A stretch of DNA of 64,000 nt, taken from a virus (taxonomy: Duplodnaviria; Caudoviricetes). Positions 1-64,000 of the stretch are shown piece by piece. The first letter of the stretch is position 1; each line of letters starts with the position of its first letter. Both the position numbers and the translations under genes were made by a program. The notes beneath the pieces were generated by a model. That model searched no databases. It was not told where the DNA came from and saw only the letters and a program-made list of their open reading frames with translations. Location of the stretch: positions 4,870 through 68,869 of IMG/VR virus record IMGVR_UViG_3300024581_002364; one strand, 5' to 3'.

Positions 1-667
1 GATGCTCGTTAACAGCAAAGTTTGCATAATTCTTGAGAGTGGTCTGGGCTTCTTTGCCCCATTCCACTGCTGAATCAAGCATTCCCTCAAGATTTAGGGC
101 GTACTGATTTAGAATCGCGGGTGCTTCGGTTCCGTAGTTTGCGACCACCATCCGGCTCTCCGGACTCCACTCCAGCAGATCTGCTACGTCCTCCAAGGAG
201 TTGATCTGCGAAGTTGGGGAAGAGTTGCTGTATGAGGTCTGGCTTGTTTGCGAGATCTGCTGATCCGATGTCGCCCAACTGGGAACCTGGCTGGGAGCTG
301 CCTGAGTACCCCAGTTTGCCTGGGTATACTGAGTCGCTGCCTGATCCGGGACCTGTGATGGTTGACCCTGGAACGGGGATTGCACCGGGCTGCCCAACAG
401 GTTCACTACCTTGTTGAACGCCGATTCCCATGGGTTGCCCTGAGTCGCCGCCGAACCCTGGGATTGGGGGGCGAATTGAGACGGGGCGGATTGGTAACTG
501 GTATTCGGAGCCGGTGCTGCCTGGGGCACCGCCTGGGGGTAATACGTTCCCACCTGAGCCTGGGGAGCTGCCGGAGCTTGTGCTGCCGGTGCCGCCGCCA
601 CGTAATTGCTCGGGGCCACGGACTGGGGGCTCGTCTGTGGGATCGATTGGACGGAAGCGTCCTGCAT
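1..667 (-). CDS. Gln/Ala/Pro-rich protein, probable capsid scaffolding protein (3'-truncated by window edge; not in ORF track)
   Basis: AAGGAG (680-675), 7-nt spacer, ATG at 667. Frame open to position 1: MQDASVQSIPQTSPQSVAPSNYVAAAP...NPWESAFNKVVNLLGSPVQSPFQ...EAPAILNQYALNLEGMLDSAVEWG. Follows the portal; scaffold role is inferred from position. Confidence 0.75.
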   Translation of the reverse strand, partial: MQDASVQSIPQTSPQSVAPSNYVAAAPAAQAPAAPQAQVGTYYPQAVPQAAPAPNTSYQSAPSQFAPQSQGSAATQGNPWESAFNKVVNLLGSPVQSPFQGQPSQVPDQAATQYTQANWGTQAAPSQVPSWATSDQQISQTSQTSYSNSSPTSQINSLEDVADLLEWSPESRMVVANYGTEAPAILNQYALNLEGMLDSAVEWGKEAQTTLKNYANFAVNEH

Positions 668-2441
668 AGCTCATCTCCTTTTGTAATGCTTCCAAAGTTC
701 GATACAGATAAGGTGTTAGGTCTAATCTCGGGTCAGCTGCCATAGGCAAGTCTGGAGATTGTGGGTGCGGGGTCTGCATCATCCCCGACACCAAACGAGA
801 GAACTGGTTATAAGCTCCCTGTAATTCGTTTACCATCCTGAACGGAAAGCCCGAAAGCATTTCCGCTCTTTCCTCATCAGTTTTAGATGGGAAAAGATAT
901 TTCAGTGCTTCAATGCTATCAACACCTAACTCTTGCAAGTTACGCACGACGATTGAATTGTTCAGAATATCCTGTGTTGATTCCTCATACACAGGACCAA
1001 GCCAACGCCAAAGCATTGAGATGTCACCATCGGGTATCAAACCTTTGACACCCGGTGGAATCATCTGAGCTTGGACGCAAGCCATCATTAACTGTCTAAC
1101 ACGTTCGTCATATTCTTCCATTGCAAAGTTATAACCATCCATAGCTTCTGGCGGAGAGCCAGCTGGTGGTGGAACAGGTTTTTCAAATCCTGCTGCTGCT
1201 GCCAAAGTATCCATAAACATCTTCTCTTCTTGGAAGATGATTAACTCCATACACCGACACAAACCATGTGTATAAACAGCATTTGCTTTTTTCTTACTAG
1301 TCGCTGCAACGCGGCCAAACAAAGACTTATATTCAGTTGCAGTAACACCTGCACTAATTGAAAGTTCGTCTACACCACCTAATGCTGTTCGGATTTCTTC
1401 TCGGTATTGCCGCACAAATGCATTCTGATCTCCAGAAATTGCATCAGGAACAATATAACCAACTCGATCATTCGGCTCCAAGTTGGCAATCACCCTAGGA
1501 ACACGCATCTGACCATCAACACCACGAGTGATGGGATCCTGTTTAAAAGTAGAACGTGACATTGCATTCATACTCTGAAAACCAGAGTTTGCTGCAATTG
1601 ATGGACGCTGAGGACCGGAGTCAGAATTACCTGGCTCCATCAAGTCTGTTTTAGGACGAGAAGAAAGAAGCGTGGGATTACCAAAGAACTGCAAGTTCTT
1701 TTTCATGTTGCGAACTAACTCATCATGCGTAATGATGTGCTGAGCTAATTGATCAAATTCTCCACTTCCTTCCATGGAGAAACCTTTAGGGTTGTTGAAA
1801 ATTTCAACGCAAGGAATATAACGTAACTCGTTAGGAAAAGTTTTTGTCTTACCAGGCATCATGGCACTGGAGTTGACATTATCAAAAGATATCTCACCTT
1901 CTGAGTGAGTTTCTTCAATTGTGTCAGGTTTAATTGATAAACGGATATAACGTTTTTGACCGGGACTACCAGAATCAGCTGCTTGTGCTTGTGCAGAAGG
2001 AGTGTTAATTCCTCCAAGGCCGACATCTTGATACATACCGGCTTTACCGGTTTTAACCTTATAGCTATAAATAATAACGACTTGTTCTAATTCGCCATCG
2101 ACATTGTAATAAGAGCGGTACTCGTGGCTACGAAAATAATAGAGACGGTAATTATTTTTAGTAGGCCGAATGTAAAAAAGCCCCTTTCCATCACATAAGA
2201 AATAATCCCATATTGAATCAAGACGCGTATCTAGTTTGTTATATTTGATAACTTTATCGATAAAATCTTTCCGCTGATTACCAAAGTTATCTTGCGAAGG
2301 AAAAAACTCAACACCTTGGCGAATGCCAAAGAGTTTCATCTGTGCAATATGACCAGCAACAATACCCGTATCGACATATTGTCCTCCATCACGTTCGATG
2401 TAAGAGTCAATAATTTCTTTAAGACGCGCCGGGATTGCCAT
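87..2441 (-). CDS. Probable portal protein with long Gly/Pro/Ser-rich C-terminal extension
   Basis: 784 aa, same strand and downstream of TerL; globular ~590 aa followed by a low-complexity tail. Assigned mainly from synteny and size. Confidence 0.7.
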   Translation of the reverse strand: MAIPARLKEIIDSYIERDGGQYVDTGIVAGHIAQMKLFGIRQGVEFFPSQDNFGNQRKDFIDKVIKYNKLDTRLDSIWDYFLCDGKGLFYIRPTKNNYRLYYFRSHEYRSYYNVDGELEQVVIIYSYKVKTGKAGMYQDVGLGGINTPSAQAQAADSGSPGQKRYIRLSIKPDTIEETHSEGEISFDNVNSSAMMPGKTKTFPNELRYIPCVEIFNNPKGFSMEGSGEFDQLAQHIITHDELVRNMKKNLQFFGNPTLLSSRPKTDLMEPGNSDSGPQRPSIAANSGFQSMNAMSRSTFKQDPITRGVDGQMRVPRVIANLEPNDRVGYIVPDAISGDQNAFVRQYREEIRTALGGVDELSISAGVTATEYKSLFGRVAATSKKKANAVYTHGLCRCMELIIFQEEKMFMDTLAAAAGFEKPVPPPAGSPPEAMDGYNFAMEEYDERVRQLMMACVQAQMIPPGVKGLIPDGDISMLWRWLGPVYEESTQDILNNSIVVRNLQELGVDSIEALKYLFPSKTDEERAEMLSGFPFRMVNELQGAYNQFSRLVSGMMQTPHPQSPDLPMAADPRLDLTPYLYRTLEALQKEMSYAGRFRPIDPTDEPPVRGPEQLRGGGTGSTSSGSSPGSGGNVLPPGGAPGSTGSEYQLPIRPVSIRPPIPGFGGDSGQPMGIGVQQGSEPVGQPGAIPVPGSTITGPGSGSDSVYPGKLGYSGSSQPGSQLGDIGSADLANKPDLIQQLFPNFADQLLGGRSRSAGVESGEPDGGRKLRNRSTRDSKSVRPKS

Positions 2442-2650
2442 TATTTACCAGCCTTTGATTTATACATCCTAGCAGCTTTACCAGCTTTCTTTGCTTTCTC
2501 AGTATTAGCTACGAACTGCTTTCCTTTGCGAGAACCTTCTCGTTTCTTACGATCAGTATCTTCCCTTTCTTCTTTAGAAAGTTTGGCCCATGCTTTTTTG
2601 GGAAGGTAACGCTTGGTCGTACCGTCTGATTGGATTGCTTTATCTGCCAT
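2441..2650 (-). CDS. Small basic protein resembling the C-terminal half of DUF5872
   Basis: KRYLPKKAWAKLS..E...TDRKKREGSRKGKQFVANT motif. Confidence 0.55.
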   Translation of the reverse strand: MADKAIQSDGTTKRYLPKKAWAKLSKEEREDTDRKKREGSRKGKQFVANTEKAKKAGKAARMYKSKAGK

Positions 2651-2652
2651 GA

Positions 2653-3378
2653 TTATTGAGGCCGTTGAATTGTGTAGTCAATTTCATAAGGTTTGAACTT
2701 AATAGGCAATGCATACATAACAGCTCTACCTACATCTGTCAAAGGACTAAAAGTTGTGCTTTTGCCTACTACATTCATATAAGTGCCAAATTGTTTTTGT
2801 TCTGGCGTTAACATATGGCTGATATCTTGAAGTTTATCAATTTTCGGATGATAACGTTTTGTTGGATCAAAAGCTCCCCTTAAAGTTTTATACGCTTTAC
2901 CTGGTTGGAATTGACCGCTAACTAAATCAGGATCTTCTGATCTATTCTCCATGTCATAAGTATCTCTGACCCGTACAGTAGTAGGTGTAACTTCAGCATT
3001 AAATTGCCCAAGGGTATGAGAAGCTACTTGATCCCCTCCTCCATATGGATATTTTGGACCTGAAGTTGGAATACCGGGTCCAGCTGCAGGAAAAAGCCTA
3101 GGTGCCATTCTCATTTTTGAAGAGTCTCCCATAAGGGCAGATTTTTCATCAGGAAACGTAGGCGTCATTAACAAAGCCATAGGAGGTTCTTCGGTTGCCT
3201 GAAGTAAAGATCTTTCAGTTGATGGATCTAACTTTAAGTTTTTATTGCCGACTCCTGTAAGATAACGCCCAAATAAATTTATTCTGTCTGGCAACATATT
3301 AAAACCTTCTGCTGCTACAGATTGAATACCGCTTCCAAGTGCATCTGCATATTTACCAGCAACATTAAATAAAGGCAT
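2653..3378 (-). CDS. Hypothetical protein (head module)
   Basis: 241-aa ORF tightly packed between same-strand genes. Confidence 0.7.
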   Translation of the reverse strand: MPLFNVAGKYADALGSGIQSVAAEGFNMLPDRINLFGRYLTGVGNKNLKLDPSTERSLLQATEEPPMALLMTPTFPDEKSALMGDSSKMRMAPRLFPAAGPGIPTSGPKYPYGGGDQVASHTLGQFNAEVTPTTVRVRDTYDMENRSEDPDLVSGQFQPGKAYKTLRGAFDPTKRYHPKIDKLQDISHMLTPEQKQFGTYMNVVGKSTTFSPLTDVGRAVMYALPIKFKPYEIDYTIQRPQ

Positions 3379-3677
3379 TTTAAATCTCTGTTTCTAAACA
3401 CTCAGGCCAAGTTTTTGATTTAAAAAATTCGTGTAAGTTTTTACGTTCTTGTGCTTGCTCCGGCTTTTGAAAAAACGGATCAGCATACAAACGGTCTATA
3501 GCTCCATGATACTGGGAACAACTTAAGGACCAGGCTAATAAAACTTCTATCATTTATTCATATATTTTCCTGCAATTTTAATTACGCCTTCGATCTTATC
3601 TGCTTGAGCAGCATGCATTTTAGAACTGTTGCGTAATTGTTTTTGGATCTCTTTTAGATCTTTAATTTCTTTTTCCA

Positions 3678-3962
3678 TTAGCTTTTACCTTTTGCACGTT
3701 TAGCAGCTTTAGCTGCTTTTTTACCTTTTTCATATTCATCTTTGGTTTGCCAGTCTTCTTTACCCCATTTCTTTAAAGCTTTTTGTTTCTTTCCTTCTCC
3801 GCCTTTGTACCCGCCACCAGCTTTCTTGTACTCGGAAGCAACGAGCTGCGCTTTACGTGCAGACCACTGACCAGGTTTACCACCTTTGCTACCAGCCATT
3901 ACGCGATTCTTAATTGATTCACGTAAGCCTGGTTTTGTATATTTGGTATTATCGCTCATCAA
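3678..3962 (-). CDS. Small basic protein resembling the N-terminal half of DUF5872
   Basis: KYTKPGLRESIK..VMAGSKGGKPGQWSARKAQL...YKKAGGGY...KWGKEDWQTK motif. Confidence 0.6.
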   Translation of the reverse strand: MMSDNTKYTKPGLRESIKNRVMAGSKGGKPGQWSARKAQLVASEYKKAGGGYKGGEGKKQKALKKWGKEDWQTKDEYEKGKKAAKAAKRAKGKS

Positions 3963-4212
3963 ACTTTAGGAAATTGATATTTAGGTAAACCAAGGATACC
4001 TTCTAATTTTCTTCGTAGATTACGTGCTCCTGGCATGCGTGGATCATTGTAAATACTGTAATCAGGATTGCGGCCTTGACCTTGAGGAATTTCAAAGCTA
4101 GGACTACTTGTTAATAACTGAACTTCAGTATTATCTTGATCTGGTCGATACAGAAAATTCATTACATCCCCGTAACGACCTGCTAATGGAAGACTATAAC
4201 TATAATTTTGCA

Positions 4213-4563
4213 TCAGTAAATTTTCTTAATAGTCATTGGGTCCATGAATTGACCCACTACACCACCACCAATCAAACCACCTAAACCACCCATGTTACCC
4301 ATGGTGTCTGAAGCTTTAGGACCTAAGCCAGCCATCTGACCCGCCATTCCAAAAGGATTGCCACCTAAAGCTTGACCAGCGATTCCACCAACACCGGGAA
4401 TCATAAGATCTTGTTGTTGGGCTTCTTCTTCTCCTTCAGGCTGAGCTTGACCTTGTTGCGGACCACCATAAAGGTTACCTAATAAACCAGCAGTACCGCC
4501 AACAACACCGCCGAGGTTTCCCATGCCTCCACCTTGGGTCATTCCTAAGCCGTAGTTAAACAT
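4213..4563 (-). CDS. Gly/Met-rich hypothetical protein
   Basis: 116-aa ORF with TAGAAT element 20 nt upstream. Confidence 0.6.
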   Translation of the reverse strand: MFNYGLGMTQGGGMGNLGGVVGGTAGLLGNLYGGPQQGQAQPEGEEEAQQQDLMIPGVGGIAGQALGGNPFGMAGQMAGLGPKASDTMGNMGGLGGLIGGGVVGQFMDPMTIKKIY

Positions 4564-4581
4564 TTGCCTGCAACTTTTTTT

Positions 4582-4761
4582 CTATTCTAAAGGTTCATAA
4601 TTTCCTTCACTATTTAATCTCTGTAAAACAATACCGTCTCCCTTCAGATCCCAAGTCATTAAATCATCTCGCGCCCAGCCTAAAGTTTCGATTACTTCTT
4701 CCGGAATTTTAAACAAAAGTTCCCCGTTCGTATCTTCTTCTAGCTCTACGTAATAGCTCAT
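4582..4761 (-). CDS. AbrB/MazE-like small DNA-binding protein (59 aa, not in ORF track)
   Basis: MSYYVELEEDTNGELLFKIPEEVIETLGWARDDLMTWDLKGDGIVLQRL fits the swapped-hairpin pattern (IP.E....LGW..GD......GI.L). Confidence 0.6.
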   Translation of the reverse strand: MSYYVELEEDTNGELLFKIPEEVIETLGWARDDLMTWDLKGDGIVLQRLNSEGNYEPLE

Positions 4762-4982
4762 CTTGATAGTAATCTTTCCACAAGTTTATCAAGCTTTATG
4801 TTTATTTGATTAAATTCAATATTCATTTTTTCCATCTCACGAATATAATCTTGTTTTAAAACATACTCAAGAGGCATACGATCAATACGATCCTCTAACG
4901 CTCTCATTCTTCCAAATACTTTAGCTGTAAACCAACCACCACCTGTAACAGTTGCAACAACTAATGCAATTATTTGCTCCAT
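4758..4982 (-). CDS. Small membrane-anchored coiled-coil protein
   Basis: N-terminal hydrophobic segment, then a heptad-rich tail. Confidence 0.6.
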   Translation of the reverse strand: MEQIIALVVATVTGGGWFTAKVFGRMRALEDRIDRMPLEYVLKQDYIREMEKMNIEFNQINIKLDKLVERLLSR

Positions 4983-5018
4983 TGTTGGATGAGTATTTAA
5001 TGAGTATCTAAATCCTAT

Positions 5019-6545
5019 TTAGAAGTCTACTTGAAGTTTTCCACGCCTCATTAAACCATTAACAAGCCACACTAAAGCATCAACACAATCATCATGAGAA
5101 CTAACGCCAAAGTTAGTTAGCTCTTCAAACATGGTCGTAAAATTGCGATACCGATTAAATACAATCTTGCGATCTTCAAACATTCCCATAATTCCACGGA
5201 AACGTGCAAGCTTATCTGCACGGAAACCCTTAACAGGGTGCCAGATCAAGTTATATAAATTTTCTTGCTGTAAACAAACACGTTTAAAGTCTGCCTCCAA
5301 AGATGCTTGATATTGCACAGCTTCTGACCAAATATCACATGTTGAATATGTTGGAAAATATAAGCCGTCATCTTGACGACCAATAACTGACCAGTCATTA
5401 AGCAGTTCTTTCATTGCATCTAACTTTTCCAAGTTTCCCATCACACGCAATCTGCGATAGTCAATAATATGTATCTTGTCTCCAATTCTTCCGCCCAAGA
5501 CCATAACTGTATAGTCATTCTTTTCTTTAGTACCAGCAGACAAATCAACACCTACACCAAGACAATCAAACTCAGTAGCAATCTCCGCTTTAACCAGAAG
5601 CTCAGGCGCAAGAGACAATTCATTCTGCCTAACGATTTTATTCATGTACTGGAAAGAAAAAGCAATAGGGGCTTGCCGTTTCTTCTCCTTCAGGTAATCT
5701 AAGCTCCACATCTCCGGCCAATATGACTCTTCTTCGCCTGTCTCCGGGTTATTTAAGATCGCTGATAGGACGATCTGCATCCAGTTGTTATTCGGGCAAA
5801 ACGTTGTGGAGTGGATATCGTCATGACGGAATCGTGTACCCAAACAAATCGCTCGACCACCTTCAAACATGGTTGGCGCAATCACAGCATTCCAGTTGTC
5901 CTGCATCATCTTGCGGATGTCTGGGTTGCCAATATCCGCAGCAGATTTAACAGGGTCATCAATAATAACCAGGTGAGAACGTTTAGATGTCACTGAGCCT
6001 TTAAGACCAGCAGCACAAAGTGTGAATTGTTCTTCACCTGTTGTATCAATACCTGCAAACTTATGATCAATAGACCAATATTCGTTACTGGTTACATTTT
6101 TTAGTAGTTTAACTTTAGGGAATACGTTCTGATATCTTTTGGATTCAATAATACGTTTAATCGTAGCTGATTTAGAACGTGCAATATCAACCGTATAACT
6201 AAGATACAAAATCTGAAGAGGCTTTTGTGCCATCGTATGGACACCAATTGCCCAAGCTGTATATAAACCAAGGACTGTGCTTTTTGCTGAGCCCCGTGGA
6301 CCAAGTAAATCAATGTTGGGACCTGCAATTTTATCTAAACAAGAACTTGATTCACCTGTTACTAATTGCTTATGCCATTCTTTATGATGTTGAGCTGGTG
6401 GTTTATCAGCAACAAATTCACAGAAGAAACCAAAGTCTTCCCTAGCACGTTCATAAATATCTTCTTGATCTGTCTTGCGAATGCGATGATTGGCAGCCGC
6501 AGCTTTTGCATTACGCCGATACGCAAGATGAAGATGAGAAGGCAC
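5019..6545 (-). CDS. terL: Terminase large subunit
   Basis: Walker A GPRGSAKST, Walker B LVIIDD, RNase H-like nuclease GVDLS and HDDCVDA; 508 aa. Confidence 0.93.
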   Translation of the reverse strand: MPSHLHLAYRRNAKAAAANHRIRKTDQEDIYERAREDFGFFCEFVADKPPAQHHKEWHKQLVTGESSSCLDKIAGPNIDLLGPRGSAKSTVLGLYTAWAIGVHTMAQKPLQILYLSYTVDIARSKSATIKRIIESKRYQNVFPKVKLLKNVTSNEYWSIDHKFAGIDTTGEEQFTLCAAGLKGSVTSKRSHLVIIDDPVKSAADIGNPDIRKMMQDNWNAVIAPTMFEGGRAICLGTRFRHDDIHSTTFCPNNNWMQIVLSAILNNPETGEEESYWPEMWSLDYLKEKKRQAPIAFSFQYMNKIVRQNELSLAPELLVKAEIATEFDCLGVGVDLSAGTKEKNDYTVMVLGGRIGDKIHIIDYRRLRVMGNLEKLDAMKELLNDWSVIGRQDDGLYFPTYSTCDIWSEAVQYQASLEADFKRVCLQQENLYNLIWHPVKGFRADKLARFRGIMGMFEDRKIVFNRYRNFTTMFEELTNFGVSSHDDCVDALVWLVNGLMRRGKLQVDF

Positions 6546-6928
6546 GTTATATCTTAAATACTAATTAAATAGTACTCTATTTCTCACATTCGCATTTATG
6601 TTTTTTGGCAGCTTTTGCCGCTTTTAATCCTTTTTCTGCAGATTCTTCTGCTTTTTTTCCTTCTTTAGAAGCATTCTTCTTTTGATAATATTCCACGAGT
6701 TGTGGAGGCATTTTCTTCTTAGCCATCACATATATTTTCCTGCTAAAGGTTGAGTGGGATAAGGATTTCCAGAGGTAGGAATTTCTTGATTATCTCGAAA
6801 GTTATTAAAGCCAGGAGTGATACGCCGATTTTTTGCAATAGTTTGCAAAACATTATTTAAAGCTTCCTTTGTGAAAGGACGCTCCATTGGAATATCTACA
6901 CCAAAAGTTTCTTCTTTCAATGTTTTAG

Positions 6929-7513
6929 TTATTCTTCAAATTGAATTCTAGCCCACACTGACATTGCTGCTTCTTGTAAAGGACCTTCAATTGGATCATC
7001 TTTGAATACTGCAGCAAGTTCACGTAAAGCGCGATCAGCACCTGCCATTAATAAACCTTTTCGATCTTTAGATGATACAAAAGATTCTACTTGTGCAATA
7101 GTGCCACGTAATTCTTTTTGCATTTGAGCAATACGTGCAACACCAGCGTCACGTTTAACTGTCATATTTTCTACATCTTCTCGCAACTTACGCATATCTT
7201 CTTGCATTTCATTGATTTCATGCAGAAGAACCTTTTGGTGATTTGGTTTTGGATAAGTTGCTTTTACCCAATCGTCAACACAAATAATACTACCTTCATA
7301 GCCAATAAACTTGGCATAAAGATAAACCTGGATAGGAGAAAAAGTATCCTCTGCAAAAGCATGAAAAGATTCCCTGGACGCACTGTCCAGGTTATCTACC
7401 CAGTGATCAAAGGTTTTAACGTTGATATCAGAATCGATATCCCTGGAGTGCTTGTCCGCGATCCCTTGCTTCTTCTCTATCTTTATATTGTTGGAGGAGG
7501 GCGTCTCTAGCAC
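6929..7513 (-). CDS. Possible terminase small subunit
   Basis: Helical/coiled-coil 194 aa upstream of terL; positional inference only. Confidence 0.4.
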   Translation of the reverse strand: MLETPSSNNIKIEKKQGIADKHSRDIDSDINVKTFDHWVDNLDSASRESFHAFAEDTFSPIQVYLYAKFIGYEGSIICVDDWVKATYPKPNHQKVLLHEINEMQEDMRKLREDVENMTVKRDAGVARIAQMQKELRGTIAQVESFVSSKDRKGLLMAGADRALRELAAVFKDDPIEGPLQEAAMSVWARIQFEE

Positions 7514-7751
7514 GAGTCTCTAAAGCTTCTTTACCAATTGTCTCACGTTGTTCTGAAGCACGATTACTTTCAGTAGATCTTGCTTCCTCACCGGTTGTTT
7601 GAATTCCTTTACGTTGTTCTTCACCTTCTTTCCCCATTTTTCCAAGGGAAAAATCATAGGCCACTTGTGCAGCTTGTTTGTATTTTTCTAGATCGAACCA
7701 ATCATCAGTATCAGTTCCTTGAGGATCATACGGTGTTGTTTCTTCAGCCAT
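7428..7751 (-). CDS. Charged helical hypothetical protein (probable virion protein)
   Basis: 107 aa, co-oriented in the structural cluster. Confidence 0.6.
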   Translation of the reverse strand: MAEETTPYDPQGTDTDDWFDLEKYKQAAQVAYDFSLGKMGKEGEEQRKGIQTTGEEARSTESNRASEQRETIGKEALETRARDALLQQYKDREEARDRGQALQGYRF

Positions 7752-7773
7752 GGCCTATTACAAAAAGAAGTGA

Positions 7774-7947
7774 TCAGAAGTTGCTCATCACGTTAGCAAT
7801 ACCTTGGGAGAACATGTTACGACGCCCTTCCACGGCTTCCTGACGCTTTTGACGCATCTTAGATTCCTCAAGCTTATCAAGGAGAGATTGGAAGTCTCCA
7901 AGATCAATACCTTCGTTATTCTCGTTAGTGTTGTTGTTTTCTTCCAT
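7774..7947 (-). CDS. Small hypothetical protein (57 aa, not in ORF track)
   Basis: MEENNNTNENNEGIDLGDFQSLLDKLEESKMRQKRQEAVEGRRNMFSQGIANVMSNF fills the gap; TATAAT upstream. Confidence 0.6.
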   Translation of the reverse strand: MEENNNTNENNEGIDLGDFQSLLDKLEESKMRQKRQEAVEGRRNMFSQGIANVMSNF

Positions 7948-7987
7948 GGGAATAAAAAAAACCTTGCTTTAATTATACTATTGGTTT

Positions 7988-8803
7988 TTACCAAAAACCT
8001 GCAAGGAAATTACCAAAGATAGAAGCTTCTTTATTGGTTTTTGCAATATCTTTTTGATATTCGCCTTTAATGCCTTCAATATCTTTACTATATTCACCAC
8101 GGACCTTATCTCCAGCTAATCCAAATTCACCCCTAATATTTTCAACTTCTTTGTTTCCGGCATTAATAATGTCTTGAAGATCTAAACTATATTCACCTTG
8201 AATTTTTGCAACATCAGTTCTGGTTTTGGCGTCTAAAGAACCAAGGTATTTACGCCAATCATTTTCAGAATCAGCAGCGTATTTTGTACGCCAGCTTGCA
8301 GCATCTTCTGAAATTTGAACATTAGTTGTTGATGTCGCGTTACTTAAAGCATTAGCTTCATTAATTAAACCTTGTAAGGCTAATTGCTGATTGCCAATCA
8401 GTGTTTGCAGATCTTGCTTATAACCGGCCTGTAGGCCCATCTTGGTCGTATCTGCGTACAGATCGTACTCAGCAGCGGTCATGCCGACACCATCGACATA
8501 ACCTGCATAGTTACCTAATTGATCTGAAATTTTTCCTTTGCTTGAAGAACTACTACTTTTACTACTTGAACTACCGCCACTAGATTTATAAGCTTTGCAA
8601 TTACTAACAACATCTCTAAAATCACTTGAACTATTAACGTGAGTAGGTACTTGTCTTCCCACTCCTTTAGCCCATTTTTGGGCTGCACCTAATGAGCTTT
8701 CGCCTCCACAGGCTTTTACAACACCGCTATCTTTATCTTTGTGCCAAGTATCAAACTTATAACCTCCAAATTTTCTATTTTTATCTACGTTAGAACCAGC
8801 CAT
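7988..8803 (-). CDS. Probable internal virion/ejection protein
   Basis: 271 aa, Ser/Gly-rich linker and helical repeats. Confidence 0.55.
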   Translation of the reverse strand: MAGSNVDKNRKFGGYKFDTWHKDKDSGVVKACGGESSLGAAQKWAKGVGRQVPTHVNSSSDFRDVVSNCKAYKSSGGSSSSKSSSSSSKGKISDQLGNYAGYVDGVGMTAAEYDLYADTTKMGLQAGYKQDLQTLIGNQQLALQGLINEANALSNATSTTNVQISEDAASWRTKYAADSENDWRKYLGSLDAKTRTDVAKIQGEYSLDLQDIINAGNKEVENIRGEFGLAGDKVRGEYSKDIEGIKGEYQKDIAKTNKEASIFGNFLAGFW

Positions 8804-8845
8804 AATTAATTCCTCTTGTATTAATTTTAAATTACATAAATATGA

Positions 8846-9517
8846 TTAAGCGCCCATCTTAGCGAGTTGCTTTTGCACAAATGTATTTACTCCCTCAATA
8901 TTCTTTCTTGCTTGTGCAACACGCTCTGCACCTTTTTCACCACGGCCAAATACTGCATATTGTCCAGTGTTATTGCCTTGTGTATCTCTGACAGGAGCAC
9001 CGTAATAAGATGCCATTGCATACTGCTGCGCATCAAACGGACGTTTTGCTTCGCCTTCAGGACTACGTGCAAGACGCTGTGTCATGAAATTACGCAATTC
9101 ATTGGGATTATTAGTAACCCCAGCATATTCAGCTGCTTGATAAAAAGCATTAATTTCTTTAGGATCTCCTGGTCTAAAGTAATTAGTAGCAAAAGCATCG
9201 CCAATAATGCCACGAGCACGATCCTCTGATAGATCGTAATTCAACAAGTCTTCAAATTGTTTAGATTTGAAATAACTACTAGTTGGATTTACACGGCTTT
9301 GGACCATAGCCAAAGCTGTGTTTGGATCTAAATTACCTTGTTTTACTGCACCAGATAAAGTATCACTAAAATCCCTAGCCTCACTGCCTTTGAAATATCG
9401 ATCGTTTCCGTAATTAATTAAATCCTCAAACTCTGAGCTGGTTTTATAGCCCATTTCTTTAGGTGATTGGGCTGAACCACCACCACCAAATAATTTACCA
9501 ATGGCTCCAAGTATCAT
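8846..9517 (-). CDS. Probable virion protein
   Basis: 223 aa, N-terminal GAIGKLFGGGG typical of pilot/ejection proteins. Confidence 0.55.
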   Translation of the reverse strand: MILGAIGKLFGGGGSAQSPKEMGYKTSSEFEDLINYGNDRYFKGSEARDFSDTLSGAVKQGNLDPNTALAMVQSRVNPTSSYFKSKQFEDLLNYDLSEDRARGIIGDAFATNYFRPGDPKEINAFYQAAEYAGVTNNPNELRNFMTQRLARSPEGEAKRPFDAQQYAMASYYGAPVRDTQGNNTGQYAVFGRGEKGAERVAQARKNIEGVNTFVQKQLAKMGA

Positions 9518-10023
9518 TATGCATACCCTCCAAACATGTCAGTCCATTGTGAAACTTGTGCTGGGCTGAAACCACGTCCAGCAAGATTAAAACCTGCTGT
9601 CCTAGTCATGTCAGCGATATAAGGTGCACTGTTCCTTAAGTTTAATTGATCTACACCTCGCATTAATTGACGAGCGTATTCATTATCTCTAGCTCTTTCT
9701 TGAGCACCAAATCCGGCTAACAACGCATCCTGCTGAAAAGCACTTTGAACGCCTAATGCTTCTTTAGCACCTGCACGTTGTGAAGAAGCAGCTTGATTCT
9801 GAAACAGACCACCAATCACAGGTGCTGCGACTGTTGCTGCTGCCATCCATGGAAAAGGCATATTACCTCCTGTTACTCCTGGTGATGTAATTGGTGTTTC
9901 TGATGGTTTTATATTCCATGTGGATCCCATTGATGAAGGATCCCAAAATGCTGATGTATTAGTGCCAGCAGTTTGATTTAAAAAATCGGTACCAAAACCG
10001 AGATTAGTAGATGGTGTTACCAT
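9517..10023 (-). CDS. Probable internal virion protein
   Basis: 168 aa, Ala/Gly/Gln-rich with a hydrophobic patch. Confidence 0.55.
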   Translation of the reverse strand: MVTPSTNLGFGTDFLNQTAGTNTSAFWDPSSMGSTWNIKPSETPITSPGVTGGNMPFPWMAAATVAAPVIGGLFQNQAASSQRAGAKEALGVQSAFQQDALLAGFGAQERARDNEYARQLMRGVDQLNLRNSAPYIADMTRTAGFNLAGRGFSPAQVSQWTDMFGGYA

Positions 10024-10031
10024 GTTTTATT

Positions 10032-10586
10032 TTACAGCATGCTGTAGTCACCAGTAGCTTGTCCTGTTGCACCTCGATAAGCTTGTTGAGCAATACCTGG
10101 CGTACCTAGAACAAGATCATCAAGATAACGATTACGACGACGAGCAGGTTCTGTAATCATGCGTGGTAGTTCTTTAAGTGCAAAGCCAACCAAGTTAGAT
10201 TGCCAACCTAACTTTTGTTGTTCTTTAGCACGGCGTAACATCATCTCTTCATACCACTTTCGATCTTCCATATCATAACGACGTTGGCGATCACTACTAT
10301 CACCTATCTGTGTACTATAAATCGCTGCTGCTTGTGCTTCAGGAGACAATGATTGAAATGTAGGGTTTTCGAGCAGTCCCTGGAATCCAGATAAAGGAGG
10401 CATCATTGAACTACCTACAGGAGGCATGGTTGTCATACCAGCCTCTGCGCCTGCGTTAACAGTATTCCGATACATCTGCGCTAACGCACTCTGGTTCTGT
10501 GTGCCACGAAAACCACCGGCTAAAGCAGGATCTGTATATCCAGTTAAACCAGGGGTGGTTAAAGAAAAACCTTGTGGAATTGCCAT
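10032..10586 (-). CDS. Probable internal virion protein
   Basis: 184 aa, Gln/Gly/Met-rich. Confidence 0.55.
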   Translation of the reverse strand: MAIPQGFSLTTPGLTGYTDPALAGGFRGTQNQSALAQMYRNTVNAGAEAGMTTMPPVGSSMMPPLSGFQGLLENPTFQSLSPEAQAAAIYSTQIGDSSDRQRRYDMEDRKWYEEMMLRRAKEQQKLGWQSNLVGFALKELPRMITEPARRRNRYLDDLVLGTPGIAQQAYRGATGQATGDYSML

Positions 10587-10588
10587 GA

Positions 10589-11518
10589 TCAGAAGCTAAT
10601 ATTAGGTGCTTGAAGAACAGAACCGGCATAAGGGTTAGCTTGCATTGCAGTACGGAGATTAGCTCCGGACTCACGCACTTGTTGTTTTGCCATATCAGCA
10701 GCAGTAGCAACAACACCCATCGCCATATAGTTTTGAGCGTTAGAAGCATTTAATGCTTGTTGGCGAACCAGTTGGGCATTCTGCAGTTGATTAATTAGAG
10801 GAATTTGTTTTTGAAATTCTTCAAGCCTTGTATTCATTGCATTCTGCTGTAGATCATTAATAGCTGCCGTATAGGTATTCATCTGACCACCTTGAACGAT
10901 GGCTTGAACATCAGCTAAAGTCTCAGCATCTTTAATACTGCGTGTACGAGCTGCGCCTCGACTCTGACCTTTACCAGTAATCCTACCTGCTCCTTCTTCT
11001 GCTACTTGACCTAAACCACCTGCAAGAAGACCGCCAACTGCCATCACACCTGCTTTAGCCAAAGGATTCTTCACTTTGCTAGCAATGCCTGCACTAGCAG
11101 CTAAGCCACCACCAGTTGCTGCAAGATTTGCTAAACCACCTGGAGCATTGCCCTCTTGCAGTTCTTGAATTCCACTTTGAAGAGCGCCAGTAGCAAGAAC
11201 AGTTGCACCACCAAGAAGTGCACCACGGCTCATCAACAAGTTACGACTCTTTTGTTGAGCTTGTGTAAGTTTTTGAGGTTCACTAGTAAGTATATTCAGA
11301 TTGTTTTGAGCCTTTGCCTTAAAACGCTCAAGCATGTTGGCTTGCGGATCAATCTGTGCCGTAGAGCTAGTAGCTGGAGTGCCACCACGAGGAGCAGGAT
11401 CACCCACTCCGCCGAGATTACCTGCTGCCCCAGGAATGCCGCCTGCATAAGAGTACATCTCCTTCGAAGCTACTCCACCTAAGTTAGTTGTAGCGTAAGG
11501 ATCGTAGAAAGAGTACAT
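10589..11518 (-). CDS. Probable ejection/DNA pilot-like protein
   Basis: 309 aa, Gly/Ala-rich hydrophobic helices plus a Gln-rich coiled coil. Confidence 0.55.
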   Translation of the reverse strand: MYSFYDPYATTNLGGVASKEMYSYAGGIPGAAGNLGGVGDPAPRGGTPATSSTAQIDPQANMLERFKAKAQNNLNILTSEPQKLTQAQQKSRNLLMSRGALLGGATVLATGALQSGIQELQEGNAPGGLANLAATGGGLAASAGIASKVKNPLAKAGVMAVGGLLAGGLGQVAEEGAGRITGKGQSRGAARTRSIKDAETLADVQAIVQGGQMNTYTAAINDLQQNAMNTRLEEFQKQIPLINQLQNAQLVRQQALNASNAQNYMAMGVVATAADMAKQQVRESGANLRTAMQANPYAGSVLQAPNISF

Positions 11519-11565
11519 ATCCTTAAAATTCTTGTATTACCTTTTTAAATTCTATCTCAACTAAC

Positions 11566-12510
11566 TCATTGATTTAACTGCATCAACTGTTGTTGTCCAG
11601 TTACTCCATATTCTTGAGTAGTTGGTAAATCTGACTGGCCTGCAGCAGCAATCATTCGGTTGGCAAACTTACCTGCTAACGCACCAGCCAATGCACCCGC
11701 TGCACTAGCACCTGCAACAGTTCGGGCTTTAACGCGAGGTTGTTTTTTACTAGCTTGACCCATTACTGCACGGGCTGTGCCAGCACCACCAACTAATGCA
11801 CCTGCAGCTTGAAGACCAACAGGGAAACCAACAATACGAACTTCTGGCTCACCTTGTAAGTTCTCCATTGTCCCCTTAATTACACCAACACCAAGGGGAC
11901 CTTTCTCGTTATAAAGAAAGTTCATATAGTTGGAATAACGTTGTTTTGTTAAATCAGGAATATCTTCTTTAGCAGTCTCAAATTTTAATGGGCGACCCTG
12001 GCGTCCAAGAACAAAACGATCAACCAACTCAGGACCAACCTGACCGGTCTCACGGCGATCTTCTGATCCAGTCTCTGCATAAGATTGAGAAAAACCTTTA
12101 GGTCTTCCAAGTTCAGCAAGATTAGTAATATCGTATGTACCAAGTGATGCGCTAACTGGTACACCGACTGCAGCTAATCCAATCGCTGCTTTTTGCGGAA
12201 GAGAATATCGTTTAATATCTTCTCCCATTACACCTTCAGCTACTTTCTCTGAAATAGCCATGGGATGGTTATATCTCCAATACTTTTGACGTGTAGCATC
12301 AGTGCCTACGTCTGTTAAAACACGAGCACCAAGTGCGCCAGCTAACTGTAATGGTGTAGAAGCGGTAATACCTTTTTCACCAAGTTGTTTATAAAATTCC
12401 CGTCCTTGCTTAGTGGGAAGCATTGTATGCCCATAGTCGCCATACTTTGCTTGCTGACCAGTCAGAATTCCGGTTCCGATTTCATATCCTTTTTTAAGTC
12501 CAGCTAACAT
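11566..12510 (-). CDS. Probable virion protein with Gly/Ala hydrophobic helices
   Basis: 314-aa ORF in the co-oriented cluster. Confidence 0.55.
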   Translation of the reverse strand: MLAGLKKGYEIGTGILTGQQAKYGDYGHTMLPTKQGREFYKQLGEKGITASTPLQLAGALGARVLTDVGTDATRQKYWRYNHPMAISEKVAEGVMGEDIKRYSLPQKAAIGLAAVGVPVSASLGTYDITNLAELGRPKGFSQSYAETGSEDRRETGQVGPELVDRFVLGRQGRPLKFETAKEDIPDLTKQRYSNYMNFLYNEKGPLGVGVIKGTMENLQGEPEVRIVGFPVGLQAAGALVGGAGTARAVMGQASKKQPRVKARTVAGASAAGALAGALAGKFANRMIAAAGQSDLPTTQEYGVTGQQQLMQLNQ

Positions 12511-12512
12511 AA

Positions 12513-13130
12513 TTAGAGACCTAACATTTGATAAGCAGCAGCTTCCATATTCGGATCATTTACAGGTCCAGCCCCGATATCAGTTAAATACTGTTGAAGC
12601 ATTGCACTTTGAGTCGGACCTGCAGCTTCTTGGAAATTAGTAAAAGGCATGTAAGCACCAGCTAATTGTTGCATAGGTGTATTATTTACAACTGAACGTT
12701 GTAATTGTTGTTGTGTAATTTGACTAGGTTGAGCACCTTGAATACCTTGCTCTGCACCTAATAATGCTGTTACTGGAATAGTAGAGGCAACTGATGCAGC
12801 AATATTTACAGGCATTTCTAATTTAGAACGAATAGGTTCTTTTGTTTTGATTTGTTTACCATCTTTACCTGTCCTAATAACAGTTTGAGTTCCTTTTGGC
12901 CGAAATCTACGTACTAAACCAAGACTTCCTGCAGAAGCTAAAGCATCAGCACCACCATAAGCCAAAGCAGCTAATGGATCTACACCACCCATCATGCTAA
13001 GTCCAGTATTTAAGCCACCACTAATTAAAGCGTCGGTGGCAATACTCTTTAATCCTTGATGTCCACCAAGTTTTTCAAGGGCTTTAGGGCCTAATAACCT
13101 ACCTGCTAATTTAATTACTCCTGTTCCCAT
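12513..13130 (-). CDS. Probable virion protein with Gly/Ala hydrophobic helices
   Basis: 205-aa ORF in the co-oriented cluster. Confidence 0.55.
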   Translation of the reverse strand: MGTGVIKLAGRLLGPKALEKLGGHQGLKSIATDALISGGLNTGLSMMGGVDPLAALAYGGADALASAGSLGLVRRFRPKGTQTVIRTGKDGKQIKTKEPIRSKLEMPVNIAASVASTIPVTALLGAEQGIQGAQPSQITQQQLQRSVVNNTPMQQLAGAYMPFTNFQEAAGPTQSAMLQQYLTDIGAGPVNDPNMEAAAYQMLGL

Positions 13131-13154
13131 GACGACCCTAGTAGTCTTTTTATT

Positions 13155-13715
13155 TTAAGTCTGCTTATCTTTCTCCCCTGCGCTAAGTAAACCTTCTTCC
13201 TTACCACCTAATAGTTCAGCAACAGTAAAATTATCTGTCATTTGAGCTTCTACTTCAGCTTGAACTTTTGTTTGAATAATACCTAGTGGATCAGGATTGC
13301 TAGCCCTAGGCATTGGATTTGTAGAAGGATCTGCCACTGTCGGACTTGCGTTATATAGTTCTCCCCAGATTGGTTTATATTCTGGATATTGTTTAAAATT
13401 AGTTTGTGTATTTGGCCTGCCCTCAGCAAAATTATATAAATCTTTTTTATTACTATCAAATCTAGGCAATCCAGTAAACAATTTAAATTCCTCTGGACTG
13501 TCATTAACAAAATTAAGCCGTGGGTTTAATATCGGCTTTTTAGTTTGAATTTTACGTCTTAAATCAGACGCATCAAAACGGTTAACAGTAAAGGGCGGCT
13601 GCGTTGATGATTTCTTAAACGATTCACCGTAATCAACTTTTTTATTACGATAAAAACGTTTTTGAATATCATCAATATATTCTTCGGGATCTGTTAGACG
13701 ACTATCAAAAGGCAT
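13155..13715 (-). CDS. Hypothetical protein
   Basis: 186-aa ORF; start codon overlaps the upstream stop. Confidence 0.6.
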   Translation of the reverse strand: MPFDSRLTDPEEYIDDIQKRFYRNKKVDYGESFKKSSTQPPFTVNRFDASDLRRKIQTKKPILNPRLNFVNDSPEEFKLFTGLPRFDSNKKDLYNFAEGRPNTQTNFKQYPEYKPIWGELYNASPTVADPSTNPMPRASNPDPLGIIQTKVQAEVEAQMTDNFTVAELLGGKEEGLLSAGEKDKQT

Positions 13716-13936
13716 TAGTCTTTCTTAGTTTTTTTCTTCTTATTTAATTTTACTAAAGTCTCACGAAGCTGTGCTTGCTTCCGAGTCTTCTCATCATATT
13801 TTTCTGGATTTTTTTCTACATTAGCTTGAAGTTGTGCTGATGTAATACCACGCTTTTTAGCCTTTGCTGTAAAAGCTCCTTCTTTAATATCAGCTTTTTG
13901 AATCCACTTTTTATCTTTATGTTCAGACATAATCAA
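13715..13936 (-). CDS. Small basic protein
   Basis: KKWIQKADIKEGAFTAKAKK...RKQAQLRETLVKL; Lys-rich. Confidence 0.6.
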   Translation of the reverse strand: MIMSEHKDKKWIQKADIKEGAFTAKAKKRGITSAQLQANVEKNPEKYDEKTRKQAQLRETLVKLNKKKKTKKD

Positions 13937-15807
13937 ACTCCGAATCCCATTGCACGAAGAATAGCTTGAGGGTCACGTCGATCACCCTCGATTCTAGCTC
14001 TTCTTATCGCTTCAGAAGCTTTAAGTGGGTCTTGACTGCGTTGAGGTTTAGACCGTATAAACAATGATTCTTCCGGAGGGGGCATCGGAACATCACCTTC
14101 TGGAGCTGCAACTGATTGACGTAAACCTTCTTCTACAACACTGGATTGTGGAATCTGAGAAGGACGCAATCCTGCACTGATTTCTTCATTAGGAGTTTGA
14201 ATTCCATAAATTGTTTTCTTTGCTTGAACAGTACGGTCATCTTGATATGCAGTTCTTTGATTACCTGCATCATCGTAATCACGCATCCTTACACCACGAG
14301 TTTGACGAACTACATCAGGCTCTCTTTGACCAGCTGTAAATTCTGCTGCACTCCTTCCTCCACCTTTTCCTCCTACCACATCAATCGCCTTACGGCCCGG
14401 ACGAATCTCTAAAGTTTCTTCTATAACGGTACCCTCTGGCGTCGTTTCATAAAACGCTCTAGAACCTTCAGATTGATCAATTAAAAACTGTTGAGGACCT
14501 AATTCATCTGCTGCTTTAATTTGACGACGTACTAAGTCACGTTCTGCAGCAGCATCATTAATATCTGCTTTAATATCTGATGTCTGAGGATCTGGCAGAT
14601 TCTCTAATTCAGTATTAACTGTCGCCAGCATTTTGCTATAGGCATCTTGATCAGGCGCTTCACGATCCATTGCTGAACGCAACATTAAATCGTCTTGTTC
14701 GAGCTGAGCACGGCGACCTGCAACAAATGACTCTAAATTCTGTTGCTCTACACCTAATTCTGAAATGCGATTTGTTAAATCAATATCTTTATCTTCTAAG
14801 TCAGCTTTAAATTCTCCGAACGGCGCTTTACGGAATAATTTACCGGTCTCTACACCGCTTTCGGGCATATCACTTGCTTTCTGGCTACCAACGGGGCTAT
14901 CAGTCCCTGGTAAGGCTGAGCGAGGCTCGACTTTCAGAGGTGAAGAAGGCATTTCAGAAAATCTTTGCAATACAGCGGGATCACCAGTACTTGCATAAAG
15001 TTCTGCAGCTTCTGCCATTGCAGGGTCTGCTGCCAAACTCCGTTCAACCCGCGTCGGAGATAATCCTTTGCTCTGAAGCTGCTCACGTTTGTTATTTAAA
15101 AATGACTGCGCTAACCCAAGGTCAACATCTTCATTTCTTTGCAAGGAACGCTCAATTGGTGCAGCGGCTTGATCAGCTGCAGTATTAAGAGCATCAATAT
15201 TTTGATTAACAACTAATGGCTCTTTTGATTCTTGAATATCAACTAATGTTGTTGGTTGTTTGCCCGTTACTTTGGCAACAGTCTGATCACGTAACTCTTC
15301 TGCCCGAAGCGAACGGCCACCACCACGGCGATACACTTCACCCGTGTTGGGATCAGTGACAAGCATTGATTCTTCTACTGCACCTTGCGGACGAGAAACT
15401 TGAGGCAGCTCTGATTCAGGTTTTGTCGCTACATTTTTATAAACTTCAGTTCTAGAAAGGGGAACTTTAGGAATTGATTCCGGATCAACCTTAGATACAC
15501 GCTGTACTGTCGGGATATCAGAAAGATCGACCTGTTGTACACCACGTTTTTTAGTTTGAGACGCAGCTGTCATGCGTGGATCCTTTCCACGGCCCCGTAA
15601 TTTCATGGCAGCCGCACCAATACCGGCCAATGCACCCGCACCAAGGGCAATTTTGCCTGCAGTTTCTAATCCTGATGGCGCTTTAAGTTGATTTTCCCTA
15701 AAATCACGGACTTCACCATACATTTCCGCCCTTTCTTCTTCGGATTGCGGGTATGGACGCCCCATTTGGCGGCTATAGGCTGCATAATCTGCTGGTGAGA
15801 GCATCAT
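13933..15807 (-). CDS. Large acidic, largely disordered protein (probable internal virion protein)
   Basis: 624 aa, first gene of the leftward structural cluster. Confidence 0.6.
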   Translation of the reverse strand: MMLSPADYAAYSRQMGRPYPQSEEERAEMYGEVRDFRENQLKAPSGLETAGKIALGAGALAGIGAAAMKLRGRGKDPRMTAASQTKKRGVQQVDLSDIPTVQRVSKVDPESIPKVPLSRTEVYKNVATKPESELPQVSRPQGAVEESMLVTDPNTGEVYRRGGGRSLRAEELRDQTVAKVTGKQPTTLVDIQESKEPLVVNQNIDALNTAADQAAAPIERSLQRNEDVDLGLAQSFLNNKREQLQSKGLSPTRVERSLAADPAMAEAAELYASTGDPAVLQRFSEMPSSPLKVEPRSALPGTDSPVGSQKASDMPESGVETGKLFRKAPFGEFKADLEDKDIDLTNRISELGVEQQNLESFVAGRRAQLEQDDLMLRSAMDREAPDQDAYSKMLATVNTELENLPDPQTSDIKADINDAAAERDLVRRQIKAADELGPQQFLIDQSEGSRAFYETTPEGTVIEETLEIRPGRKAIDVVGGKGGGRSAAEFTAGQREPDVVRQTRGVRMRDYDDAGNQRTAYQDDRTVQAKKTIYGIQTPNEEISAGLRPSQIPQSSVVEEGLRQSVAAPEGDVPMPPPEESLFIRSKPQRSQDPLKASEAIRRARIEGDRRDPQAILRAMGFGV

Positions 15808-15902
15808 TACTTTTATATTTGCGTATTTATTAGATATTTATATTTTACTGCTTAAAATTTCAGTGATATAAACTAAATAAATAGGAAAAGCCCAAAAAGT
15901 TC

Positions 15903-16169
15903 ATGCTGCCGGACCTTAATCCAATTGAAAAGCAAGAACGAGCCGTAGCATTACTTGCTATTGCTGATGAAGCTGAGAACAAAATTAAAAAAGGTGATGA
16001 TCCTTTAGAGGTTCAAACTTTTATTGGCGGCGCTCGCCGTGAATTGGCTCGCAAACTTCCCGATGTAAAAAGGATGGGCGAAGCAAGTTTGGCCGCAAAA
16101 CGTTATAAGGAAGAAGCACAAAAACAAGGTGGTGGATTTGGTGAATTCGTACAACCTAACCTTGCGTGA
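15903..16169 (+). CDS. Hypothetical protein
   Basis: 88 aa, followed by an intrinsic terminator. Confidence 0.6.
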   Translation: MLPDLNPIEKQERAVALLAIADEAENKIKKGDDPLEVQTFIGGARRELARKLPDVKRMGEASLAAKRYKEEAQKQGGGFGEFVQPNLA

Positions 16170-16192
16170 TTTGGGTTAAAAATTTGGGGTAA

Positions 16193-16216
16193 GTCCGGAT
16201 TTTCCGGACATTTTTT
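16193..16216 (+). terminator. Rho-independent terminator
   Basis: GTCCGGA-TTT-TCCGGAC then A and a T-run. Confidence 0.75.
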
Positions 16217-16607
16217 ATGTTATAAATTTTTTTAGACTTTGTAATATCGAATTTTTAAATTTGGGCTACCAGGGGTGGTGTAATACAAATTTTTTGCATC
16301 TCCGAAGTCGGCCCTAAGAACCTCAAATTGGGTTAAAAATTACCTGACACGTCTCACACACGTGTTCCGACTGGGAATGTGTATAGAAAAAAAATAAATG
16401 TCGGTTATTGCCGGTAGAAAGTAAGAATAGTTCTCATCATTAAGTTTTAAGGAGGAACTTCGTTTGAATTTACTAACAATTTTTGTTAAATTCAACAGAA
16501 AGTGTGTTAATCTTTATTATTTTTTAACAAATTAGCTGTCGTTTCCCGCGCAAATTACCATAAGATCCCTCCGCTCTCTTCTTTCAGATAATACTGTTAG
16601 AAGTAAT

Positions 16608-16634
16608 AGACCTAAGTAAGTCTTTAAACTGCTT
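16608..16634 (+). ncRNA. Leader H-type pseudoknot, family P copy 1
   Basis: AGAC-CUAAGUAA-GUCU-UUAAAC-UGCUU; loop AAGUA pairs with UGCUU. Confidence 0.65.
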
Positions 16635-17115
16635 TTGTTCTTTTTATTTTATCAAATCAAATGAACACAATTGCTTTCGTCACTGACAATTTCTACTTCG
16701 AGTTTGTTATCAACTCGGAGGAAGATATTGCGTACGTTACCAAGCGTGCGTTTCAAACTTCTGATGTTGACTTCAATGATCAGTGCACGTCGATGTCAAT
16801 CGAACGTGCCCGTAAGTATTACGCATCATTGATTGATTGATTGATCCGTCAAAGCGGGTCCGGAGGTGCAAACCCTCCGGCAGTTATTACCCCCAGCGGA
16901 GATGGGTACCGCACACTCGGAGCGACTGACGTGTTCTTCGTCATCCTCAACGGTCAACAACACAGCGCACACTTCTCCAAAGAGGAAGCCGACTTGGTTG
17001 CGTTTGATCTCTCGGTCGAACATAACTACAACTTCGGTCATCCTTTAGAAGAGTCCGCAGAGATATCTGTCTTCTCCTTTACGGAGATGATGGAGTCTCC
17101 GGTTGAGATGGTCCT

Positions 17116-17178
17116 TTGAGACCAGGCGTGATGCCGGGGGTCAAACCCCCTCTCAATTATTGCCACAATCCAGTGGCA
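17116..17178 (+). ncRNA. tRNA-elbow-like element plus UGCCAC/GUGGCA hairpin, copy 1
   Basis: UUGAGA/UCUCAA stem enclosing a GGC/GCC hairpin and GGGG-GUCAAAC-CCCC; then UGCCAC-AAUCCA-GUGGCA. Confidence 0.45.
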
Positions 17179-17585
17179 TTTATTTCATTTCATCATGTTT
17201 AAGAAACTTCTTGCTGATCCACGCTGTGTCTTTATTGGTGTAATGGGTTTAGCTTTAGGAACAATAGCTGTTGGAGTTACCACTCCTGCATTTATTGAAG
17301 GGGCAACCAGGAAACAGTGCCTTAACCGTGACTGGCCTGCTGAAAAGCATCTAGCTCACATGGCATTCTGTGAATACCATAAGTACCCCACTTCCTTAAA
17401 CCATTCCACCCTTTCCAACTGAACGATGACAGCACTCAACATCCGCAAGAACCTTGCCGGTCTTCTCTATCTCACTGCAGATACTATCGTCAAGGCCAAA
17501 GCACCCAAGGTGCCAACCAAAGGCCAGGTGAAGTATCAAGTTGATGATCTTCGTCGGAAGATTGCCAACAAGATCAATCCTGACA

Positions 17586-17648
17586 ACTGACAGCTGGTGC
17601 ATAGCCGGGTTCAATTCCCGGCGTCAGTCTTGCCACAATACCGTGGCA
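17586..17648 (+). ncRNA. tRNA-elbow-like element plus UGCCAC/GUGGCA hairpin, copy 2
   Basis: ACUGAC/GUCAGU stem, D-loop-like AGCUGGU, T-arm GCCGGG-UUCAAUU-CCCGGC; then UGCCAC-AAUACC-GUGGCA. Confidence 0.55.
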
Positions 17649-17906
17649 TTTATTGCATTACACCTCATGGCTACCAACAAAGAGAAGTCGATTGCCCTTG
17701 GTGCAGCATGTACTGCATTGGGTGCCATCATCTTTCCACCAACTGCTATTTTAGGTGCAATTTTAATTGCAAGGGAGGCACTATCAGACCACCCTTACGA
17801 ACAAGATGATAAGAAATCTAGTTCTTATCACAAACCCTTGGAGTACCAACCACCTGACATCAGCAACCCTAGGTTCTGAGTCTTCAGACAAGATACCAGA
17901 CACTTC

Positions 17907-18019
17907 TGTCTGGCTATGTCTGGCTATGTCTGGCTATGTCTGGCTATGTCTGGTTATGTCTGGCTATGTCTGGCTATGTCTGGCTATGTCTGGCTATGTC
18001 TAGTAACTTGTCTGGCTAT
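17907..18019. repeat. 10-bp tandem repeat (TGGCTATGTC)x9 plus degenerate flanks
   Basis: Nine units at 17911-18000, one variant TGGTTATGTC. Confidence 0.97.
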
Positions 18020-18049
18020 TACTCTTTACAAGTTCATTAGCCCAGGTAC

Positions 18050-18076
18050 CGTCCTGAGTATGACGTTAAACTGCTT
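18050..18076 (+). ncRNA. Leader H-type pseudoknot, family P copy 2
   Basis: CGUC-CUGAGUAU-GACG-UUAAAC-UGCUU; GAGUA pairs with UGCUU. Confidence 0.65.
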
Positions 18077-18531
18077 AATGTTTCCTTTAGATTCCCGACA
18101 TGCCAACCACTGTTGAGATTCAAACCGATGCCATTGCTAAAGCCCGTGACAAGAACTGGATGGTTCTAAGTGCAGGCACTGACTACACAGCAATTGTCAT
18201 CGCACACTGCCGTGACATGAACACCAACTGGTACAGAGAGATGGTGATTGTTGATGGTGTAGCTGAAACCATGACACATCAAAGTCCAGATACAGTCTGG
18301 AACGATGAAGAGATTGCCAAGAAGCTTGAGTGTTTCAAGCTGAATACCCATGGCAATGATTTCGTTACACCTGAGACTGACTGACCCCCCACCCCGTTTC
18401 CGTCAATGTCACTGCAGAGCTACAGGATCGGTAAGAACCAGTATGTGACCACTGACTTCTATAAAAGTCCAGGGTTGCGTAATCGGTTCTATCGTTTCAT
18501 TGCAAGGTTATTCCGTATTTAACCTTTCAAC

Positions 18532-18559
18532 AGACCTGAGTAAGTCTTTAAACTACTCA
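18532..18559 (+). ncRNA. Leader H-type pseudoknot, family P copy 3
   Basis: AGAC-CUGAGUAA-GUCU-UUUAAAC-UACUC; GAGUA pairs with UACUC. Confidence 0.65.
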
Positions 18560-18873
18560 CTGTTTTTTCATTTTATTAAATCACATGACTGTTCAAACAT
18601 TTGACGATGGTGGTTATGTTGTCACTGGTGACAGCATTCCCACGTATCGTCTCTTGACATTACGCACAGCTCTCAAACTGGAAACCAAGGGATTGCGTAT
18701 GTCATCTCATCGCCCTAGTGCATATTCAATCATTAAGAAAGAGTTTGGTCTAAAAGGTTCCAAGACTAAGGTCTTGGCTGCTTTTGAATCAATGCTTGTC
18801 AATGATTACGGCATACCTTTGACAGGCTTTACACCCTCTGAGCCTACGGTATAACTACCTTGTCCCCATCACA

Positions 18874-18905
18874 AGCTGGGCAGCAACAATGCGTAAGTCC
18901 CAGCT
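18874..18905 (+). ncRNA. Leader hairpin with GUAAG internal loop, family H copy 1
   Basis: AGCUGGG-CAGCA-ACAA-UGCGUAAGU-CCCAGCU. Confidence 0.65.
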
Positions 18906-19167
18906 TTCTTCACCTCATTTCATTTAGTACAACATCATGTCTACCATGTCTGAACTCCATCGCCTAATGCAAGAAATGAAGCAGGATGATCTTGACATCC
19001 TCGCTGATATTGCCTACGAACAAGAACAAGCCATGCGCGAAGCCATGGACGAACCACCAATCGAGGTATCAAATGACTCATCAACAAAGTAATCACACTG
19101 AAGTAATTACAGAGATCATTGCTTTGATCTCTGTTGTTATTACAGTTCTCATTACCAACATCATCCA

Positions 19168-19539
19168 ATGTCTTCAACCCTCAAGTACTACACCGAGCGT
19201 TATCCGGTTACAGGCGCAGCAAGATATTGGATTGACCGATACAACTGGTCCAAAACCTTTGATGGTTGTGACCCAGAAACAATCCAAATCCACAACATCT
19301 GGCAAAACTACGGCGGGCCAGAAGAAGGTGGTTGGTGGTACGAAGTCGGTCAAGCAATCTCCACGCATTTCATCTTCTCCAAGAAGCAATGTATCCGAAG
19401 ATGCATTGAACTCACCCAGCAGTACCAGCTTGATAACCAGCCTTCCATTACAGATTCACGAGGTCTCACCGCCGTTCATGCCACACTCGGAACAGGATTT
19501 GCCATGGACTATCCCACCGAGCGGCCTTACTATTGCTAG
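19168..19539 (+). CDS. Phage hypothetical protein with YGGPEEGGWWY motif
   Basis: Motif seen in the translation; I recognise it from other phage early regions. Confidence 0.65.
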   Translation: MSSTLKYYTERYPVTGAARYWIDRYNWSKTFDGCDPETIQIHNIWQNYGGPEEGGWWYEVGQAISTHFIFSKKQCIRRCIELTQQYQLDNQPSITDSRGLTAVHATLGTGFAMDYPTERPYYC

Positions 19540-19554
19540 GTCATGAACTACATA

Positions 19555-19586
19555 CCCTGGGCAGCTATGATGCGTAAGTCCCAGGG
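19555..19586 (+). ncRNA. Leader hairpin, family H copy 2
   Basis: CCCUGGG-CAGC-UAUGAU-GCGUAAGU-CCCAGGG. Confidence 0.65.
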
Positions 19587-20136
19587 TTTTCCATAGCAAG
19601 TCCTTCGTTATTCAACTACGTATCAAATCAAATCATGGACACAGTCAATGACATCTACGGTCCTTACTACCAAGAGAAGGGCCGAGAAATACCACGCAAG
19701 TCTTCACTCTCACCTGAAGCAGCAAAGCTGTGGCGTCAGATGGAACAAGCAGCTCATGCTTATGTCTATCAAGACGCACCATTGTGTGACCTTGATCAAG
19801 CAGTTGACGAGCTGATAGCCCACCCAGGCTGCAGCTGGCAACGCAACACAATTGAATACTGGATCCGCCAGCATTACTACAAATAACCACACTGATTTAT
19901 TAGTAAAACTTATTACTCAACCCATGTCTAATCTTCAAATTCCTGACAACATCCCTGATGCTGACAAGCTTAGGGCCATGGCACTCGTTGCAAAAATGCA
20001 GGATGCAGCTAACAAATGCGGTGCTCAATTCATCGGTGGATTCATTGCACCAGATGGCACCAAATACATTGCATCCAACATGGATGAAGATGATCCGAAC
20101 TACATCATCCCTGACAACCTTATGGATTGATCAACC

Positions 20137-20427
20137 ATGACTCGAAAGAAATCAAAGGTCAACTTTGACAAAACTATTGCCGGATTCAATATCACTGAAC
20201 ACGGCATCAAAAGCTACAGCAAAACTATCAAGCTTGGTCCTTTCCAGTTCACTGCCAACATCAATGGTTCACAGGCCAGGGGATCCTTAGGGATCCCTGG
20301 TACTGGCATATCATTTCGCAACTGCGTCTCTATGGACTTACCCTCTTTAGAGTCACCAGATCTGCCAGAATACAACCGCAAACCAGACATGTGGGATGAC
20401 GACGAAGGTTCTCAAGCTAAGCATTGA
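20137..20427 (+). CDS. DUF4236-like protein
   Basis: KTIKLGPFQFTANINGSQARGSLGIPGTGISFR. Confidence 0.6.
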   Translation: MTRKKSKVNFDKTIAGFNITEHGIKSYSKTIKLGPFQFTANINGSQARGSLGIPGTGISFRNCVSMDLPSLESPDLPEYNRKPDMWDDDEGSQAKH

Positions 20428-20590
20428 TAGTGTCACACCAGACGATGTAATTTATACAGGACCACGGGGTGGTGAATACATCATCCGCGATGGTATCAAG
20501 TATTACATCAACCGTAAGCCAACAAGCTATGGTCGTAATTACAAACCAAGGGCAGGTGCATTCCAACGATTCCTTGCTAATCAAAATTAA
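20396..20590 (+). CDS. PBCV basic-adaptor-like small protein
   Basis: IYTGPRGGEYIIRDGIKYYI motif. Confidence 0.6.
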   Translation: MTTKVLKLSIDSVTPDDVIYTGPRGGEYIIRDGIKYYINRKPTSYGRNYKPRAGAFQRFLANQN

Positions 20591-20661
20591 GTAACCCCTC
20601 CACACCTCCCAAAGGGCGACCAGGGGGAATACATTTATATATAGATGTACTTCTCTCTATC

Positions 20662-20688
20662 CGTCCTAGACATGACGTTAAACTGTCT
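20662..20688 (+). ncRNA. Leader H-type pseudoknot, family P copy 4
   Basis: CGUC-CUAGACAU-GACG-UUAAAC-UGUCU; AGACA pairs with UGUCU (compensatory changes). Confidence 0.65.
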
Positions 20689-21174
20689 TTGTTCACATCA
20701 CATCTAATCAAATGAAACTTGAATCCTGGCCTGACATCTACTCTAAGTACACCACAATTAGTGGCTTAGCTGATGAAGCCCAACAATCCATGGACAACTA
20801 CGAAGTTGGTTCCGAAGGATGGTACAAAGCATGGGGCCGAGCCGAAGGCTTGAGAACAGCCGCTATCGAAATCTTAAACAAATCTAATGACTGAAATCAT
20901 TTCTGTTGACTCAATTGAACTCGATCTTGTCGATGAACATGGAACAAGTTATTGGATCTGTTCTGCCACAATTGCTGACGCAGTTCAAACAATTGCTGCT
21001 CGGTATAATCCTCCTGGCAGTTCCCATCCTGCTGAATATGGTCCAGCGTCTTGCAGCTCATCATTTGAGCTAGAAGATGGTGAGTTACCACCTCCAGTAG
21101 ATGGAACACAGTACGAGCAGATTCAATATCTAACTGACCTTGATCTCGACTGGACTCCAGATCAAGACTAAACT

Positions 21175-21219
21175 CTAGGCATCAGTCGCTATTATCTCTG
21201 CAGGCTGTGTAAGTCCTAG
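21175..21219 (+). ncRNA. Leader hairpin, family H copy 3
   Basis: CUAGG-CAU-CAGUC...GGCUG-UGUAAGU-CCUAG (compensatory G-C to A-U change in the outer stem). Confidence 0.65.
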
Positions 21220-21241
21220 CTTTCTCTCACATCACATCACA

Positions 21242-23083
21242 ATGCATTTCCAACTTCCTGAACAACTGCAGATGGAGGTCATCAAGTATGACGCCACTCG
21301 CAAACAACTTGCTGCACAACAAAAGAAGGAAACTACTCGCAAGAAGAATCCTTATCCTGTTGGCAACGTCATTTCATTGGAGCTAATTCCGAGTGACGTT
21401 GTATCTGTTGTCGATATGCAAGCAGGTATTGATTTCATCAATCAACACTGTGCTGAGCAGCAATCAGTTCGATTTACCAGGCCCGATACTGAGTCGGGCA
21501 CAAACAAGATTAAAGCAATCTTGTATTACACCAAACACTTCTGGGTAGCTGCATGGTTACCACGCAGCACAGATGAGGGTTATTGGTATGGTATCTCTGT
21601 TGCATTCAAAGATAATGCAACTGCACGTAAACAATTTACTGGTAGTTTATTTCACTGTTCCAAAGTAGGTAAACGTGCTTTAATTAATGATATTACTGAT
21701 ATGCGTTCACAACGTATTGGACGTACTGATTGGTGTGTTACCACTAAATACATAACTCAAGAATATATTGATCAAGGTTATTCACGTCGTTACTATCACA
21801 ACGTTGATAATAACCATGATATTAAAGCATATCACGACAGGACTAGACAACATTATCGTCATGTTGAAGAGTTTGATCGTGAATTGTTAAGTCGTATCCC
21901 TTGTTGGACTGATACTCGTTATACATCTAATGCATGGGCACGCACCATGCCTAACGGTGATGATATTAAGTTTTGTTTATTGCAATCCAGATTATGGACT
22001 GTAGTTGATCATGATAAAACTTTTAATCATAATGTTGATACTTATATTGCTAAATTTAAATCTCTTGCTAAGAATAAATACATTCAAGAAGATTTCTGGG
22101 AATGTAAATGGTTCCGCAAGTTGGTATCCAAGATGGTAATTGATATGTCTACTGCATTTGATGCAAGAGACTCTATCAAAGCCAGCATTAAACCTATTGT
22201 CCAACCTTATGCAGTTGTTGATGCTTTCTTAGAGTCAGCAAGTGAAATCTATAAGCTTTATCCAGATCTAAATAAAGACTTGCTGATTACGCGTTTTGAC
22301 ATCTTAGTCGAAACACATTTTAGAGCATCTATTAGACATACTCCTGATAACAATCGTGCTCTTCTTTGGTTACAAACACATTTATCTGTTGAGTCATTCT
22401 TGAATATGCTTGGTAAATACCATGCTGAACAATTAGCTGAACATTCTGATTCTATTGATACTCATCGTCATTACTATCAGGATGATTGGACTGGTCGTTG
22501 GAGTTTCTTCTGGAGATTGTTTGATGATACATTTTCCATGCTGAATCAAGTTCTTGCTTGCAATGCGGGCATGACTGAATCAGGTGTGGAGTATCGCAAC
22601 AAGGAAGCATTGCCCAAGCTTGATCCAATGCCACGTCGTTGGCGTATGGATGAATGGCATGATCATCTCATGGCAGAAACTTGGAAGATTCGTAATCCAA
22701 ACGAAAAGCTTCCACAGAAGTTGTTCCCTGAACCAATCAAAGTTCTTCATAAGGGAATGCATGAAGGTTTCGATACTGAAACCAAATACACTTTCTTCCA
22801 GCCCATGGATACCCATCAGTTATCACAGTGGGGTCAAGCAGTACGTAATTGTGTTGGCTCTTCTAACTACTCAGAAGGTATTCGTAAGTACAGGCACATG
22901 ATTGTGCTTGTCATGATTGATGGCAAACCTCGTTACACTGTGCAACTTAAAGTTGACAATGGCATGATGGTTGTTAGTCAAATTGCTGACATCAGCAATG
23001 CACGACTTGATGATCTTGAACGTTCCAATGTTCAAGATGCATTTAAACAAGCCTTGCAGTTACGCGAAAAGCAGTTAAGCTAA
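21242..23083 (+). CDS. PcfJ-domain protein
   Basis: C-terminal WHDHL...QLSQWGQAVRNCVGSSNY...RYTVQL...VSQI pattern. Confidence 0.75.
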   Translation: MHFQLPEQLQMEVIKYDATRKQLAAQQKKETTRKKNPYPVGNVISLELIPSDVVSVVDMQAGIDFINQHCAEQQSVRFTRPDTESGTNKIKAILYYTKHFWVAAWLPRSTDEGYWYGISVAFKDNATARKQFTGSLFHCSKVGKRALINDITDMRSQRIGRTDWCVTTKYITQEYIDQGYSRRYYHNVDNNHDIKAYHDRTRQHYRHVEEFDRELLSRIPCWTDTRYTSNAWARTMPNGDDIKFCLLQSRLWTVVDHDKTFNHNVDTYIAKFKSLAKNKYIQEDFWECKWFRKLVSKMVIDMSTAFDARDSIKASIKPIVQPYAVVDAFLESASEIYKLYPDLNKDLLITRFDILVETHFRASIRHTPDNNRALLWLQTHLSVESFLNMLGKYHAEQLAEHSDSIDTHRHYYQDDWTGRWSFFWRLFDDTFSMLNQVLACNAGMTESGVEYRNKEALPKLDPMPRRWRMDEWHDHLMAETWKIRNPNEKLPQKLFPEPIKVLHKGMHEGFDTETKYTFFQPMDTHQLSQWGQAVRNCVGSSNYSEGIRKYRHMIVLVMIDGKPRYTVQLKVDNGMMVVSQIADISNARLDDLERSNVQDAFKQALQLREKQLS

Positions 23084-23096
23084 GGCGGGATTGGGC

Positions 23097-23125
23097 TTTA
23101 CCCCTCCCTGCTTGTGGCGTATAGT
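23097..23125 (+). promoter_or_regulatory. Sigma70-type promoter upstream of tRNA
   Basis: TTTACC-17 nt-TATAGT. Confidence 0.55.
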
Positions 23126-23133
23126 GGCGCATT

Positions 23134-23166
23134 AGATCAGATGGTGCAACATCTGATCTTTTTTTT
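23134..23166 (+). terminator. Terminator-like hairpin abutting the tRNA 5' end
   Basis: AGATCAGATG-GTGCAA-CATCTGATCT then T7. Confidence 0.7.
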
Positions 23167-23255
23167 GGGAGCGTGATGGAATTGGTAGACATTGCAGACT
23201 TAAAATCTGTTGATCAGTAATGATCGTGCGGGTTCAAGTCCCGCCGCTCCTACCA
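23167..23255 (+). tRNA. trnL: tRNA-Leu (anticodon UAA), CCA encoded
   Basis: Acceptor GGGAGCG/CGCTCCT, D-loop TGGTAG, anticodon arm GCAGA-CTTAAAA-TCTGT, long variable arm, T-arm GCGGG-TTCAAGT-CCCGC, 3' ACCA. Confidence 0.97.
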
Positions 23256-23276
23256 AACTTAACTACACCTAATCAA

Positions 23277-23630
23277 ATGTTTCAAGCACTTAAATCTCTC
23301 ATCCCGCAGCCTCACTGCAACATGGATGAAGACCAGCGTTACAACATTGGCTTAACCTGGATTGATCGTGACGGTCTTACCGATCGGCACAATGTCCAGA
23401 TCAAATACATCCGTAATAGTGAACGACTAGCTGTCACGATGGGTGAGCCTCAGCCAGACGGCAGCTGGAGATACATTGATGAAGGCGGAATGGTTCACAC
23501 CATGAATGCTGAACGAGTCAATGCTTTTTACAAAAAGACTCAAGAGAATGCTGTGATCATGTCAGCAATGATTGACAAGATCAATGAGCATGTCGGACCT
23601 ACGGTTGACACTAAGGGTTCGCCTGCTTAA
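23277..23630 (+). CDS. Hypothetical protein (start moved downstream of the tRNA)
   Basis: MFQALKSL... start; the track's longer version overlaps the tRNA. Confidence 0.65.
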   Translation: MFQALKSLIPQPHCNMDEDQRYNIGLTWIDRDGLTDRHNVQIKYIRNSERLAVTMGEPQPDGSWRYIDEGGMVHTMNAERVNAFYKKTQENAVIMSAMIDKINEHVGPTVDTKGSPA

Positions 23631-23633
23631 TAT
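23605..23633 (+). promoter_or_regulatory. Sigma70-type promoter
   Basis: TTGACA-17 nt-TAATAT. Confidence 0.55.
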
Positions 23634-23650
23634 CAGCGCGGACGAGACCT

Positions 23651-23680
23651 AGCCCTGGATTCAGAGCCCAGGGCTTTTTT
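23651..23680 (+). terminator. Rho-independent terminator-like hairpin
   Basis: AGCCCTGG-9 nt-CCAGGGCT then a T-run. Confidence 0.7.
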
Positions 23681-23694
23681 ATTTTTCAAACAAC

Positions 23695-23979
23695 ATGCCT
23701 GAATCATTTCGCAAAAAGAAGAACACTTTTGCTATTGGTGATCGTGTCATTCGTAAAGCAGGACCTTTTGGTGGACCGCCAAATGCAAAGCGAATCCTTC
23801 ATGGTGAAGTTGTAGACATTACTTACAAAGTAAATGCAAGAGGTGCCAAGCATCCTTACATTACAGTCAAGTTCGATCATAGCCAAAGGCTAGAAACCTT
23901 TATGGCTTCTCGCATCGAACATGAAGCCAACAAAGAAAAGCACCTTGCTGATGCCATCGAATCTGTCTATGTCCCCTGA
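23695..23979 (+). CDS. Small beta-barrel (KOW/SH3-like) hypothetical protein
   Basis: FAIGDRVIRK...GEVVDI...YITVKFD pattern. Confidence 0.5.
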   Translation: MPESFRKKKNTFAIGDRVIRKAGPFGGPPNAKRILHGEVVDITYKVNARGAKHPYITVKFDHSQRLETFMASRIEHEANKEKHLADAIESVYVP

Positions 23980-24628
23980 AGTTAAATTAACTTGGGCAAC
24001 ACAAGATGCCGAGTCACTCATTGTTGAGATGGCTCGTGTATCTGCTCCTAAAAATGCAAAGAACATGAGCACTGCACCACGTCTCATCAAGTATTTAATT
24101 AAACACAAACATTGGTCACCATTTGAAATGGCAAATATGTGTGTAGAGATACACACTACAAGAGCAATTAGCCCTCAAATATTGAGGCATAAATCTTTTT
24201 CATTCCAAGAATTTAGCCAACGATATGCTAATACCAATGAAATAGGACGTATTGAAATACCTCATCTTAGGGTTCAAGATACTAAGAACAGACAAAACTC
24301 CACTGATACTCTTGAAACTCTTTTGGGTAAGCCAGCAACTGCTGATTTATACCGTCGTGTTTCTATGCATTTTGAAGATGCAGAGCATTTGTACCAAGAA
24401 CTTCTTAGCTCCGGCGTGGCAAAAGAATCAGCCAGATTTATATTGCCTACCGCCGCACCTACAAAAATGTTTATGAACGGTACACTTCGTTCATGGTTGC
24501 ATTATCTTGACTTAAGAACCGATGTCTCAACACAACTTGAACACAGAGAGATTGCATTAACTATTAAAGATATTTTTAAAAAACAATTCCCTGTTATTTC
24601 AGAGGCTGCTTGGAATGAACTGTCGTAA
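23969..24628 (+). CDS. thyX: FAD-dependent thymidylate synthase
   Basis: HKHWSPFEM and signature RHKSFSFQEFSQR; likely start MSPEVKL. Confidence 0.95.
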   Translation: MSPEVKLTWATQDAESLIVEMARVSAPKNAKNMSTAPRLIKYLIKHKHWSPFEMANMCVEIHTTRAISPQILRHKSFSFQEFSQRYANTNEIGRIEIPHLRVQDTKNRQNSTDTLETLLGKPATADLYRRVSMHFEDAEHLYQELLSSGVAKESARFILPTAAPTKMFMNGTLRSWLHYLDLRTDVSTQLEHREIALTIKDIFKKQFPVISEAAWNELS

Positions 24629-24950
24629 ATGCAATTCTAAAAATACTAAAGTTACAGTTACTGAACATAAGAAAGAAGTAACTTGGCGGTACTGTAAATG
24701 TTTAGATTGTAATACTAAGTTTAAAACTATTGAGCGATATGAATATCAAAAACGTACACCATTAAATCTGGTGCCTATACCAAAGGGTTGTGCTAATTAC
24801 AATTCACGTTTTACACCGGAAGATATTTATGACATCCGTAAACGATATGAGAAAGGTGATAGTGCTGCACAAATAGCTCTTAAATATAGTTGCGGACGGT
24901 CTACAATCCAAAGGATTGCGACCTACAAAACTTACAAAGATGTTATTTGA
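24615..24950 (+). CDS. Zn-ribbon (NrdR/Ogr-like) plus HTH protein
   Basis: CRKC...RYCKCLDCNTKFKTIE, then FTPEDIYDIR...SAAQIALKYSCGRSTIQRI. Confidence 0.65.
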   Translation: MNCRKCNSKNTKVTVTEHKKEVTWRYCKCLDCNTKFKTIERYEYQKRTPLNLVPIPKGCANYNSRFTPEDIYDIRKRYEKGDSAAQIALKYSCGRSTIQRIATYKTYKDVI

Positions 24951-25118
24951 AGATGCACTAGATCTTATCTACCGAGGACAAACAAATGTTGCAGTCATGG
25001 CTAACAAAACAGGCGTCTCATTGGAAGAAATGAAACGCCTGTTTAATTTATATGTAAGTCAACGTCCTATTGATCCAGATGTTTGGAGAGCAGACGTTGA
25101 ACTTGGTTGGCCTTGGGT

Positions 25119-25277
25119 TTAAACAATGCTATCTGGATTATTTTTCATGCGTAAACGGTCAAGTTTTGCTTCAAATTCCCGGCGTTGTTCTTGCAAACGT
25201 TGGTTCAAAAGATATGCAGCCATGGGATCAGGACGCTCGTACTTGACTCCACGATACGTCAACACTGTTTGTGCCAT
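25119..25277 (-). CDS. DUF4278 small protein, GifB/IF17-like (52 aa, not in ORF track)
   Basis: MAQTVLTYRGVKYERPDPMAAYLLNQRLQEQRREFEAKLDRLRMKNNPDSIV; LTYRGVxY is the DUF4278 hallmark; riboswitch directly upstream. Confidence 0.8.
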   Translation of the reverse strand: MAQTVLTYRGVKYERPDPMAAYLLNQRLQEQRREFEAKLDRLRMKNNPDSIV

Positions 25278-25294
25278 GATGTTCTCCGCTTTAA

Positions 25295-25351
25295 CTCTGG
25301 TTCCCGTTCCGTAACCAGATGAGATGCGCCAGCACTATAGCTGGTGAACGT
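25295..25351 (-). ncRNA. Glutamine-II riboswitch (Downstream-peptide motif)
   Basis: CGUUC/GAACG P1, CCAGC/GCUGG hairpin, CGCA junction, GGAACGGG, pseudoknot UCUGGUU/AACCAGA; TATAAT at 25364-25359; DUF4278 gene downstream. Confidence 0.85.
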
Positions 25352-25380
25352 ACTTATTATTATAGTTCAGCTAAACAACC

Positions 25381-25779
25381 ATGCCCGGTACTCGCAGACA
25401 ACCACGCACAAACCTCTATTCCACACAGCAAGTGTTGCAGTCCACAATGATGGCTCGTTACACTCTTATGCGTTATGTTAAAGACGGTAGGTTTCCTAAA
25501 CCAGCAATTAAAGCTGGTGACATTGACTCTCGTGGTGCTGATTGGTATTCCAAAAAAGATGTTGATAAATGGTTAAAAGATAACTCTGATTTAATTTTAT
25601 GGAAACGAAAACGCATTGAAGAAGATATTACTTTAACAATTTCAGCAGATGATTTGAAAAAAATACGAAAAGCATCTGAAGTATTAATGTGTGACATTGA
25701 ACCATTTATTATTGAAGCTGCAATCTGGAAAGCAAAACTTATTCTTAAACAAACAGAGATGAATACTAATTACTATTAA
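25381..25779 (+). CDS. AlpA/excisionase-like HTH protein with a possible C-terminal RHH
   Basis: LYSTQQV...RYTLMRYVKDGRFPKP...WYSKKDVDKWL. Confidence 0.65.
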   Translation: MPGTRRQPRTNLYSTQQVLQSTMMARYTLMRYVKDGRFPKPAIKAGDIDSRGADWYSKKDVDKWLKDNSDLILWKRKRIEEDITLTISADDLKKIRKASEVLMCDIEPFIIEAAIWKAKLILKQTEMNTNYY

Positions 25780-25782
25780 CAA

Positions 25783-25822
25783 CTGGGCAGCAGGTTTATC
25801 GGGATGCCTGCGTAAGTCCCAG
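25783..25822 (+). ncRNA. Leader hairpin, family H copy 4
   Basis: CUGGG-CAGCAGG...CCUGCGUAAGU-CCCAG. Confidence 0.65.
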
Positions 25823-25844
25823 ACACACTAAATTAAATCACACT

Positions 25845-26615
25845 ATGCACACTTTAAAATTTTCCACAGGCAATGCCAAGCTTGGAAAACGTCTCATCTT
25901 TTCCTTACCAGCAGGTTACACCTGTCCTAACGCTGGTCATTGCAAAACATTTGCTGATCGTGTTACAGGTAAAATCAAAGACCTGCCGCAGTCGGCTCAC
26001 GCAACTGGACTTGAGTATCGCTGCTTTGCTGCCATGGCAGAGGCGCGTAGTAAAAACTGCCGTGATGCGCGGTGGTTTAATTGGGACACACTCAAAGAAA
26101 TCCTTTATTCTGAAGATACAAAAGATCCAGTAAGTGCAATTGCCGATACAATTTCTTACGGAATCTGGCAATACAATAAGCACAAATTAGTTTATGATCT
26201 CTGTCGTATCCATGAATCTGGAGACTTTTGGTCTGAGCTTTATTTCCAGGCTTGGCTAAAAGTTGCACGACAACATCCCAACATCAAATTCTATGCTTAC
26301 ACCAAGCAACTCTCCTACTGGCTCAATGCTAAAGACGACATTCCTGCTAACTTGTTTCTCACTGCTTCAGTTGGCGGTAATCTCGATCATTTACTCGCCA
26401 GGTACAGCCACATTTTCAGGCGTATAGCCCATGTGGTTTATACAGAAAATCAAGCTATTGATATGGGTTTAGACATTGATCATGACGATAGCCATTGTTT
26501 TGGTAATAAACCGTTTGCACTTCTAGTTCATAACGTCCAAAGGGCAGGAACTGCTGCATCAAAAGCATTGGCTGAGCGTAAACGTCAGGGATCTTGGACA
26601 GGATATTCTAAATAA
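25845..26615 (+). CDS. Gp88-like protein
   Basis: GNAKL...FSLPAGYTCP...CFA...RIHESGDF...FYAYTK. Confidence 0.7.
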   Translation: MHTLKFSTGNAKLGKRLIFSLPAGYTCPNAGHCKTFADRVTGKIKDLPQSAHATGLEYRCFAAMAEARSKNCRDARWFNWDTLKEILYSEDTKDPVSAIADTISYGIWQYNKHKLVYDLCRIHESGDFWSELYFQAWLKVARQHPNIKFYAYTKQLSYWLNAKDDIPANLFLTASVGGNLDHLLARYSHIFRRIAHVVYTENQAIDMGLDIDHDDSHCFGNKPFALLVHNVQRAGTAASKALAERKRQGSWTGYSK

Positions 26616-26619
26616 TTAG

Positions 26620-26668
26620 TTGCAAGCTTACGAGGAATGAGTACTATTTATTCGTTCCTCATTTTTAT
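26620..26668 (+). promoter_or_regulatory. Promoter of the polymerase operon, overlapped by an inverted repeat
   Basis: TTGCAA-16 nt-TACTAT; GAGGAATGA/TCGTTCCTC arms flank the -10 box. Confidence 0.45.
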
Positions 26669-26842
26669 TTGTGTCGTACTTAATTACTACTTATATAGAT
26701 GGTGTGCCGCATGCCATCATGCCTAATGTTGATGCAATGAGATTTGATCTGATTCGTGTCACAAAAGATTCTGAAATTTCCAAAGCATTCTGCAGTCCGA
26801 ACAAAACTGGTGCTATGAATGTTCTTAAGTGGATTAATGAGA

Positions 26843-28705
26843 ATGATGAAACTCTCTCAAGTAAAGGACTGTCAGTTTCCCCTGAAGCCAAGTTCTTCCG
26901 CTGATAAGTGGTACGTCTTTGATTTAGAAACTAACGGACTTTATGATGATGTTACACAAATCTTTTGCATCGTCTTACACGATGTCTACAGAAACCAGAC
27001 TCTTAGTTATGGGCCTGGGTCTATTGATGACGCTCTTAGTCTTATCGCTGATGCTGATTGTCTCATCGGCCATAACATAATTTTTTACGACTTGCCTGTT
27101 CTTCGTAAACTTTATCCCAATCTCCTGGTCAAAGATCAACATGTCATCGACACCCTCGTCGCAACCAGGCTCATATGGCCGAAAGAAAAACTATTTGACC
27201 TTGATGAAAATCACTACACGTCAGTGCCACCTGGTCTTAGAGGATCAGCCGGTCTTAAAGCTTGGGGCTATCGACTCAGTGATTACAAAATTGATTTCAA
27301 AGACTTTTCTGTCTACTCACAGGAGATGCTTGACTACTGCATCCAAGACGTTAATGTCACCACCAAACTCTATAAAGAAATCTGTCAATACTCCATTGCA
27401 GCATCAGCGCATAAGTTGGAGCATGATTGTGCCCTTGCGATTGAGAAACAGATTAGATCAGGTTTTCCATTTGATGTTGATCAATGTCTTGATCTTGTGG
27501 ATGGGCTTGAATCTAAGAAACAGAATCTAGAGACACAGCTCAAAAAATTATTTCCACCAATCGAGACAGAAGAGTGGTTTACTCCTAAAGTAAACAACAC
27601 CAAACGTGGTTACGTCAAAGGTGTGCCCTTTCGTAAAGTTCACATTGAAGAATTTAACCCAGGCTCTCGCGCACAAATCACTGCACGTCTCAAAGATAAA
27701 TACGGTTGGACACCTGAACGGACTACCGAAAAAGGTAATCCAATCTTGGATGACGACGTACTGGAACAACTGCCGTATCCAGAAGCTAAACCGCTTGCTG
27801 AATACATGCTGCTTAAAAAACGACTTGGTCAAATTAAAGACGGTAAAAATGCATGGCTCAAACTGGTCTCAAAAGATGGCTACATGCACGGTGATCTTGT
27901 TACCAATGGCTGTATTACCGGTCGAGCAAGTCACCGTAATCCCAACATGGCGCAAATTCCTGCTGCCTATTCACCCTACGGCAAAGAATGCCGTTCTTTA
28001 TTCCATGCTCCTGACGATTGGGTTCTTATTGGGGCAGATGCCAAAGCTTTGGAATTACGATGCTTGGCTGGATATTTGGCTATATGGGATGATGGTGAAT
28101 ACGGAAATGTTGTTATTGATGATGCTCAAGACATTCATTCATACAATCAAGAAATGTTTGGAGTTGCCACAAGAGATATTAGTAAGCGTCTTCTCTATGC
28201 TGTTCTTTATGGGTGTGGTTTCCTTAAAGCAGGTAACATTGTGGATCCACAAGAAAAAGATCCTGATCGACTCAAACAACTGGGGAGATCTGCCATCTCT
28301 TCCTTCATGTCCAAAGTCCCAGCCGTACAATCTCTCAAAGAACTTCTTGAAAAAAATCTAACCAACCGTGGTTATTTACTTGGTCTTGATCGTAGACCTT
28401 TGTATTGCAGATCTGAATTCAAAGCATTGAATGTGCTTTTGCAATCAGCAGGTGCAATCATCATGAAACAAGTTGTTGTCAATGTACATAATGCATTGAA
28501 AGAAGCTGGTTTCATCTATGGTCAGGACTGGCATCAACATGCATTTATACATGATGAAATACAAATATCTTGTCGTCCAGGTTTGGAAACGGATCTCACT
28601 CCTCTTATTCTTTCTGCTTTTGTGGATGCCGGTAATTTCTATAGTTTTCGTTGCAAAATAGAAGGTGACGCTAAGACCGGCTATACATGGTATTCAACAC
28701 ACTGA
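26843..28705 (+). CDS. polA: Family A DNA polymerase (T7-like, 3'-5' exo plus polymerase; Tyr at the E. coli 762-equivalent position)
   Basis: Exo I FDLETNG, Exo II GHNIIFYD, motif A GADAKALELR, motif B SKRLLYAVLYG, motif C IHDEIQ. Confidence 0.96.
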   Translation: MMKLSQVKDCQFPLKPSSSADKWYVFDLETNGLYDDVTQIFCIVLHDVYRNQTLSYGPGSIDDALSLIADADCLIGHNIIFYDLPVLRKLYPNLLVKDQHVIDTLVATRLIWPKEKLFDLDENHYTSVPPGLRGSAGLKAWGYRLSDYKIDFKDFSVYSQEMLDYCIQDVNVTTKLYKEICQYSIAASAHKLEHDCALAIEKQIRSGFPFDVDQCLDLVDGLESKKQNLETQLKKLFPPIETEEWFTPKVNNTKRGYVKGVPFRKVHIEEFNPGSRAQITARLKDKYGWTPERTTEKGNPILDDDVLEQLPYPEAKPLAEYMLLKKRLGQIKDGKNAWLKLVSKDGYMHGDLVTNGCITGRASHRNPNMAQIPAAYSPYGKECRSLFHAPDDWVLIGADAKALELRCLAGYLAIWDDGEYGNVVIDDAQDIHSYNQEMFGVATRDISKRLLYAVLYGCGFLKAGNIVDPQEKDPDRLKQLGRSAISSFMSKVPAVQSLKELLEKNLTNRGYLLGLDRRPLYCRSEFKALNVLLQSAGAIIMKQVVVNVHNALKEAGFIYGQDWHQHAFIHDEIQISCRPGLETDLTPLILSAFVDAGNFYSFRCKIEGDAKTGYTWYSTH

Positions 28706-28707
28706 TA

Positions 28708-28735
28708 CTGGGCATCCTTAAGGTGTAAGCCCCAG
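28708..28735 (+). ncRNA. Leader hairpin, family H copy 5
   Basis: CUGGG-CAUCC-UUAA-GGUGUAAGC-CCCAG. Confidence 0.6.
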
Positions 28736-28760
28736 ATAAAACCGTTTAAAGGATCGGATC

Positions 28761-29585
28761 ATGAACAAAGCTTTTCTGTCGCTGCAAGCAGCAGAAGCTC
28801 CACGTCAAGTCTATGTGGATGCAAATCGCACCAATGTGATTGTTAATGTCACAGCTCCACCTGCTGGTAAAGGCAAAGTTGCAACGCCTCTGACTCTGTT
28901 CATCTACACCAAAGCTGAACAAGATCGTGTCATGCAAACTATCAAAGAAGGTTCATATCTCTTTGTTGCAGGTGCTAAGTTGCGTCACGATTTAGAAAAG
29001 CGTGAACACTCACTTCATGGTGGATTAATTTATCCAGTTAACCCTGGTGAGTTTGGCATTATTAATGACATTATTCTTGGTGGTCGTTGCATTAAAGATG
29101 TAGATCGCAGTGATGAACGCGCTTATCGCGTTACTGAAGCTGGTTATGTTATTACAAACCAAACACTATCGGTAAACACTGGTAAGCAACAAGCTGACCT
29201 TTATAACTTCTATGCCATTAATGAAACCTCAGCCCGTTACAACCTGGCTGAATTGGTATCAACAATGACTAAAAAAGGAACAGGTCTAACCATCTCTGGT
29301 CGTTTAGTTACTGATGGCTGGACTGATAAAGCCTCTGGTGAACAGCGGTTTTCAACCAAGATTCAGCTGAACAACATGACCTTGGCTCCCAAAGCACAAG
29401 CTGGAGAGATCAAGCCATCAACTGAAATTGCACCTGGTGGTACTGCTGCTTCTCTATGGGGTAACGCAGATAGTCCTGCATCTAAACCACAACCTGTAGC
29501 GGCTGCTGCTTCTCCTGCACCAGATGTATGGGCTGATGGTTTACCTGATCTGCCTTCATCTAATGATGACAACGATCCTTTTTAA
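28761..29585 (+). CDS. ssb: Single-stranded DNA-binding protein with two OB-like domains
   Basis: KKGTGLTISGRLVTDGWTDKASGEQRFSTKI; Pro/Ala linker; acidic tail DDNDPF. Confidence 0.75.
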   Translation: MNKAFLSLQAAEAPRQVYVDANRTNVIVNVTAPPAGKGKVATPLTLFIYTKAEQDRVMQTIKEGSYLFVAGAKLRHDLEKREHSLHGGLIYPVNPGEFGIINDIILGGRCIKDVDRSDERAYRVTEAGYVITNQTLSVNTGKQQADLYNFYAINETSARYNLAELVSTMTKKGTGLTISGRLVTDGWTDKASGEQRFSTKIQLNNMTLAPKAQAGEIKPSTEIAPGGTAASLWGNADSPASKPQPVAAAASPAPDVWADGLPDLPSSNDDNDPF

Positions 29586-29605
29586 GCTAAACTAGTCGCA
29601 CTTAT

Positions 29606-29635
29606 CTGGGCATCTGCATGCAGTGTAAGGCCCAG
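29606..29635 (+). ncRNA. Leader hairpin, family H copy 6
   Basis: CUGGG-CAUCUGC-AU-GCAGUGUAAGG-CCCAG. Confidence 0.65.
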
Positions 29636-29661
29636 AACTTAACCTCGAAACAACCCTGATT

Positions 29662-30672
29662 ATGACCCCGACTTCATCTGCTTTGGCTAAACGCAAACTT
29701 GATTCGTTTGCGATGTTCAATGACAAGAAATTTGTCAGTGGATATCAGCCGCTTGTTACTATCCAGCCTCTTAATAAATCTAAGAAGCGTGGTTGGTTTG
29801 TTCGTAATTCTGATCTTGACAATTGTGGGTGGACCGCAACTGAAAAAGATTTTGACAAAGGTGCAATCATCTTTGATTACGAGCATGCCTTTGGTATGGC
29901 TCCAAACATGACCAAAGAAACAGGTCTTAATTTCCAGCGACCACGCGTTCAGGTTCTGTTGCGTTCACCTCTAATGGTGGAAGAACAGTTTGGAATGCGT
30001 CAATGCATTGGTACCTTTGAAGATCCTGAAGTTAAGGAATTGTTTGAAGCTGATAAAACAGCTGCTGACTTAGCTGCTAGCAAAAATGAAATGTACAAAC
30101 GTAAGTATTCTGTCCGCACTAAATATTTGGTCTATATCTTGACCAATGCTAATAAGCGGGCTCATAAAATCCCAATGGTTCTTACCCTTAAGGGTTTGAA
30201 TGGTACAGATGTTTCTGAAAAGATTCGTTTGTATGAAAAGGAAATGTCCAAGTGTTTATCTAAAGCACTGGACTCTGAAGTTCCTTTGCAATTCAACGAA
30301 AAGTTCTATGCAACCACTGTCTTTTGCCCTGAGCTAAGCAGTGATATGCGTGGATCTAATAACGTTGAGATCTGTGCTATCGAATCATTCGACATCCCAG
30401 ATTACACAAGTCAAGAAACAGCTGTTGCTGCCCTTGATTCCATGTCCATTCCTGATGAAGATCGTGAATCAACCTGGAAATTCCAAGAGATGTACAACGA
30501 CTACATCAACCAACATGCCCGCCAAGATGCTAGTCGGCTCAATGGTGCGTATGGGAACGCGGAAGGTGTCAGTATTCTTCCGGAGTCAAGAACGACTGAT
30601 GCTACCGTTGAAGTCCTCCCCGCAGCTACCAAAGCTTCCAGGGATGACCTCGGAGCGGATTCAACCTTCTGA
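29662..30672 (+). CDS. DUF5895-like protein
   Basis: PRVQVLLRSPL...KYLVYILTNANKRAHKIPMVLTLKG...TVFCP, adjacent to ssb. Confidence 0.5.
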   Translation: MTPTSSALAKRKLDSFAMFNDKKFVSGYQPLVTIQPLNKSKKRGWFVRNSDLDNCGWTATEKDFDKGAIIFDYEHAFGMAPNMTKETGLNFQRPRVQVLLRSPLMVEEQFGMRQCIGTFEDPEVKELFEADKTAADLAASKNEMYKRKYSVRTKYLVYILTNANKRAHKIPMVLTLKGLNGTDVSEKIRLYEKEMSKCLSKALDSEVPLQFNEKFYATTVFCPELSSDMRGSNNVEICAIESFDIPDYTSQETAVAALDSMSIPDEDRESTWKFQEMYNDYINQHARQDASRLNGAYGNAEGVSILPESRTTDATVEVLPAATKASRDDLGADSTF

Positions 30673-30864
30673 TAAAAAGGCTTGATCCATTTGGTCTAGT
30701 GCATCTTTCACTAGACCTTTAATCACACACTGGCGGGTCGCAGCTATGTTGACAAGCAGGGTTGCGATCTGCTTTAATTCATCTACTGAACTACATTCCT
30801 CGATGTAACGAGTCATCTTGACCTTCCAGAACTCTTCTTCTGGTGATGGTTCAAAGTTCAGCAT
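30661..30864 (-). CDS. Divergent NblA-like helical hairpin protein
   Basis: EPSPEEEF...SVDELKQIATLL...TRQCVIKGLVK aligns loosely with the NblA pattern ELSLEQQF...DQAKDFLVKL...RE....ELLK. Confidence 0.45.
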   Translation of the reverse strand: MLNFEPSPEEEFWKVKMTRYIEECSSVDELKQIATLLVNIAATRQCVIKGLVKDALDQMDQAFLSEG

Positions 30865-30891
30865 TCTATTTAATTTTATTCATCATTCTAC

Positions 30892-31818
30892 ATGGAATCA
30901 CAACTTCAACAACTCAGCGAAGCTCAGTCTCTTATTTATTCCAGATCAAACATCAGACGTACCTATTCTGAGTTTGATGATACTGACATTGCTGGTACTT
31001 ACCTTGATAGCAATGATTGCTTGATCATTGTTAGAAACGATGGTTCTCAGCAGTCGTATCCAGCAAATACAGTTCGTAAAACATTTGCAGACTTTACAAC
31101 TAGGCTGCCTCATTTCTTTGCCTACCTTGGTCCTAACTTCAGAGGTCCCAGCATTTGGCGCAATAACTGCTACATCATGCATAAAGGTTGGCATTACCAG
31201 GCTCAAGGCACTGCTAACTTGGTCAATGCTCAAGCTCAACGTCGATGGGTAGACAAATACTCATTGCTTGATTCAGAAGAAAAAATTAAAGCTGCTCTTG
31301 GTAGTTTTGATCTGGGTTACCTCATCTCACCTGATGGTAAAACTGCTGGTTACAAAGCACCAACACTTGCTGACGATGAAGTAGAAGATGATGAGACACC
31401 ACAGCCCTACTGCAGTTGTGGTTCTTTCCAACGCCAATCCAATCTTGCTGATCAAATTCGTCAGGATATTCCTGACTTTCAACCATCCTGTAAACACATG
31501 ACCTGGTTTGCCAGGTATCGTCAGTTTCTTTCTGCACGTTCTGAACTTATTGAATCTTGCCGTGGTCACATGGCAGAAACAGCTACAGCCTGGTATTATG
31601 CACCCCCTGCTCTAGGTAAAGAGCATGGCAAACTCTCTATCATCTATACCAAGCATGGACAAAATGCCCCACTTAAAATGTGGCGGCACTACAAAGCCCA
31701 AGAATCATTCAACGAAACTGACGCTTGGGATCTCTTTGACAACATGTTAGAGAAAGGCTTCGTGCCTTTCCCTCACACCTCACTTATTCAAATCGCACAC
31801 GCATTCAAAGCTAACTAA
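30892..31818 (+). CDS. SWIM zinc-finger protein
   Basis: YCSCGSF...PSCKHM (CxC...CxH). Confidence 0.7.
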   Translation: MESQLQQLSEAQSLIYSRSNIRRTYSEFDDTDIAGTYLDSNDCLIIVRNDGSQQSYPANTVRKTFADFTTRLPHFFAYLGPNFRGPSIWRNNCYIMHKGWHYQAQGTANLVNAQAQRRWVDKYSLLDSEEKIKAALGSFDLGYLISPDGKTAGYKAPTLADDEVEDDETPQPYCSCGSFQRQSNLADQIRQDIPDFQPSCKHMTWFARYRQFLSARSELIESCRGHMAETATAWYYAPPALGKEHGKLSIIYTKHGQNAPLKMWRHYKAQESFNETDAWDLFDNMLEKGFVPFPHTSLIQIAHAFKAN

Positions 31819-31930
31819 TGTTCGGATTCATTGCTAATGCCTTCACTTCTTTTGTTCAAGAAGTAGCTTCAGCTGTAGTGTCTATGGCATTTGCCATGGT
31901 CGTTAACTTTGTTACCTCACAATTTTCCTA

Positions 31931-32578
31931 ATGTCTCAAATCACACCGACCAAATTAGATAAACTCAATACTTTTGAGCTTTACAAACACCATGCTGCCT
32001 TATCGAGCAGTCTGTCTCTCCTTACTCCTGACTCCAAAGAGCTGGCACTCTCTGAACTGGAACATTGTGCCAGGCTCCGGTCTAGCAAGGTTGATGGAAT
32101 CCACTACCATCTCACCCAGCATGAAAAGCTAGTTGAAGTAGGTGCAGAAGAGAAAAAGAAACTAGATGCTGCAATTAAACACCATAAGGCAGAGATTGAA
32201 GCATTGCGTTCAATTTTAAAAGAGGTCAGACGACGTGGTTTTGCTGACGGCAATAAAATTACTGGTAAAAATTATGAGTTTAATGTTTCACCTCTTCCTT
32301 CACCTACGGTAGAGATTACCGGCACTATTGAAGACTGGTCTGCTGACGAGCAACAACAGTTCGCTATGGTTGAAGAGGTCATCACCACTACTATTACCAA
32401 AACATTAGATGGCAAGAACATCATTCGGGCAGATGAAAAAGTCAAGCATCGACACATACCAAATCTCGATGCAATCAAAGACGCCCATGCCCAAGGTCAA
32501 ATACTCCCAGAAGGAGTACGGGTCATACAAAACCACCGCATCACGGTCAAACGTATCCTCAACAACAATGAAGACTGA
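31931..32578 (+). CDS. Siphovirus Gp157/Gam-like protein
   Basis: Coiled coil with KVDGI..., C-terminal PNLDAIKDAHAQGQILPEGVRVIQNHRITVK. Confidence 0.6.
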   Translation: MSQITPTKLDKLNTFELYKHHAALSSSLSLLTPDSKELALSELEHCARLRSSKVDGIHYHLTQHEKLVEVGAEEKKKLDAAIKHHKAEIEALRSILKEVRRRGFADGNKITGKNYEFNVSPLPSPTVEITGTIEDWSADEQQQFAMVEEVITTTITKTLDGKNIIRADEKVKHRHIPNLDAIKDAHAQGQILPEGVRVIQNHRITVKRILNNNED

Positions 32579-34143
32579 AACTACATCATGGACCAAGTTC
32601 CATCCTTCATTACAAAAGAGTTTTTATAACTCTTTAGAAGTTCCTACTTCTGAAGCTGATGCAATTGTTAAAGAACAATGTCATAAACACGCTGTTTCTG
32701 ATATTGAGATGCAAATGCAGGCTCTAGAATCTGAAATGGAATTAGAAAACCGTCAAGACGTGCCTTATAACGCAGTAAAAATTGATCAACTTCATGAACG
32801 TCGCATTAAATTAATCAATGCAAAACGTTATCACACTAACGCAGCACATGCTTACTGGTATTATATGCAGTAGTTATTGATACGTTATGTACGAGTACAC
32901 CATCGAAGAATCACGCTTTGGTTTATTCACCAGTATTCTTGTTGATGGTACTCGTATGGTTACAGGGATGACTGAAGAAGCAGTGCGTTATTGCACTGAT
33001 AATATTCACATCCCTGTTCTTAAAAATGAATTTGATGGTTGGACCAGTTCACCAAAAGCTGGTGTTGTAGGTGGCAAACTGTAGAATAAAGACACAATAA
33101 GAACAAGAAAATGAACTCCAAAAATTACGAAGAACATATTTATTACATTCTTGATAATTTCACAAAAGGAGGTACACCCCTCTCTGCTTTTCTTGGTGGC
33201 CGCATGGAATGGCAGGTCACAACCTTAGTTGCTGGCCTGCTTGCTAACCAAAATATTTCTCAATCTCTTGATTCAGAAGAAATTGTAGAAGCTGCAATTA
33301 CTTATGCCAAAATTATTCAAAATAAATTAGCTCAATACGAAGGCTCTACTGTCAATAATCTTGAAAGATTAATGGATAAATAATAGAATTAATTACCAAT
33401 ACATAGACCAAGTGTCCAAACCTGTTGCAAGCATTAAATTCCATTTGGAATTTGAAGTAGCATACGATCCTTTTAAAGGCCGTACACCCGAAGAATTTGC
33501 TGAAGTCGTACATGACGACTTGCATCGCGTCCTTAATGACTTCCGAGAGGAAGATGTTTTAGGTATCTTTAGTGATGTAACCTCTGTTCAGCTAACAGAT
33601 CAATGAACACAGACTATCTTGCAAACTGGGACGCTCATTCAGAACGGCAGAAAGCTGAATTTATGGAGCACATGTATAAGTGTTCTGGTCGCACTAATGG
33701 ATTATTTACTAATCTTTGGCAAGACTTTTGTTTAAAAGAAGCTGGTCCTTATTGTCGTCAAATGTATTTTGACCGCAAAAAAGCTATTGAAGAGTTTGTT
33801 AGGTTAGAAACAGAAAAACAATCATCAACCAAACCAGAACAATTCGTTTCTACTTTCCATGACTGATGCAAAAGCCTCAAGAGAAAACATGCATGACACA
33901 AGTCATGCCATGACTTCAATGGATGCAGAAAGTAAATACCAAGCTTACAAAAAACTTGTGCTTGCTTTTGAAGACATCCTTTCTAGTTCTTGTGAACCAT
34001 ATGATGTTTTAGAACAACATCGTCTTACTGGTGAAGACATTCACAATGCTCTTCAAGAAGCTATTGAACTTCAAAAAAACTGGCATCATCAAGAACTAAA
34101 TATTCTTGATGATTTACTTGTCCTCAGTAATACTGGGAAATGA
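32568..34143 (+). other. Six small middle-region hypothetical ORFs
   Basis: 32568-32873, 32887-33084, 33111-33383, 33412-33606, 33603-33866, 33859-34143; tightly packed, with TAGAAT elements. Confidence 0.65.
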
Positions 34144-34402
34144 AAGTGGTTCCATAGGATCTGGTTTATTTCCACAGATTGCAACTGCTCTTTTGTAAAA
34201 CATGTTTTCTGTTTGGCCTACCTCTTCAAGGTGGGCCTTTATTTTTGCCCAGTTTTCTTTTTGGAATTTGTCCATAATAAAAATGCTAATTTGTTGTGTG
34301 CTTTGTCTGCTTTACGAATAATTTCTTTTGCCTCCTTTCTGCTAGTACATTGATCTGCTTCAACACTAAGGCTGTGTAATTTTCGGTGTTGTTTTTCAGG
34401 AT

Positions 34403-34624
34403 TCATTTAATAGACCTCCCAGTCCCTATATTTGTTATTAATGCTAAGACAGTTGCTGTCATTCCGGCAAATGTAACTTCTACACGCTTTCCTATTTCAG
34501 GACAAGTTTTTAATCCATCATTATTCATACAATAAAAAATAGCTGTGCCAAGAAAAAAAATTTGAGCAGTAAATATTACGCCCAAAAAACTTAATAAAAC
34601 TTTTTCTTTTTGAGATAGATTCAT
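34403..34624 (-). CDS. Small two-TM membrane protein
   Basis: Two hydrophobic segments separated by C..G...CPEIG. Confidence 0.6.
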   Translation of the reverse strand: MNLSQKEKVLLSFLGVIFTAQIFFLGTAIFYCMNNDGLKTCPEIGKRVEVTFAGMTATVLALITNIGTGRSIK

Positions 34625-35901
34625 TATCTAGTTGTTTCTTGCCATCCCAAAGATGCCAAGATATCTGCACCATTTGTGTCAGTAGAAGCAATAAGAATTA
34701 ATTCAAAAGGTGTTGAAGTAAAACTATTACGTTCTAATTGATATTCAAATAAATCTGAACGATGTAGTTCAGATGTTGTTGAGCCTTGGTTTGAACCAAT
34801 AGAATATCCTGCAGTTAAAACTTCTCCGTCGCCTTGGCTATAACCTGTAGCAGTAATGTTGTATTCGACCAAAGAACTATCTCCTGCGCTCACCCAAGTA
34901 CCTCCGCTTGTTGTGCCATTCTGCACAATTTCCCAACAATAATTAGCGTTGTTTGTAATACCTAAAACATTTAAAGAGTCAAGGATAGCAACGCCATCAA
35001 GCTTTGTAGATTTAAGACGTAAAGAAATAAGTGGATATTGAGTAGAAGCATTTGTTAAATCACGAGGACTTGCAATTGGTAGCTTTGCTACTGTTGCTTC
35101 ACCACGTACTTCATACCCTCCTTCTGATAATACAGTTGCACAAATTTGTTTTAAAGTGCTGCTACTAGTTGTTGTATTTGTATTAATAATCTCAGCTCTA
35201 ATTGGCAATGTTGCAGTTGTAATATATGTTCCTTCAGTTACATTGGCATGATGAAATAAATGGCAAAGAACATATGTACCATTAATAATAAAACCACAAC
35301 GAACAGTACCTGAACCAAGCCATTCAAAATCAAACCAAACAATTTGTACTTTTGTTAAATCTAATGTGATACCTGATGGCCCTCTTCCATCGAGTTTATC
35401 TACATTCCAACTGCTTTGACTAATTTCTGTATCAACAACAGCGCCACTAACTGCGCTGCGTTTTACAAATACGGGTTCATTTGTATCATTTAATTCTAAA
35501 TAAAAACCATTTGATGCACCGTAATATCCTATTCGTTGTTTTAAATTTGCTTTAGCTTCATTAAAATTAAAAGATAAAATTGATAATAATGATTTACCTG
35601 GCTGATAATTAAAAACTCTTTTTGTTTCTCTTAATACCTGTGCGCCAGATGCAGTAGTCACTGTCAGATTAATTAAACCTTCATCACTATCGTGTGATGA
35701 AGATCCGCCACTAGTTACAGATTCAACCCAGTGACCATTATCTGTATAACGATGAGATGAATCAAATAAAGTATAAGGATTCGATACTCTTAACCTGCCA
35801 AAAGCATCTGAGCTTGTAGTCCCTGATGTTTGTATTGTTTGCGGATTAACAACATAAACTGTTCTGACCAGCTCATTATTATAGTAACGATCTTGTGCCA
35901 T
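34624..35901 (-). CDS. Conserved phage beta-rich protein (probable virion/tail associated)
   Basis: DAFGRLRVSNPYTLFDS...RETKRVFNYQPGK...QIVWFDFEWLG.G.VRCG motifs. Confidence 0.65.
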   Translation of the reverse strand: MAQDRYYNNELVRTVYVVNPQTIQTSGTTSSDAFGRLRVSNPYTLFDSSHRYTDNGHWVESVTSGGSSSHDSDEGLINLTVTTASGAQVLRETKRVFNYQPGKSLLSILSFNFNEAKANLKQRIGYYGASNGFYLELNDTNEPVFVKRSAVSGAVVDTEISQSSWNVDKLDGRGPSGITLDLTKVQIVWFDFEWLGSGTVRCGFIINGTYVLCHLFHHANVTEGTYITTATLPIRAEIINTNTTTSSSTLKQICATVLSEGGYEVRGEATVAKLPIASPRDLTNASTQYPLISLRLKSTKLDGVAILDSLNVLGITNNANYCWEIVQNGTTSGGTWVSAGDSSLVEYNITATGYSQGDGEVLTAGYSIGSNQGSTTSELHRSDLFEYQLERNSFTSTPFELILIASTDTNGADILASLGWQETTR

Positions 35902-35963
35902 TCATCTGTTAATAATCCCTATATCTATCTTAAAATGTAGAATATTGTGTAGGTAATTAAATC

Positions 35964-36506
35964 ATGTTTAGCGGGACTCCTGATAAGCCACTGGAACATA
36001 CTCTTCAAGGGCAAGAAAAGCCAGTAACTCAAGATCCACAACCCAAGAGCAAGAGTGAACCCGTAGGCAGACTTGCCAATGAACTCATCAAACTTAGTAG
36101 CCATGCTGCTAATTTGATGCTCCAATCGCACTTGTTGCATTTGAATTATGAGTCCGGGAATTTCTTTGGCGTACACAAGTTTTCCAAGAAACAATACGAA
36201 AAGCACCAATCGCAATTGGACCGTATAGGCGAACTTGTTAGGTCTTTGGACTTCTTGATGCCTATGTGTTCCAAAGGATTGCTTGGTGCCTGTAAAGGAT
36301 TTAGTCATATCACTGCCTATGCAGGGGCGTCAATGTTAATTACTTATTATGAAAACTTAGAAGAATTCGGTATGGCATGTAAAAAAGTTGCTAAACTTGC
36401 TGGCAAAATGGAAGCTTACGATATTGAAAACTATTGTGGTGAATTAATTGAAGACTGTTTTACTGCTTCTTGGCAGATAAAAGCAACTTTAAGAGGAGAG
36501 AAATAA
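35964..36506 (+). CDS. dps: Dps/ferritin-like protein
   Basis: HLN...VH...LDRIGE with H, H+12, D+27, E+31 spacing, as in Dps ferroxidase centres. Confidence 0.8.
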   Translation: MFSGTPDKPLEHTLQGQEKPVTQDPQPKSKSEPVGRLANELIKLSSHAANLMLQSHLLHLNYESGNFFGVHKFSKKQYEKHQSQLDRIGELVRSLDFLMPMCSKGLLGACKGFSHITAYAGASMLITYYENLEEFGMACKKVAKLAGKMEAYDIENYCGELIEDCFTASWQIKATLRGEK

Positions 36507-36813
36507 TAGCAGCGGCAATTGCTGTACAAACGGCTTCTGTTATTTCATTACCAAAATGAGATGGGTGCGTTTGCCAATCAACGAGGGTCACCGCTCCCAC
36601 TAACAGTAGTGATTTTTGAACGGAGGAGGATATCCTCAACACCTTGGCAAGCAAACCATACACGAGGACCGATGCCAGGCTTACTTTCAATGCAATTACG
36701 CAGTGTTTTAAGTTCAGTGTTAGTAAGTTGCCTTCTACCATCATCACCATGCAACTCGACCAAACCGCTACTAACTTCTCCTTTAAATCCTGTGCTTGAC
36801 TTGCACTTAGCAT
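36460..36813 (-). CDS. Multi-pass membrane protein
   Basis: SCMVMMVEGNLL...HPSHFG..ITEAVCTAIAAAIISLL; hydrophobic segments. Confidence 0.6.
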   Translation of the reverse strand: MLSASQAQDLKEKLVAVWSSCMVMMVEGNLLTLNLKHCVIALKVSLASVLVYGLLAKVLRISSSVQKSLLLVGAVTLVDWQTHPSHFGNEITEAVCTAIAAAIISLLLKLLLSAKKQ

Positions 36814-37060
36814 TTTTTACATACTCTGCTGCTTTAATTATTCTATTAGCATCGTCTTTTAAACATCCTATGCCTCTATTACAGTTTCCACATAACAAAC
36901 CTCTGATTTCTCCTGTGTCATGACAATGATCTACAGATAAAGCTTGTTTAGATATTTCATTACATATTGCACATTTTCCATTTTGTTTTTTAAACATTTG
37001 ATCATACTGTTCTTCTGTGATGCCATATCTATATTTCAAGTTATCTTTCCGACGTGCCAC
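36578..37060 (-). CDS. Endonuclease VII-type HNH nuclease (probable free-standing homing endonuclease)
   Basis: YGITEEQY..M...QNGKCAIC...LSVDHCHDTGEIRGLLCGNCNRGIG. Confidence 0.9.
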   Translation of the reverse strand: MARRKDNLKYRYGITEEQYDQMFKKQNGKCAICNEISKQALSVDHCHDTGEIRGLLCGNCNRGIGCLKDDANRIIKAAEYVKNAKCKSSTGFKGEVSSGLVELHGDDGRRQLTNTELKTLRNCIESKPGIGPRVWFACQGVEDILLRSKITTVSGSGDPR

Positions 37061-37089
37061 ACATACACTTAATCTTTTTAAATAATAAC

Positions 37090-37114
37090 AAAAAAAGAGG
37101 GCGATTAAGCCCTC
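37090..37114 (-). terminator. Rho-independent terminator of the glyco cluster
   Basis: GAGGGC-TTAATC-GCCCTC then T7 on the minus strand. Confidence 0.75.
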
Positions 37115-37179
37115 TAGTCTCTTCCTTAAACCGTTTAACCCTGGAAACTATTTTGTTTACTAGATTTATGGAGTTCGAC

Positions 37180-38454
37180 TTACTCCTCTCGAACTATAGC
37201 GAAAATTAAATCATCATATCTACCCCTAGTTTCCCGTACATCAAAGACGCGAATACCGTCTTTAAACATTTCAGGAACACAATCAGACAACTGATCTAAA
37301 TAGGTAGGTGATTGTACATCTTCAATAATTAATACACCGCCTGGGTTTAAAAACTTGGAATAATACATTAAGGCAAATTTCTGCGAATCCAAAGTATGTG
37401 GCCCGTCGTCAATAATAATGTCGTATGTTTTCTTACCAAATTCTTCAATGCCACTCTTAGTGTATGCATCCGTTTCGTAAAAGTCATATCGATCAGGATC
37501 TAATTGATCCCAAATAACATCAGGGACAATATCTTGAATATCTACCAATGTTAGATGTGCATTAGGTAAATACTCATGCCATAACAGGGATGAGCCACCA
37601 TGTTGCACACCAATTTCAAGTAGTTCACACCGATCCATATCACGATACTGATCTAACAAATATGCATAAATACCTGTAAAATTATGGATTGTATTTTTAT
37701 CTGTACCGCCAGGTACTTCAAAACCATCCACATTCAGATCCTTTAGCATTTTTGCCATCTTTTGATCAGGTTCAGTCCAATGCAATTGGTCCATTGATAC
37801 GCCGTTTAAATAATCTTTACTATAAATATTTCTACCATAAGGTTGGGTGTAATGGTAAGCTTTATCTTTTAAATTCATATTGGTTTCCCAATAATTCTTT
37901 GCTTTGGGTTTACCGCTACCAATCCAAAATTCACGCATAAAACGTAAAGGATCTGATAAATAACTATCTTCACAATTAACAGCTACATACGACGCCTTCG
38001 CCCACCAGAAACCGCCTGAATAGTGCGGCCAATATCCCATGGATGTGTCTTTCTGCCAATTGATACCAGCAGTTTCATAACCAGATTCCAAATCTTCCAC
38101 ACATTGTTTCCAGTTATGTACACAGAAGAATTGCATAACACGCCGCCAGTCTTCTGTATATTTCGTTTTACGAGAGGAGCCTTTAGTGTGGATGTATAAG
38201 GCATAACCACTTGGATTTTCTTTGCACCAATCTCGTAATGCTTCCAACGTATTTGTTTCTTCCTGTTTATTTTGATTTTCCACAGCAGTAGCCCGCTTTG
38301 GAACAGGCAAAAGATCAATGTCCCCGTTAAAGCCAATGTGAAAATAACTAAGTTGTTCATATAAATGACTCGTTAAAAGAGCACCCAGTTGTTCTTGATA
38401 CATCTCTTCCCAGCCCCTGCCGGGATAAACGTGGTAAAAAAGAGCTAAGTTCAT
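37180..38454 (-). CDS. Fusion of a putative glycosyltransferase-like domain and a SAM-dependent (sugar O-) methyltransferase
   Basis: N-terminal YIHTKG...HYSGGFWWA; C-terminal GTDK...H.F...LLEIGVQHGGS...DIIIDDGPH...GGVLIIEDV. Confidence 0.75.
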   Translation of the reverse strand: MNLALFYHVYPGRGWEEMYQEQLGALLTSHLYEQLSYFHIGFNGDIDLLPVPKRATAVENQNKQEETNTLEALRDWCKENPSGYALYIHTKGSSRKTKYTEDWRRVMQFFCVHNWKQCVEDLESGYETAGINWQKDTSMGYWPHYSGGFWWAKASYVAVNCEDSYLSDPLRFMREFWIGSGKPKAKNYWETNMNLKDKAYHYTQPYGRNIYSKDYLNGVSMDQLHWTEPDQKMAKMLKDLNVDGFEVPGGTDKNTIHNFTGIYAYLLDQYRDMDRCELLEIGVQHGGSSLLWHEYLPNAHLTLVDIQDIVPDVIWDQLDPDRYDFYETDAYTKSGIEEFGKKTYDIIIDDGPHTLDSQKFALMYYSKFLNPGGVLIIEDVQSPTYLDQLSDCVPEMFKDGIRVFDVRETRGRYDDLIFAIVREE

Positions 38455-39668
38455 TTGCCGACTCCATACACATGATCTTGGATTTCATCGATATAAATAT
38501 CAGGGAGCATTGTAATGATCTTTCCCTTGTATCCATCGTGTCTCAACTTGGTACGGATATAACCTGCGAAGTTGTGCGCCAAGATAATGACATTATCCGG
38601 CTCATCTTTCAAGAAAAACTCCCGATCAACAATCTTTAAACCCACACCTGGCACATACTTGCCTTGTTTATGAGGAGTGTCATCTACAACATAACTATTT
38701 TTAAAAATAGAAAAAGAGTTAAGTGTGTTGAGATATACGCAGCCTTTAGCTGCAGCTCCAAAAAAAACGGTTTTACCTTCTAACCGATTAATAAAGATTG
38801 AATCCCTTGCAATCTTATTAAAAGTTTGGGAATAAAATGCGTTGTAATCATATGCTTCTTCTTCTGCAATAAATTTTTCTGCAGCTTCCGTATCTGCGTA
38901 CTGCTCTTTATTAGTAATCCAAAGGCGCATTGAACCGCCATGGATATCTACCTCTTCTGCATGGTAGATTTTTAAACCGAATTGGGAAAATAATTTTTTC
39001 AACGGCTTGACTAACCAATAGTAATAATGTTCGTGATAGAACTGATCAAACTGGATAGTTTGTAGCGTGCGCAATGTATAAGGAAATTCAAGAATCCAAG
39101 TGCCGTCAAGCTTCTCAGCAATTCCTTCAACAAACCGTTCTGCATTTGGCGTATGTTGAAACGCATTGGTTGTAGTGATGATGTCGGCTTTCGGCACATC
39201 GCTATTTTTATTAAAGTAATCGTTGATATAAGTGATGCCAGCTTCTTCGTTTAACGAACGAAATGTCTGACTTGCATCACAGTTGTAGAGATTTAATTTT
39301 TCTTCTGTTTGACTTTGAAATGCTTTAAGCAATGTGCCATCATTACCACCAATATCAAGAATGGTGTCATGACGTAAATGCTTAATTGAATGCCAAAGCT
39401 GACGGCAATGTTGAATGTAGGGCATACTAATGCCCGAGTAATATAAATAATCTTTATATAATTCGTCGGAAGGTACTGCAATATCCAACTGAATACACAG
39501 ATCGTTATCAATCGTGGAACAAATTGGATATTGTTTTGCTGCTAACGATGCCTCTTTACTACGGCAAAGATTATTAACAAGAGGTTGAAGTCCTAAATTC
39601 AATAGGATCTTAGTGCCAACGGAGTTTTTGTCGTCTTGTTGGATCGAAGTGCCAGTATTCGACGCCAT
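38451..39668 (-). CDS. NDP-hexose C-methyltransferase-like protein
   Basis: NLGLQPLVN, DIGGNDGTLL, FDQFYHEH, HGGSMR, FGAAAKG, DDTPHKQGKYVPG. Confidence 0.88.
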   Translation of the reverse strand: MASNTGTSIQQDDKNSVGTKILLNLGLQPLVNNLCRSKEASLAAKQYPICSTIDNDLCIQLDIAVPSDELYKDYLYYSGISMPYIQHCRQLWHSIKHLRHDTILDIGGNDGTLLKAFQSQTEEKLNLYNCDASQTFRSLNEEAGITYINDYFNKNSDVPKADIITTTNAFQHTPNAERFVEGIAEKLDGTWILEFPYTLRTLQTIQFDQFYHEHYYYWLVKPLKKLFSQFGLKIYHAEEVDIHGGSMRLWITNKEQYADTEAAEKFIAEEEAYDYNAFYSQTFNKIARDSIFINRLEGKTVFFGAAAKGCVYLNTLNSFSIFKNSYVVDDTPHKQGKYVPGVGLKIVDREFFLKDEPDNVIILAHNFAGYIRTKLRHDGYKGKIITMLPDIYIDEIQDHVYGVGK

Positions 39669-40344
39669 ATTTGTCCCAAGGTTTGTCGTAGGTTTCTGAA
39701 CCCGGAGGTCCGCCCCATTTCTCTACATAATACTGATAATTCTTTTTAAATGTAAACTGATTTTTCTGTTGAAATTCAGGTTTACTTCTTAACGTGGAAG
39801 ATCGATCATGATCTGCTGACATAGGAATTTTCATTACATGCAATCCAGACTGTTTAATTCGGTACCTATAATCATTGTCTTCAAAATAACCGGGGAAAAA
39901 ATTCTCATCTAGATAACCGACATTTTCTAAAAGACGTGGTGTCCACATAAAACCGCACATGCAATCAGTCTCGTTATCTCCTAAAAATGCACCGTTTGGT
40001 AAAGTGTTTACTTTGTAAAGCAGCTCTGATAACTGTCCGGGTTTTACCCACCAATCAAATCCGGTTACAATCCAGTGCCGACAATCCGTATTGTCTCTAA
40101 TAATCTGATTCACACTACCCGGATAACCTGCATTTTGGTTATTCTGTACTACTACAATTTCTCCTATATGGTCTGGTTTGTGATCGCATACCCAATCAAT
40201 ACCTTCCTCCACAGTGGAATCTAATCCCATTGAATTGTCAAGGATGTAATAACGTTTTAAAGGTACGTCAATTGTTTGAAAATGCTTGACTAATTTAAAT
40301 CCTTGAGTAAGGATTGGCACTGCGATTATATCCAAACGTTCCAT
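39610..40344 (-). CDS. Glycosyltransferase, GT-A fold (GT2-like)
   Basis: NAGYPGSVNQII, VGYLDENFFPGYFEDNDYRYR. Confidence 0.85.
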   Translation of the reverse strand: MERLDIIAVPILTQGFKLVKHFQTIDVPLKRYYILDNSMGLDSTVEEGIDWVCDHKPDHIGEIVVVQNNQNAGYPGSVNQIIRDNTDCRHWIVTGFDWWVKPGQLSELLYKVNTLPNGAFLGDNETDCMCGFMWTPRLLENVGYLDENFFPGYFEDNDYRYRIKQSGLHVMKIPMSADHDRSSTLRSKPEFQQKNQFTFKKNYQYYVEKWGGPPGSETYDKPWDKYGVEYWHFDPTRRQKLRWH

Positions 40345-40385
40345 TAATTTGCGTGTACAATAAAAAGTAATATACAGGAAACTGC

Positions 40386-41234
40386 GTGCCTGTTAACGAC
40401 CAGTTAGAAACTGTCTTTGATATTTACAACAAGGATCCTGAAGGATTCTTAGAGTTAAATGCAAAGCCTGCAAGGGTAACAATTAATGGCAAACGTCATT
40501 ATGAAACTCCTTTTCATACAGGACCAGCTGCTTCTGTAACTACAATCATTTCTGAAACCGCATCAGAAGCCAACAAAAAAAAGTTAGAGATGTGGTCAAA
40601 AAATAATCCAGGTGTTAAAGAAGCTGCAGCAGAACGTGGTACTGCGATACATAGCTGTATGGAGATGTTCCTGAAGAAAGAAGAGTTTGACGTTCCAGTT
40701 GAATATCAGGATTTTTGGACTGGTATGCCTGACATTCTTTCGCAATTTCAAGAAGTTCTTTGGGCAGAGACACCCTTGCGCGATGACCACCAGTTTGCTT
40801 TATCCGCAGACGGTATCGGGCGCGTGTGGGGCAGGGACGAGGAAGAGAGACCATGGGTTGGTAGTCCTGACATCATTGGTGTTGCAGGTAACAAGCTCAC
40901 ACTTGCTGACCTCAAAACAAGTGTAAAACCGTATTGCCGATGGTGGCCTAAAGATTTAGAGAAGGGTTCTATTGAATGGCGAAACCGTCTCGGTGGCTAC
41001 ATGAAATTCAATAAATGCTGTCTGCAACTAGGTGCTTATGCGTTAGGAATTGAACAAACACTGAACATGAAAGTTCAACAAGCAGCCATCATTGTTTCGA
41101 CCCCAGAAGGTACGCAACTTTTTAAAATCTCTAGACGCCATCTTGATTCTTGCCAAGAAAAATGGCTAAAAGTAGTAAATGAATACTACTCTCAGCTCGA
41201 TCGTTGCATCATGTACGATGCTGATGCTATTTAA
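40386..41234 (+). CDS. PD-(D/E)xK exonuclease
   Basis: SVTTII, ERGTAIH, GSPDII, LADLKTS, LQLGAYA. Confidence 0.88.
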   Translation: MPVNDQLETVFDIYNKDPEGFLELNAKPARVTINGKRHYETPFHTGPAASVTTIISETASEANKKKLEMWSKNNPGVKEAAAERGTAIHSCMEMFLKKEEFDVPVEYQDFWTGMPDILSQFQEVLWAETPLRDDHQFALSADGIGRVWGRDEEERPWVGSPDIIGVAGNKLTLADLKTSVKPYCRWWPKDLEKGSIEWRNRLGGYMKFNKCCLQLGAYALGIEQTLNMKVQQAAIIVSTPEGTQLFKISRRHLDSCQEKWLKVVNEYYSQLDRCIMYDADAI

Positions 41235-41305
41235 CTTCAATCAATTTATAACATAGGGCGTGAGCCGCCCATTCCAAAAGGAGTAGGAGATCCATAAATA
41301 GGATC

Positions 41306-42118
41306 TTAATATTGTGATCCTAAAGCAGCGTAGGCATCTTTTAACACGATACCTTTATTTTGGCGCATATAATCATCAAGAAATGATTGAACTTGTTCTC
41401 GATCTTGTCCTTGCACTGCAAGCATTCTTTCTACATCACTCTTAGTAATTTCTTTGCCAACATTTGTAAACAATCGGTTCTTTTCACTTGCACTAGCTGA
41501 CCGCATAGGTTGCTCAACTAATTTGTAATAAAATCTTTTTAATTCATCTAAGGTATTTAAATTGTTAATACCTAATGCTTTTTCAGCTTGCTCAGGACTT
41601 GACGGTAATTCTCCAATACCGTAACTAGTAGCCTGATTGACAAACTTTTTAAAATCTTCGTCAGTAATACTTCTATCAGATCCTGGTTTAATTTGTGCAG
41701 CTTTAGCTAATTGATCAAAAGTCTCAGGTCTAGATGTTCTTGTAATATTGATTCCTTGACTTTGAATTTTTTCACTGTCAGGTACAACTTCTCCTCTTGC
41801 AAAGTATTGAGGAGTTATTCCACCATCAAAATTTGGATTACCTGTTCCTTCTTTAATACCTGCATATGTCGCTGCAATGTTTGCTTTTGCGCGTTCAGGA
41901 GTCTTTTCCATCCATGAGTGATAAGACTCTGTTTTTGATGGCTTTGCTTTGTCGTATGTTTCGGCTAAAAACTGAGCAAAATCACCAATACCTGCAGTTT
42001 TAAAACGTTCTGCCCTATTAGAATCAGTTCTTTTACGAGCTTCTTCCGTATAATTTAAATTATCAAGACGATTTCTAATATCATCTAGAATCGCTTTAGA
42101 CTGTTCACTAGCAGCCAT
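41306..42118 (-). CDS. Hypothetical protein
   Basis: 270 aa, TAGAAT 27 nt upstream. Confidence 0.65.
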   Translation of the reverse strand: MAASEQSKAILDDIRNRLDNLNYTEEARKRTDSNRAERFKTAGIGDFAQFLAETYDKAKPSKTESYHSWMEKTPERAKANIAATYAGIKEGTGNPNFDGGITPQYFARGEVVPDSEKIQSQGINITRTSRPETFDQLAKAAQIKPGSDRSITDEDFKKFVNQATSYGIGELPSSPEQAEKALGINNLNTLDELKRFYYKLVEQPMRSASASEKNRLFTNVGKEITKSDVERMLAVQGQDREQVQSFLDDYMRQNKGIVLKDAYAALGSQY

Positions 42119-42390
42119 GTCAAGAGTTATTTAATCTATTTATATATTCTATTGCAATTTATATATGCCTCCAGATTAGCAAGTTCTAGGATATTGAAAT
42201 CGGAAAAAAGAAGGCGCCCCATGGAGATTACAATAACCACGGGGCAGTGGATTTCTGCCATCAACGACGCTATCCTTGGCGCTGCTGATGGCGATACTTT
42301 TCTGCTGCCTTCAAATGCACACAAACATGCTTTTGAAATAGCTAAAAAAATTACAAAATCCACAAAACATTTTAAAGTGAGGGTCCAGAA

Positions 42391-44988
42391 GTGAAGCGAA
42401 TGTCCAGTGCTGTTCAGCCAGGGGAAATCAATCTCAAACTGATTCCGGTTGATTGGCCTCTAACTCCTCTTGGAGACAAGAAAAATCCTTACCTTGCTGG
42501 CTGGCAAAATAAACCTCAAACTATCTCAGATATCTCAAAAGAGATTGAGGCTGGTACTTGTAAAGCTATTGGTCTTCTTTCTGGTCCTGTTTACAACCAG
42601 CCTTATGGTTTAGTTTGGGTTGATGTCGATGGGCCTACTGTCTATAAAACCATCGAAGAAGTCTCTGGTACCACTACAGAACTGGCTCTTCCTAAAACTT
42701 TGACAATCCTCAGTGGTCGTGAGGGTAGAGAACGAAAACTCTATAAAGTTCTTAAAAAAGATTGGGATAAATTCGTCCGAAATAAATATGCCTGGCACGC
42801 AGAGGGAGCAGGCGAAAAGCTTGAGATTCTTTGGAAGCGACATCAAGGTGTTTTAATGGGTAGTCACCCAAATACTGATGGGTATTACACAAAACCAGAA
42901 GAAGATTACAAATTTGTTAATGATTTACCAGAAGTCCCTCGTTGGATTCTTACTGGTATTAGTGCAAAGAACGCAAAACAAGGCACTCCTCAAGAGTCTC
43001 AATCGAGAATGTTTGGTGAAAACTTTGCTATTAATACCAAAATAGGTCACGAATATGAAATAAAGGAAGCAATTCGTGCTCTTTGGTCTCTTCCTTCTGA
43101 ATATGCAGACGATTACGATGCGTGGCTAACTGCAGGTCAAGCTCTTCATTTCGTTGACGAAACTCTTGTTGACGAATGGGATGAATGGTCTAAACAATCA
43201 GATAAATATAAAGAAGGTGCATGCCATGAAAAGTGGCGTAGCTTTGATAAAGGTGGTGGTCTTACTGTTGGTAGCCTATATAAAGAAGCTCAAAAGCACG
43301 GATTTCAATTCTCACAAGAACACAAAGCAATGCCGGTTTCAGACGATTCTCTTGATGCACTCAGTGATTTACTGACAAACATGCTTAACAATGAGCCTGT
43401 TATGCCAGATGAAATGGTTAATGCATTAGCAGGTAAAAAAACTATTTTGCCTCCAGAAGAATCATTAGAAGAAAAAAGTAAACGTAATGCACCTGCTGAT
43501 GAAATCTTAGATATTCTCAGCCAGCTTTATCAAGGCAACTTATTATTTTCTGCTGCTTCTAATAAATTCTGTTTGTATGAATATGAAGTGCCTGGTCTAT
43601 GGACCACACTGACACAACCACAAATGAAGCGTGACCTCTGGGCTAAGCTCAAGTTACTTAAAAATACAGTGCTGCCAAGGGGTTTTGGTCTCAAATTAGT
43701 CAATGATATGTATGATGGTCTGTCACAAGTCCTTCAGCATGATTATTGGAATCAAGACAAAAACTTAATCCTTTTTCGTAATGGTGTCTTTGACATTAGT
43801 ACTGGTGAATTAGGTGGTTTTAAGAAAGAATATTACATCAACCGTTCTCTTCCTTACGACTACGATCCATGCGCTACATGTGAACCAATTATTAATTGGT
43901 TGTTCTATACACAACATGGTGATAAAGAACGTGTGCAACTCCTGCGTGCGTGGTTAAGGGCAGTACTCACTTCTGCGGATAACATCCAAAAGTTTCTTGA
44001 GATTGTTGGTCCAGGTAAATCTGGTAAATCTTCTTTTGCCAATCTCTGTCATGCCTTAGTTGGCTTTGAAAATGCAACCGTCTCCACACTGGAGCGCATT
44101 GAAAAGAACAGATTTGAAACTGCTGAAATGGTAGATAAAAAACTTATCCTCTTCAATGATGTAGAACGATATGGTGGTAACGTCACCATGCTTAAAGCAT
44201 TGACGGGTACTGACCTTATCTCATCTGAGCATAAGTATCGTCAAACAAAAACTGACTTCAAATTTGATGGCCTTATCGTCATCACTGCTAATGAACAAGT
44301 TCAATCCACTGACCCAAGCTCCGGTTTACATCGTCGCCGTCTCACCGTTCCCTTCGATCGTCCCTTCACAGGTAGTTCCAAAGAGCAAACCACACTCATC
44401 AATTGTGGACCCCACGGAACTACAGGAGTTTTTACTGAATACCTACCGGGCCTTGTCAACTGGCTTTTAAAAATGTCAGAAGACGAAATGCGTGAATACC
44501 TTATGGAGACATCCAAGAAGGTTCCGTATTTCCAGAAATACAACACCCGTCAACAAGTACGAGCTAATCCATTAATTGACTGGCTACACCAAAACTGTAT
44601 CTTCTTCCCTATGAAAGGTACTTTCGTTGGTGACTGTCGCCCTGCACCACGGGAAAGCCGTTACTACTTTGCTAATACCGATAAAAAACTCTATGCCAAT
44701 TACTGTGAGTTCTGTCGATGCAATGGTGGTAATGCTATGTCCCGTTCTCGTTTTGAGAACATGTTGCTTGACATTCTTAATCACCAGCTAAACATTAACG
44801 TCTACAAGCTTCCCAATATTCGCATGGTATTTCTTCAAAATATTTTGCTAAGAGAATCAGAGCAAACTCGTAACCTGGAAGATTATCCTTCCATTGTTGA
44901 GCTTGCACAAAATCCTGATGAATATCGTTCACTCTATGGTGATGTCCGCATTCAATACAATGAATCAAAAGTGAAAGAATCAGAGTAA
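42391..44988 (+). CDS. Primase-helicase (prim-pol, PriCT-2, D5-like SF3 helicase)
   Basis: WPLTPLGDKKNPY..GWQ; VWVDVDG; YDAWLTAGQALH...W..WSKQSDKY; Walker A GPGKSGKS; LILFNDVE. Confidence 0.92.
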   Translation: MKRMSSAVQPGEINLKLIPVDWPLTPLGDKKNPYLAGWQNKPQTISDISKEIEAGTCKAIGLLSGPVYNQPYGLVWVDVDGPTVYKTIEEVSGTTTELALPKTLTILSGREGRERKLYKVLKKDWDKFVRNKYAWHAEGAGEKLEILWKRHQGVLMGSHPNTDGYYTKPEEDYKFVNDLPEVPRWILTGISAKNAKQGTPQESQSRMFGENFAINTKIGHEYEIKEAIRALWSLPSEYADDYDAWLTAGQALHFVDETLVDEWDEWSKQSDKYKEGACHEKWRSFDKGGGLTVGSLYKEAQKHGFQFSQEHKAMPVSDDSLDALSDLLTNMLNNEPVMPDEMVNALAGKKTILPPEESLEEKSKRNAPADEILDILSQLYQGNLLFSAASNKFCLYEYEVPGLWTTLTQPQMKRDLWAKLKLLKNTVLPRGFGLKLVNDMYDGLSQVLQHDYWNQDKNLILFRNGVFDISTGELGGFKKEYYINRSLPYDYDPCATCEPIINWLFYTQHGDKERVQLLRAWLRAVLTSADNIQKFLEIVGPGKSGKSSFANLCHALVGFENATVSTLERIEKNRFETAEMVDKKLILFNDVERYGGNVTMLKALTGTDLISSEHKYRQTKTDFKFDGLIVITANEQVQSTDPSSGLHRRRLTVPFDRPFTGSSKEQTTLINCGPHGTTGVFTEYLPGLVNWLLKMSEDEMREYLMETSKKVPYFQKYNTRQQVRANPLIDWLHQNCIFFPMKGTFVGDCRPAPRESRYYFANTDKKLYANYCEFCRCNGGNAMSRSRFENMLLDILNHQLNINVYKLPNIRMVFLQNILLRESEQTRNLEDYPSIVELAQNPDEYRSLYGDVRIQYNESKVKESE

Positions 44989-45015
44989 CATTAGAGCAGC
45001 AATATTTAAACGTTA

Positions 45016-46266
45016 ATGAGTAAGCCAAAGATTCTTTGGTCGGCAGATGCTGTCGCTAAAACTGGATTTGCCCGTGTGACTGAAAACTTAGTCCATAGAT
45101 TAAAAGATAAATATGAAATTGTAATTCTTGCTAACAACTGGTGGGGTGATCCCTGCGAATTGCAAAAAGAAATCAAAATGTACCCCAGCTCCAACCGGTT
45201 CCAACAGGAACCTTTTGGCGTACAACGTATTCGAGAAATTGTTGATAATGAAAAACCTGATCTTGTATTTATTAATAATGATGCTTGGATTGTTAATCAG
45301 CTTTATTCGCAGATTAAAGACTTCCACGAGCAAGGCCGTTTTAAATTCGTCGCTTATATGCCGATGGATTCTTATGCCTGGACTGGTTGCTTAGCTGATC
45401 ATGCCAACAGCTGGGATGGGATTGTTGTCTATACAGAATTTGGTGCTATTGAATTCCATGCCGCTGGTATTACTAAACCTGTTACCGTCATTCCTCACGG
45501 GATTACCGAAGGGCAATTCTATCCGATGGATAAAATTGAATGCCGTAAAAAACTTAATATTCCTGAAGATTCTTTTGTTGTCTTTAATGGCAACCGCAAC
45601 CAGGCTCGCAAACGTATCGACATCACAATTGATGCCTTTGCTCAATTTGCCGTAGGACGACCCGATGCAAAACTCTATCTACATATGGGACTTAAAGACC
45701 AAGGATGGGACATCATGTCTCTCTTTGGTCGTCAAATGCGTAAAAACGGGCTTGATCCCAATGGACGCATCATCATGACCGCGCAATCTCCTCAGCCTCC
45801 TTCTGTACCTGTAGAGATGCTGAACATGATCTATAACACCGCTGATGTCTCGGTCAATACCTGTAAAGGTGAAGGCCATGGACTGGTCAACCATGAATCA
45901 GCAGCCTGTGGTATCGCGCAAGTTGTGCCGAATCACACGAGTCTCAAAGAGATCTTTGATGGTGCTGCACCTTTAATCGACAACTGCTTCATGGATGTAG
46001 ACATGAACTACAACCGTGACATGCCAGTCCCTAGTGCAGAGCACCTAGCTGAGATCCTTGGTGAGCTTTATGACAACCGTGACAAGCTTAAAGAGGTTGG
46101 TGCTCAGTGCTTTACCCGTGCTACCGATCCCAGGTATCAGTGGGACAACATTGCTGCACAGTTCGACCAGGAGTTCAGTGAGGCTCTGAAGCCTGCTGTA
46201 GAGCGGGAAGTGCCCGTAATCAAGAAACCCAAACGACGAAAGAAAAAGGAAGCAGTAACAGCATGA
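45016..46266 (+). CDS. Glycosyltransferase, GT-B fold (GT4-like)
   Basis: TGFARVTENL, NRNQARKRID, YNTADVSVNTCKGEGHGLVNHESAACG. Confidence 0.9.
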   Translation: MSKPKILWSADAVAKTGFARVTENLVHRLKDKYEIVILANNWWGDPCELQKEIKMYPSSNRFQQEPFGVQRIREIVDNEKPDLVFINNDAWIVNQLYSQIKDFHEQGRFKFVAYMPMDSYAWTGCLADHANSWDGIVVYTEFGAIEFHAAGITKPVTVIPHGITEGQFYPMDKIECRKKLNIPEDSFVVFNGNRNQARKRIDITIDAFAQFAVGRPDAKLYLHMGLKDQGWDIMSLFGRQMRKNGLDPNGRIIMTAQSPQPPSVPVEMLNMIYNTADVSVNTCKGEGHGLVNHESAACGIAQVVPNHTSLKEIFDGAAPLIDNCFMDVDMNYNRDMPVPSAEHLAEILGELYDNRDKLKEVGAQCFTRATDPRYQWDNIAAQFDQEFSEALKPAVEREVPVIKKPKRRKKKEAVTA

Positions 46267-46269
46267 GAC

Positions 46270-46290
46270 GGGGGCTTCGGCCCCTTTTTT
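46270..46290 (+). terminator. Rho-independent terminator
   Basis: GGGGC-TTCG-GCCCC then T6. Confidence 0.9.
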
Positions 46291-46638
46291 CATGTCTTGA
46301 AGTGAGACGCATGATCATTGAGTATGAGTCAAGAAGCTAGTGACCCCCCTATTTTTCTTTTTTTTCTTATATGCCTACAAATTTGGCATGCAGATTTGTA
46401 TTTCTGTGGAAAACCAGGGTGTGATTCCCCTTGGTTCTCAATAAAGCCTGAGGCGATCGCAATAAGAGGGGAAGGGGGTTGCGCCTGAAACAGCACCGAT
46501 TAGAGTGGGAACAAATTTGCACGCCAAATTTGCACGACTACTAAGAAAAAAAGTTATTTAAGGAGGGTGAACGCACTATGTCTCGCAAATCTCACTCACC
46601 TGTCTTACTTTAAGACTTCAAACCCCTTGCTATCACTG

Positions 46639-47364
46639 ATGCCACGTAAATCACCAGCTCCCAATCAGCGCCACAAAAGCCTTTCAACCATCAATTTTCG
46701 TCTCGTCGATCTCAATCGAGACTTAAATGAGCAAGGTTTTTATCATGGTTTTCCTTGCATGTATGGTCACACCATCCGCGACAAAGAAGAGCATTGGTGT
46801 GCCGAGTGCGTCAAAAGGATCATGAGCAATGTTTGTGGCTTTGATGTGAATTTTGTGGCTGAGCCCTATCGCAACGAGCTGCCCAGGCTCCTGGATCGTT
46901 TACCTAATCTTCCTGCTTCTGAGTGTTGGCCTATCGATAAACCATCAATGCGGTTCCGTATGCCGTCTTGGCGCACAGCCTTTACACGCGAAAGCAGTGA
47001 TAACATCAATATCAGAAAAATTCTTTACACAGCCTTTTGGGGAGATGTCGGAAGTTTGTATGTCACCAAACTAAAGAAACATACTGGTTGCAATACACCC
47101 AATTGCGTTAATCCCCTTCACTTGGCATCTTCGTTTAATTTACGCCCAGCTCCTAAAGATTTTCATTACAAGGATCTTGAATATGATGCTAGGAAAATTA
47201 CTGTTATGGCATTGCGGGAAGCCAGTAATTTAAGTATTGACGATATTTTGGAAACGTTGTATAAGCCAACAATTAGAGATCCTAAAATGGGAGTAACAGA
47301 TATCCCAGATAGGACATATTGTGAGCAATCCGAATCTATCTCAACGGGAGAGATCACAATTTAA
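46639..47364 (+). CDS. Cys/His-rich protein with an HNH-like motif
   Basis: C..GH...WC.EC; ECWP; CNTPNCVNPLHL. Confidence 0.55.
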   Translation: MPRKSPAPNQRHKSLSTINFRLVDLNRDLNEQGFYHGFPCMYGHTIRDKEEHWCAECVKRIMSNVCGFDVNFVAEPYRNELPRLLDRLPNLPASECWPIDKPSMRFRMPSWRTAFTRESSDNINIRKILYTAFWGDVGSLYVTKLKKHTGCNTPNCVNPLHLASSFNLRPAPKDFHYKDLEYDARKITVMALREASNLSIDDILETLYKPTIRDPKMGVTDIPDRTYCEQSESISTGEITI

Positions 47365-48262
47365 TCCGCTAAATCTTGGCCGTTTTGATACGACTGCGGT
47401 TCGTTTTTTGACGGGAACTCTTGGCCCAAGAAGTGAGATAATCCAAGGGGGATACGGTAATTATACTTATAATCATTGGTTCCAGGTCACATTAACACTG
47501 CCTGCTTGGATTATTTTAATTAAAGGTGGAACTGCATTAGCACGAGGTCAAGCAACTCTTAGTGATCGCTTTTCTGAAATTAATCAAAGATTTTCATTTC
47601 AGGTTTATGATCAAAATCGTAATCCTATAAACGGTCGAATTATTCATCAAGAGCCACAGGCTTACTGGGGACATGTTGCTGGTGCTCAATCTGATTTATA
47701 CAATACTTATTCTCCTGGTCGCTTTGATAAAGGAGATGAAACTTTTTATGAACTTGAGCCAGGTAATTATTTAATTTGTATTTCAGCAAATCGAAATGAA
47801 GAATTTAATTATGGTGTTGGTTTAGTCGTTGAGTTTCCTAGTGATGATGAACAATTTATTCTTTTAGAGGATGAAGTTATTGGATATGTAGTCCAAGAAG
47901 GCACTTCACAGATTGAAGGAGGCGGTGATTTTCTTCAAATTCCTAATCAAGTTGAAACAGACGTAACAGTAGATACAAATAGTGCATTTACTATTACAGC
48001 TTGTACAATAATTTCTGGTATTTTTGTTCAAGTCAATAATGCAAATCTTGATGGAGATGAATTGACTTGGATTATTGGTCCTAATCCAAATCAAGATATT
48101 ACTGAAGGAACTGATCGAATTAATTTAGATGCTACTGAAAACTGGCAATATACATTACATGTTCATTCTTTAAATGAATGGCGTGATGCATGGTTACGAG
48201 ATCACTCACAAGATGATAAATTTCCTTCGGGTATTTTTGCTCCTTACACTAATGCACCTTAG
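47321..48262 (+). CDS. Beta-rich hypothetical protein (possible virion protein)
   Basis: 313-aa ORF with GTG start. Confidence 0.6.
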   Translation: MSNPNLSQRERSQFNPLNLGRFDTTAVRFLTGTLGPRSEIIQGGYGNYTYNHWFQVTLTLPAWIILIKGGTALARGQATLSDRFSEINQRFSFQVYDQNRNPINGRIIHQEPQAYWGHVAGAQSDLYNTYSPGRFDKGDETFYELEPGNYLICISANRNEEFNYGVGLVVEFPSDDEQFILLEDEVIGYVVQEGTSQIEGGGDFLQIPNQVETDVTVDTNSAFTITACTIISGIFVQVNNANLDGDELTWIIGPNPNQDITEGTDRINLDATENWQYTLHVHSLNEWRDAWLRDHSQDDKFPSGIFAPYTNAP

Positions 48263-48286
48263 AATAAATATATTGATTGATTAATT

Positions 48287-48445
48287 ATGTCTGATCCTCT
48301 TGTACGTGGAAATGAAGATCTGATCACAGAGTATTGGACAGGTAAAGCAAAAAATAAAAAAGAAAAAGAAACTCCTACTCAACTGTTCAAAAAGTATTGC
48401 GATGATGAGCCATGGATGCCAGAATGTCGAGAGTATGACGTATAA
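48287..48445 (+). CDS. CP12-like mini-protein (52 aa, not in ORF track)
   Basis: Ends FKKYCDDEPWMPECREYDV, matching the CP12 C-terminal CxxxPxxxECxxYD motif; TAGAAT 21 nt upstream. Confidence 0.65.
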   Translation: MSDPLVRGNEDLITEYWTGKAKNKKEKETPTQLFKKYCDDEPWMPECREYDV

Positions 48446-48447
48446 CA

Positions 48448-49212
48448 TTGTCAACATTAGTTACTAATGCTCCTCCGGTTAAAGTTTGGGTACGTAAAGA
48501 ATATCTTCGTGATCTCCGTGATGGGCATGGTGAGTATGTGCTTGGCTATTGGGTCTCTATTAAATCCTTACCAGGGCGGTGCTTCTATTTCGAGACATAT
48601 TTACCGACCTATGGTGCGCTCTATGACAAGCTACCGATCTCTGCTTTCTTAGCCTGGGACTCAGATCACCCTGATGCGCCTGTTGCACCAGATCCTGATT
48701 TACCTATTGAAGAACTTCAATTTTGGAATTGTTTTAGTCATGATATTACAACGATTGAAAAAAATCTTACCTACACAATGGAATGGCAAATCCGTACTAA
48801 GACCGAAGGTACTCTTAGTGGGGACTATCTCTTTACTATTGACAGTTACAACGGCGACCGCAGCACAACTGATCTCTCCTTCGCAGAAACTCCAGACGAA
48901 CACAAATCGTTCAACATTATCCAACTGTCGAATGGTCAGATTGCAGCTTATCCCAACAACAGATGCCGTCTTATTGACCCTTCTTTGTCGCCGGAAACCC
49001 TCTCCACCCCCGACTTCCTTGTCTCAACAAGGTATTTCAATGTTGAATATCCAAATGCAAAATGGGGAAGGCTAGGAGAATCAGAAGAGTATTTTTGGAA
49101 AACCAAAACAGAAGAAAAGAAAAAACTACCTGATCCTCCAATGTATAAAACTAAAAATAAAATTTATAAAGTATTTGTACCTGATTCAGATGTAGAAGAA
49201 TTTGATCGGTAG
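48448..49212 (+). CDS. Conserved phage hypothetical protein
   Basis: VWVRKEYL...GALYDKLPISAF...HKSFNII.L.NGQIAAYPNNR. Confidence 0.7.
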   Translation: MSTLVTNAPPVKVWVRKEYLRDLRDGHGEYVLGYWVSIKSLPGRCFYFETYLPTYGALYDKLPISAFLAWDSDHPDAPVAPDPDLPIEELQFWNCFSHDITTIEKNLTYTMEWQIRTKTEGTLSGDYLFTIDSYNGDRSTTDLSFAETPDEHKSFNIIQLSNGQIAAYPNNRCRLIDPSLSPETLSTPDFLVSTRYFNVEYPNAKWGRLGESEEYFWKTKTEEKKKLPDPPMYKTKNKIYKVFVPDSDVEEFDR

Positions 49213-49238
49213 AATAGAAAAGTCGAATATAGTTATCC

Positions 49239-49385
49239 ATGGAAAATATTCTTTCCAATCCTATTACTTGGATCGTAATTGCTGCTGCATCTGAAATTAT
49301 TGCATTGACTCCATTGAAGTCAAATAGCATTATTCAACTGGTGCTAAAAGCATTGGTGCAGCTCAAGCCTTCTGTAAAAAAGTAA
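49239..49385 (+). CDS. Small membrane protein (holin-like), 48 aa, ending in a -1 slippery site
   Basis: MENILSNPITWIVIAAASEIIALTPLKSNSIIQLVLKALVQLKPSVKK; A-AAA-AAG at 49376-49382. Confidence 0.7.
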   Translation: MENILSNPITWIVIAAASEIIALTPLKSNSIIQLVLKALVQLKPSVKK

Positions 49386-49697
49386 AAGGTATCACACCAG
49401 ATGATGCTGTGTTTATAGCCCAGTGGAGTCTTGTTAGTGATAAAAAACGTCTTCGTCAAGAACTAAAACGCCGTAAAAATATGGCTTTAACACCTTATCG
49501 TATTGACGAAGCAATTCGTAAATATAAAGAAGAAACGAATTGGAATCAATCTTCTAAAGGTTGAAACCAAAAAACTACACCATCATTTTCTTCTACATAT
49601 TCTCTAGTAGCGTAAGCGTGATCCTTTTCAAGGGTTTCACACTTGCGCTCTTTATTTAACTCCCAACAAATGTTCACACGTATCGTTTTCTTTTTTT

Positions 49698-49889
49698 TCA
49701 CGAGTACATAGCAGCTAGGATGAGCAACACTGCACATACTCCCCAAAAACCAAGGAACATAACAACAATGCTAAGAAATTCCGAAGACTTTTTTACAGAT
49801 TGCATATTTTTTGTCTCGGTCTGCTTTACCATTCCAGCCTCCGTTGATTCTGTAGCAACATTCATCGAATCCTTTTGTAAGGCAGACAT
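49698..49889 (-). CDS. Small membrane protein overlapping the endolysin 3' end
   Basis: C-terminal TM helix FLSIVVMFLGFWGVCAVLLILAAM. Confidence 0.45.
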   Translation of the reverse strand: MSALQKDSMNVATESTEAGMVKQTETKNMQSVKKSSEFLSIVVMFLGFWGVCAVLLILAAMYS

Positions 49890-50457
49890 TTAAAAGATCG
49901 TTATCTTTAATCCATCCTAATGCAGATCTGAAAGGATAATGATCTGTTACGTATTCCCAACCTCTTTCTACAATTTTTGGATCTTGTAAAGTTGCAGCGC
50001 AACGTTCATAGTTATACCGTCCAGTAAGCATTAGAACTCCAGCACCTTTATATTTTTTCCCATCCCCTGGATAAATATTACCTAGGTCAGCTCTCATTTC
50101 ATAAGCTGATCCATCAGCAATTTCTGACATCCAACGGAAGTCACCTGTTTCATGCATAAGGTTAGCAATGAGCATGCACATTGCTCCTTCATGTTTATCA
50201 AATCCGCTAGAACTTAAAAGTTTATTGAAATCACTACAAAAAGTACCATCAAATTTATTTGCATTAAAGCCGGTTAGCTTTTGCATCACATCAGGTGTGA
50301 TAATTTTAGTTGAAATTTTTTCTGGGGCAGCTCTATAGATTTCTGCAAATTCATCCAGTATATGTTCTGGAATTTTTCCTTCTAAAAAATTCCAAGCTGC
50401 GACTTGATGTGACAGCTCTTTGTAGTATTTAGCTGCGTTTTTAAGACTAATTGGCAT
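49771..50457 (-). CDS. GH19 (chitinase-like) endolysin
   Basis: LMHETG, YEMRADLGN...GDG.KYKG.G.LMLTGRYNY, RINGGWNG. Confidence 0.9.
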   Translation of the reverse strand: MPISLKNAAKYYKELSHQVAAWNFLEGKIPEHILDEFAEIYRAAPEKISTKIITPDVMQKLTGFNANKFDGTFCSDFNKLLSSSGFDKHEGAMCMLIANLMHETGDFRWMSEIADGSAYEMRADLGNIYPGDGKKYKGAGVLMLTGRYNYERCAATLQDPKIVERGWEYVTDHYPFRSALGWIKDNDLLNVCLTKGFDECCYRINGGWNGKADRDKKYAICKKVFGIS

Positions 50458-50459
50458 GA

Positions 50460-50996
50460 TTATTCACCAGAAACTGTTGTTGTTTCACTGGTAGTTTCCT
50501 CTTCTTCTTCATCTTCCGGCTCGGGTTCTGCAGGAGGTTCAGGTAACCAAATTTGATATTCTACGCCTTTAATATAATTTTCTAATTCAGGAACAGTAGT
50601 ACATGCGTTAATTGCGGTTTCTTTTTCATTACAACGTGTACGAATCAATGCACGATCTGTTTGCACTTCCATTGGAACTACTAAACCAGCAGAAGGGTCT
50701 GCAGCACGAATAATCATCCAGTCTGTTTCTACTAATAATTTATTGCAAGTTTCTTTAACTTCTTCTACCCAATAAATTTTTAAATTATTTAAATCTTTTG
50801 GTGTTGTCGCATTTGAATAAAAACGACGATCATAAGAAGGTGAAGAAGAAGTAACAGGATCAGGAGTAATAACAATACCGATGGCTGTTTTTTCTTCTGT
50901 TGTGCTAACAGTTAACCAATTAGCTGGATACAAGTTTCCGGATGAATCTTCGAAAGATTCCCCTTCTTTTAAAACTTGACCGTCTAAAGTGTACAT
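50460..50996 (-). CDS. Tail fibre assembly/chaperone-like protein
   Basis: YPANWL...EK.AIGI; LL.ETDWMIIR; R..IR..C...E.AI; directly after a fibre gene. Confidence 0.7.
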   Translation of the reverse strand: MYTLDGQVLKEGESFEDSSGNLYPANWLTVSTTEEKTAIGIVITPDPVTSSSPSYDRRFYSNATTPKDLNNLKIYWVEEVKETCNKLLVETDWMIIRAADPSAGLVVPMEVQTDRALIRTRCNEKETAINACTTVPELENYIKGVEYQIWLPEPPAEPEPEDEEEEETTSETTTVSGE

Positions 50997-51029
50997 AATT
51001 TACTCACTAATAAATGTATTTTACTGTAT

Positions 51030-53429
51030 TTAACGTGCACGAGCTGTCTTTAGAGGTGATTCGGCACAGGCAATATAAATATATGTGATGGTATCGGCAT
51101 TAATCAAATTAATTGTACCTGCTATTTTAAATCCATTTGAATAAATATTGATATTACGAGAGCCAGTATCAGTTTCTGCGTCAGCATTATTTGTGCTTAA
51201 TGTTGATTCAGCAGGATTAACAGTAGAACGTGTTGTGTCGTACCAGACCCAGTCTCTAGATGCGGGTGAACCAACAGCGAGAACGGCGCGAATTATAATC
51301 CATTTGGGCCTAAAACCTGTGTAGATAAAAGGTCCATCAGCTGATCCGTTTCCAATATAACTATTTATTGAAGTAATACCGTTTGCTTCAGCCCATGCTA
51401 AACATAAATATGTATCAGAAGCATTTACTGCATTGACATTGCCAATACTAATAACTGAACTAGTGGGATTAGTACTTTGCCAAGCATTAGTATTTTGAGG
51501 AGCACCATCAGTACTAAAACGTATAAATTTATCATTTCCAACTCCTTCATGATAACTAGTCCAATGTCCATTGGAACCTAAACGTTTAATAACAACAAAT
51601 TTAGGCGTAACTCCTAATCCATGTCCTACTGTGCCACTGGAACCGTTTCCAGTGTAAGTAAACAATGAAAAGTTAGCATTACTATTTACGCTAACTGTCG
51701 TTGTTATGCTTCCATCTGTATTAGATGTAGTCCCATTTCCGCCCAAGAAAACTGGCGCAATAAATGTAATACCATTTTGATTCACATCATTATTACTACC
51801 AGGCAAAGTAAATCCATTAGTATCGTAAGAAGAAATATCAGTTGAACTCGTTTCGTTATTATTAGTGTTAACAAGTAAACGTTTTCCTGTACCTCGTATT
51901 GCATTATTAAAAATATGATCTGTAGCTGCTACAGATTTTTTCTTCATCCAGATAATATCAGGCTGAAAGTTTAAAACTGTAATAGGGTTTGAAAGTCCTG
52001 TTCCCTCATATTCAACTACATCCATTACATCTTCTCCGTTATCTACGGCTGGATCTTGAAGATTAGTTGTACAAATTGATTGATAACCTGTTGGTAGATG
52101 TTGAAAAGGTTGTTGCCCAAAGTTTATTGTATGGTCTGTAGTACCGGCTCCATCAAAGCAACCACCGAAAGGCAACCATACTGTATTAGCTTCTATGCTA
52201 TAAGCTGTACCTACTGTTCCGTTTTGAGACCATGAAATTTCATCATCGTCTAAATTAATTAGGCAACCAATAATATTTCCTGTAGCAGGAGTAAAATCAT
52301 AAGTAATATCTGTACTGCTGTTATTTGCTTGATATTTAGCTGTGTCCATGCGTAAAACATGTCCTGAATCAGCAGTACCGAACTGTTTATCATCACCAAC
52401 TGAGTAAGCAAGCTCAGCAGGAGCTATTCCACATGCTCCATTGACATCATTAGCCATATCACACTCAAAGTAATATTTACCAGAGTCTCTAATGGCAATT
52501 GTTGCTAAACTTGATCCTGTATCAGTACTCCCTGCTGTAATTCTTAAATTACCTCTTGTTACAGCAAGTTCTGTAGATGTAGCTAAATTATTTAATATTG
52601 CATAATTCCCGCCATTATTTCCTGATGTTGCAGTGTAGTTTGTAGTTGTATCAACAACACTGTCAGTGGCTTCATCAATGTTAGTAACACTAAAATTATT
52701 GCTGTTACCACTTCTATCTGTTCCAAGAGCAGCAGCACTGCTGTTGTCGGTAAAGTCTAAATAAAAACCATTTGTTCCATATGTTCCAGCATATTCAATT
52801 GGATCCCAAGAGCCAGTTGTACTGTCAGTTTCACCAAAAGAACTTTCGTCAAGTGCTTGACCATCAATAAAATAAAAGTCAGTTAAATAACCATCAAAGT
52901 CTTGAGTGTTTGTACCATATCGACCAATATCGTGTGCTGTAGTAGAAATATTCCAATAAGTTTCGTAATTTTGTGCTGGATAAGTTGCGGATTTAAAAGT
53001 TTGCTCAACTCCGTTAACGTAAACTTTTATTCTGTCAGTATTAGTTGCTTGAGTTGTGTCAATAGCAACTACAATATGATACCAAGCACCAGTATCTGTG
53101 AATTGATTATCAAGGATTACACTTAGCTGAGTAGTTCCTCCAATTCTTGAATAAATATTTAATCTATCTCCTTCACTAGTATCTAATTTAATATGTGCAC
53201 GATTATCAGCGTCGGTATAAGTACCAAAAATACTTCCATCAGTTTCTAACTGCTCTGTGGGCTTCATCCAGAAAGACACAGTAAATGTTCTTCTATCACC
53301 TGCAGATGAAAAAGTTTTATCAAGATACGTGTCTAAGTCACTGCTAAAGCGTAAACTTCTCTGTTCGCCAGTGGTTTCTTCAGCAGCTTGTCCTGCAGCA
53401 CCGCCAATAATTTGCCCAAAAATACTCAT
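51030..53429 (-). CDS. Tail fibre/receptor-binding protein with LamG- and SPRY-like domains
   Basis: SLRF...TFTVSFWMK...WYHIVVAIDTT...YVNG; GKYYFE; GTNGFYLDF. Confidence 0.85.
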   Translation of the reverse strand: MSIFGQIIGGAAGQAAEETTGEQRSLRFSSDLDTYLDKTFSSAGDRRTFTVSFWMKPTEQLETDGSIFGTYTDADNRAHIKLDTSEGDRLNIYSRIGGTTQLSVILDNQFTDTGAWYHIVVAIDTTQATNTDRIKVYVNGVEQTFKSATYPAQNYETYWNISTTAHDIGRYGTNTQDFDGYLTDFYFIDGQALDESSFGETDSTTGSWDPIEYAGTYGTNGFYLDFTDNSSAAALGTDRSGNSNNFSVTNIDEATDSVVDTTTNYTATSGNNGGNYAILNNLATSTELAVTRGNLRITAGSTDTGSSLATIAIRDSGKYYFECDMANDVNGACGIAPAELAYSVGDDKQFGTADSGHVLRMDTAKYQANNSSTDITYDFTPATGNIIGCLINLDDDEISWSQNGTVGTAYSIEANTVWLPFGGCFDGAGTTDHTINFGQQPFQHLPTGYQSICTTNLQDPAVDNGEDVMDVVEYEGTGLSNPITVLNFQPDIIWMKKKSVAATDHIFNNAIRGTGKRLLVNTNNNETSSTDISSYDTNGFTLPGSNNDVNQNGITFIAPVFLGGNGTTSNTDGSITTTVSVNSNANFSLFTYTGNGSSGTVGHGLGVTPKFVVIKRLGSNGHWTSYHEGVGNDKFIRFSTDGAPQNTNAWQSTNPTSSVISIGNVNAVNASDTYLCLAWAEANGITSINSYIGNGSADGPFIYTGFRPKWIIIRAVLAVGSPASRDWVWYDTTRSTVNPAESTLSTNNADAETDTGSRNINIYSNGFKIAGTINLINADTITYIYIACAESPLKTARAR

Positions 53430-53444
53430 TTTGTTTGCCTCTTA

Positions 53445-54542
53445 TCAGGAATAAGCACCTGTACCAACACAATGAATACTGGTTGCTGTTCGCACAATAT
53501 AATCTAGTCTACTTACTGTATCTGCACCACTTGGAACAGCAAAACCAGATCCGTCAATAAAGTCCCAATTGGTACCATATGCAAAAGAATGGCCTCCAGT
53601 GCCATCTTGAATTACAAAAATTGATCCTACTTGACCAGGGGTAGCATTAGTCGGATTACCTAATGTAGTACCACCACTTAGAACAAGATTAAAATTACAA
53701 GAAGATGCAAAGTCTGGTGTAGGAGTTGAACTCCATGCAAGGTTAGCAATTTCTGCTACTGCACCATTTTTAGCAGTAATAACACCTGATTCAGAAATGG
53801 AAACTCGTTCAGTTCCTTGAGTTGTGAAATTAATATTCCCTGCCGCTCCGGTATAAATACCGGTATCAAGATCACCAGTAAAAGTAATGGAAGGAGCTGC
53901 TGCACTACCGGAACCAAAAATTCCAGTTGCTGCATTTAATGAACCGGCTTCAATATTTCCTGAAACAATAATGCCACTACTAAAAAGACCGTCACCGCTA
54001 ACAGTAAGACCACTCTGGACTACTACTGTTTCAAATGTTGGATTAAGATTAGCGCTGGGAATATCAGTAAGTCCTTGCCAAGCCCCATCACGATATCCTT
54101 CAAATACTGTTGCTTCTGAGTTGAGGCGAATCATGCCTTCAACAGCTGTAGGACGTTGACCTGAAGTACCTACTGGAACTGTCACAGCACCAGTGCCACC
54201 TAATGCAACACCAGTGCTGCTGACAATGGCTCTAGCTGCACCTCCAATAGCAACACCTACTTCATTTGTTAGCGGGGAATAAAAACCAGTATCAACATCA
54301 CCTGTAAAAGTAATAGAAGGAGCACCGACTGCTCCGGATGCAAAAATACCAGTAGTTGTGGTGATGCCGCTAAGAACAACTAAATCACCATTAATAAACG
54401 TATTACCACTAACATTTAGTCCACCGCTAACCGTGTTTCGATCAGTCAGGCTAGACACGGTGATAGTAACGTTACCCTCACTAGGAGAAACGCCAGTGGT
54501 ATACGTTATATAGTCAACCCTTACTTCCCCGTATTGTGGCAT
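53445..54542 (-). CDS. Tail fibre protein
   Basis: Repeated APSITFTGD.DTG.Y; C-terminal QDGTGGH...GTNWDF. Confidence 0.8.
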   Translation of the reverse strand: MPQYGEVRVDYITYTTGVSPSEGNVTITVSSLTDRNTVSGGLNVSGNTFINGDLVVLSGITTTTGIFASGAVGAPSITFTGDVDTGFYSPLTNEVGVAIGGAARAIVSSTGVALGGTGAVTVPVGTSGQRPTAVEGMIRLNSEATVFEGYRDGAWQGLTDIPSANLNPTFETVVVQSGLTVSGDGLFSSGIIVSGNIEAGSLNAATGIFGSGSAAAPSITFTGDLDTGIYTGAAGNINFTTQGTERVSISESGVITAKNGAVAEIANLAWSSTPTPDFASSCNFNLVLSGGTTLGNPTNATPGQVGSIFVIQDGTGGHSFAYGTNWDFIDGSGFAVPSGADTVSRLDYIVRTATSIHCVGTGAYS

Positions 54543-54573
54543 GATCTTATCAATACATATTTGTTATTCTACT

Positions 54574-56865
54574 TTAGGCCGACCAAATTGTTAAAACAAA
54601 GCGTCCTTCACTATCACCTGTACCTGACTCAATAGTCATTGCACGGTTTCCATTGCAAGATGAACTGATACGTTCTCCTGCATCATTGTAAAAGCCTGTA
54701 TTGGCATCACCAGTAAAAGTAATTCCAGGGGCACCTGATGTGCCCCAAGGGAAAGCTGCTTGTCCGGAGAAAACAGTTAATCCACCAGATATTTCTGTGT
54801 CGTTTTGAACAATTAATCCGGATGTAACGATATCACCGGAAGCGGTAAAATTACTGGTGCTGAAATTTTGAACTTCTGCGTCAGTAAAGATACCTGTTGT
54901 TGCACTGACTAAGACACCGGTAATTGTGGTGCCAGTAATATTTACAAAACTACCATTAGTTGCGGAAACAGTTGTTCCGGTAATTGTCCCACCGCTAATT
55001 GTGGTTCCAGTAACGTTAACGTAGCTAAGGTTTGTACCAATTGCAGTTGCTGCAAGTGATCTGTTAAAGACACCTGAAGTAAATTCAGCAGTAGTTCCAG
55101 TTACTGTTGTAAATATTCCGGTAGTAGCAGTGACATTTCCTGTGGCAGTAATGTTTTCTTTTACGTCTAAGTTTCCTGAAACAACTAAATCACCAGAGAA
55201 AGATAATTCTTCTAGGTTAGCTACACCATCAACAGTAAGATCACCACGAACAACAAGTCCGCTAACATTACCTGATTCAGCATAGATATTATTAATACCT
55301 GTGATGGTGGTTGCTCCATCGCCAATAATGTCTCCGCTGACTCTTACATCATCAGTCGTAACAACATTACCTGTGACAGTAATTCCACTTCTAAAGTTAG
55401 TGGTGCCGTGCTGGTCTAAGGTACCGCTATTAACAATGGAGCTAGCAATATAAAGTTCATCAAAACGTGCTTGGTAACCAGATACGGTATATCCAGAAAG
55501 ATTGGTAAAGTAACCATAAATACCAGTGATAGTATTTCCGGTAATAGTCCCGCCAACATTTAAATCGCCATCAATAACACCGCTTCCACTAACGGTAATA
55601 CCACTTTGAACAGTAAAATTACCACTAATAGTTTGGTCTCCACTAAAACTTAAAGCTGCAGCATTAAGAGTAGTGACGTTAATCAGGTCAGAATTAATAG
55701 TTGATAGGTTGGCAGTTGTGCCTGTAATTGTTCCAAACGCTGCGGTAGTTCCTGAAACTCCTTGAAAAGTACCTGTTGTAAACGCTGCAACAGACCCACT
55801 AACAACATTAATGTTCGCTGTTGTTCCGGTTAAGGTGTTGGTGTGAATACCTAAAGAAACAAGTTGGGAAATATTACCGCTTACACCAGTAAGAGTTTGA
55901 GCAGTGAGTGAGTTATATGTACCGGTATCACCTGTAATAACAGTACCCGAAATGTAATTAAAATCACCGGAGGTAACATTTAAAACACCAAAGTTACCTG
56001 TATCCCCTGTAATTGTCCCACCGCTGATTGTTCCTGCAATTTCGTTATTAGCTGAAAAAATTCCACTAACACCAGTAAGAGTTTGAACTGTAAGTGCAGT
56101 ATATTGACCGGTGTCACCTGTAATAACAGTGCCAGAAATGTAATCAAAATCACCGGAGGTAACGTTTAAAATGCCAAAGTTACCTGTATTACCTGTAATT
56201 GTCCCGCCACTAATTGTTCCTGTAGTTGAAATACCCGATGAAAAAGTACCACTGGTAACAACTATGCCTGTTGCAACTAAATCTTGTACGTCTAAATAAT
56301 CAAAATAACCTGATACTACGTCTAGACCTTGATTAACCGTAAGATTATAAAAAGTGCCACTAGCACCACCAATAGAATCACCTGTAATAGTCGTACCAGA
56401 CAGGTTATCAAAATAACCACTGGAAAAATCAATGGTTACACCTGTTGCAATTTCAAAATTGCCTGAAACAGCTTGTAAATAATCAGTAATTGTATTATCA
56501 ATTGTGATTTGATTGGCAACAATATTGCCTGTTACTGTCAGATCAGTGCTGATATTTACACCGTTTGTAAATCTAACGCCACTTTCAAAAAGCGCACTAC
56601 CACTAACGGTTAAATTATTTTCTAATACAGTGTTTCCGCTAACTTCTAAATAACCAGAAACCAAAAGGTTCCCAACTTCAAACGGATCTATTTCGCTTGT
56701 ATTGACATAATAAGTATCTAAATAATTACGAAATTCTGAAAACGTAATTTTTTTGTTTCGCAGAGCAGGGTCAACTTCAAAAACATCAACCAGGGTTAGT
56801 ACGTCCTGGTCGACGATATCCCCAGCTTCAATTGAGGGAAATTGAGTTATCTTTCTATTTGGCAC
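54574..56865 (-). CDS. Long Thr/Gly/Ser-rich tail fibre shaft protein
   Basis: Many SGTTITG/TVSG repeats and a 62-aa internal duplication. Confidence 0.75.
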   Translation of the reverse strand: MPNRKITQFPSIEAGDIVDQDVLTLVDVFEVDPALRNKKITFSEFRNYLDTYYVNTSEIDPFEVGNLLVSGYLEVSGNTVLENNLTVSGSALFESGVRFTNGVNISTDLTVTGNIVANQITIDNTITDYLQAVSGNFEIATGVTIDFSSGYFDNLSGTTITGDSIGGASGTFYNLTVNQGLDVVSGYFDYLDVQDLVATGIVVTSGTFSSGISTTGTISGGTITGNTGNFGILNVTSGDFDYISGTVITGDTGQYTALTVQTLTGVSGIFSANNEIAGTISGGTITGDTGNFGVLNVTSGDFNYISGTVITGDTGTYNSLTAQTLTGVSGNISQLVSLGIHTNTLTGTTANINVVSGSVAAFTTGTFQGVSGTTAAFGTITGTTANLSTINSDLINVTTLNAAALSFSGDQTISGNFTVQSGITVSGSGVIDGDLNVGGTITGNTITGIYGYFTNLSGYTVSGYQARFDELYIASSIVNSGTLDQHGTTNFRSGITVTGNVVTTDDVRVSGDIIGDGATTITGINNIYAESGNVSGLVVRGDLTVDGVANLEELSFSGDLVVSGNLDVKENITATGNVTATTGIFTTVTGTTAEFTSGVFNRSLAATAIGTNLSYVNVTGTTISGGTITGTTVSATNGSFVNITGTTITGVLVSATTGIFTDAEVQNFSTSNFTASGDIVTSGLIVQNDTEISGGLTVFSGQAAFPWGTSGAPGITFTGDANTGFYNDAGERISSSCNGNRAMTIESGTGDSEGRFVLTIWSA

Positions 56866-56904
56866 CCTGCTCTAAGCCAAGTCCTAGAACTATTATAAAG
56901 CGGC

Positions 56905-57345
56905 TTATTTATCTCGAATTTCAATCCTTGGCAGAAAATCAGTAGTAAATTTCCACAAGGCTTGTCCTCCTAAAACAATACCAGCTGAAATAACAAAAAC
57001 AACAGCAAGTTCAGCCAGAGTCAAATTACGTCGTACATAAACAACCTTTTGTTCTGGTTGTGGTACAGGTTGTTGAATTTGAGGAATAAACTGAGGAGCA
57101 GGCTGAGACACAGATTGAGGTGCTGTTACTTGTGCAATTGCATCTTGCAAAGCCTTCTCTCGCATTTGTTGAAAGTTCATTTGCGGGCGAGGAGGCTGAG
57201 GAGGAGCAGGAGGTCGCTGCGTTGCAGCAGAAAATTCTGCAGGATTTGAATACCTAGGCCCTTCTGGATCTTCGTAATAAGCTCCTGTTTCAGGAGTGTA
57301 ATGAGGTTGATTACTGGAAGGGACTTGATCTTCCATAAATAACAC
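56905..57345 (-). CDS. Pro/Gln-rich protein with a C-terminal TM helix
   Basis: LAELAVVFVISAGIVLGGQALW. Confidence 0.6.
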   Translation of the reverse strand: MLFMEDQVPSSNQPHYTPETGAYYEDPEGPRYSNPAEFSAATQRPPAPPQPPRPQMNFQQMREKALQDAIAQVTAPQSVSQPAPQFIPQIQQPVPQPEQKVVYVRRNLTLAELAVVFVISAGIVLGGQALWKFTTDFLPRIEIRDK

Positions 57346-57382
57346 AGTATGTTCATAGAAACTGTAGCATTATTTCTTACAT

Positions 57383-57826
57383 ATGTCGGAGCTTATTAAG
57401 TCACTGGATTCTATTTCTAGTGAGCTGAAAGGTATTAGAAATATTCTGGCGTCTATGTGGCATTCTCGTTACAAAGATGGCGATACCGATCAAGTTAGTC
57501 CTGAGATTTATGCTGATGAATACATTTCTACAGAAGAATGTGCCAAACGCCTTGGCGTAACTGACCAAACAATTCGTAATTGGATTTTACAGGGTAAGAA
57601 AAAACATAAAGCTGATTTTGCTGGTTGGGTTCAAGGTATTCATTATGTTGTTATTCCAACGGGTCCTAAAAAACAAATCGTTCGAATTCCCTGGAACCAA
57701 TTGATTCTGTCTTATCAAAAAGGACCGGAAGCTAGTCTACGTACTTTTGATAAAACCTCCAATCATTTATATACGTCAGATCGACGTAAACATTGGGACA
57801 ACGTACCTAAACCCCGCCAAGAGTGA
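57383..57826 (+). CDS. HTH DNA-binding protein (excisionase/MerR-like)
   Basis: YISTEECAKRLGVTDQTIRNWI. Confidence 0.8.
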   Translation: MSELIKSLDSISSELKGIRNILASMWHSRYKDGDTDQVSPEIYADEYISTEECAKRLGVTDQTIRNWILQGKKKHKADFAGWVQGIHYVVIPTGPKKQIVRIPWNQLILSYQKGPEASLRTFDKTSNHLYTSDRRKHWDNVPKPRQE

Positions 57827-57827
57827 T

Positions 57828-58289
57828 ATGCCACATCGTTTTGATTATATCGATATTGATATGCTTACTCTTAAAAACTATAAAGAGAAGCTCCCTGAAA
57901 GCTTGGCAAAACAAGTTGAAATTTTTATTCCTCCTTCTGGTTCTTTTGATGACGCAACACTACGTCGTTACATAACACTGATTAAAGAATTTGAAATAGA
58001 AGATCCAAATAGCAACATGACATTAGCTAATCGCTTGCGTCTTGCTTTTGCGGATATGGAGCCAGACACTATTTGCAGTAGGTTTCCCAATGCAGACTTG
58101 CCTTTAAAACGCAGGCTTCGTTGTGTAGCTGAATATCTTATTCGTGCTGGCGAATTTGATAAAATGCGTGACGAAAATGGTAAGCTAATCAAGAAGCGCG
58201 GTGTTTTAGGTAAAATGGTTGTCATTTATCAACCTTTACCTAAGATGTTGGCAATACTGCAAAAACAAAGGCTGGTATCTAATGAGTAG
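57828..58289 (+). CDS. Hypothetical protein
   Basis: Start MPHRFD; packed with its neighbours. Confidence 0.65.
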   Translation: MPHRFDYIDIDMLTLKNYKEKLPESLAKQVEIFIPPSGSFDDATLRRYITLIKEFEIEDPNSNMTLANRLRLAFADMEPDTICSRFPNADLPLKRRLRCVAEYLIRAGEFDKMRDENGKLIKKRGVLGKMVVIYQPLPKMLAILQKQRLVSNE

Positions 58290-58650
58290 ACGAGAAGATT
58301 TAATTAAATCAATTTGTGGCAAAGATTTAGAAGGCAATAGTGCAAGGTACGCCGATGCCACTATCAAGTTAATTCTTGGCGATATGGGTAAATATTATGT
58401 GAAATTCTGGAATGCTGAAGGCCCTGGTGTCATGGTGATGGAGCCTAAATCTGAGCGTTCAATGTTTTGGCTGACTTTAGAAGAACTTCATGCTGCTTCT
58501 GAAAAAGCCGAGGGCGAATTAGCAGAAACATTTAGCACTATTCTTCAATCTGCCCAAAAAATTAATCCAGAAGCTGGTGCGGCATACATCATCAACGATG
58601 AAGAAGGAATGCGCTATTTTGTTATTGATTACAATGAAGCTTCTGCGTAA
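58282..58650 (+). CDS. Hypothetical protein
   Basis: Start MSRRED; stop overlaps the next ATG. Confidence 0.65.
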   Translation: MSRREDLIKSICGKDLEGNSARYADATIKLILGDMGKYYVKFWNAEGPGVMVMEPKSERSMFWLTLEELHAASEKAEGELAETFSTILQSAQKINPEAGAAYIINDEEGMRYFVIDYNEASA

Positions 58651-59243
58651 TGGCAGTTAGACGTGGTAATACAAAAAGTGAACATTTTGAATGGATAAGC
58701 AATCGTGATTTGGTTGACTCTGCCCATATGCTTATGGGTTCGATTGATCTCGATCCTGCTAGCAGTGCATTTGCTAACAAATACGTCGGTGCAAAAAAAT
58801 ATTACACCCCAACAGATGATGGTTTAAATGATGCGAAATGGCATGGGAATGTCTATTGTTTCCCGCCATCTCAATCTTATTTTTGGGATAAAAAAAATGA
58901 CCGCTGGAAGCCAACGCGAGGATTGTCTCCTACATTAACTTCTGGTCACGCGTTGTGGTTTAGAAATATGAAACGTAAATGGTTAGCGGGAGAATTTGAA
59001 CAGGGTATTTATTTTACAAATTATGTTGATTGCATTATGTACAACCAGGACATGTTTGATTTTCCTATGTGCATCTTAAAAAGTAGGCCTCAACTTATTC
59101 GTCATTATTATGCAGATGATTCTATTGAAAACAGAAATACAGGTGTGAGTTTAATTGTGTATATGCAACCAAGAGACAGGGTGGCTGAAGCTACCGAAGA
59201 ATTTGTCGAGATTTATTCTGAAAAAGGCAGGATTCTCGTCTAA
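58650..59243 (+). CDS. Phage Dam-like DNA adenine methyltransferase homolog with an atypical catalytic motif
   Basis: IDLDPASS...YYT..DDGL...W.GNVYCFPPS (canonical NPPY replaced). Confidence 0.7.
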   Translation: MAVRRGNTKSEHFEWISNRDLVDSAHMLMGSIDLDPASSAFANKYVGAKKYYTPTDDGLNDAKWHGNVYCFPPSQSYFWDKKNDRWKPTRGLSPTLTSGHALWFRNMKRKWLAGEFEQGIYFTNYVDCIMYNQDMFDFPMCILKSRPQLIRHYYADDSIENRNTGVSLIVYMQPRDRVAEATEEFVEIYSEKGRILV

Positions 59244-59266
59244 GATATTTAAACTTAGGCAAGGCA

Positions 59267-59851
59267 ATGTCTGTATTAAGCGACAAGGAGATCCGCAAAT
59301 TAGCAGAGGAAGGGATGATTACTCCTTTCCAAGATCACCTTATTAATAAGGAGAATGATGTCCCTGTTCTCAGCTATGGACTTAGCTCCTATGGTTATGA
59401 CATTCGTTTGTCACCTAACCAGTGTCTTTTATTCGGCGGTGTCCAACACGGAATGTGTGATGCCAAAAATTTTGATCCTGAAATTTTAAAGGAGACCGAA
59501 CTCCATGAAGACGAGCGAGGAAAGTATTTTATTATCCCTCCTTTTGGCTATTGCCTTGGCGTTGCTGTTGAACATCTGGCTTTACCCAGAGACGTTACCG
59601 TTGTTGCCGTAGGTAAAAGTACATACGCTAGGGCAGGAATCATGGCAAACATTACTCCAGCTGAAGCTGGTTGGGAGGGCCATTTAACTTTGGAAATTAG
59701 CAACTGTACTCCACTGTTTAACAAGATTTATGCCAATGAGGGTATTTGCCAACTCTTGTTTTACCAAGGAGAAGAATGTGAGGTGGACTACAAAACACGG
59801 AAAGGTAAATATCAGAACCAGCCGTATGAAGTAGTCTTTAGTAAGGTCTAG
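59267..59851 (+). CDS. dcd: dCTP deaminase
   Basis: SYGLSSYGYDIRL, GKSTYARAGI, PAEAGWEGHLTLEI. Confidence 0.95.
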   Translation: MSVLSDKEIRKLAEEGMITPFQDHLINKENDVPVLSYGLSSYGYDIRLSPNQCLLFGGVQHGMCDAKNFDPEILKETELHEDERGKYFIIPPFGYCLGVAVEHLALPRDVTVVAVGKSTYARAGIMANITPAEAGWEGHLTLEISNCTPLFNKIYANEGICQLLFYQGEECEVDYKTRKGKYQNQPYEVVFSKV

Positions 59852-59854
59852 CGA

Positions 59855-60211
59855 TCAATAATACAATCTATTGGTTGAAGACCTTGGCTTATCTGCATAG
59901 TTAGTTGAGCCAGCCTTGCCGAATCGATCTCCTTCGATAAAAGCAGGTGTTTGTCCTTCACGATTTCTCCATGGACCATCGTATTGACGCTTCCTCTGAA
60001 ACTTTCCAGCTGAGCGAGCTGACTTTAAGAACCTATCAACACGACGCTCTTGCCCTTCGCCTGCTGTGTCCGCAGCATACGCAGTTTCCCTTACATCCTC
60101 TGGAAGCCTACGAATGTCTACGCCATAGGCACGCCCAGGGTTGAGATCGTTTACATCGCCGCCTGAAGAGCCTGCGTCAAGGAGTTTATCGTAATTCTTT
60201 GAATATGCCAT
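59855..60211 (-). CDS. Hypothetical protein
   Basis: 118 aa with TATAAT upstream. Confidence 0.55.
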   Translation of the reverse strand: MAYSKNYDKLLDAGSSGGDVNDLNPGRAYGVDIRRLPEDVRETAYAADTAGEGQERRVDRFLKSARSAGKFQRKRQYDGPWRNREGQTPAFIEGDRFGKAGSTNYADKPRSSTNRLYY

Positions 60212-60249
60212 ATTAGAATTATAGGTAATACAAATCGGCTTTTTATATC

Positions 60250-60624
60250 ATGGATTTTTTATCTGCCTTTATGGAAGGTAATGATGAATTAAAACAACGG
60301 ATGACTACTTTGGATACGTTTGGTCAACCATTAGATAATGAAGCTAATGATGTTCCTTTGTACGATGAATATAATCGTGGATTGACATTGACTCAACAAG
60401 ATATGTCAGATAGAGTTAATTTAAGTATTGATCCAAGGGCACAACCCCGATGCGGACTAACGGGAATGATTCCAAGTGCAGAGATGGGAATCATGCAGGG
60501 AGCAGAACCTCAGCCGAGACAATTAGTAGTGGACATGGGTCAACTGGCTCCGGAAGAAATGGAAGTAGCAATGAACAAGCAACGGAAACTGAGAACTGGT
60601 TTCAACCGGTCGGGTCTGATGTAA
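60250..60624 (+). CDS. Hypothetical protein
   Basis: 124 aa, TAGAAT 30 nt upstream. Confidence 0.65.
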   Translation: MDFLSAFMEGNDELKQRMTTLDTFGQPLDNEANDVPLYDEYNRGLTLTQQDMSDRVNLSIDPRAQPRCGLTGMIPSAEMGIMQGAEPQPRQLVVDMGQLAPEEMEVAMNKQRKLRTGFNRSGLM

Positions 60625-60893
60625 GTGAAGTAGAGATTAATGATTGTCCAGGGGGTGTATGCCCTGTCCCCTGGGCAAAGAAAGAAAAAGATAATGTTAA
60701 CCACCCGGCTCATTACACCGAAGGAAGTATTGAGTGTATTGAAGCCATCGAAGCGCAATTAACACCAGAAGAATATAGAGGCTACCTAAAAGGTAATTGC
60801 GTAAAGTATTTGTGGAGAGAAAAGTATAAAGGGGGTATTGAGTCATTACAAAAAGCTCAATGGTATTTAAATAAATTATTGGATTTAAAATAA
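60450..60893 (+). CDS. DUF3310 (T7 gp1.7-like nucleotide kinase) protein
   Basis: DNVNHPAHYT.GSIECIEAI...GYLKGNCVKYLWR...K.GIE.L.KA.WYL. Confidence 0.88.
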   Translation: MRTNGNDSKCRDGNHAGSRTSAETISSGHGSTGSGRNGSSNEQATETENWFQPVGSDVSEVEINDCPGGVCPVPWAKKEKDNVNHPAHYTEGSIECIEAIEAQLTPEEYRGYLKGNCVKYLWREKYKGGIESLQKAQWYLNKLLDLK

Positions 60894-60914
60894 GAATAAA
60901 ATAGGTTTCTATTT

Positions 60915-61541
60915 ATGGCTTCAGAAGTTACTATTCCTGGATTTCCTACTCCTTCTAGACCTGTAAACAGAGTTAAAGTATCAGTTGCAAAATCTAAAAG
61001 GGACCAAGCTAAGTCTTCAGTGAAAGCTGCTAAATCAAAGGTTTCATCTTTAAAGGCAGGTAAAAAAACTGCAACGGGTACGGCTAAGAAAAAAGCCGCT
61101 GCAAAACTTAAAACAGCAAAAGCTGGTTTAGCAGAACGTAAAACTAATTTAAAAACTGCTAAGAAAAATTTACAAGCTGCTCGTAAAACTAAACCCGGTA
61201 CACCCACTGGCCCTCGTCCAACTCGTCCGACAAAACCTCGTCCAGGGACCCCCGATGGTCCTACAATAATGGTACCTAAAGGTACAACGCGTAAATACGA
61301 TACCTATTATCCGTCAGGGTCCCGTGGTCCTAGAGGTCCCCGTGGTACAAACGTTGCAACAGGTGGGCCTATGCTACCTGCAAGTAAAACAAAAGGTCCT
61401 AAGAAAACTGCAACAGGTGGGCCTATGCTACCAGCAAGTAAAACAAAAGGACCTAAGAAAGTTTATAATGAGAAACCTATGAGACCTAATCGCAAGGGTA
61501 AAACAACCCGTGGTCGTAAAACTGTTGCAAAGCGTCGGTAA
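60915..61541 (+). CDS. Lys/Pro/Arg-rich histone H1-like protein
   Basis: Highly basic, AK repeats, ATGGPMLPASKTKGPKK x2. Confidence 0.7.
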   Translation: MASEVTIPGFPTPSRPVNRVKVSVAKSKRDQAKSSVKAAKSKVSSLKAGKKTATGTAKKKAAAKLKTAKAGLAERKTNLKTAKKNLQAARKTKPGTPTGPRPTRPTKPRPGTPDGPTIMVPKGTTRKYDTYYPSGSRGPRGPRGTNVATGGPMLPASKTKGPKKTATGGPMLPASKTKGPKKVYNEKPMRPNRKGKTTRGRKTVAKRR

Positions 61542-61674
61542 TGGCTAATCCAGATTATTATGATCTGCGCAAATTACGCTCGTTGGTAGAAAAGCCTAAG
61601 GGTAAACCAAAGGCTAATCCAAACACGAGCGTATTTAATAAAACAACGGAACCTAAGAAAAAAAAGAAGAAAGA

Positions 61675-61992
61675 CTAGTCGCGTTGTCGCCAGTCATCTG
61701 TTTTTTCTCTAGTGAACCATTCAACAATTTCTTCCGCACTGGCAAAACCGGTGCGGTGATTTTGTGGATCTGGATCACCTAAATCCATGGCGTTCATAAA
61801 ACTATCCAGACTATCTTTAACCATGTCTGGGTTGTTTGCAATACGCCTTGCTTTACGCATCATCTCACCAGCAGATCTGTTGGCTTTTGCTAACTTTTCT
61901 GCCCAAATCATATCCTTGAGCTGAACTTCTTCGTTCTTTGCAATCCTGCTACAGATGTACTCAAGACGCAGTCGATATTCAGTTGATAACAC
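61675..61992 (-). CDS. Conserved cyanophage hypothetical protein
   Basis: MLSTEYRLRLE.IC..I...EEV.L.DMIWAEKLAKAN...DLGDPDP motif, which I recognise from cyanophages. Confidence 0.7.
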   Translation of the reverse strand: MLSTEYRLRLEYICSRIAKNEEVQLKDMIWAEKLAKANRSAGEMMRKARRIANNPDMVKDSLDSFMNAMDLGDPDPQNHRTGFASAEEIVEWFTREKTDDWRQRD

Positions 61993-62001
61993 TGGTTTAC
62001 C

Positions 62002-62337
62002 TCAACCAAAGAAAGGCTGAGAATCGTCTTCATCCTCAAGAAGATCTTCTTGGCTCATCATTGTTAAAGCCAGCTGAGCAAGTTCAATATCAGTAGGGAT
62101 ATCAAACTCCATCTCAATATCTTCTGCTTGGAGCATGTCTTTGATGGCTTGAAGCTCCATCAACCGTTTGTGATAAAGATTAAGAAGAGCAAGACGTAAT
62201 TGATCCCACGTCATCTCTTGTGAGGCGATTTCAGCCTTTCGTATTGCTAATTGGAGATGCAAAGGCATATCCATTTCTCTCATTTTATCGAAACCGCCCA
62301 TTTGAATATGAATCAGCTTTAAACATTCTAAGTCCAA
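62002..62337 (-). CDS. nblA: NblA-like phycobilisome degradation protein with an acidic C-terminal extension
   Basis: MPLHLQLAIR...QEMTWDQLRLALLNLYH...KDML matches NblA L.LEQQF.IR...Q.MS.DQA..FLV.LYEQ; true start probably at 62301 or 62274. Confidence 0.7.
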   Translation of the reverse strand: MDLECLKLIHIQMGGFDKMREMDMPLHLQLAIRKAEIASQEMTWDQLRLALLNLYHKRLMELQAIKDMLQAEDIEMEFDIPTDIELAQLALTMMSQEDLLEDEDDSQPFFG

Positions 62338-62993
62338 GCAGTAAAAATGGACCGTAATTCTTCTTCCGTAAAATCCCTAATTTCTCCTTCACTGGAATTA
62401 AAATTATTAGCAAATTCTGACAAAGTATATGGATCAATTCTTTCTTGTAATTCACGTATTGCTTTTACTTGTTTAGAACTTGCTTCATAATTTCTAAAGG
62501 CAGCAAGAAGAATATCGTCTCCGCTCACCATAGATTCATAGCTTTCTTCTAAGAACAACCTTGCTTCTTTGCGTCTGCGATCCAGCAATCCACCAATAAC
62601 CTTGTGGTTTTCATCGAAAATCCACTTGTTCATTTCATGGGCTACTGCGACATAATTTTCATTCTCACAGTAATCAATAATGTTGCTATAAAGAAAAGGT
62701 TTCCAACCGACTGAATGGATAAAAGAGATTAACGCATTTTCCATAGATCGGTCTAAACCGAGATTTTGACCTTCTAGTTCATCAGCAATAACCCGTACTT
62801 CATATAGAAGGTACTCCAAGGCTTTTTCCTTGGTGCAACAATGACCTTTCTTTACAGGAGTGCCATCTGGATAATAGGTAGTGCCATAACCAACAGTATA
62901 TGGTTCGCCGCCAGTTGATGGATCAGCAAAAGCTCTTTCATTAAAACCTTCAAAGGTTTTAATAAGCTTTAAAGCTTCGCTATATGGATACAT
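62328..62993 (-). CDS. GH24 phage lysozyme
   Basis: LIKTFEG...YTVGYGTTYYPDG...ALISF..SVG...GLLDRRRKEA.LF. Confidence 0.9.
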   Translation of the reverse strand: MYPYSEALKLIKTFEGFNERAFADPSTGGEPYTVGYGTTYYPDGTPVKKGHCCTKEKALEYLLYEVRVIADELEGQNLGLDRSMENALISFIHSVGWKPFLYSNIIDYCENENYVAVAHEMNKWIFDENHKVIGGLLDRRRKEARLFLEESYESMVSGDDILLAAFRNYEASSKQVKAIRELQERIDPYTLSEFANNFNSSEGEIRDFTEEELRSIFTAWT

Positions 62994-63367
62994 AAACTAG
63001 CGGCATATCCAACTAGTTTATATTATTTTCCTTGTCCACGATGTTTTTTGCGACCATGATTTTGCTTTGAATGTTTTCCTTGTCCTTGACGCGTTTTTTT
63101 AGGAGTGCCTACAACGTAGCCACCGCCCTTAAGATTTTTGCTCATGCATCTAAAGAAGCTTCACATAAGATACTAAACAAAAATAGTTTTAACTGTTGAT
63201 AGTTAACCTGTTCTTCTGGTGGCCTACGTGGTGAACCAGGCCACATTTCTATTGCATCACATACAGCTTTATATAGGGTTCTAGTATCTTCTAAAGAAAG
63301 ATCAAAATTTACGCTAATCAATTAATTGTACCTGCGATAGAATTTATTTAAATAATAGTATCAAGTA

Positions 63368-64000
63368 ATGGCGGCAACTTCGAGGGGTGGGCGTAAACCT
63401 CAAACACAACAACGTAAAACTGCAAAAGCTACTAAAAATAAAGCTAAGGCTTCAATAAAAGCTACTAAATCATCAGTAAAAGCTAATAAAGCAAAAACCA
63501 AGGCTTCAATAAAAGCTACTAAATCATCAGTAAAAGCTAATAAGCCCAAGGTTAGGGTCAAGCCAGATGGCCGTCTAAGCAAAATAACTAAACCAAAACC
63601 TGGCGTCAAAAAGAAAACGAGATGGTCGGCCCCCTACAATGACGGCGGCGGTCGTTATCTACAAGCAGTTGACACAATCAAAACAAATAAAGCTGGTAAA
63701 AAAGTTAAAACCACTATCAATAAAGTAAATGATAATAAACTTGTTACTACTTACAATCCAAACAAAGAAGGTAGATCGGTTACTCGTAAATTGGATCCTG
63801 TAACAGGTAAAATCAAGAAAATTACTTATACAGTTACAAATCCTGATGGTACCAAGCAGCGCACTGAACATCCCGGAAGCAGTTTGGTAACAAAAGCAAA
63901 GAATAGAATTAAAAAAGCTACTACTGAAACCAAAGGTTTAGCAGGTAAACATAAGCGTTTGGTAGAACGTAGACAAGAACGTATGAAGCAAGATTTACCA
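63368..64000 (+). CDS. Lys/Ala-rich histone H1-like protein (runs off the window; not in ORF track)
   Basis: MAATSRGGRKPQ...KASIKATKSSVKANK x2; TAGAAT 24 nt upstream; frame open to 64000. Confidence 0.75.
   Translation, partial: MAATSRGGRKPQTQQRKTAKATKNKAKASIKATKSSVKANKAKTKASIKATKSSVKANKPKVRVKPDGRLSKITKPKPGVKKKTRWSAPYNDGGGRYLQAVDTIKTNKAGKKVKTTINKVNDNKLVTTYNPNKEGRSVTRKLDPVTGKIKKITYTVTNPDGTKQRTEHPGSSLVTKAKNRIKKATTETKGLAGKHKRLVERRQERMKQDLP

Follow-up and report, generated by a model that had tools for sequence, protein, structure and literature searches.

Interchangeable RNA folds before early and replication genes of an S-EIV1-like cyanophage, including a coremin-like pseudoknot, as candidate roadblocks to mRNA decay

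Introduction

Why should one phage place several different RNA folds at the same position, just upstream of its start codons? The question is raised by a 64-kb stretch of DNA (the window), which comes from an S-EIV1-like marine cyanophage. The original prediction described three interchangeable folds in its early and replication region, a pseudoknot (P), a hairpin with an internal loop (H) and a tRNA-like element followed by a hairpin (T). It proposed that they share a job as 5′ caps, processing signals or translation enhancers. Here we ask whether the folds are real RNA structures, what they resemble and which job fits them best.

Methods

Elements in the window were detected by a regex scan and by covariance models run with filters off; the search pattern left the 3′ strand of the second P stem (S2) free. 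With the P and H covariance models we also searched a comparison set of 15 related phage loci. Pairing statistics for P were taken from an alignment of 38 copies, in which the 3′ partners were slid as a control, and those for H from 138 unique copies. A second sample of 157 unrelated P copies served for the stop-to-P and P-to-start gaps.

Results

Inventory of the elements

The regex scan and the covariance models both recovered exactly four P and six H, the numbers originally predicted (Table 1). The H matches span 18876-18903, 19557-19584, 21175-21219, 25783-25822, 28708-28735 and 29606-29635, and the P matches begin at 16609, 18051, 18533 and 20663. E-values ranged from 2.5e-9 to 4.8e-7 for P and from 1.9e-13 to 1.8e-4 for H, and no further match to either model at E<0.01 was found elsewhere in the 64 kb. 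In the 15 relatives the models returned 46 P and 41 H, and every hit (87/87 there, 10/10 in the window) was on the gene strand. In a search of the window against Rfam 15, P and H had no match up to E 10, and T2 had only a weak mascRNA-like match (20.3 bits, E 3.6); 17 other P-bearing loci were without a match at gathering scores.

Both predicted T folds were present, but the total of two did not hold, as there is a third, variant copy, T0, with two look-alikes (81-87% identical) in locus L003. A true tRNA-Leu(UAA), missing from the earlier count, takes up the position that P, H and T have in other leaders, and a plain long hairpin of no recognised class forms a further structured leader. The terminator-like hairpin directly 5′ of tRNA-Leu sits where nearly all relatives have an H variant, 3-7 nt 5′ of the tRNA.

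Table 1 Positions of the structured elements within the window.
Element	Position	Strand	Distance to start codon	Remarks
P1, coremin-type H-type pseudoknot	16608..16635	+	25 nt to ATG 16661	40.2 bits, E 2.7e-7
T0, variant tRNA-like module	16843..16908	+	downstream start codon uncertain	CCGGAGG/CCUCCGG T-arm-like hairpin, then UACCC..GGGUA hairpin
T1, tRNA-like mini-fold + hairpin	17116..17178	+	16 nt to ATG 17195	UGCCACAAUCCAGUGGCA
T2, second tRNA-like mini-fold + hairpin	17586..17648	+	18 nt to ATG 17667	UGCCACAAUACCGUGGCA
P2 pseudoknot	18050..18077	+	22 nt to ATG 18100	49 bits, E 2.5e-9
P3 pseudoknot	18532..18559	+	25 nt to ATG 18585	
H1 hairpin	18873..18906	+	about 30-33 nt to ATG 18937	47.1 bits
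Plain long hairpin	19097..19146	+	21 nt to ATG 19168	z -5.5
H2 hairpin	19554..19587	+	about 48-50 nt to ATG 19635 (outlier)	47.6 bits
P4 pseudoknot	20662..20689	+	22 nt to ATG 20712	
H3 hairpin	21175..21219	+	22 nt to ATG 21242	613-aa PcfJ-like protein
Terminator-like hairpin + U8	23134..23166	+		directly 5′ of tRNA-Leu
tRNA-Leu(UAA)	23167..23255	+	ends 21-22 nt before ATG 23277	CCA encoded
H4 hairpin	25783..25822	+	22 nt to ATG 25845	GP88 family
H5 hairpin, minimal 28-nt form	28708..28735	+	25 nt to ATG 28761	SSB; orthologues carry P
H6 hairpin	29605..29636	+	26 nt to ATG 29662	DUF5895; orthologues carry P

Pairing supports folded RNA

P is an H-type pseudoknot of 27-28 nt, built from a 4-bp stem (S1), a 1-nt loop (L1), the 6-bp S2 and an A-rich loop. 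In the alignment 96% of its cells are paired, with changes on both sides in 6 of the 10 pairs, and pairing drops to 19-52% when the 3′ partners are slid. In its first hairpin (hp1), columns 8-11 pair with 20-23 in 100% of copies; G9, C11, G20 and C22 are invariant, and pair 10-21 covaries from U-A to A-U. S2 is 93% paired, with four pairs changed on both sides.

H takes the form CUGGG-CA-[stem-loop]-GUAAGU-CCCAG, and the CA / GUAAGU internal loop of this hairpin is conserved; in H1 the outer stem is AAGCUGGG/CCCAGCUU. The inner stem covaries, and one outer-stem pair switches from G-C to A-U. In H3 the outer stem CUAGG/CCUAG covaries as well. The apical loops are GNRA or UUCG tetraloops, the inner hairpin ranges from 5 to 60 nt in length, and the predicted stability is modest (-5 to -22 kcal/mol). 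The original prediction had named kept sequence with lost pairing as the mark of DNA operators; it is pairing itself that is kept, in both P stems (which covary in the relatives) and in the inner stem of H. The many G.U pairs on the sense strand of P and the GNRA and UUCG tetraloops of H likewise indicate RNA rather than DNA. Intrinsic termination was considered for H and P and rejected: neither appeared in a terminator scan, and downstream of H an excess of U is confined to positions +3 and +4.

T consists of a tRNA-like mini-fold, whose acceptor-like stem stacks on a covarying T-arm, and a conserved hairpin. The T1 mini-fold has a 6-bp acceptor-like stem, a small hairpin and a T-arm-like hairpin, and the T loop of T2 is UUCAAUU; the two folds (z about -3.8) have the hairpin UGCCAC..GUGGCA in common. 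The T modules do not have a full cloverleaf with an anticodon arm, and ARAGORN and the Rfam tRNA model find only the tRNA-Leu.

Constant placement, exchangeable folds

Measured from the core motif, the gaps to the start codon are 25, 22, 25 and 22 nt for P, 33, 50, 22, 22, 25 and 26 nt for H and 16 and 18 nt for T, in line with the predicted 16-31 nt and a single 48-nt outlier. The same position before start codons is kept in the 15 relatives. Among the 157 unrelated P copies, the P-to-start gap has its peak at 20-29 nt and the stop-to-P gap at 6 nt. As predicted, the leaders mostly lack a Shine-Dalgarno (SD) sequence. They are poor in G: the last 25 nt hold 0-4% G in the majority, 12% in two and 20% in that of SSB, which also fits a loose SD pattern.

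The folds can replace one another. Depending on the phage, the genes for SSB, GP88, DUF5895 and a 584-aa protein have H or P upstream, and orthologues of the gene after H3 carry P; because orthologous genes carry either one, we regard the H and P modules as interchangeable, as had been proposed.

P resembles coremin

By its sequence, P belongs with a named motif, being coremin-like (xrRNA-C), contrary to the original prediction that none of the folds is a named motif; for H and T that view stands, as we found them in no catalogue or paper. The published coremin motif is GUCCGAAGACGUUAAACUAC (PMC10520033). It stalls 5′-3′ exonucleases (PMC6546385, PMC10520033), for which spacer nucleotides A16-A20 are essential in the case of Xrn1 (PMC6546385; PMC10520033). 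P and the coremins of beny-, cucumo- and other RNA viruses share the GUC/GAC hp1 with a C-G pair closing its loop, and they also share the spacer GUUAAACU. In P, spacer positions U24 U25 A26 A27 A28 C29 U30 are invariant in 38/38 copies, so that coremin A16-U19 is retained; the position aligned with A20 varies because it is part of S2. In both, the loop starts with a pyrimidine and its end reads A-D. The P loop is C-UGAGC-A-U; its initial C and its penultimate A never vary, and three copies end in C. The coremin loop 1 rule YGAD/YGNNAD is broken, as P has U in place of G at the second position and a loop of 8 nt instead of 4-6 nt.

Loop 1 of P pairs in antiparallel Watson-Crick fashion with the strand after UUAAA, as in xrRNA-WCC, although S2 has six Watson-Crick pairs and the xrRNA-WCC stem three. 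In coremin and its Watson-Crick variant the spacer is followed at once by a second hairpin (hp2) of at least 4 bp, which both need for Xrn1 stalling (PMC10321173), whereas P has no hp2: beyond S2 comes a G-poor leader that lacks a conserved motif and in which inspection by eye revealed no hairpin. The settings differ too, a 3′ UTR of an RNA virus with Xrn1 as the nuclease against a site between genes of a bacterial DNA phage with RNase J or E as the candidate.

H showed no detectable similarity to any xrRNA class. The class 3 xrRNA of plant viruses, with an apical loop-downstream pseudoknot and a T-loop-like L2B (PMC12397905), was rejected as a model for H, as the tetraloops of many copies are unable to pair downstream.

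Discussion

Roadblocks to mRNA decay

Our best explanation, held tentatively and as a little short of probable, is that the modules are mechanical roadblocks or 5′ caps that shield the mRNA of each cistron from decay by RNase J or E. The elements would act in cis from the spacers between genes on long early and replication transcripts. They come in three or more interchangeable designs (P, H and T), and at one place the true tRNA-Leu fills the slot. An endonuclease, RNase E or, at T and the tRNA, RNase P, would first cut upstream; RNase J trimming 5′ to 3′ and 5′-end-dependent attack by RNase E would then halt at the folded module, leaving a stable message whose capped 5′ end lies 15-30 nt ahead of the start codon. 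A knot some 6 nt past a stop codon would stand at the mRNA entrance of the terminating ribosome, and one about 20 nt ahead of a start codon would clear the initiating 30S subunit. The spacing may thus be the tightest clearance from stop and start codons at which the knot is not unwound.

This reading, one of the jobs originally suggested, finds indirect support in the likeness of P to coremin and in the RNase J of the host group. Genomic P copies occur mostly in Bacillota and other non-enteric phyla, and RNase J is usual in Bacillota and similar non-enteric lineages. Bacterial RNase J1 is blocked by xrRNAs (PMC8374639), and cyanobacterial RNase J is a 5′-P-dependent 5′-3′ exonuclease (PMC7283877). 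P1, the first element of the plus-strand block, is preceded by 439 nt without a plus-strand ORF, as would suit a 5′ cap rather than a device serving an upstream gene. That P blocks nucleases in bacteria, that the enzymes are those named and that H and T share its job is our inference.

Several observations speak against the roadblock reading. P is without the hp2 that published coremins need and departs from their loop rule, H has no detectable similarity to any xrRNA class and is of modest stability, and the gene 3′ of tRNA-Leu would keep an unprotected 5′ end. Few mRNAs changed on partial RNase J depletion in Synechocystis (PMC7283877), and in SD-using phages P often directly follows a terminator.

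Alternative readings

The folds might stop ribosomes instead of nucleases, suppressing post-termination sliding, re-initiation and read-through so that cistrons are translated independently from their own G-poor leaders. We think this unlikely. Scanning ribosomes are halted by coremin, which also promotes -1 frameshifting, among other settings in an E. coli screen (PMC10520033, PMC10321173), and its Watson-Crick variant resists bacterial ribosomes enough for frameshifting in E. coli (PMC10321173). Moreover, the 6-nt stop-to-P peak has classic frameshift-spacer geometry, and where an element is missing, the gene overlaps or directly adjoins the stop codon before it. However, P1 has no upstream ORF, in 61/157 P copies no long ORF ends in the 60 nt ahead of the knot, H variants stand before a tRNA and many P copies of SD-using phages follow terminators, so that no upstream ribosomes would be there to stop.

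It is improbable, in our judgement, that the elements are mainly processing signals at which host endonucleases cut polycistronic RNA into units, as in early T7, with protection as a by-product. Here RNase P would act at T and the tRNA, and RNase E or III at the conserved single-stranded UUAAAC and UAAGU. To free the tRNA, RNase P and a 3′ nuclease must break the transcript 21 nt ahead of the following ATG, and T offers an acceptor-like stem stacked on a covarying T-arm. The conserved loop of H occupies the 3′ strand, where the internal loop that is cleaved in T7 R1.1 also lies. Nevertheless, the H helix of about 9-13 bp is short for RNase III, and the conserved parts of P match a motif that resists nucleases, not one that is cleaved.

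As translation enhancers or standby platforms, the folds would dock the 30S subunit or protein S1 and replace the missing SD. The constant distance to the start codon and the G-poor leaders, mostly without SD, agree with this, but P also precedes genes with a strong SD in other phages, and late genes of the same phage have neither SD nor elements. Before tRNA-Leu a translational role of the H variant is impossible, which argues against a purely translational function and leaves this reading quite improbable.

Still less probable are operators through which an RNA-binding protein of the phage would repress early genes, in the manner of T4 gp32 or RegA; one candidate is the phage SSB, which would nucleate at the fold and spread over the unstructured leader. 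P is similar in architecture to the gene 32 operator, a pseudoknot followed by an unstructured leader, and the SSB gene carries P or H in all relatives but one. Yet P occurs in unrelated phages and several bacterial phyla without such a common protein, and one reader would have to recognise two or three unrelated folds.

DNA-level signals, whether promoters of a phage RNA polymerase that escaped recognition or recombination sites at which gene cassettes are exchanged, deserve scarcely any credence: H does have TGGGCA..GTAA|G in common with the Syn5 promoter ATTGGGCACCCGTAA (PMC3950665) and homology blocks between relatives often end at elements, but folded RNA is favoured by the covarying stems, the G.U pairs of the sense strand, the tetraloops and the inner hairpins of 5-60 nt, and no conserved -10 box lies upstream. 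A fixed-length Syn5-type promoter was rejected for H, since the TGGGCA-GTAAG spacing varies from 5 to 60 nt. A search for T7-like RNA polymerase (PF00940) gave no match at E<=1 in the 68.9-kb, 87%-complete record, with the positive controls equally matchless.

Significance and comparison with known systems

Carried further, the roadblock reading would give tailed phages a toolkit of exchangeable, exonuclease-proof RNA modules that punctuate and stabilise the cistrons of long transcripts. H would then be a new nuclease- or ribosome-blocking class that acts like coremin without resembling it, and T would couple an RNase P cut to a ready-made 5′ cap. We consider this wider picture possible but doubtful; if true, bacteria and DNA viruses would gain their first described xrRNA-type system.

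Among known systems, the gene 32 operator of T4 and T2 is, like P, a compact H-type pseudoknot with similar stem and loop sizes at the 5′ edge of an unstructured leader, there of a phage ssDNA-binding protein gene. However, the operator binds a protein, occurs once per genome and only at gene 32, and has no sequence in common with P, while P and H stand before many unrelated genes. The early T7 RNase III sites R0.3-R1.3 are also structured and separate the early cistrons of a single long RNA; their internal loop is asymmetric and conserved, and they leave the messages with terminal hairpins. They are double helices of roughly 20 bp that RNase III cuts; H has a shorter helix of about 9-13 bp, and P is a knot.

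Closer in the proposed function are the chloroplast PPR10-type barriers and the 5′ stem-loops of ompA and aprE, intercistronic or 5′-end blocks that stop RNase J or E and define stable ends (PMC3799425). The PPR barriers are proteins, and the ompA and aprE stabilisers are plain hairpins without conserved loops, in contrast to the P, H and T modules. Finally, in mitochondrial tRNA punctuation and MALAT1 mascRNA an embedded tRNA, or a tRNA-like fold without an anticodon, marks RNase P and RNase Z cuts, and T and tRNA-Leu likely mark such sites here. Those systems are organellar or eukaryotic, and T differs from them by an extra invariant hairpin, with which the downstream message would begin.

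Folded elements in the window

A regular-expression scan, together with two unfiltered covariance-model searches, recovered exactly six H elements (hairpins with a conserved CA / GUAAGU internal loop) and four P elements (27-28-nt H-type pseudoknots with stems S1 and S2), all on the + strand and at the positions of the original prediction. Beyond these, no covariance-model match at E<0.01 was present anywhere in the 64 kb. Of the third module, T, a tRNA-like mini-fold followed by a hairpin, two copies had been counted; both folds are real (z about -3.8), and the count was short by a variant third copy. Also overlooked was a genuine tRNA-Leu(UAA); its 3' end lies 21-22 nt ahead of the following ATG, the position also taken by the other modules. 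Further spacers are filled by plain or terminator-like hairpins, and the element-free genes either overlap the upstream stop codon or lie directly against it.

Coordinates of features in the window and of T arrays in comparison loci.
Sequence	Position	Strand	Feature	Remark
Window	16843-16908		T module	variant third copy
Window	17905-17995		tandem repeat	spacer before P2
Window	19097-19146		plain long hairpin	fills a spacer
Window	21242-23083		613-aa early protein	conserved
Window	23134-23166		terminator-like hairpin	fills a spacer
Window	23167-23255		tRNA-Leu(UAA)	
Window	about 23651-23683		terminator-like hairpin	fills a spacer
Window	25119-25277	-	52-aa ORF	follows the riboswitch
Window	25295-25353	-	glutamine-II riboswitch	RF01704
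Window	26819-28705	+	DNA polymerase	
Window	28708-28735	+	H element	compared with the Syn5 promoter
L125	617-1759		T array	
L129	9496-10350		T array	
L192	5764-6900		T array	

Conservation and RNA structure in relatives

Using the polymerase as query, we fetched 15 related IMG/VR loci, in which the covariance models found 46 P and 41 H copies. In line with the original prediction of RNA folds, stems of P and H and the T-arm covary in the relatives, and every one of these P and H copies lies on the gene strand. Across 38 distinct P copies, 96% of cells were paired and 6 of 10 pairs had changed on both sides, compared with 19-52% paired in slid controls; the 3' strand of stem 2 had been left unconstrained by the search pattern. 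Numerous pairs in P are G.U, and the opposite strand would have A.C mismatches there. Among 138 unique H copies, the outer stem CUGGG/CCCAG is nearly invariant (one G-C to A-U switch), the loop carries CA on its 5' strand in 137 and R-UAAG-N on its 3' strand, and the inner stem covaries, with inserts of 5-60 nt and frequent apical GNRA or UUCG tetraloops. Taken together, the pairing, covariation, G.U pairs, tetraloops and strand bias speak for RNA that folds on the sense strand rather than for duplex DNA sites.

In the T module (13 copies from six sources, the window and five loci), the T-arm covaries and the 3' hairpin UGCCAC..GUGGCA is invariant; from the alignment, this unvarying stem suggests that the hairpin may be recognized sequence-specifically or may have spread recently. 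Arrays of 4-5 consecutive small genes with one T module each were seen in three loci.

Placement and interchangeability

In the relatives, the median distance from element to start codon is 22 nt for P (10th-90th percentile about 20-28) and 27.5 nt for H (22-33), and the T hairpin stops 15-18 nt short of the ATG. The upstream stop codon is usually 3-8 nt away and sometimes hundreds of nt. In a wider set of 157 P copies from unrelated viral, prokaryote and metagenome contigs, the distance between stop codon and P shows a sharp maximum at 6 nt, and that between P and the start codon is most often 20-29 nt. The leaders between element and start are strongly depleted in G, and no conserved motif was found in them.

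We clustered the downstream proteins and tallied H against P per family. Both modules precede SSB (H in 5, P in 6), DUF5895 (4 and 4), GP88 (5 and 3) and a 584-aa PcfJ-like protein (2 and 5), and two small-protein families also mix them. Apparent gaps among orthologues are mostly degenerate P or H copies. Ahead of tRNA-Leu, nearly all relatives carry an H variant at 3-7 nt, in whose place the window has a terminator-like hairpin. This positional equivalence of P, H and T offers a direct, testable handle on the roles of H and T. Nucleotide homology blocks between window 16000-31000 and three relatives (L002, L003 and L006) often have their edges at P, H or T, which is consistent with cassette exchange and also with the position of the elements at gene boundaries.

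Genomic setting and wider distribution

The source record is a 68.9-kb viral contig, 87% complete, and the sequencing runs containing part of the window, in small shares, mostly bear marine or seawater metagenome labels. The DNA polymerase shares 64.5% identity with its counterpart in Synechococcus phage S-EIV1, a cultured phage that is syntenic with the window in this region and carries the same P and H elements. The + strand block, which spans 16.6 to ~34 kb, contains thyX, GP88, DNA polymerase, SSB and DUF5895 as well as small genes of unknown function. Its 613-aa protein has only a weak C-terminal match to PcfJ, and no PDB relative was found by sequence. Antisense within the block lies a glutamine-II riboswitch (44.4 bits against a gathering score of 33), absent from the whole-window gathering scan and recovered by the E-value scan. 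The spacer before P2 contains about nine tandem copies of GTCTGGCTAT, seen by reading the sequence only.

H and P co-occur in the S-EIV1-like group, and another 56 or more viral contexts contain H. Among 185,579 prokaryote genomes, none matched the canonical 28-nt H pattern, and H therefore gives no host clue. P is present in many unrelated viral contigs, including Shine-Dalgarno-using phages, where it often directly follows a terminator U-run. Such phages (L021:340, L031, L044, L020, L025, L026 and others) carry a P variant with a 9-nt loop, in some cases doubled by a similar knot in tandem; judged by eye on their N-termini, the genes that follow resemble those for terminase large subunit and scaffold. 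P also occurs in 66 prokaryote genome stretches, mostly of Bacillota, Omnitrophota and Planctomycetota, with stem 2 intact in 69 of 74 matches, and in at least 119 metagenome contigs, where by eye it did not cluster at contig ends. The copies from Omnitrophota, Planctomycetota and some other MAGs (L210, L222, L236, L243, L249-L253, L258, L266 and L268) have a conserved CTGCWGTA-like upstream flank in common, which hints at a possible larger repeated unit there.

Proposed function and alternatives

We tentatively favour the reading, to which we give slightly less than even weight, that the elements would act as nuclease roadblocks capping the message of each cistron. It is favoured by the 6- and 20-nt clearances, the match of P to the published coremin (xrRNA-C), the position of P1 at the head of the block and the H variant before the tRNA. 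Such clearances are expected if the knot must stay folded: judging from known ribosome footprints, a knot 6 nt past the stop codon would sit where mRNA enters the terminating ribosome, and one 20 nt ahead of the start codon would be clear of the initiating 30S subunit. At T and the tRNA, RNase P would cut in addition, leaving the T hairpin as the new 5' end. xrRNAs stop bacterial RNase J1 (PMC8374639), and cyanobacteria possess RNase E together with RNase J, a 5'-P-dependent 5'-3' exonuclease (PMC7283877).

The strongest rival is ribosome insulation; coremin also halts ribosomes during scanning and, in E. coli, causes frameshifting (PMC10520033, PMC10321173). Endonuclease processing, standby platforms and protein operators follow in that order, and DNA signals, against which the evidence for folded sense-strand RNA speaks, come last. 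A promoter reading was dismissed, with no conserved -10 box at a fixed distance upstream of the elements and no T7-like polymerase found by a PF00940 search of the 68.9-kb record, in which the positive controls also lacked a match; likewise, no polymerase emerged when the large unknown proteins were searched by sequence against PHROGs, Pfam and PDB. H and the 15-bp promoter of cyanophage Syn5, ATTGGGCACCCGTAA, with transcription starting at the next G (PMC3950665), both contain TGGGCA ... GTAA then G, but this likeness is probably chance, since the spacing in H is variable and no T7-like polymerase was found in the phage. A riboswitch reading of P was rejected because S2 is stably paired and there is no overlapping expression platform. 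The likeness of P to the 5' half of the pistol ribozyme (hairpin, UUAAA and loop pairing) is superficial only, and Rfam gave no pistol match. By eye, the H loop fits none of the K-turn, sarcin-ricin/loop E, UAA/GAN motif, 11-nt tetraloop receptor, S8 site of 16S rRNA or T-loop.

The nuclease-roadblock reading points to a candidate mRNA-stability layer within the early gene expression of phages, one that is invisible to annotation pipelines. Cultured S-EIV1, with the same elements, makes the prediction bench-testable, and compact 28-nt modules protecting bacterial mRNA would, if real, be useful as tools.

Comparison with known exonuclease-resistant RNAs

Against Rfam, P and H had no match either at gathering or at E<=10, and the second T copy gave only a weak, chance-level mascRNA-like match (20.3 bits, E 3.6). 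The original prediction had recognized none of the elements as named motifs. This holds for H, and for H and T (apart from that weak match) we found neither an Rfam family nor a paper; P, by sequence, is coremin-like. The published coremin motif is GUCCGAAGACGUUAAACUAC (PMC10520033); its first-hairpin stem, C-G closing pair and spacer are all needed to stall the 5'-3' exonuclease Xrn1 (PMC6546385), and in a Watson-Crick variant the spacer pairs with loop 1 (PMC10321173). P retains GUC/GAC, the closing pair and GUUAAACU, as well as the C that opens the loop and the A next to its last base, but has a larger loop (8 nt), a longer stem 2 (6 pairs) and no second hairpin. Our literature search found no paper tying coremin to phages. 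To our knowledge, exonuclease-resistant RNAs have so far been described solely from RNA viruses that infect eukaryotes; in the present case, a single DNA-phage lineage contains dozens of copies of a coremin-type knot.

What the first reader, a model, noticed from the sequence alone, without database searches (positions are those of the whole stretch)
16608..20688. Four dispersed copies of a compact H-type pseudoknot with covariation in both stems
Copies at 16608, 18050, 18532 and 20662 share [4-bp stem]-CU-N5-W-[stem']-UU(U)AAAC-[N5']. Stem 1 switches AGAC/GUCU to CGUC/GACG. Stem 2 switches among AAGUA/UGCUU, GAGUA/UGCUU, GAGUA/UACUC and AGACA/UGUCU. Pairing is kept while sequence changes, which is strong within-genome evidence of a real fold. 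The geometry (4-bp stem, 8-nt loop, UUAA linker) is, from memory, reminiscent of ToxI antitoxin monomers of type III toxin-antitoxin systems, which some phages mimic to escape abortive infection. A leader-stabilising role fits the positions equally well.
Basis: partly seen in the sequence, partly recalled or inferred. Interest (0 to 1): 0.85.

Follow-up and report, generated by a model that had tools for sequence, protein, structure and literature searches.

The report
Coremin-like RNA pseudoknot before phage genes
The four repeats are real copies of a 27-base knotted RNA fold that many unrelated phages place at gene boundaries. Its core matches a plant-virus element that stops RNA-degrading enzymes and ribosomes, so it probably shields and insulates the message behind it, though this is untested.

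Summary
The four copies (16608, 18050, 18532, 20662, + strand) align without gaps as S1(4)-CU-S2(5)-N-S1'(4)-UUAAAC-S2'(5). Each lies 23 or 26 nt before the AUG of a small early gene of an S-EIVl-like cyanophage.

The fold is not private to this phage. Scans that left the covarying positions free found it in over 100 diverse viral contigs and in many bacterial genomes. In 114 distinct copies, 95% of cells pair, against 78% in shuffles and 26-50% when the partners are slid. Six of the nine pairs show double changes. Frequent G·U pairs make the fold strand-specific, so it is RNA and not a double-stranded DNA site.

No Rfam family matches it. I found no ToxN-like gene, no tandem array and no preQ1 match, so the ToxI idea is not supported.

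The stem and linker (nGnC...GnCn-UUAAACU) match the coremin Xrn1-resistant RNA of plant viruses. Here the loop is 8 nt, stem 2 is five Watson-Crick pairs, and the second hairpin is missing.

Context favours a persistently folded roadblock at the 5' edge of a cistron or tRNA:
- The distance from the upstream stop codon has a hard lower limit of 5 nt.
- In 10 cases a tRNA starts 2-11 nt downstream.
- In Bacillota phages the fold usually sits before the scaffolding gene.

The function is untested. This scan has already met the same knot on other DNA several times.

The parts
16608..16634 (+). Pseudoknot copy 1: S1 AGAC/GUCU, L1 CU, S2 AAGUA/UGCUU, L3 UUAAAC
   Evidence: It lies in a 450-nt non-coding stretch at the head of the + strand early block.
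16635..16840 (+). 26-nt unstructured, G-poor leader (16635-16660), then a 59-aa early ORF (ATG 16661)
   Evidence: leader MFE 0.0, G 4%; no PHROG or PADLOC hit
18050..18076 (+). Pseudoknot copy 2: S1 CGUC/GACG, S2 GAGUA/UGCUU
   Evidence: It follows the 10-bp tandem array at 17900-18010.
18077..18384 (+). 23-nt unstructured leader, then a 94-aa ORF (ATG 18100)
18532..18558 (+). Pseudoknot copy 3: S1 AGAC/GUCU, S2 GAGUA/UACUC. Its linker UUAAACUAC is identical to the BNYVV coremin spacer as given nucleotide by nucleotide in the paper.
   Evidence: An open frame (possible 38-aa ORF from ATG 18406) ends with TAA at 18520-18522, 9 nt before it.
18559..18854 (+). 26-nt unstructured leader, then an 89-aa ORF (ATG 18585; phrog_19182, function unknown)
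20622..20658 (+). Conserved 16-bp hairpin ending 3-4 nt before copy 4
   Evidence: It is nearly invariant in 5 relatives, with only one-sided changes, so covariation is not shown.
20662..20688 (+). Pseudoknot copy 4: S1 CGUC/GACG, S2 AGACA/UGUCU
   Evidence: identical in L005, L006, L008 and L017
20689..20894 (+). 23-nt unstructured CA-rich leader, then a 60-aa ORF (ATG 20712)

Best explanation
Each copy is transcribed as part of an early phage message and folds into a 27-nt H-type pseudoknot. Stem 1 has 4 bp with invariant G2-C15 and C4-G13. Loop 1 is C5-U6. Stem 2 has 5 bp ending in an invariant A11-U23. One junction base follows, and loop 3 (UUAAAC) probably lies in the minor groove of stem 1. 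The fold belongs to a large family that shares its core with the coremin Xrn1-resistant RNA of plant viruses. I propose that it acts without a protein partner, as a one-way mechanical roadblock at the 5' edge of the RNA that follows. Enzymes that approach from the 5' side are stopped at the knot. These would be RNase J-type 5'-3' exonucleases, RNase E tracking from a 5'-monophosphate end, and ribosomes coming from an upstream frame. In this phage that would leave four early genes with a defined, protected 5' end. Between that end and the AUG lies a 23 or 26-nt unstructured, G-poor leader without a Shine-Dalgarno sequence, kept free of upstream pairing. What is shown: the fold, its spread, its strand specificity, its placement rules and its likeness to coremin. 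What is inferred: that it is a roadblock in bacteria, and which enzyme it stops. My confidence in the fold and the family is about 0.9. The 0.45 given as confidence is for the roadblock mechanism.
For: Fold:
- 95.3% of cells pair, six of nine pairs show double changes, and the slid and shuffled controls fail.
- G.U pairs are frequent (U.G at pair 10-24 in 41 of 114 copies), so only this strand folds.
- Every nearby tRNA lies on the same strand as the motif. Within each genome the copies lie on one strand.

It lies inside transcripts and is not a promoter:
- In 56 of about 206 contexts it starts 5-10 nt after a same-strand stop codon.
- In many Bacillota contexts it follows a terminator-like hairpin directly.

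It is kept folded:
- The stop-to-knot distance has a hard lower bound (no case at 1-3 nt, 4 at 4 nt, 32 at 5 nt, then 8, 6, 4...) across very different phages. By my reasoning from ribosome footprints, 5 nt is the closest a structure can sit without being unwound by a terminating ribosome.

It sits before RNAs that need protection or high yield:
- 10 tRNAs start 2-11 nt downstream.
- 12 of 20 downstream ORFs tested are head scaffolding genes from two PHROG families. The sample was partly chosen by context.
- In S. aureus Phietavirus phages it lies inside the late operon, between a minor ORF and the scaffold and capsid genes.
- In S-EIVl and relatives it lies before the SSB, DUF5895 and GP88 genes.

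Likeness to a proven roadblock:
- Coremin has a 3-5 bp hairpin closed by C-G and a spacer U13 U14 A15 A16 A17 C18 U19 A20 C21 in which A16-A20 are essential (PMC6546385).
- Loops of 5-8 nt occur, and the element blocks scanning ribosomes (PMC10520033).
- Watson-Crick loop-spacer variants exist, and the motif stimulates frameshifting in a screen run in E. coli (PMC10321173).

Host range fits RNase J in part:
- 9 folding copies in 401 Bacilli genomes, against 0 in 401 Gammaproteobacteria genomes.
- Beta- and gammaproteobacteria almost exclusively have RNase E/G only (PMC3997798).
- RNase J scores above cut-off in the Enterococcus, Clostridia and Calothrix genomes that carry a copy.

Local anatomy:
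- The leaders have MFE 0.0 and 4-13% G.
- A stable hairpin ends within 12 nt upstream in 37% of contexts, against 16-23% at control positions. That is the layout expected for a processing site between a 3'-protected and a 5'-protected RNA.
Against: - There are no RNA data.
- The second hairpin (hp2), which coremin needs for Xrn1 resistance, is absent in the window copies.
- The loop does not fit YGAD/YGNNAD: its second base is U or C, not G.
- Nearest-neighbour energies of the two stems are small (-0.1 to -2.9 kcal/mol). Any mechanical strength would have to come from tertiary contacts that I cannot compute.
- A Sphingobacteriales genome with a well-folded copy showed no RNase J (it is an incomplete MAG). 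RNase J therefore cannot be the only target.
- In the window the copies are not next to stop codons (71 nt or more for annotated ORFs), so the placement rule seen elsewhere is not shown here.
- One orthologous substitution breaks a stem-2 pair.
Confidence: 0.45

Rival explanations
1. Translation device. The knot acts mainly on ribosomes. It stops ribosomes or 30S/70S subunits sliding on from the upstream stop codon, so the two genes are translated independently. It may also dock on the 30S platform, or hold the SD-less leader open as a standby site, so that it enhances initiation 23-26 nt downstream.
For: - The knot-to-AUG spacing peaks at 23 and 26 nt, with 20-29 nt common in marine phages.
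- The leaders are unstructured, G-poor and lack a Shine-Dalgarno sequence.
- The 5-nt limit after stop codons equals the spacer used by frameshift and readthrough stimulators (geometry from established knowledge).
- Coremin blocks scanning ribosomes and stimulates frameshifting, including in an E. coli-based screen.
Against: - The same knot lies 2-11 nt before tRNA genes, where nothing is translated downstream.
- Window copy 1 has no upstream ORF close by.
- Distances to the next start codon range from 13 to over 300 nt outside the marine clade.
- This reading is compatible with the best explanation and does not exclude it.
Confidence: 0.25
2. Protein-binding operator. A phage or host RNA-binding protein recognises the knot and controls a regulon of messages, as T4 gp32 does at its own leader pseudoknot or RegA does at early messages.
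For: - There are several copies per genome before selected genes. In S-EIVl and L013 one lies before the SSB gene itself.
- 13 positions are invariant, more than a plain helix needs.
Against: - The family occurs in phages of many bacterial phyla. Earlier notes of this scan, which I did not check, add giant and archaeal viruses. RNA viruses of plants carry its core.
- No single phage protein is shared across these contexts. I made no systematic co-occurrence test.
- The invariant bases sit where tertiary contacts of compact pseudoknots lie (L1 C, A-rich L3), which explains their conservation without a protein.
Confidence: 0.1
3. DNA-level signal. The motif is a promoter, or a structured single-stranded DNA site for a polymerase, primase or recombinase.
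For: - It lies upstream of genes and tRNAs in a fixed orientation.
- It often follows terminator-like hairpins directly.
- In phage phiJB the site is annotated as 'putative promoter P5R', a prediction by the depositors.
Against: - Two interleaved helices covary with frequent G.U pairs. Double-stranded DNA recognition does not explain this.
- No -35/-10 arrangement fits the conserved bases (my inspection).
- It often starts 5 nt after a stop codon inside operons.
- No phage RNA polymerase gene turned up among the large ORFs scanned. That scan was not exhaustive.
Confidence: 0.05
4. Type III antitoxin mimic (ToxI-like) or a ligand-sensing riboswitch (preQ1-I-like).
For: There is only a general likeness: small pseudoknots with an A-rich third loop.
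Against: - There is no tandem 34-36-nt array and no ToxN/AbiQ-like gene.
- No Rfam match appears even at E of 10 on a 66-nt query.
- The junction between the stems is a single variable base, which leaves no conserved pocket.
- The downstream genes are unrelated to one another.
Confidence: 0.03

Closest known systems
[quoted passage not shown] 2019, PMC6546385; 2023, PMC10520033)
   Same: - The hairpin has 3-5 bp, with a G-C third pair and a C-G closing pair.
- The first loop base is a pyrimidine and the next-to-last is A.
- The linker UUAAACU is the same. Window copy 3 has the full UUAAACUAC.
- Natural loops of up to 8 nt occur.
- It is found in intergenic regions and sometimes in tandem.
   Different: - The phage form has an 8-nt loop that starts CU, not YG.
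- It has five clear Watson-Crick loop-linker pairs.
- G replaces the essential A20 in 111 of 114 copies.
- It has no adjacent second hairpin.
- It sits in DNA-virus transcripts of prokaryotes, which have no Xrn1.
- Its function has not been tested.
Watson-Crick-type coremin (xrRNA-WCC; Sanxia picorna-like virus 5 and selected variants, Dilweg et al. 2023, PMC10321173)
   Same: It has an antiparallel pseudoknot between the hairpin loop and the linker that was proven by compensatory mutations. It stimulates frameshifting without hp2.
   Different: - Stem 2 there has 3 bp and uses linker positions 18-20 (C18 is paired). Here it has 5 bp and starts one base later (C22 is unpaired).
- The first loop base is G there and C here.
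- hp2 is still needed there for Xrn1 resistance.
Luteovirus-type compact frameshifting pseudoknots (e.g. BWYV, 28 nt; from established knowledge, not tested here)
   Same: The architecture is the same: a short stem 1, a 2-nt loop 1 starting with C, a one-base junction, and an A-rich loop 3 that packs into the minor groove of stem 1.
   Different: Those lie inside overlapping reading frames, 5-8 nt after a slippery heptamer. These are intergenic, with no slippery site.
Protein barriers at chloroplast and cyanobacterial-type intercistronic sites (PPR10 at atpI-atpH) and bacterial 5' stabilisers (ompA 5' hairpin, SP82 / STAB-SD); from established knowledge
   Same: The proposed job is the same: a block at the 5' edge of a cistron that defines a processed end, protects the downstream message and keeps the ribosome-binding region open.
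   Different: Those rely on a bound protein, a bound ribosome or a plain hairpin. Here the proposal is an RNA-only knot.

Membership tests
Coremin / xrRNA-C | 5' hairpin of 3-5 bp closed by a pyrimidine-purine (C-G) pair | tested here: met
   C4-G13 and G2-C15 are invariant in 114 copies. The requirement is from PMC6546385.
Coremin / xrRNA-C | Loop consensus YGAD (4 nt) or YGNNAD (6 nt) | tested here: not met
   The loop is 8 nt, C-U/C-N4-A-N. The first Y and the next-to-last A fit. The second base is never G. An 8-nt loop that breaks the consensus is nevertheless Xrn1-resistant in the BNYVV context.
Coremin / xrRNA-C | Conserved spacer U13 U14 A15 A16 A17 C18 U19 A20 C21, with A16-A20 essential | tested here: inconclusive
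   UUAAACU is invariant here. The next base is G in 111 of 114 copies and A in 3, including window copy 3.
Coremin / xrRNA-C | Second hairpin (hp2, at least 3-4 bp) directly after the spacer | tested here: not met
   The window leaders after the knot have MFE 0.0. Some Bacillota contexts have a hairpin 7-20 nt further on, but it is not adjacent.
Coremin / xrRNA-C | Stalls Xrn1 (or another 5'-3' exonuclease) in vitro | not testable with these tools
   This needs an enzyme assay.
Type III toxin-antitoxin antitoxin RNA (ToxI-like) | Tandem array of about 34-36-nt repeats next to a ToxN/AbiQ-type endoribonuclease gene | tested here: not met
   The copies are 482-2130 nt apart. There is no defence or ToxN hit and no Rfam hit.
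preQ1-I riboswitch | Match to the Rfam model, a 3' strand that holds the Shine-Dalgarno sequence, and queuosine-related genes downstream | tested here: not met
   No match at E up to 10. The knot ends 23-26 nt before the AUG. The downstream genes are unrelated.
Programmed -1 frameshift pseudoknot | Slippery heptamer 5-8 nt upstream, inside overlapping frames | tested here: not met
   The window copies are intergenic. The 5-nt spacers elsewhere follow stop codons and are not conserved.
Sigma-70-type promoter or intrinsic terminator | -35/-10 hexamers at 16-18 bp spacing, or a GC-rich hairpin followed by a U tract | tested here: not met
   No such site overlaps any copy in the consensus scan. 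The stems have 4-5 bp with an interleaved topology.

The most novel reading that the evidence does not exclude
One small, protein-independent RNA knot is a universal one-way roadblock, used by RNA viruses of eukaryotes and by DNA viruses of bacteria (and, by earlier unchecked notes of this scan, of archaea and protists). In phages it would be the first exoribonuclease-resistant RNA described in prokaryotic viruses. It would set segment-specific mRNA stability and uncouple neighbouring genes inside long transcripts.
Probability: 0.35. Interest if true: 0.85.

Novelty: new variant of a known kind. Interest (0 to 1): 0.72.

Why it matters
How phages set very different protein yields from genes on one long transcript is poorly understood. 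A 27-nt RNA-only element that marks and protects the 5' edge of chosen cistrons and tRNAs would be a simple, general answer, and a compact tool for stabilising or insulating bacterial messages. It would also link the plant-virus coremin element to a much larger and older family, and it spells out in plain base pairs the loop-linker contact that is still unresolved for coremin. The element is present in cultured phages: S-EIVl and the S. aureus phages phiNM4, 96, phiETA3 and phiJB. Nuclease mutants exist for their hosts, so the idea can be tested directly.

Tried and rejected
- Rfam at permissive thresholds on the 8.5-kb region, on a 66-nt slice around copy 2 and on the S. aureus phage site. 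Nothing matched the motif.
- Relaxed structural scan of the window for diverged copies (loops of 6-9 nt, one linker mismatch). Only background turned up.
- A search for RNA sequencing runs, to see 5' ends.
- Sigma-70 promoter and terminator reading. No site overlaps the copies.
- ToxI and defence reading. No supporting gene.
- Literature searches for coremin with bacteriophage, for exoribonuclease-resistant RNA with phage and RNase J, and for a pseudoknot before scaffolding genes. No paper describes this element in phages. One further search failed on syntax.
- A strict link to RNase J. It is weakened by a Bacteroidota genome that has a copy but no RNase J match.
- A BLAST of a second context (L028) against named phages. 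It found only unannotated gut phage records.


Full report
**What is there**

The window is most of a 68.9-kb IMG/VR viral contig. It belongs to the lineage of Synechococcus phage S-EIVl. A 613-aa PcfJ-like protein is 33% identical to S-EIVl's, and gene order is shared. The finding lies in the early block of small + strand genes between 16.2 and 21.2 kb.

They align without gaps as S1(4)-CU-S2(5)-N-S1'(4)-UUAAAC-S2'(5).

A relaxed structural scan finds no further copy in the window above the shuffled background. Each knot ends 23 or 26 nt before the ATG of a small ORF (59, 94, 89 and 60 aa). The stretch between has a predicted folding energy of 0.0, is 4-13% G, and has no Shine-Dalgarno sequence. 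Copy 4 is preceded by a conserved 16-bp hairpin.

**Is the fold real?**

Close relatives keep the same four sites. More distant relatives, fetched through the 613-aa protein, carry further copies with new stem variants:
- Stem 1: AGUC/GACU, GGUC/GACC, GGAC/GUCC, UGUC/GACA.
- Stem 2: GGGCA/UGCCU, UGGUA/UGCCA, GAGCA/UGCUC.

S-EIVl itself has three copies.

Of 126 hits, 119 had at least 3 of 4 stem-1 pairs together with at least 4 of 5 stem-2 pairs, so chance matches are a small minority.

On 114 distinct 27-mers (A1) the named pseudoknot gives these figures:

| Measure | Result |
|---|---|
| Cells paired | 95.3% |
| Same, in shuffles | 78.5 +/- 0.8% (0 of 500 reach the observed value) |
| Same, with partners slid | 26-50% |
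| Pairs with changes on both sides | 6 of 9 (198 cells) |
| Pair 3-14 | UA 54, AU 49, CG 10, GC 1, never mispaired |

G.U pairs are common, so only this strand can fold. All nearby tRNAs lie on the same strand as the motif, and within each genome all copies lie on one strand. The fold is therefore in RNA, or formally in one DNA strand, and is not a double-stranded DNA site.

**What it is not**

- No Rfam family matches, even on a 66-nt query at E of 10.
- There is no tandem array, no ToxN/AbiQ-like protein and no other defence hit, so the ToxI idea fails its defining features.
- The preQ1-I idea fails as well: no model match, no SD in the 3' strand, and unrelated downstream genes.
- No sigma-70-like promoter or terminator overlaps the copies.

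**Closest known**

Notes from earlier agents of this scan pointed to the plant-virus coremin element. I checked this by reading the papers.

- Coremin is a 3-5 bp hairpin closed by C-G, with a YGAD loop. A spacer follows whose bases the paper names one by one (U13 U14 A15 A16 A17 C18 U19 A20 C21; A16-A20 are essential). A second hairpin is needed for Xrn1 stalling (PMC6546385).
- Loops of 5-8 nt occur in nature, and the element blocks scanning ribosomes (PMC10520033).
- Selected and natural variants form a Watson-Crick loop-spacer helix that was proven by compensatory mutations. The motif stimulates -1 frameshifting in a screen run in E. coli (PMC10321173).

The phage knot shares nGnC...GnCn, the C-G closing pair, the first loop pyrimidine, the next-to-last loop A, and UUAAACU. 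Window copy 3 has the whole UUAAACUAC.

It differs in three ways: an 8-nt loop that starts CU, a five-pair Watson-Crick stem 2 in a register one base later, and no adjacent second hairpin. I therefore file it as a variant that works like coremin, not as a proven member.

**Context across 225 distinct copies**

- Distance from an upstream same-strand stop codon: no case at 1-3 nt, 4 at 4 nt, 32 at 5 nt, then 8, 6, 4. The 5-nt spacers are unrelated in sequence and come from very different phages. This is a hard lower bound with a tail. It is what I would expect if the knot must stay folded while ribosomes terminate, because 5 nt puts its first base at the mRNA entrance of a ribosome on the stop codon. 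That last step is my inference from known footprints.
- Distance to the next start codon: peaks at 23 and 26 nt, as in the window, but it ranges widely.
- tRNAs: ten start 2-11 nt downstream.
- Upstream hairpin: a stable one ends within 12 nt upstream in 37% of cases, against 16-23% at control positions.
- Downstream genes: of 20 tested, 12 are head scaffolding genes from two PHROG families. The sample was partly chosen by context.
- S. aureus Phietavirus phages (phiJB, phiNM4, 96, phiETA3): the knot lies inside the late operon, just before the scaffold and major capsid genes. The depositors of phiJB annotated the spot as a putative promoter.
- S-EIVl relatives: it also precedes the SSB, DUF5895 and GP88 genes.

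**Host range**

About 89 of its 122 hits fold (at least 3 of 4 stem-1 and 4 of 5 stem-2 pairs). These lie in Bacillota, Bacteroidota, Desulfobacterota, Planctomycetota, Patescibacteria, Cyanobacteria, Campylobacter, an alphaproteobacterium and others. The gammaproteobacterial hits do not fold.

In even samples of 401 genomes each, Bacilli gave 9 folding copies and Gammaproteobacteria gave none. The four gammaproteobacterial matches all mispair. One of them is in the unpublished genome G316, so the count of 'none in 401' includes that genome.

Beta- and gammaproteobacteria almost exclusively have RNase E/G only, while Bacilli, Clostridia, deltaproteobacteria and archaea have RNase J (PMC3997798). 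RNase J scores above cut-off in the Enterococcus, Clostridia and Calothrix carriers. A Sphingobacteriales MAG that carries a good copy showed none. The link to RNase J is therefore suggestive but not clean.

**Reading**

The best-supported mechanism is an RNA-only, one-way roadblock at the 5' edge of the following RNA. It would stop 5'-end-dependent decay and upstream ribosomes. In this phage it would frame an open, SD-less leader for four early genes.

Protein operator, DNA signal, antitoxin mimic and riboswitch are less likely, for the reasons given under the rival explanations.

Nothing here shows transcription, RNA ends or nuclease resistance.

**Novelty**

The searchable literature holds no description of this element in phages, and Rfam has no model for it. 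This scan has met the same knot before on other DNA.

- the formal covariation count;
- the 5-nt lower bound after stop codons;
- the scaffolding-gene association;
- presence in cultured S. aureus phages and in S-EIVl;
- the Bacilli versus Gammaproteobacteria contrast.

Noticed in passing
window 16842-16915, 17120-17192, 17590-17662: This is a second class of repeated intergenic element. A tRNA T-arm-like hairpin (e.g. CCGGGTTCAATTCCCGG) is followed by a TGCCAC..GTGGCA hairpin and TTTATT, just before start codons. The first copy is 90.5% identical over 74 nt to S-EIVl, although the proteins are only about 33% identical (H9). One copy gives a weak mascRNA-like (acceptor plus T arm) Rfam hit. 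It could be a tRNA-like processing signal.
   Followed up: partly
window 18876-18912, 19557-19593, about 21175-21225: This is a third class of repeated element, lying before start codons: a hairpin CTGGG...TG(C/T)GTAAGT-CCCAG followed by CTTTC. The third copy has a compensatory change, CTAGG/CCTAG. It is also present in close relatives.
   Followed up: partly
window 17900-18010: There are about ten tandem copies of the 10-bp unit GTCTGGCTAT between an early ORF and knot copy 2. They could be iteron-like or protein-binding repeats.
   Followed up: no
L195 7271-7349 (Polynucleobacter MAG contig): A well-folded copy of the knot is followed within about 2 nt by a type III hammerhead ribozyme (Rfam RF00008, 41 bits, E 7e-8, below gathering). 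This links the knot to RNA processing.
   Followed up: partly
L144, L145, L149, L174, L177, L200, L203, L213, L216, L217, L229, L232, L233 and others: In Desulfobacterales, Planctomycetales and Omnitrophota genomes the knot is preceded by a conserved CAyTGC-N9-TGC stretch that reads as an HCxxxC micropeptide frame running into the knot.
   Followed up: no
window 18406-18522: An unlisted 38-codon open frame (ATG 18406) ends with TAA 9 nt before knot copy 3. It is in the same frame as the preceding 94-aa ORF, after that ORF's TGA. The TAA and the bases before it are conserved in L005, while the 9 nt after it vary.
   Followed up: partly
L257 2999-3039 (S. aureus phage phiJB): The record annotates 'putative promoter P5R' exactly over the knot, between ORF46 and the head scaffolding gene. 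That annotation is probably a misreading of the RNA element.
   Followed up: no
window 23134-23255: A terminator-like hairpin (23134-23159) is followed directly by a tRNA-Leu(UAA) gene (23167-23255) that is 87.5% identical to tRNA-Leu of T4-like cyanophages.
   Followed up: no

Follow-up and report, generated by a model that had tools for sequence, protein, structure and literature searches.

A conserved CA/GUAAG hairpin at intercistronic junctions among the early and replication genes of cyanophages

The coremin motif (xrRNA_C) of plant viruses, in which a first hairpin, hp1 (3-5 bp with a YGAD or YGNNAD loop), is followed by a 10-nt spacer, GUUAAACUAC, and a second hairpin, hp2, stalls both Xrn1 and scanning ribosomes and does so free of protein (PMC6546385; PMC10520033). 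The hairpin analysed here, six copies of which an uncultured S-EIV1-like cyanophage carries among its early and replication genes, is likewise a small intergenic fold, and independence of protein is proposed for it as well; it differs from coremin in being one nested hairpin with a CA/GUAAG-N internal loop. With no hp1 carrying a YGAD loop, no such spacer and no hp2, it was rejected as a member of coremin/xrRNA_C, and it resembles neither coremin nor any known exoribonuclease-resistant RNA.

The RNase III hairpins of phage T7 (R0.3, R1.1 and others), which reportedly stabilise the message once cleaved, share with the cyanophage hairpin an intercistronic position in early polycistronic mRNA, an asymmetric internal loop and a multicopy occurrence. 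The T7 sites, however, are about 50-60 nt long with roughly 20 bp stacked, whereas the present motif, from cyanophages, can be as small as 25-28 nt with 8 bp and has a different loop. Short conserved repeats upstream of many phage starts, sometimes variably spaced inverted repeats, are also found as the SAS/ESAS elements of cluster K mycobacteriophages, where SAS is said to be a linear 13-nt sequence overlapping the ribosome-binding site, and as the PeSL cassettes of T4-type phages, which reportedly include a sigma-70 promoter. Unlike these, the hairpin has covarying stems and an internal loop, is promoterless and ends 20-34 nt before the ATG.

Fold and covariation of the hairpin

The window (the whole stretch of DNA analysed, 64,000 nt) contains exactly six copies of the arrangement NNNGG-CA-[variable stem-loop]-GUAAG-N-CCNNN, all six intergenic and on the + strand (Table 1). 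Its 3' half, GTAAGNCCYAG, occurs six times against 0.12 expected, and none of 100 shuffles contained six or more. A stem-aware scan of both strands found the full architecture at these sites only, a covariance model search of the whole window with filters off, as proposed in the first-pass annotation, added no further hairpin, and the entire 68.9-kb virus record holds the same six and none additional. That annotation had thus placed all six copies correctly, including the one with a compensatory outer stem, and had rightly put them upstream of two small early ORFs and of the PcfJ-like, GP88-like, ssb and DUF5895-like genes.

Table 1. Hairpins and sister pseudoknots in the window, with distances to the neighbouring stop and start codons.
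Feature	Positions	Strand	Form	Covariance model (bits)	Upstream stop	Downstream start
Hairpin copy 1	18874..18905 (core 18876-18903)	+	outer stem up to 7 bp	41.7	20 nt past stop of ORF 18585-18854	ATGs at 33 nt (18937) and 82 nt (18986)
Hairpin copy 2	19555..19586 (core 19557-19584)	+	7-bp outer stem	38.5	9 nt past stop of ORF 18986-19546	ATG 19635, 50 nt
Hairpin copy 3	21175..21219	+	compensatory CUAGG/CCUAG outer stem, long apical part	29.3	3 nt past stop at 21171	PcfJ-like gene, ATG 21242, 22 nt
Hairpin copy 4	25783..25822	+		31.5	3 nt past stop at 25779	GP88-family gene, ATG 25845, 22 nt
Hairpin copy 5	28708..28735	+	minimal 28-nt form	46.9	2 nt past DNA polymerase stop (28705)	ssb, ATG 28761, 25 nt
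Hairpin copy 6	29606..29635	+		31.3	20 nt past ssb stop (29585)	DUF5895-like gene, ATG 29662, 26 nt
Pseudoknot	16608..16634	+	coremin-like, H-type, AGAC-CUAAGUA-AGUCU-UUAAAC-UGCUU			ATG 16661, about 26 nt
Pseudoknot	18050..18076	+	CGUC-CUGAGUAU-GACG-UUAAAC-UGCUU			ATG 18100, 23 nt
Pseudoknot	18532..18559	+				ATG 18585, about 25 nt
Pseudoknot	20662..20688	+	stem 2 AGACA/UGUCU			ATG 20712, 23 nt

The hairpin is built from a basal helix of 5-7 bp whose last two pairs are G-C, an internal loop in which CA stands opposite GUAAG-N, and a variable capping hairpin, and covariation supports it as a genuine two-stem RNA fold, as first annotated. Across 91 distinct relatives the outer stem is paired in 99.8% of cases, with one of its pairs seen as G-C, A-U and U-A, the pairs of the inner stem alternate between C-G, U-A, A-U and G-C, and compensatory changes are found in both stems. 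The count of double-change cells was 72 versus 17 in shuffles, a value that none of 500 shuffles reached, and the signal vanishes once the pairing partners are slid. The stems contain 39 G·U pairs as opposed to 2 A·C mismatches, and it is therefore the sense strand that folds. No Rfam 15 family matches any of the six hairpins at gathering thresholds, nor did a search of positions 16000-31000 at E<=5 with permissive filters return a match over them; the hairpin is an RNA motif not described before, with good support from covariation.

The apical part varies as freely as had been noted, spanning 10 to 27 nt in the six window copies and 7 to about 45 nt in those of relatives, and its sequence is not common to the copies within one genome. 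The 28-nt form, with 5+3 bp, is represented by 37 distinct copies (the shortest copies of all measure 25 nt), 12 of which are capped by GNRA or UNCG tetraloops, compared with about 5% by chance, an enrichment which suggests that the apical part is merely a stable cap. The internal loop, initially described as invariant, is strongly conserved but not absolutely so: among relatives, the A of CA gives way to another base (G, U or C) in about 10% of distinct copies, and A takes the place of the first G of GUAAG in about 5%, with zero variation in AAG, in the C of CA or in the GG/CC pairs bordering the loop. Consensus positions K and Y (CA-K and Y-GUAAG) pair with each other, as U·U in 61% and then as G-C, C-G, A-U and G·U. 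In keeping with the original proposal, a loop so conserved must mark some sort of contact or tertiary site.

A-rich asymmetric internal loops between G-C pairs are also a feature of the kink-turn and of the 11-nt GAAA tetraloop receptor, and like these modules the present loop is likely to kink the helix or to make A-minor contacts. The resemblance to the receptor's AA platform drawn in the first-pass annotation did not hold, as the receptor needs CCUAAG/UAUGG, and the strand here reads G-UAAG-N-CC, with the CC 3' of UAAG, opposite a partner of CA only. In a kink-turn, tandem sheared G·A and A·G pairs lie 3' of a three-nucleotide bulge, and the short strand has GA beside the C-helix. This module was rejected too, the short strand of the hairpin being CA (C invariant) and the long strand GUAAG-N, with no register that provides G·A/A·G pairs and keeps the covarying 5-bp outer stem. 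The predicted stability of the hairpin is modest (-7 to -15 kcal/mol, z -0.3 to -2.2), and any blocking power must therefore come from tertiary contacts outside the model.

Position at cistron borders and distribution

The copies are co-oriented with genes, and 79 of 126 distinct ones end 20-34 nt before the next ATG-initiated ORF, compared with 4.4% of random positions and 8 of 133 in an opposite-strand control. The distance from the upstream stop codon to the hairpin is 0-12 nt in 70 of the 126. The 20-34-nt spacing persists in 25 of the 33 copies whose upstream stop lies more than 30 nt away; the spacing of the hairpin is set by the start codon, not by the stop. The leader 3' of the hairpin is depleted in G (5-15% over about 32 nt), with G never found at +3 and U frequent at +3 and +4. 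One real tRNA and weak tRNA-like folds occupy other intercistronic positions in the same operon.

The motif recurs, with compensatory changes, in more than 100 other phage contigs, and about 130-150 distinct examples were found among the phage contigs examined. Occurrence extends to at least two unrelated phage lineages, making at least three in all. It stands 47 nt before the major capsid gene in S-CBWM1-like contigs, and in GC-rich temperate-phage contigs it lies 4 nt past a stop codon with no nearby downstream start, a placement more easily reconciled with a 3'-end role than with a 5'-leader role. Two variants of the hairpin, searched as exact patterns in 185,579 cellular species genomes, gave 0 and 4 matches, the latter against about 4.6 expected by chance and including one likely mis-binned phage contig.

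Coremin-like pseudoknots at the same junctions

Four further junctions of this phage carry an H-type pseudoknot in which the features of coremin are in part present (Table 1). It has its core in common with the plant-virus coremin motif GUCCGAAGACGUUAAACUAC; the coremin core GACGUUAAACU is common to the phage pseudoknots, which in sister phages occupy the junctions of the hairpin 20-30 nt from the ATG. Orthologous junctions in relatives bear either the hairpin or the pseudoknot (GAC-G-UUAAAC-U) at equal spacing to the ATG, an exchange that is seen after pol and before ssb, before the GP88-like gene, before the PcfJ-like gene and before ORF 18100, where the relative L008 has the hairpin instead of the pseudoknot found here at 18050. 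S-EIV1 itself carries two near-copies of the hairpin together with numerous pseudoknots. The two classes also occur side by side in one operon of this phage, and given this coexistence they may not be fully redundant.

The hairpin is a generic intercistronic module rather than the tag of a regulon, because the pseudoknot replaces it at orthologous junctions and because it precedes different genes elsewhere. The co-regulated set of early and replication genes first envisaged is contradicted by the pseudoknots which relatives carry, at the same distance from the ATG, at the PcfJ-like, GP88-like and ssb junctions, and by hairpins before other genes, such as that for the major capsid protein. Of the first-pass interpretation as a whole, the hairpin, its loop and its gene positions are supported; the AA platform, the co-regulated set and the candidate binding proteins are not.

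Possible roles

Because the hairpin swaps position with a coremin-like pseudoknot, a putative blocker in phages, our best explanation, which is tentative, is that it is a self-contained, compact RNA fold that may insulate the downstream cistron or form an intercistronic barrier for it; what we infer is that activity, together with the enzymes taking part and independence of protein. The hairpin would act in cis and as RNA, inside the polycistronic early and replication mRNAs of cyanophages, its loop and flanking G-C pairs folding by themselves into a compact, kinked module for which a dedicated phage protein would be unnecessary. Placed at the upstream border of the region in which ribosomes bind the next cistron, the module would form a physical boundary that halts 5'-to-3' decay or 5'-end-dependent attack arriving from the upstream cistron (by RNase J and RNase E in cyanobacteria) and leaves the 20-34-nt, G-poor leader, which lacks a Shine-Dalgarno sequence, open to ribosome loading. 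Where it follows directly upon a stop codon it could additionally cap the 3' end of the upstream message. A more far-reaching version is conceivable but doubtful; in it, cyanophages would possess, beside the coremin-like pseudoknots, a second class of blocking RNA that needs no protein and is structurally new, the CA/GUAAG hairpin, whose 25-30-nt fold would stop bacterial 5'-3' decay (by RNase J or RNase E) or ribosomes where cistrons meet.

The near-invariant loop bases also resemble a sequence-specific protein site. An operator at which an RNA-binding protein of phage or host, seated on the CA/GUAAG loop, coordinately represses, activates or stabilises the downstream cistrons, like T4 RegA, Mu Com, lambda N-boxB or the coat-protein operators of RNA phages, is a serious if unlikely alternative: a loop and flanking G-C pairs that hardly vary while both stems covary are the classic signature of a contact surface, several copies per genome precede early and replication genes, and from a fixed site immediately beyond the ribosome footprint a bound protein could modulate initiation. 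However, the window ORFs scanned (Pfam, PHROGs) yielded no RNA-binding or RNase domain, and the products of 24615, 25381 and 57383, earlier put forward as candidate binders, have DNA-type HTH or zinc-ribbon domains only. Furthermore, no protein common to the three or more unrelated hairpin-bearing lineages turned up in the fetched loci, a host protein would have no corresponding targets in the host, as the hairpin is absent from the cellular genomes scanned, and one protein is unlikely to recognise both the hairpin and the structurally unrelated pseudoknot with which it is interchangeable.

Less probable again is an endonucleolytic processing site, at which a host RNase would cut in or beside the internal loop and convert polycistronic RNA into monocistronic messages, as at the RNase III sites of T7. 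It would suit the intercistronic position within read-through transcripts, with no copy before ThyX (23921) or pol (26819), the first genes after terminators or promoters, as well as the U-rich positions +3 and +4 after the hairpin, the first of them free of G, and the tRNA and tRNA-like folds of the operon hint at RNA punctuation. An RNase III substrate has roughly two helical turns of coaxial double-stranded RNA. The minimal copies (25-28 nt, 5+3 bp) fall well below this and were not assigned to the T7 type, no conserved cleavage motif was found in the hairpin flanks, and the motif is missing from the cellular genomes scanned. Processing partly overlaps with the barrier explanation, in that cleavage nearby could be combined with protection by the fold.

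An unconventional transcription signal, whether a terminator or attenuator without a U-tract, a pause site or a hairpin-type promoter for a phage RNA polymerase, is highly improbable. The position of many copies directly past stop codons, and in the GC-rich lineage at the end of a gene with no close gene downstream, would agree with such a signal, but spacing follows the start codon, and termination would cut off essential downstream genes such as ssb. A T-run is absent at +1 to +10 past the hairpin (149 contexts; T 18-53%), and a terminator scan recovered canonical T-tract terminators at 23134 and 26632 in the same gene block and none of the six hairpins, which were accordingly rejected as intrinsic terminators. 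A sigma-70-type or phage-polymerase promoter was likewise rejected, since the upstream region (-45 to -1) holds at most 0.3 bit per position and no conserved -35/-10 boxes, with a weak match near only one of the six window copies, and no RNA polymerase domain is present in the ORFs scanned.

Least probable of all is a single-stranded DNA structure for replication or recombination (an attC-, REP- or ssi-like site) or a mobile mini-element. An integron attC is recognised by a GTTRRRY core in its R''/R' boxes, by extrahelical bases and by an accompanying integron integrase. The hairpin shares its architecture (conserved paired flanks, bases unpaired on one strand, a variable terminal structure and an intergenic position in one orientation), and G·T pairs are tolerated in single-stranded DNA too, but it was rejected as attC: a GTTRRRY-type core is missing, the window ORFs scanned contained no tyrosine recombinase, and its spacing is tied to the start codon. 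Nor did those ORFs contain an HUH nuclease, the genes beside the hairpin are essential and syntenic, unlike cassettes, it exchanges with an RNA-type pseudoknot, and copies in one genome lack the common apical sequence of a recently transposed repeat.

Whatever its mechanism, the hairpin motif merits a family entry. If it does act as a barrier, tiny interchangeable RNA modules would organise polycistronic phage messages that lack Shine-Dalgarno sequences, each module standing one ribosome footprint upstream of an independently translated gene. It would then offer a testable handle on how cyanobacteria set mRNA decay and translation start sites, neither of which is, to our knowledge, well understood, and cyanobacterial synthetic biology would gain a useful part in a portable insulator or stabiliser of 25-30 nt. 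The concept of viral RNAs that resist nucleases would widen from the RNA viruses of eukaryotes to DNA phages, and, should the hairpin prove to be a blocking RNA, bacteria and their viruses would have their first defined family of exoribonuclease-resistant or insulator RNAs.

Architecture and comparative support for the hairpin

The 3' half of the hairpin (NNNGG-CA, variable stem-loop, GUAAG-N-CCNNN), read as GTAAGNCCYAG, occurs six times in the window, always on the + strand, compared with 0.12 matches expected from shuffles, and each is preceded by a complementary 5-mer and CA, with a self-complementary stretch between. This confirms the six copies of the first-pass annotation, whose starts at 18874 and 19555 reflect the 7-bp outer stems of those two copies. 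The covariance model search that it had proposed, run with a model trained on 22 copies of the 28-nt form, recovers exactly these six as the sole matches on both strands of the window with filters off. No further divergent copies were found in the window by a 2-mismatch search, a stem-aware scan or the unfiltered model, and the complete 68.9-kb IMG/VR record, of which the window spans bases 4870-68869, holds the identical set.

Fifteen IMG/VR relatives, gathered through their polymerase and hence independently of the motif, contain at most 10 copies each (none in the fetched stretch of a few), with the outer stems CUGGG/CCCAG, CUAGG/CCUAG, CUUGG/CCAAG, AUGGG/CCCAU, CCAGG/CCUGG and UUGGG/CCCAA. 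More than 100 further contigs came from the matches listed in a pattern scan of IMG/VR; approximately half of its single hits are at chance level for 17 specified bases, and contigs were retained only if the hairpin interior was paired. In the alignment of 117 covariance model hits (91 distinct), the outer stem is paired at 99.8%, and compensatory changes are seen at one outer pair and at all three modelled inner pairs. Double-change cells number 72 versus 17 ± 3 in shuffles (0 of 500 as high), and this signal collapses on shifting the partners by 1-3 columns. Since this alignment follows the model and starts from CUGGG seeds, it understates the outer-stem diversity, which is supplied by regex scans. 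The stems contain 39 G·U pairs versus 2 A·C mismatches, so that it is the sense strand that folds, not a symmetric DNA cruciform. The evidence for the predicted fold is comparative and not thermodynamic, the calculated stabilities being unimpressive (z -0.3 to -2.2).

Within the hairpin, no variation was seen at AAG, at the C of CA or in the GG/CC pairs. Some 10% of distinct copies have another base in place of the A of CA, and A replaces the first G of GUAAG in about 5%; these variants are single and rare, without covariation between the two positions. The bulged N is most often U (76% of copies). The position after CA pairs with that preceding GUAAG as U·U (61%), G-C (15%), C-G (9%), A-U (7%) or G·U (6%). 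An alternative register, pairing CAUC with GGUG and leaving a 5-nt UAAGN bulge, can form where U...U is present (61% of copies), and RNAfold gives it as the minimum free energy structure of copy 5; it is not the general fold, because the G-C, C-G and A-U classes cannot form it. The loop had been likened to AA-platform receptors, a resemblance that does not hold, since the 11-nt receptor consensus is not matched; the K-turn consensus is not matched either. Conceivably, the loop forms a T-loop-like (U-G-U-A-A) or a GNRA-like turn. GNRA or UNCG tetraloops cap 12 of 37 minimal copies (approximately 5% expected), a frequency that fits an apical part acting as a stable cap only.

Coordinates of structured elements and associated features (window positions unless stated otherwise)
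Feature	Position	Strand	Remarks
Hairpin copy 1	18876-18903 (core)	+	7-bp outer stem from 18874
Hairpin copy 2	19557-19584 (core)	+	7-bp outer stem from 19555
Hairpin copy 3	21175-21219	+	
Hairpin copy 4	25783-25822	+	
Hairpin copy 5	28708-28735	+	
Hairpin copy 6	29606-29635	+	
Pseudoknot	16608-16634	+	
Pseudoknot	18050-18076	+	
Pseudoknot	18532-18559	+	
Pseudoknot	20662-20688	+	
Third structured element	16841-16901	+	
Third structured element, S-EIV1 record	43420-43495 and 43733-43842	-	
T-tract terminator	23134-23166	+	strong; 10-bp stem, T8
tRNA-Leu(UAA)	23167-23255	+	directly after terminator; between PcfJ-like gene and next gene block
T-tract terminator	26632-26670		
Glutamine-II riboswitch (RF01704)	25295-25353	-	44.4 bits; gathering score 33
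Small hairpin	17161-17178 and 17631-17648	+	
tRNA-like (mascRNA model)	17593-17628		20.3 bits, E=4; not significant
Hammerhead_HH9	25628-25698	+	22.6 bits; gathering score 52; E=0.1; inside ORF 25381-25779

Gene junctions and exchange with a pseudoknot

Among 126 distinct copies clear of contig ends, 79 end 20-34 nt before a same-strand ATG (modes at 22, 26 and 29-31 nt; an ATG was counted only where an ORF of 45 codons or more begins on the strand of the hairpin), compared with 4.4% of random positions and 8 of 133 on the opposite strand. Seventy of the 126 start at most 12 nt from a stop codon. Of 33 copies lying more than 30 nt beyond the upstream stop, 25 keep the start-codon spacing, so that the downstream start is the constrained partner. 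The flanks are nearly information-free, and the leader after the hairpin is G-poor (5-15% G) over about 32 nt and lacks a Shine-Dalgarno sequence.

A promoter is ruled out, as there are no conserved -35/-10 boxes upstream of the hairpins and no RNA polymerase among the scanned ORFs; so is a terminator, as no U-tract follows the hairpins and true terminators, two canonical T-tract structures, lie elsewhere in the same gene block. The ThyX and polymerase genes, which follow these terminators, have no hairpin in front, which places the hairpins inside read-through polycistronic RNAs.

Four further junctions of the hairpin operon carry a compact H-type pseudoknot, CGUC-CUGAGUAU-GACG-UUAAAC-UGCUU, 23-29 nt before an ATG and with covariation in both stems. 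At ten orthologous junctions in 17 genomes, hairpin and pseudoknot replace each other at equal spacing, and the isolate S-EIV1 has the pseudoknot class at most junctions where the window carries the hairpin. The pseudoknot resembles the plant-virus coremin (GUCCGAAGACGUUAAACUAC), which comprises a hairpin with a YGAD, YGNNAD or heptaloop (e.g. CGAGUAA), a spacer GUUAAACUAC and a second hairpin, and which stalls Xrn1 and scanning ribosomes protein-free (PMC6546385, PMC10520033). The GACGUUAAACU core of coremin is evident in the phage element, whose loop, however, pairs with the 3' tail where coremin has its second hairpin.

Element present at orthologous junctions (L numbers denote fetched phage contigs)
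Junction	Hairpin	Pseudoknot
Before ssb	window, L007, L008, L010, L011	S-EIV1, L012, L013, L015, L017, L019
Before GP88-like gene	window, L007, L009, L010, L011	L012, L013, L015, L016, L017, L019
Before PcfJ-like gene	window, L007	S-EIV1, L016, L017
Before ORF 18100	L008	window

Also found in this region is a third conserved structured intergenic element, GAUCCGUCAAAGCGGGUCCGG...CCGG...CCCCAGCGGAG, common to the window and S-EIV1 and located in the earliest part of the operon. There are two copies of a small hairpin, TGCCACAAT(C/A)C(A/C)GTGGCA with TTTATT behind it; the second comes after the tRNA-like match. The weak Hammerhead_HH9 match is most likely due to chance.

Distribution among phages and cells

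The window encodes a family-A DNA polymerase, PrimPol-D5 primase-helicase, SSB, ThyX, dCTP deaminase and terminase; Pfam and PHROGs detected no RNA polymerase, RNase or RNA-binding domains in the scanned ORFs. Among isolates, Synechococcus phage S-EIV1, a polar freshwater virus, is the closest (polymerases 64.5% identical at the amino-acid level); it has only two near-copies of the hairpin, CG...GUAAG and CA...AUAAG. When the region was compared by megablast with 50,697 phage records, the tRNA and a ThyX fragment gave the only matches. A glutamine-II riboswitch, missed by the default gathering-mode scan but recovered by a permissive one, lies antisense within the + strand operon, upstream of a 52-aa ORF (25119-25277, - strand), and supports a cyanobacterial host.

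In addition to S-EIV1-like phages, two further lineages carry the hairpin. In S-CBWM1-like contigs it lies 47 nt upstream of the major capsid gene (capsid 67% identical to that of S-CBWM1) and the leader after it contains GGAG; the isolate S-CBWM1 itself has no copies. In GC-rich temperate-phage contigs (serine integrase, terminase) it is found 4 nt past the stop of phrog_4652, with no close downstream start; the phrog_4652 protein is absent from the window and S-EIV1-like loci, and neither lineage shares a detectable protein with the window in the fetched loci. In the GC-rich contigs (L024, L038, L062, L063, L084, L130) the hairpin is directly followed by some 100 nt of G-rich, GGCAAGGxCGG-like repeats with a period of about 11 nt and no obvious ORF, which may be iterons or another non-coding feature.

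Exact patterns of the two commonest variants gave 0 and 4 matches in 185,579 cellular species genomes, with about 4.6 expected by chance, and one of those 4 sits in an archaeal MAG on a contig that is evidently of phage origin. The short contigs L147, L148 and L151, binned as Aliivibrio, Bacteroidetes and Woesearchaeota MAGs, contain S-EIV1-like phage genes or the hairpin and are probably mis-binned phage contigs.

Candidate functions and novelty

These results leave no room for the hairpin as a promoter, canonical terminator, DNA-level palindrome or gene-set-specific operator; with the last falls the co-regulated gene set that the first-pass annotation had proposed. Spacing measured from the start codon, exchange with a coremin-like fold, presence in unrelated phages that probably share hosts, and the lack of copies in the scanned cellular genomes argue against both a lineage-specific protein and host-site mimicry; jointly, they make an RNA module that is self-contained and acts on general machinery the preferred reading. 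We tentatively regard the hairpin as a putative intercistronic barrier or insulator, which would shield the downstream cistron from decay arriving 5', delimit an unstructured ribosome landing pad on its upstream side and cap the 3' end of the upstream message. RNase J and RNase E are present in cyanobacteria, which are not known to possess Rho.

Two serious rivals to the barrier reading remain. The near-invariant loop is what would be expected of a protein operator, which we consider rather unlikely; a search for candidate binding proteins with Pfam and PHROGs in about 60 ORFs yielded DNA-type HTH proteins only. A nuclease processing site, improbable in our assessment, would likewise be expected to have such a loop.

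The hairpins have no Rfam match at gathering or permissive thresholds, and the element is undescribed in the literature found on S-EIV1, S-CBWM1 and cyanophage RNA motifs. The hairpin thus defines a new family within a broadly familiar type of RNA motif, the repeated intercistronic structures of phage mRNAs; if a blocking function were shown, the mechanism could be new too.

Follow-up and report, generated by a model that had tools for sequence, protein, structure and literature searches.

The type-2 glutamine riboswitch (Glutamine-II, or Downstream-peptide RNA) is a class limited to picocyanobacteria (PMC6316151). In a GFP fusion, a cellular switch of this type gave an ON response to nitrogen excess (PMC6212724), and the crystal-structure paper describes how glutamine stabilises a pseudoknot, which competes with a structure occluding the ribosome-binding site (PMC6698751). 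A 2017 survey, which found only two glutamine aptamers in (cyano)phage genomes, came to the conclusion that riboswitches are rarely used by phages (PMC5473149). Glutamine riboswitches have been reported in T4-like cyanophages (PMC9602691, PMC9964418), and glnA-type aptamers in the OM43 phage Melnitz and in pelagimyophages (PMC9004378). Both the aptamer class with its pairing to YRG peptides in picocyanobacteria and the existence of phage-borne glutamine aptamers are already known. The Rfam/Wikipedia page on Downstream-peptide RNA reportedly lists 'one phage'. Neither the main text of Weinberg 2010 nor its 200 searchable supplementary files were found to mention this RNA in a phage. What is specific to the locus described here is the S-EIV1-like lineage that carries it, its fixed antisense site in the replication module, a promoter abutting the aptamer and the peptide subfamily that follows.

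The locus lies in a 68,869-bp IMG/VR virus record, estimated to be 87% complete, of which a 64-kb stretch, called the window in what follows, was analysed as a whole. The best explanation of the observations, to which we give a probability of about 0.7, is that a self-contained nitrogen-sensing cassette of an S-EIV1-like cyanophage is encoded here, in which the riboswitch would act as a translational ON switch. The features of the cassette and of its surroundings are the following.

25359..25364, minus strand: -10 promoter box TATAAT, read straight from the sequence.
25295..25353, minus strand: Glutamine-II (Downstream-peptide, type 2) riboswitch aptamer, from the RF01704 match.
25346..25350, minus strand: 5' pseudoknot strand CGUUC, whose partner is GAACG at 25305-25309 and whose proposed alternative partner is the Shine-Dalgarno (SD) region.
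25329..25344, minus strand: P1 hairpin of 5 bp (CCAGC/GCUGG, 25344-25340 with 25333-25329) with a 6-nt loop, from the cmscan alignment.
25296..25319, minus strand: P2 hairpin of 7 bp (25319-25313 with 25302-25296) with the 10-nt loop ACGGAACGGG, which bears the 3' pseudoknot strand.
25281..25287, minus strand: SD sequence GGAG (25287-25284) which together with AAC reads GGAGAAC, 6 nt before the ATG.
25119..25277, minus strand: ORF of the 52-aa mini-gene (ATG at 25277), encoding LTYRGVKY in a predicted beta-hairpin, then a long charged helix.
24916..25122, plus strand: convergent 68-aa gene, next to the cassette in relatives too.
25381..25779, plus strand: divergent 132-aa gene with weak HTH/excisionase-like matches, adjoining the cassette in some relatives.
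24756..24774, minus strand: terminator-like hairpin and T-run, from a pattern scan only, with no evidence of function.

The promoter box, the Downstream-peptide fold and the 52-aa ORF with LTYRGVKY had been claimed in an earlier note on this DNA, and all three are found on the minus strand at the positions listed above. The same note had described the mini-gene as antisense to the early operon, which was borne out, the cassette pointing against the flanking replication-module genes in every relative examined. A TAnnAT hexamer stands 5-7 nt ahead of the aptamer in all relatives and, from the position of the -10 box, the mini-gene transcript would start at about 25351-25353, i.e. at the 5' edge of the aptamer. 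A -35 consensus was not found for this promoter, and neither the window nor five relatives contained an NtcA box (GTA-N8-TAC).

On the upstream side, the ATG of the 132-aa gene sits 16 nt from the -10 box of the mini-gene. On the downstream side, the stop codons of the mini-gene and of the 68-aa gene, a gene to which no Pfam or PHROG family could be assigned, overlap by two bases (25120-25121, in TTAA). By pattern scan, the first terminator-like site past the mini-gene is met about 345 nt beyond its stop codon, within an opposite-strand 111-aa gene. The latter (24615-24950, plus strand) has its last 35 nt in common with the beginning of the 68-aa gene and encodes an N-terminal zinc ribbon (NrdR-like, DM-like) together with a resolvase-type HTH; its PHROGs family is labelled HNH endonuclease. 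About 2 kb from the cassette, a tRNA-Leu(TAA) with a long variable arm was observed at 23167-23255 (plus strand), and an equivalent tRNA is present at a similar distance in six of six related loci.

When the region was analysed by cmscan with the Rfam Downstream-peptide model, the fold proposed in the earlier note was recognised: RF01704 matched positions 25353-25295 over the full length of the model (1-60) with 44.4 bits, the gathering score being 33. A scan of 501 nt gave an E value of 1.2e-9 and a search of the entire 68.9-kb record one of 3.9e-11; our own aptamer covariance model, R1, gave 41.6 bits to the same RNA. The pseudoknot consists of five Watson-Crick pairs between CGUUC (25350-25346) and GAACG (25309-25305), with A.G mismatches flanking it on both sides. 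The earlier description of P1, a hairpin and a 7-bp pseudoknot was thus right for the stems and wrong for the size of the pseudoknot, the seven pairs being those of P2. The pseudoknot strands (5' CGUUC and the GGAACG of the P2 loop) occur without any variation in the window and in its relatives, as does the GCGCA junction; these elements agree with the family and, being invariant, give no covariation support.

Covariation was found in the two stems. In an alignment of eight related phage aptamers that was guided by R1, and that consequently leans towards the structure, 97.6% of the P1 and P2 stem cells form standard pairs and seven of 11 pairs show changes on both sides. The observed covariation score was reached by none of 500 shuffles and, when partner columns were slid by one to three positions as a control, pairing fell to 25-60%. 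The third pair of P1 is A-U, C-G or U-A across the relatives. In P2, both sides change in six of the seven pairs, with variants such as CUGG/CCAG, CCAG/CUGG, CCGG/CCGG and CUAG/CUAG. The alignment guided by the covariance model was used in place of a MAFFT alignment, in which the stems were out of register. By covariance model and by covariation, the RNA at 25295-25353 is a type-2 glutamine riboswitch, which would be expected to bind glutamine as other members of its class do.

From this layout, the following scheme of expression can be proposed. The host RNA polymerase would start at the sigma-70-type -10 box and produce an mRNA beginning with the type-2 glutamine riboswitch. When glutamine is absent, access of the ribosome would be hampered by a duplex between the 5' strand GUUCACC and the SD region GGAGAAC. 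When glutamine is present, the 5' strand would instead be taken up into the 5-bp pseudoknot that it forms with the P2 loop, which would free the SD and allow the 52-aa protein to be made; this amounts to a translational ON switch. The protein would in turn most likely bind a host nitrogen-control protein, for which glutamine synthetase (GS) or a partner of the PII T-loop are the leading candidates. Because P2 and the ATG are only 17 nt apart, with no hairpin between them and too little room for that of a terminator, control is deduced to be translational. The ON direction, as well as the competition between the pseudoknot and occlusion of the ribosome-binding site, is proposed by analogy with the cellular switch (PMC6212724) and with the crystal-structure model (PMC6698751).

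The putative pairing of the 5' strand with the SD was considered further. GGAGAAC is complementary to GUUCACC at six of seven positions and, for this reason, resembles the loop strand GGAAC; the closest relatives all have the longer string AGCGGAG(A/G)AC unchanged. Of 31 distinct Gln-II leaders of viral contigs, 15 have G(A/G)AC no more than 16 nt upstream of the ATG, compared with four of 60 SD-bearing gene starts taken from the same contigs as controls. The alternative duplex GUUC-A-CC/GG-A-GAAC has a calculated energy of -5.6 kcal/mol, only about 1.7 sd better than the controls, whose mean is -3.3 with an sd of 1.3. Minimum free energy folding, with the pseudoknot strands either free or blocked, showed no clear change in SD accessibility. 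Taken together, these data suggest with moderate strength a strand exchange, in which the 5' strand would cover the SD in the off state and join the pseudoknot in the on state.

Sixteen homologues of the 52-aa protein, with 53-94% identity, were retrieved among 5.8 billion clustered proteins, and two blocks, LTYRGV.YER and QR.EFE.KLD, are invariant in the family. Among five orthologues, differences at the three codon positions numbered 135/90/228, and 128 of the 280 changed codons are synonymous. Given the excess at the third position and the invariant motifs, the mini-gene is coding, conserved and under purifying selection. A profile search of 1.84 billion representatives returned only 25 proteins at E <= 0.001. 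All full-length matches were 44-83 aa long; longer matches (up to 955 aa) covered part of the profile only, and several of them proved on inspection to be true DUF4278/IF17-type proteins, which match only via their repeated N-terminal motif.

The relation to DUF4278 is confined to that motif. The LxYRGxxY motif occurs as a single copy (LTYRGVKY), is invariant in the family and aligns to the repeats of true DUF4278 proteins. The match of the mini-protein to DUF4278 (PF14105) covers residues 6-20 on profile positions 3-17 of 57 and, with 15.5 bits (E = 0.023), did not reach the cut-off of 25.3; all 17 family members match this profile at E <= 1, the best at 7.7e-4. AlphaFold2, used with the 17-sequence alignment, predicts strands at residues 5-8 and 11-14 followed by a helix at 18-46 (mean pLDDT 80), and places the R-G of YRGVKY at the turn of the beta-hairpin. 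A PDB sequence search, Foldseek on the PDB and the ESM Atlas gave no informative match for the mini-protein.

In cellular and isolate genomes, relatives of the peptide were not recovered. The helix half of the peptide (QR.EFE.KLD type) was not found in 301 host-order (picocyanobacterial) genomes, in which there were only motif matches of 17-21 bits; the peptide pattern had no relative in 185,579 species genomes, and neither tblastn of the peptide nor blastn (distant mode) of the cassette matched any of 50,697 GenBank phages. In these searches, the peptide subfamily was seen only in viral or unassigned metagenomic DNA. The best explanation, judged from sequence and predicted structure, is that the mini-protein belongs to the YRG (DUF4278-type) small proteins and forms a viral branch among them, made of one YRGxxY beta-hairpin and then a charged helix.

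For the target of this protein, an IF17-like role was considered, in which the peptide would be a GS inactivating factor and the phage would shut off host GS at high glutamine. The pairing of riboswitch and gene is that of gifB/IF17 and of the Prochlorococcus 'IF17-like' DUF4278 genes (PMC6212724), the helix is rich in Arg and Lys, as might suit factors that bind electrostatically via arginines (PMC6316151), and every one of the 17 family members touches DUF4278. However, the DUF4278 (GifB/IF17-like) assignment made in the earlier note stands for the 15-residue LTYRGVxY motif and fails at the Pfam cut-off, and the weak likeness to IF7/IF17 which it had seen in the C-terminal helix was not borne out: when the family profile was compared by hhalign with an IF17-type protein (P0038, carrying DUF4278 at 88.9 bits and an IF7-like tail), the alignment was confined to the 15-residue YRG motif, at a probability of 30%, and the helix showed no similarity to the IF7-like GS-binding domain. 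In IF17, moreover, it is the IF7-like domain that inactivates GS, while the DUF4278 half mainly stabilises the protein and is dispensable for inactivation (PMC6316151). GS comes into question because IF17 has DUF4278 as its N-terminal half, and the argument is weakened by this half being dispensable. IF-mediated control of GS has also been reported as absent in marine picocyanobacteria (PMC6316151). An IF17-like GS inactivating factor is therefore doubtful.

A second proposal is that the YRGxxY hairpin mimics the PII T-loop and competes for a PII partner (NAGK, PipX, phosphatase or transporter), by which host nitrogen signalling would be uncoupled during infection. YRGxxY is present in 355 of 429 Downstream-peptide ORFs, as in the PII T-loop, whose tip it forms (Weinberg et al. 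2010, PMC2864571 supplement), and the AlphaFold2 model would expose R-G at the tip of the hairpin. The likeness nevertheless amounts to six residues, and PII chains were absent from the results of the PDB sequence search; this mimicry is unlikely. The probability left beyond the GS and PII-loop readings falls to some other host target. More broadly, and tentatively, since the odds are against it in this precise form, the YRG hairpin plus helix may be a phage-specific effector, made only at high host glutamine and acting on nitrogen control through GS or a PII T-loop partner.

The phage itself was identified from its hallmark genes. The record encodes a terminase, a family-A DNA polymerase, ThyX, GP88 and SSB, and its nearest isolate is Synechococcus phage S-EIV1 (KJ410740), with amino-acid identities of 80.5% for TerL, 64.5% for PolA and 60% for GP88. 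The order thyX - Zn-ribbon/HTH - GP88 - PolA is common to the window and S-EIV1, and marine S-EIV1-like genomes form a recognised cyanophage group (PMC5332604). Where the window has the cassette between the 68-aa and the 132-aa genes, S-EIV1 has just 55 nt, and no RF01704 match was found anywhere in its genome. The record showed neither hli (PF00504) nor PTOX (PF01786), and a 111-aa ORF at 62002-62337 (minus strand) belonged to no Pfam family at E <= 0.01. The TerL of the window (508 aa) aligns to S-EIV1 (KJ410740.1, 54080-56617) as two pieces over 2538 bp, from which it seems that about 1 kb (possibly an intron, an intein or a homing element), absent from the window, has been inserted into the terminase gene of S-EIV1.

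Relatives of the cassette were obtained from viral contigs by an alignment-based search, a single-sequence search having given no match. In each of six IMG/VR contigs with a homologue of the mini-protein, RF01704 scored 43-57 bits and its match ended 17 nt before the ATG. The same site and the same antisense orientation were observed in nine related loci. In all the relatives examined, the cassette is located between thyX/the 68-aa gene on one side and the 132-aa gene, GP88 or PolA on the other. Among the best 80 GP88-bearing IMG/VR loci, the aptamer was present in 13, all of them within the 35 closest (GP88 identity >=51%), and in all 13 it lies upstream of GP88 on the opposite strand. Each of these 13 cassettes has a TAnnAT 5-7 nt before the aptamer, GGAG(A/G)AC as SD region and a peptide of 47-50 aa in which YRGxxY near the N-terminus precedes a charged segment (LTYRGxxY in 12 of 13). 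Because 13 of the 35 closest relatives carry it at this place and S-EIV1 does not, the cassette is an accessory module at a fixed site of the S-EIV1-like lineage.

R1 was also applied to 80 cellular loci picked by a loose sequence pattern, of which it accepted 29. Twenty-seven of them belong to Synechococcus, Prochlorococcus, Parasynechococcus or Aphanocapsa feldmannii, a range that agrees with the published restriction to picocyanobacteria (PMC6316151); the other two are one marine MAG and a locus of Streptomyces sp. TRM49041. The latter (L179, 5521-5575; 26.3 bits, 73% GC) is the only named non-cyanobacterial locus accepted and is probably a chance match. In view of the kinship to S-EIV1 and of the taxonomic range of the riboswitch, the host is very likely a picocyanobacterium, either marine or freshwater.

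The patchy distribution, with 13 of the 35 closest relatives carrying the cassette and S-EIV1 being devoid of it, would also suit a host-derived passenger with no role for the phage, or a cassette acting by antisense or convergent-transcription interference on the replication-module genes, all the more so as its 3' end is antisense to the 68-aa and 111-aa genes and the first terminator-like site lies 345 nt downstream. Such a reading is improbable. Phages whose PolA proteins share just 59-72% identity have the cassette at one and the same locus and in one orientation, and the peptide, with its invariant blocks, is under purifying selection. The absence of this peptide type from the 301 picocyanobacterial genomes and, by pattern, from the 185,579 species genomes argues against a recent host copy, and a riboswitch that acts on translation would not gate an antisense RNA.

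That the RNA at 25295-25353 resembles a riboswitch by chance, as could have been supposed from a default whole-window Rfam scan in which the aptamer did not appear, is refuted and has a negligible probability, given a score 11 bits over the curated cut-off with E near 1e-9 to 1e-11, the matches and compensatory changes in relatives, and a position exactly before a YRG ORF, as in the RF01704 family. That default gathering scan listed only a tRNA, the aptamer having been missed through the speed filter and not through a low score; other short riboswitches may escape whole-window default Rfam scans in the same way.

Comparable leaders are present in other viral contigs. In an IMG/VR pattern scan, in which 93 loci were searched with R1, aptamers were accepted in at least about 60 of the 93, these counts being lower bounds and chance matches being included. 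Most of the Gln-II-type matches listed precede YRG peptides. The commonest Gln-II-led viral peptide among the matches listed, found at 12 loci or more, is 39 aa long and has its YRG motif near the C-terminus after a helix, an order that is the reverse of that in the window peptide; its leader reads CGGGAACC ahead of the ATG. At eight other loci, a second CGTTCA directly follows the first GGAACGG and a second GGAACGG is present further on. This pattern fits glnA-type or tandem glutamine aptamers rather than Gln-II; some of these matches then lead into a YRG ORF.

What emerges is a whole lineage of cyanophages in which a canonical glutamine-II switch is an accessory module, both conserved and selectable. 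In contrast to the two aptamers of the 2017 survey (PMC5473149), the IMG/VR pattern scan gave dozens more, mostly before YRG peptides. With its single motif and single helix, the small viral form lends itself well to the search for the target of the YRG/DUF4278 small proteins of marine picocyanobacteria, a question standing since 2010. If the proposed explanation is true, S-EIV1-like cyanophages would read the nitrogen status of their host directly through an RNA and adjust their takeover, nitrogen status would feed straight into the infection physiology of abundant primary producers of oceans and lakes, and the minimal peptide would be the first tool with which the role of the orphan YRG/Downstream peptides in picocyanobacteria could be approached by experiment.

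Among known systems, the Prochlorococcus MED4 PMM1846/Yfr6 type (PMC6212724, PMC2864571) is close, with the same aptamer class directly before a short LTYRGxxY ORF. The picocyanobacterial type-2 switch was shown to be ON (PMC6212724), and its host group is likely also that of the window phage. Unlike this system, the window cassette is encoded by a phage, its transcript would, by the -10 box, start at the aptamer edge and not about 20 nt upstream, no NtcA box was found for it, and the helix half of its peptide was not found in the 301 host-order genomes. In the gifB (IF17) leader of Synechocystis sp. PCC 6803, a glutamine-ON translational switch precedes a protein starting with YRG, as is proposed here; however, its aptamer has the type-1 fold (RF01739), whereas that of the window is type 2, and IF17 has several YRG repeats and an IF7-like C-terminal GS-inactivating domain that is missing from the phage peptide. 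S-EIV1, a high-arctic lake isolate, is kin by hallmark genes and gene order but is without the cassette. The glutamine aptamers described earlier in phages belong to myoviruses and, where the class was stated, to the glnA type, and their downstream genes were not analysed or the target was tmRNA. By contrast, the aptamer of the window is of the Gln-II class and belongs to the S-EIV1-like lineage, and its promoter and SD sequence are defined and its peptide conserved.
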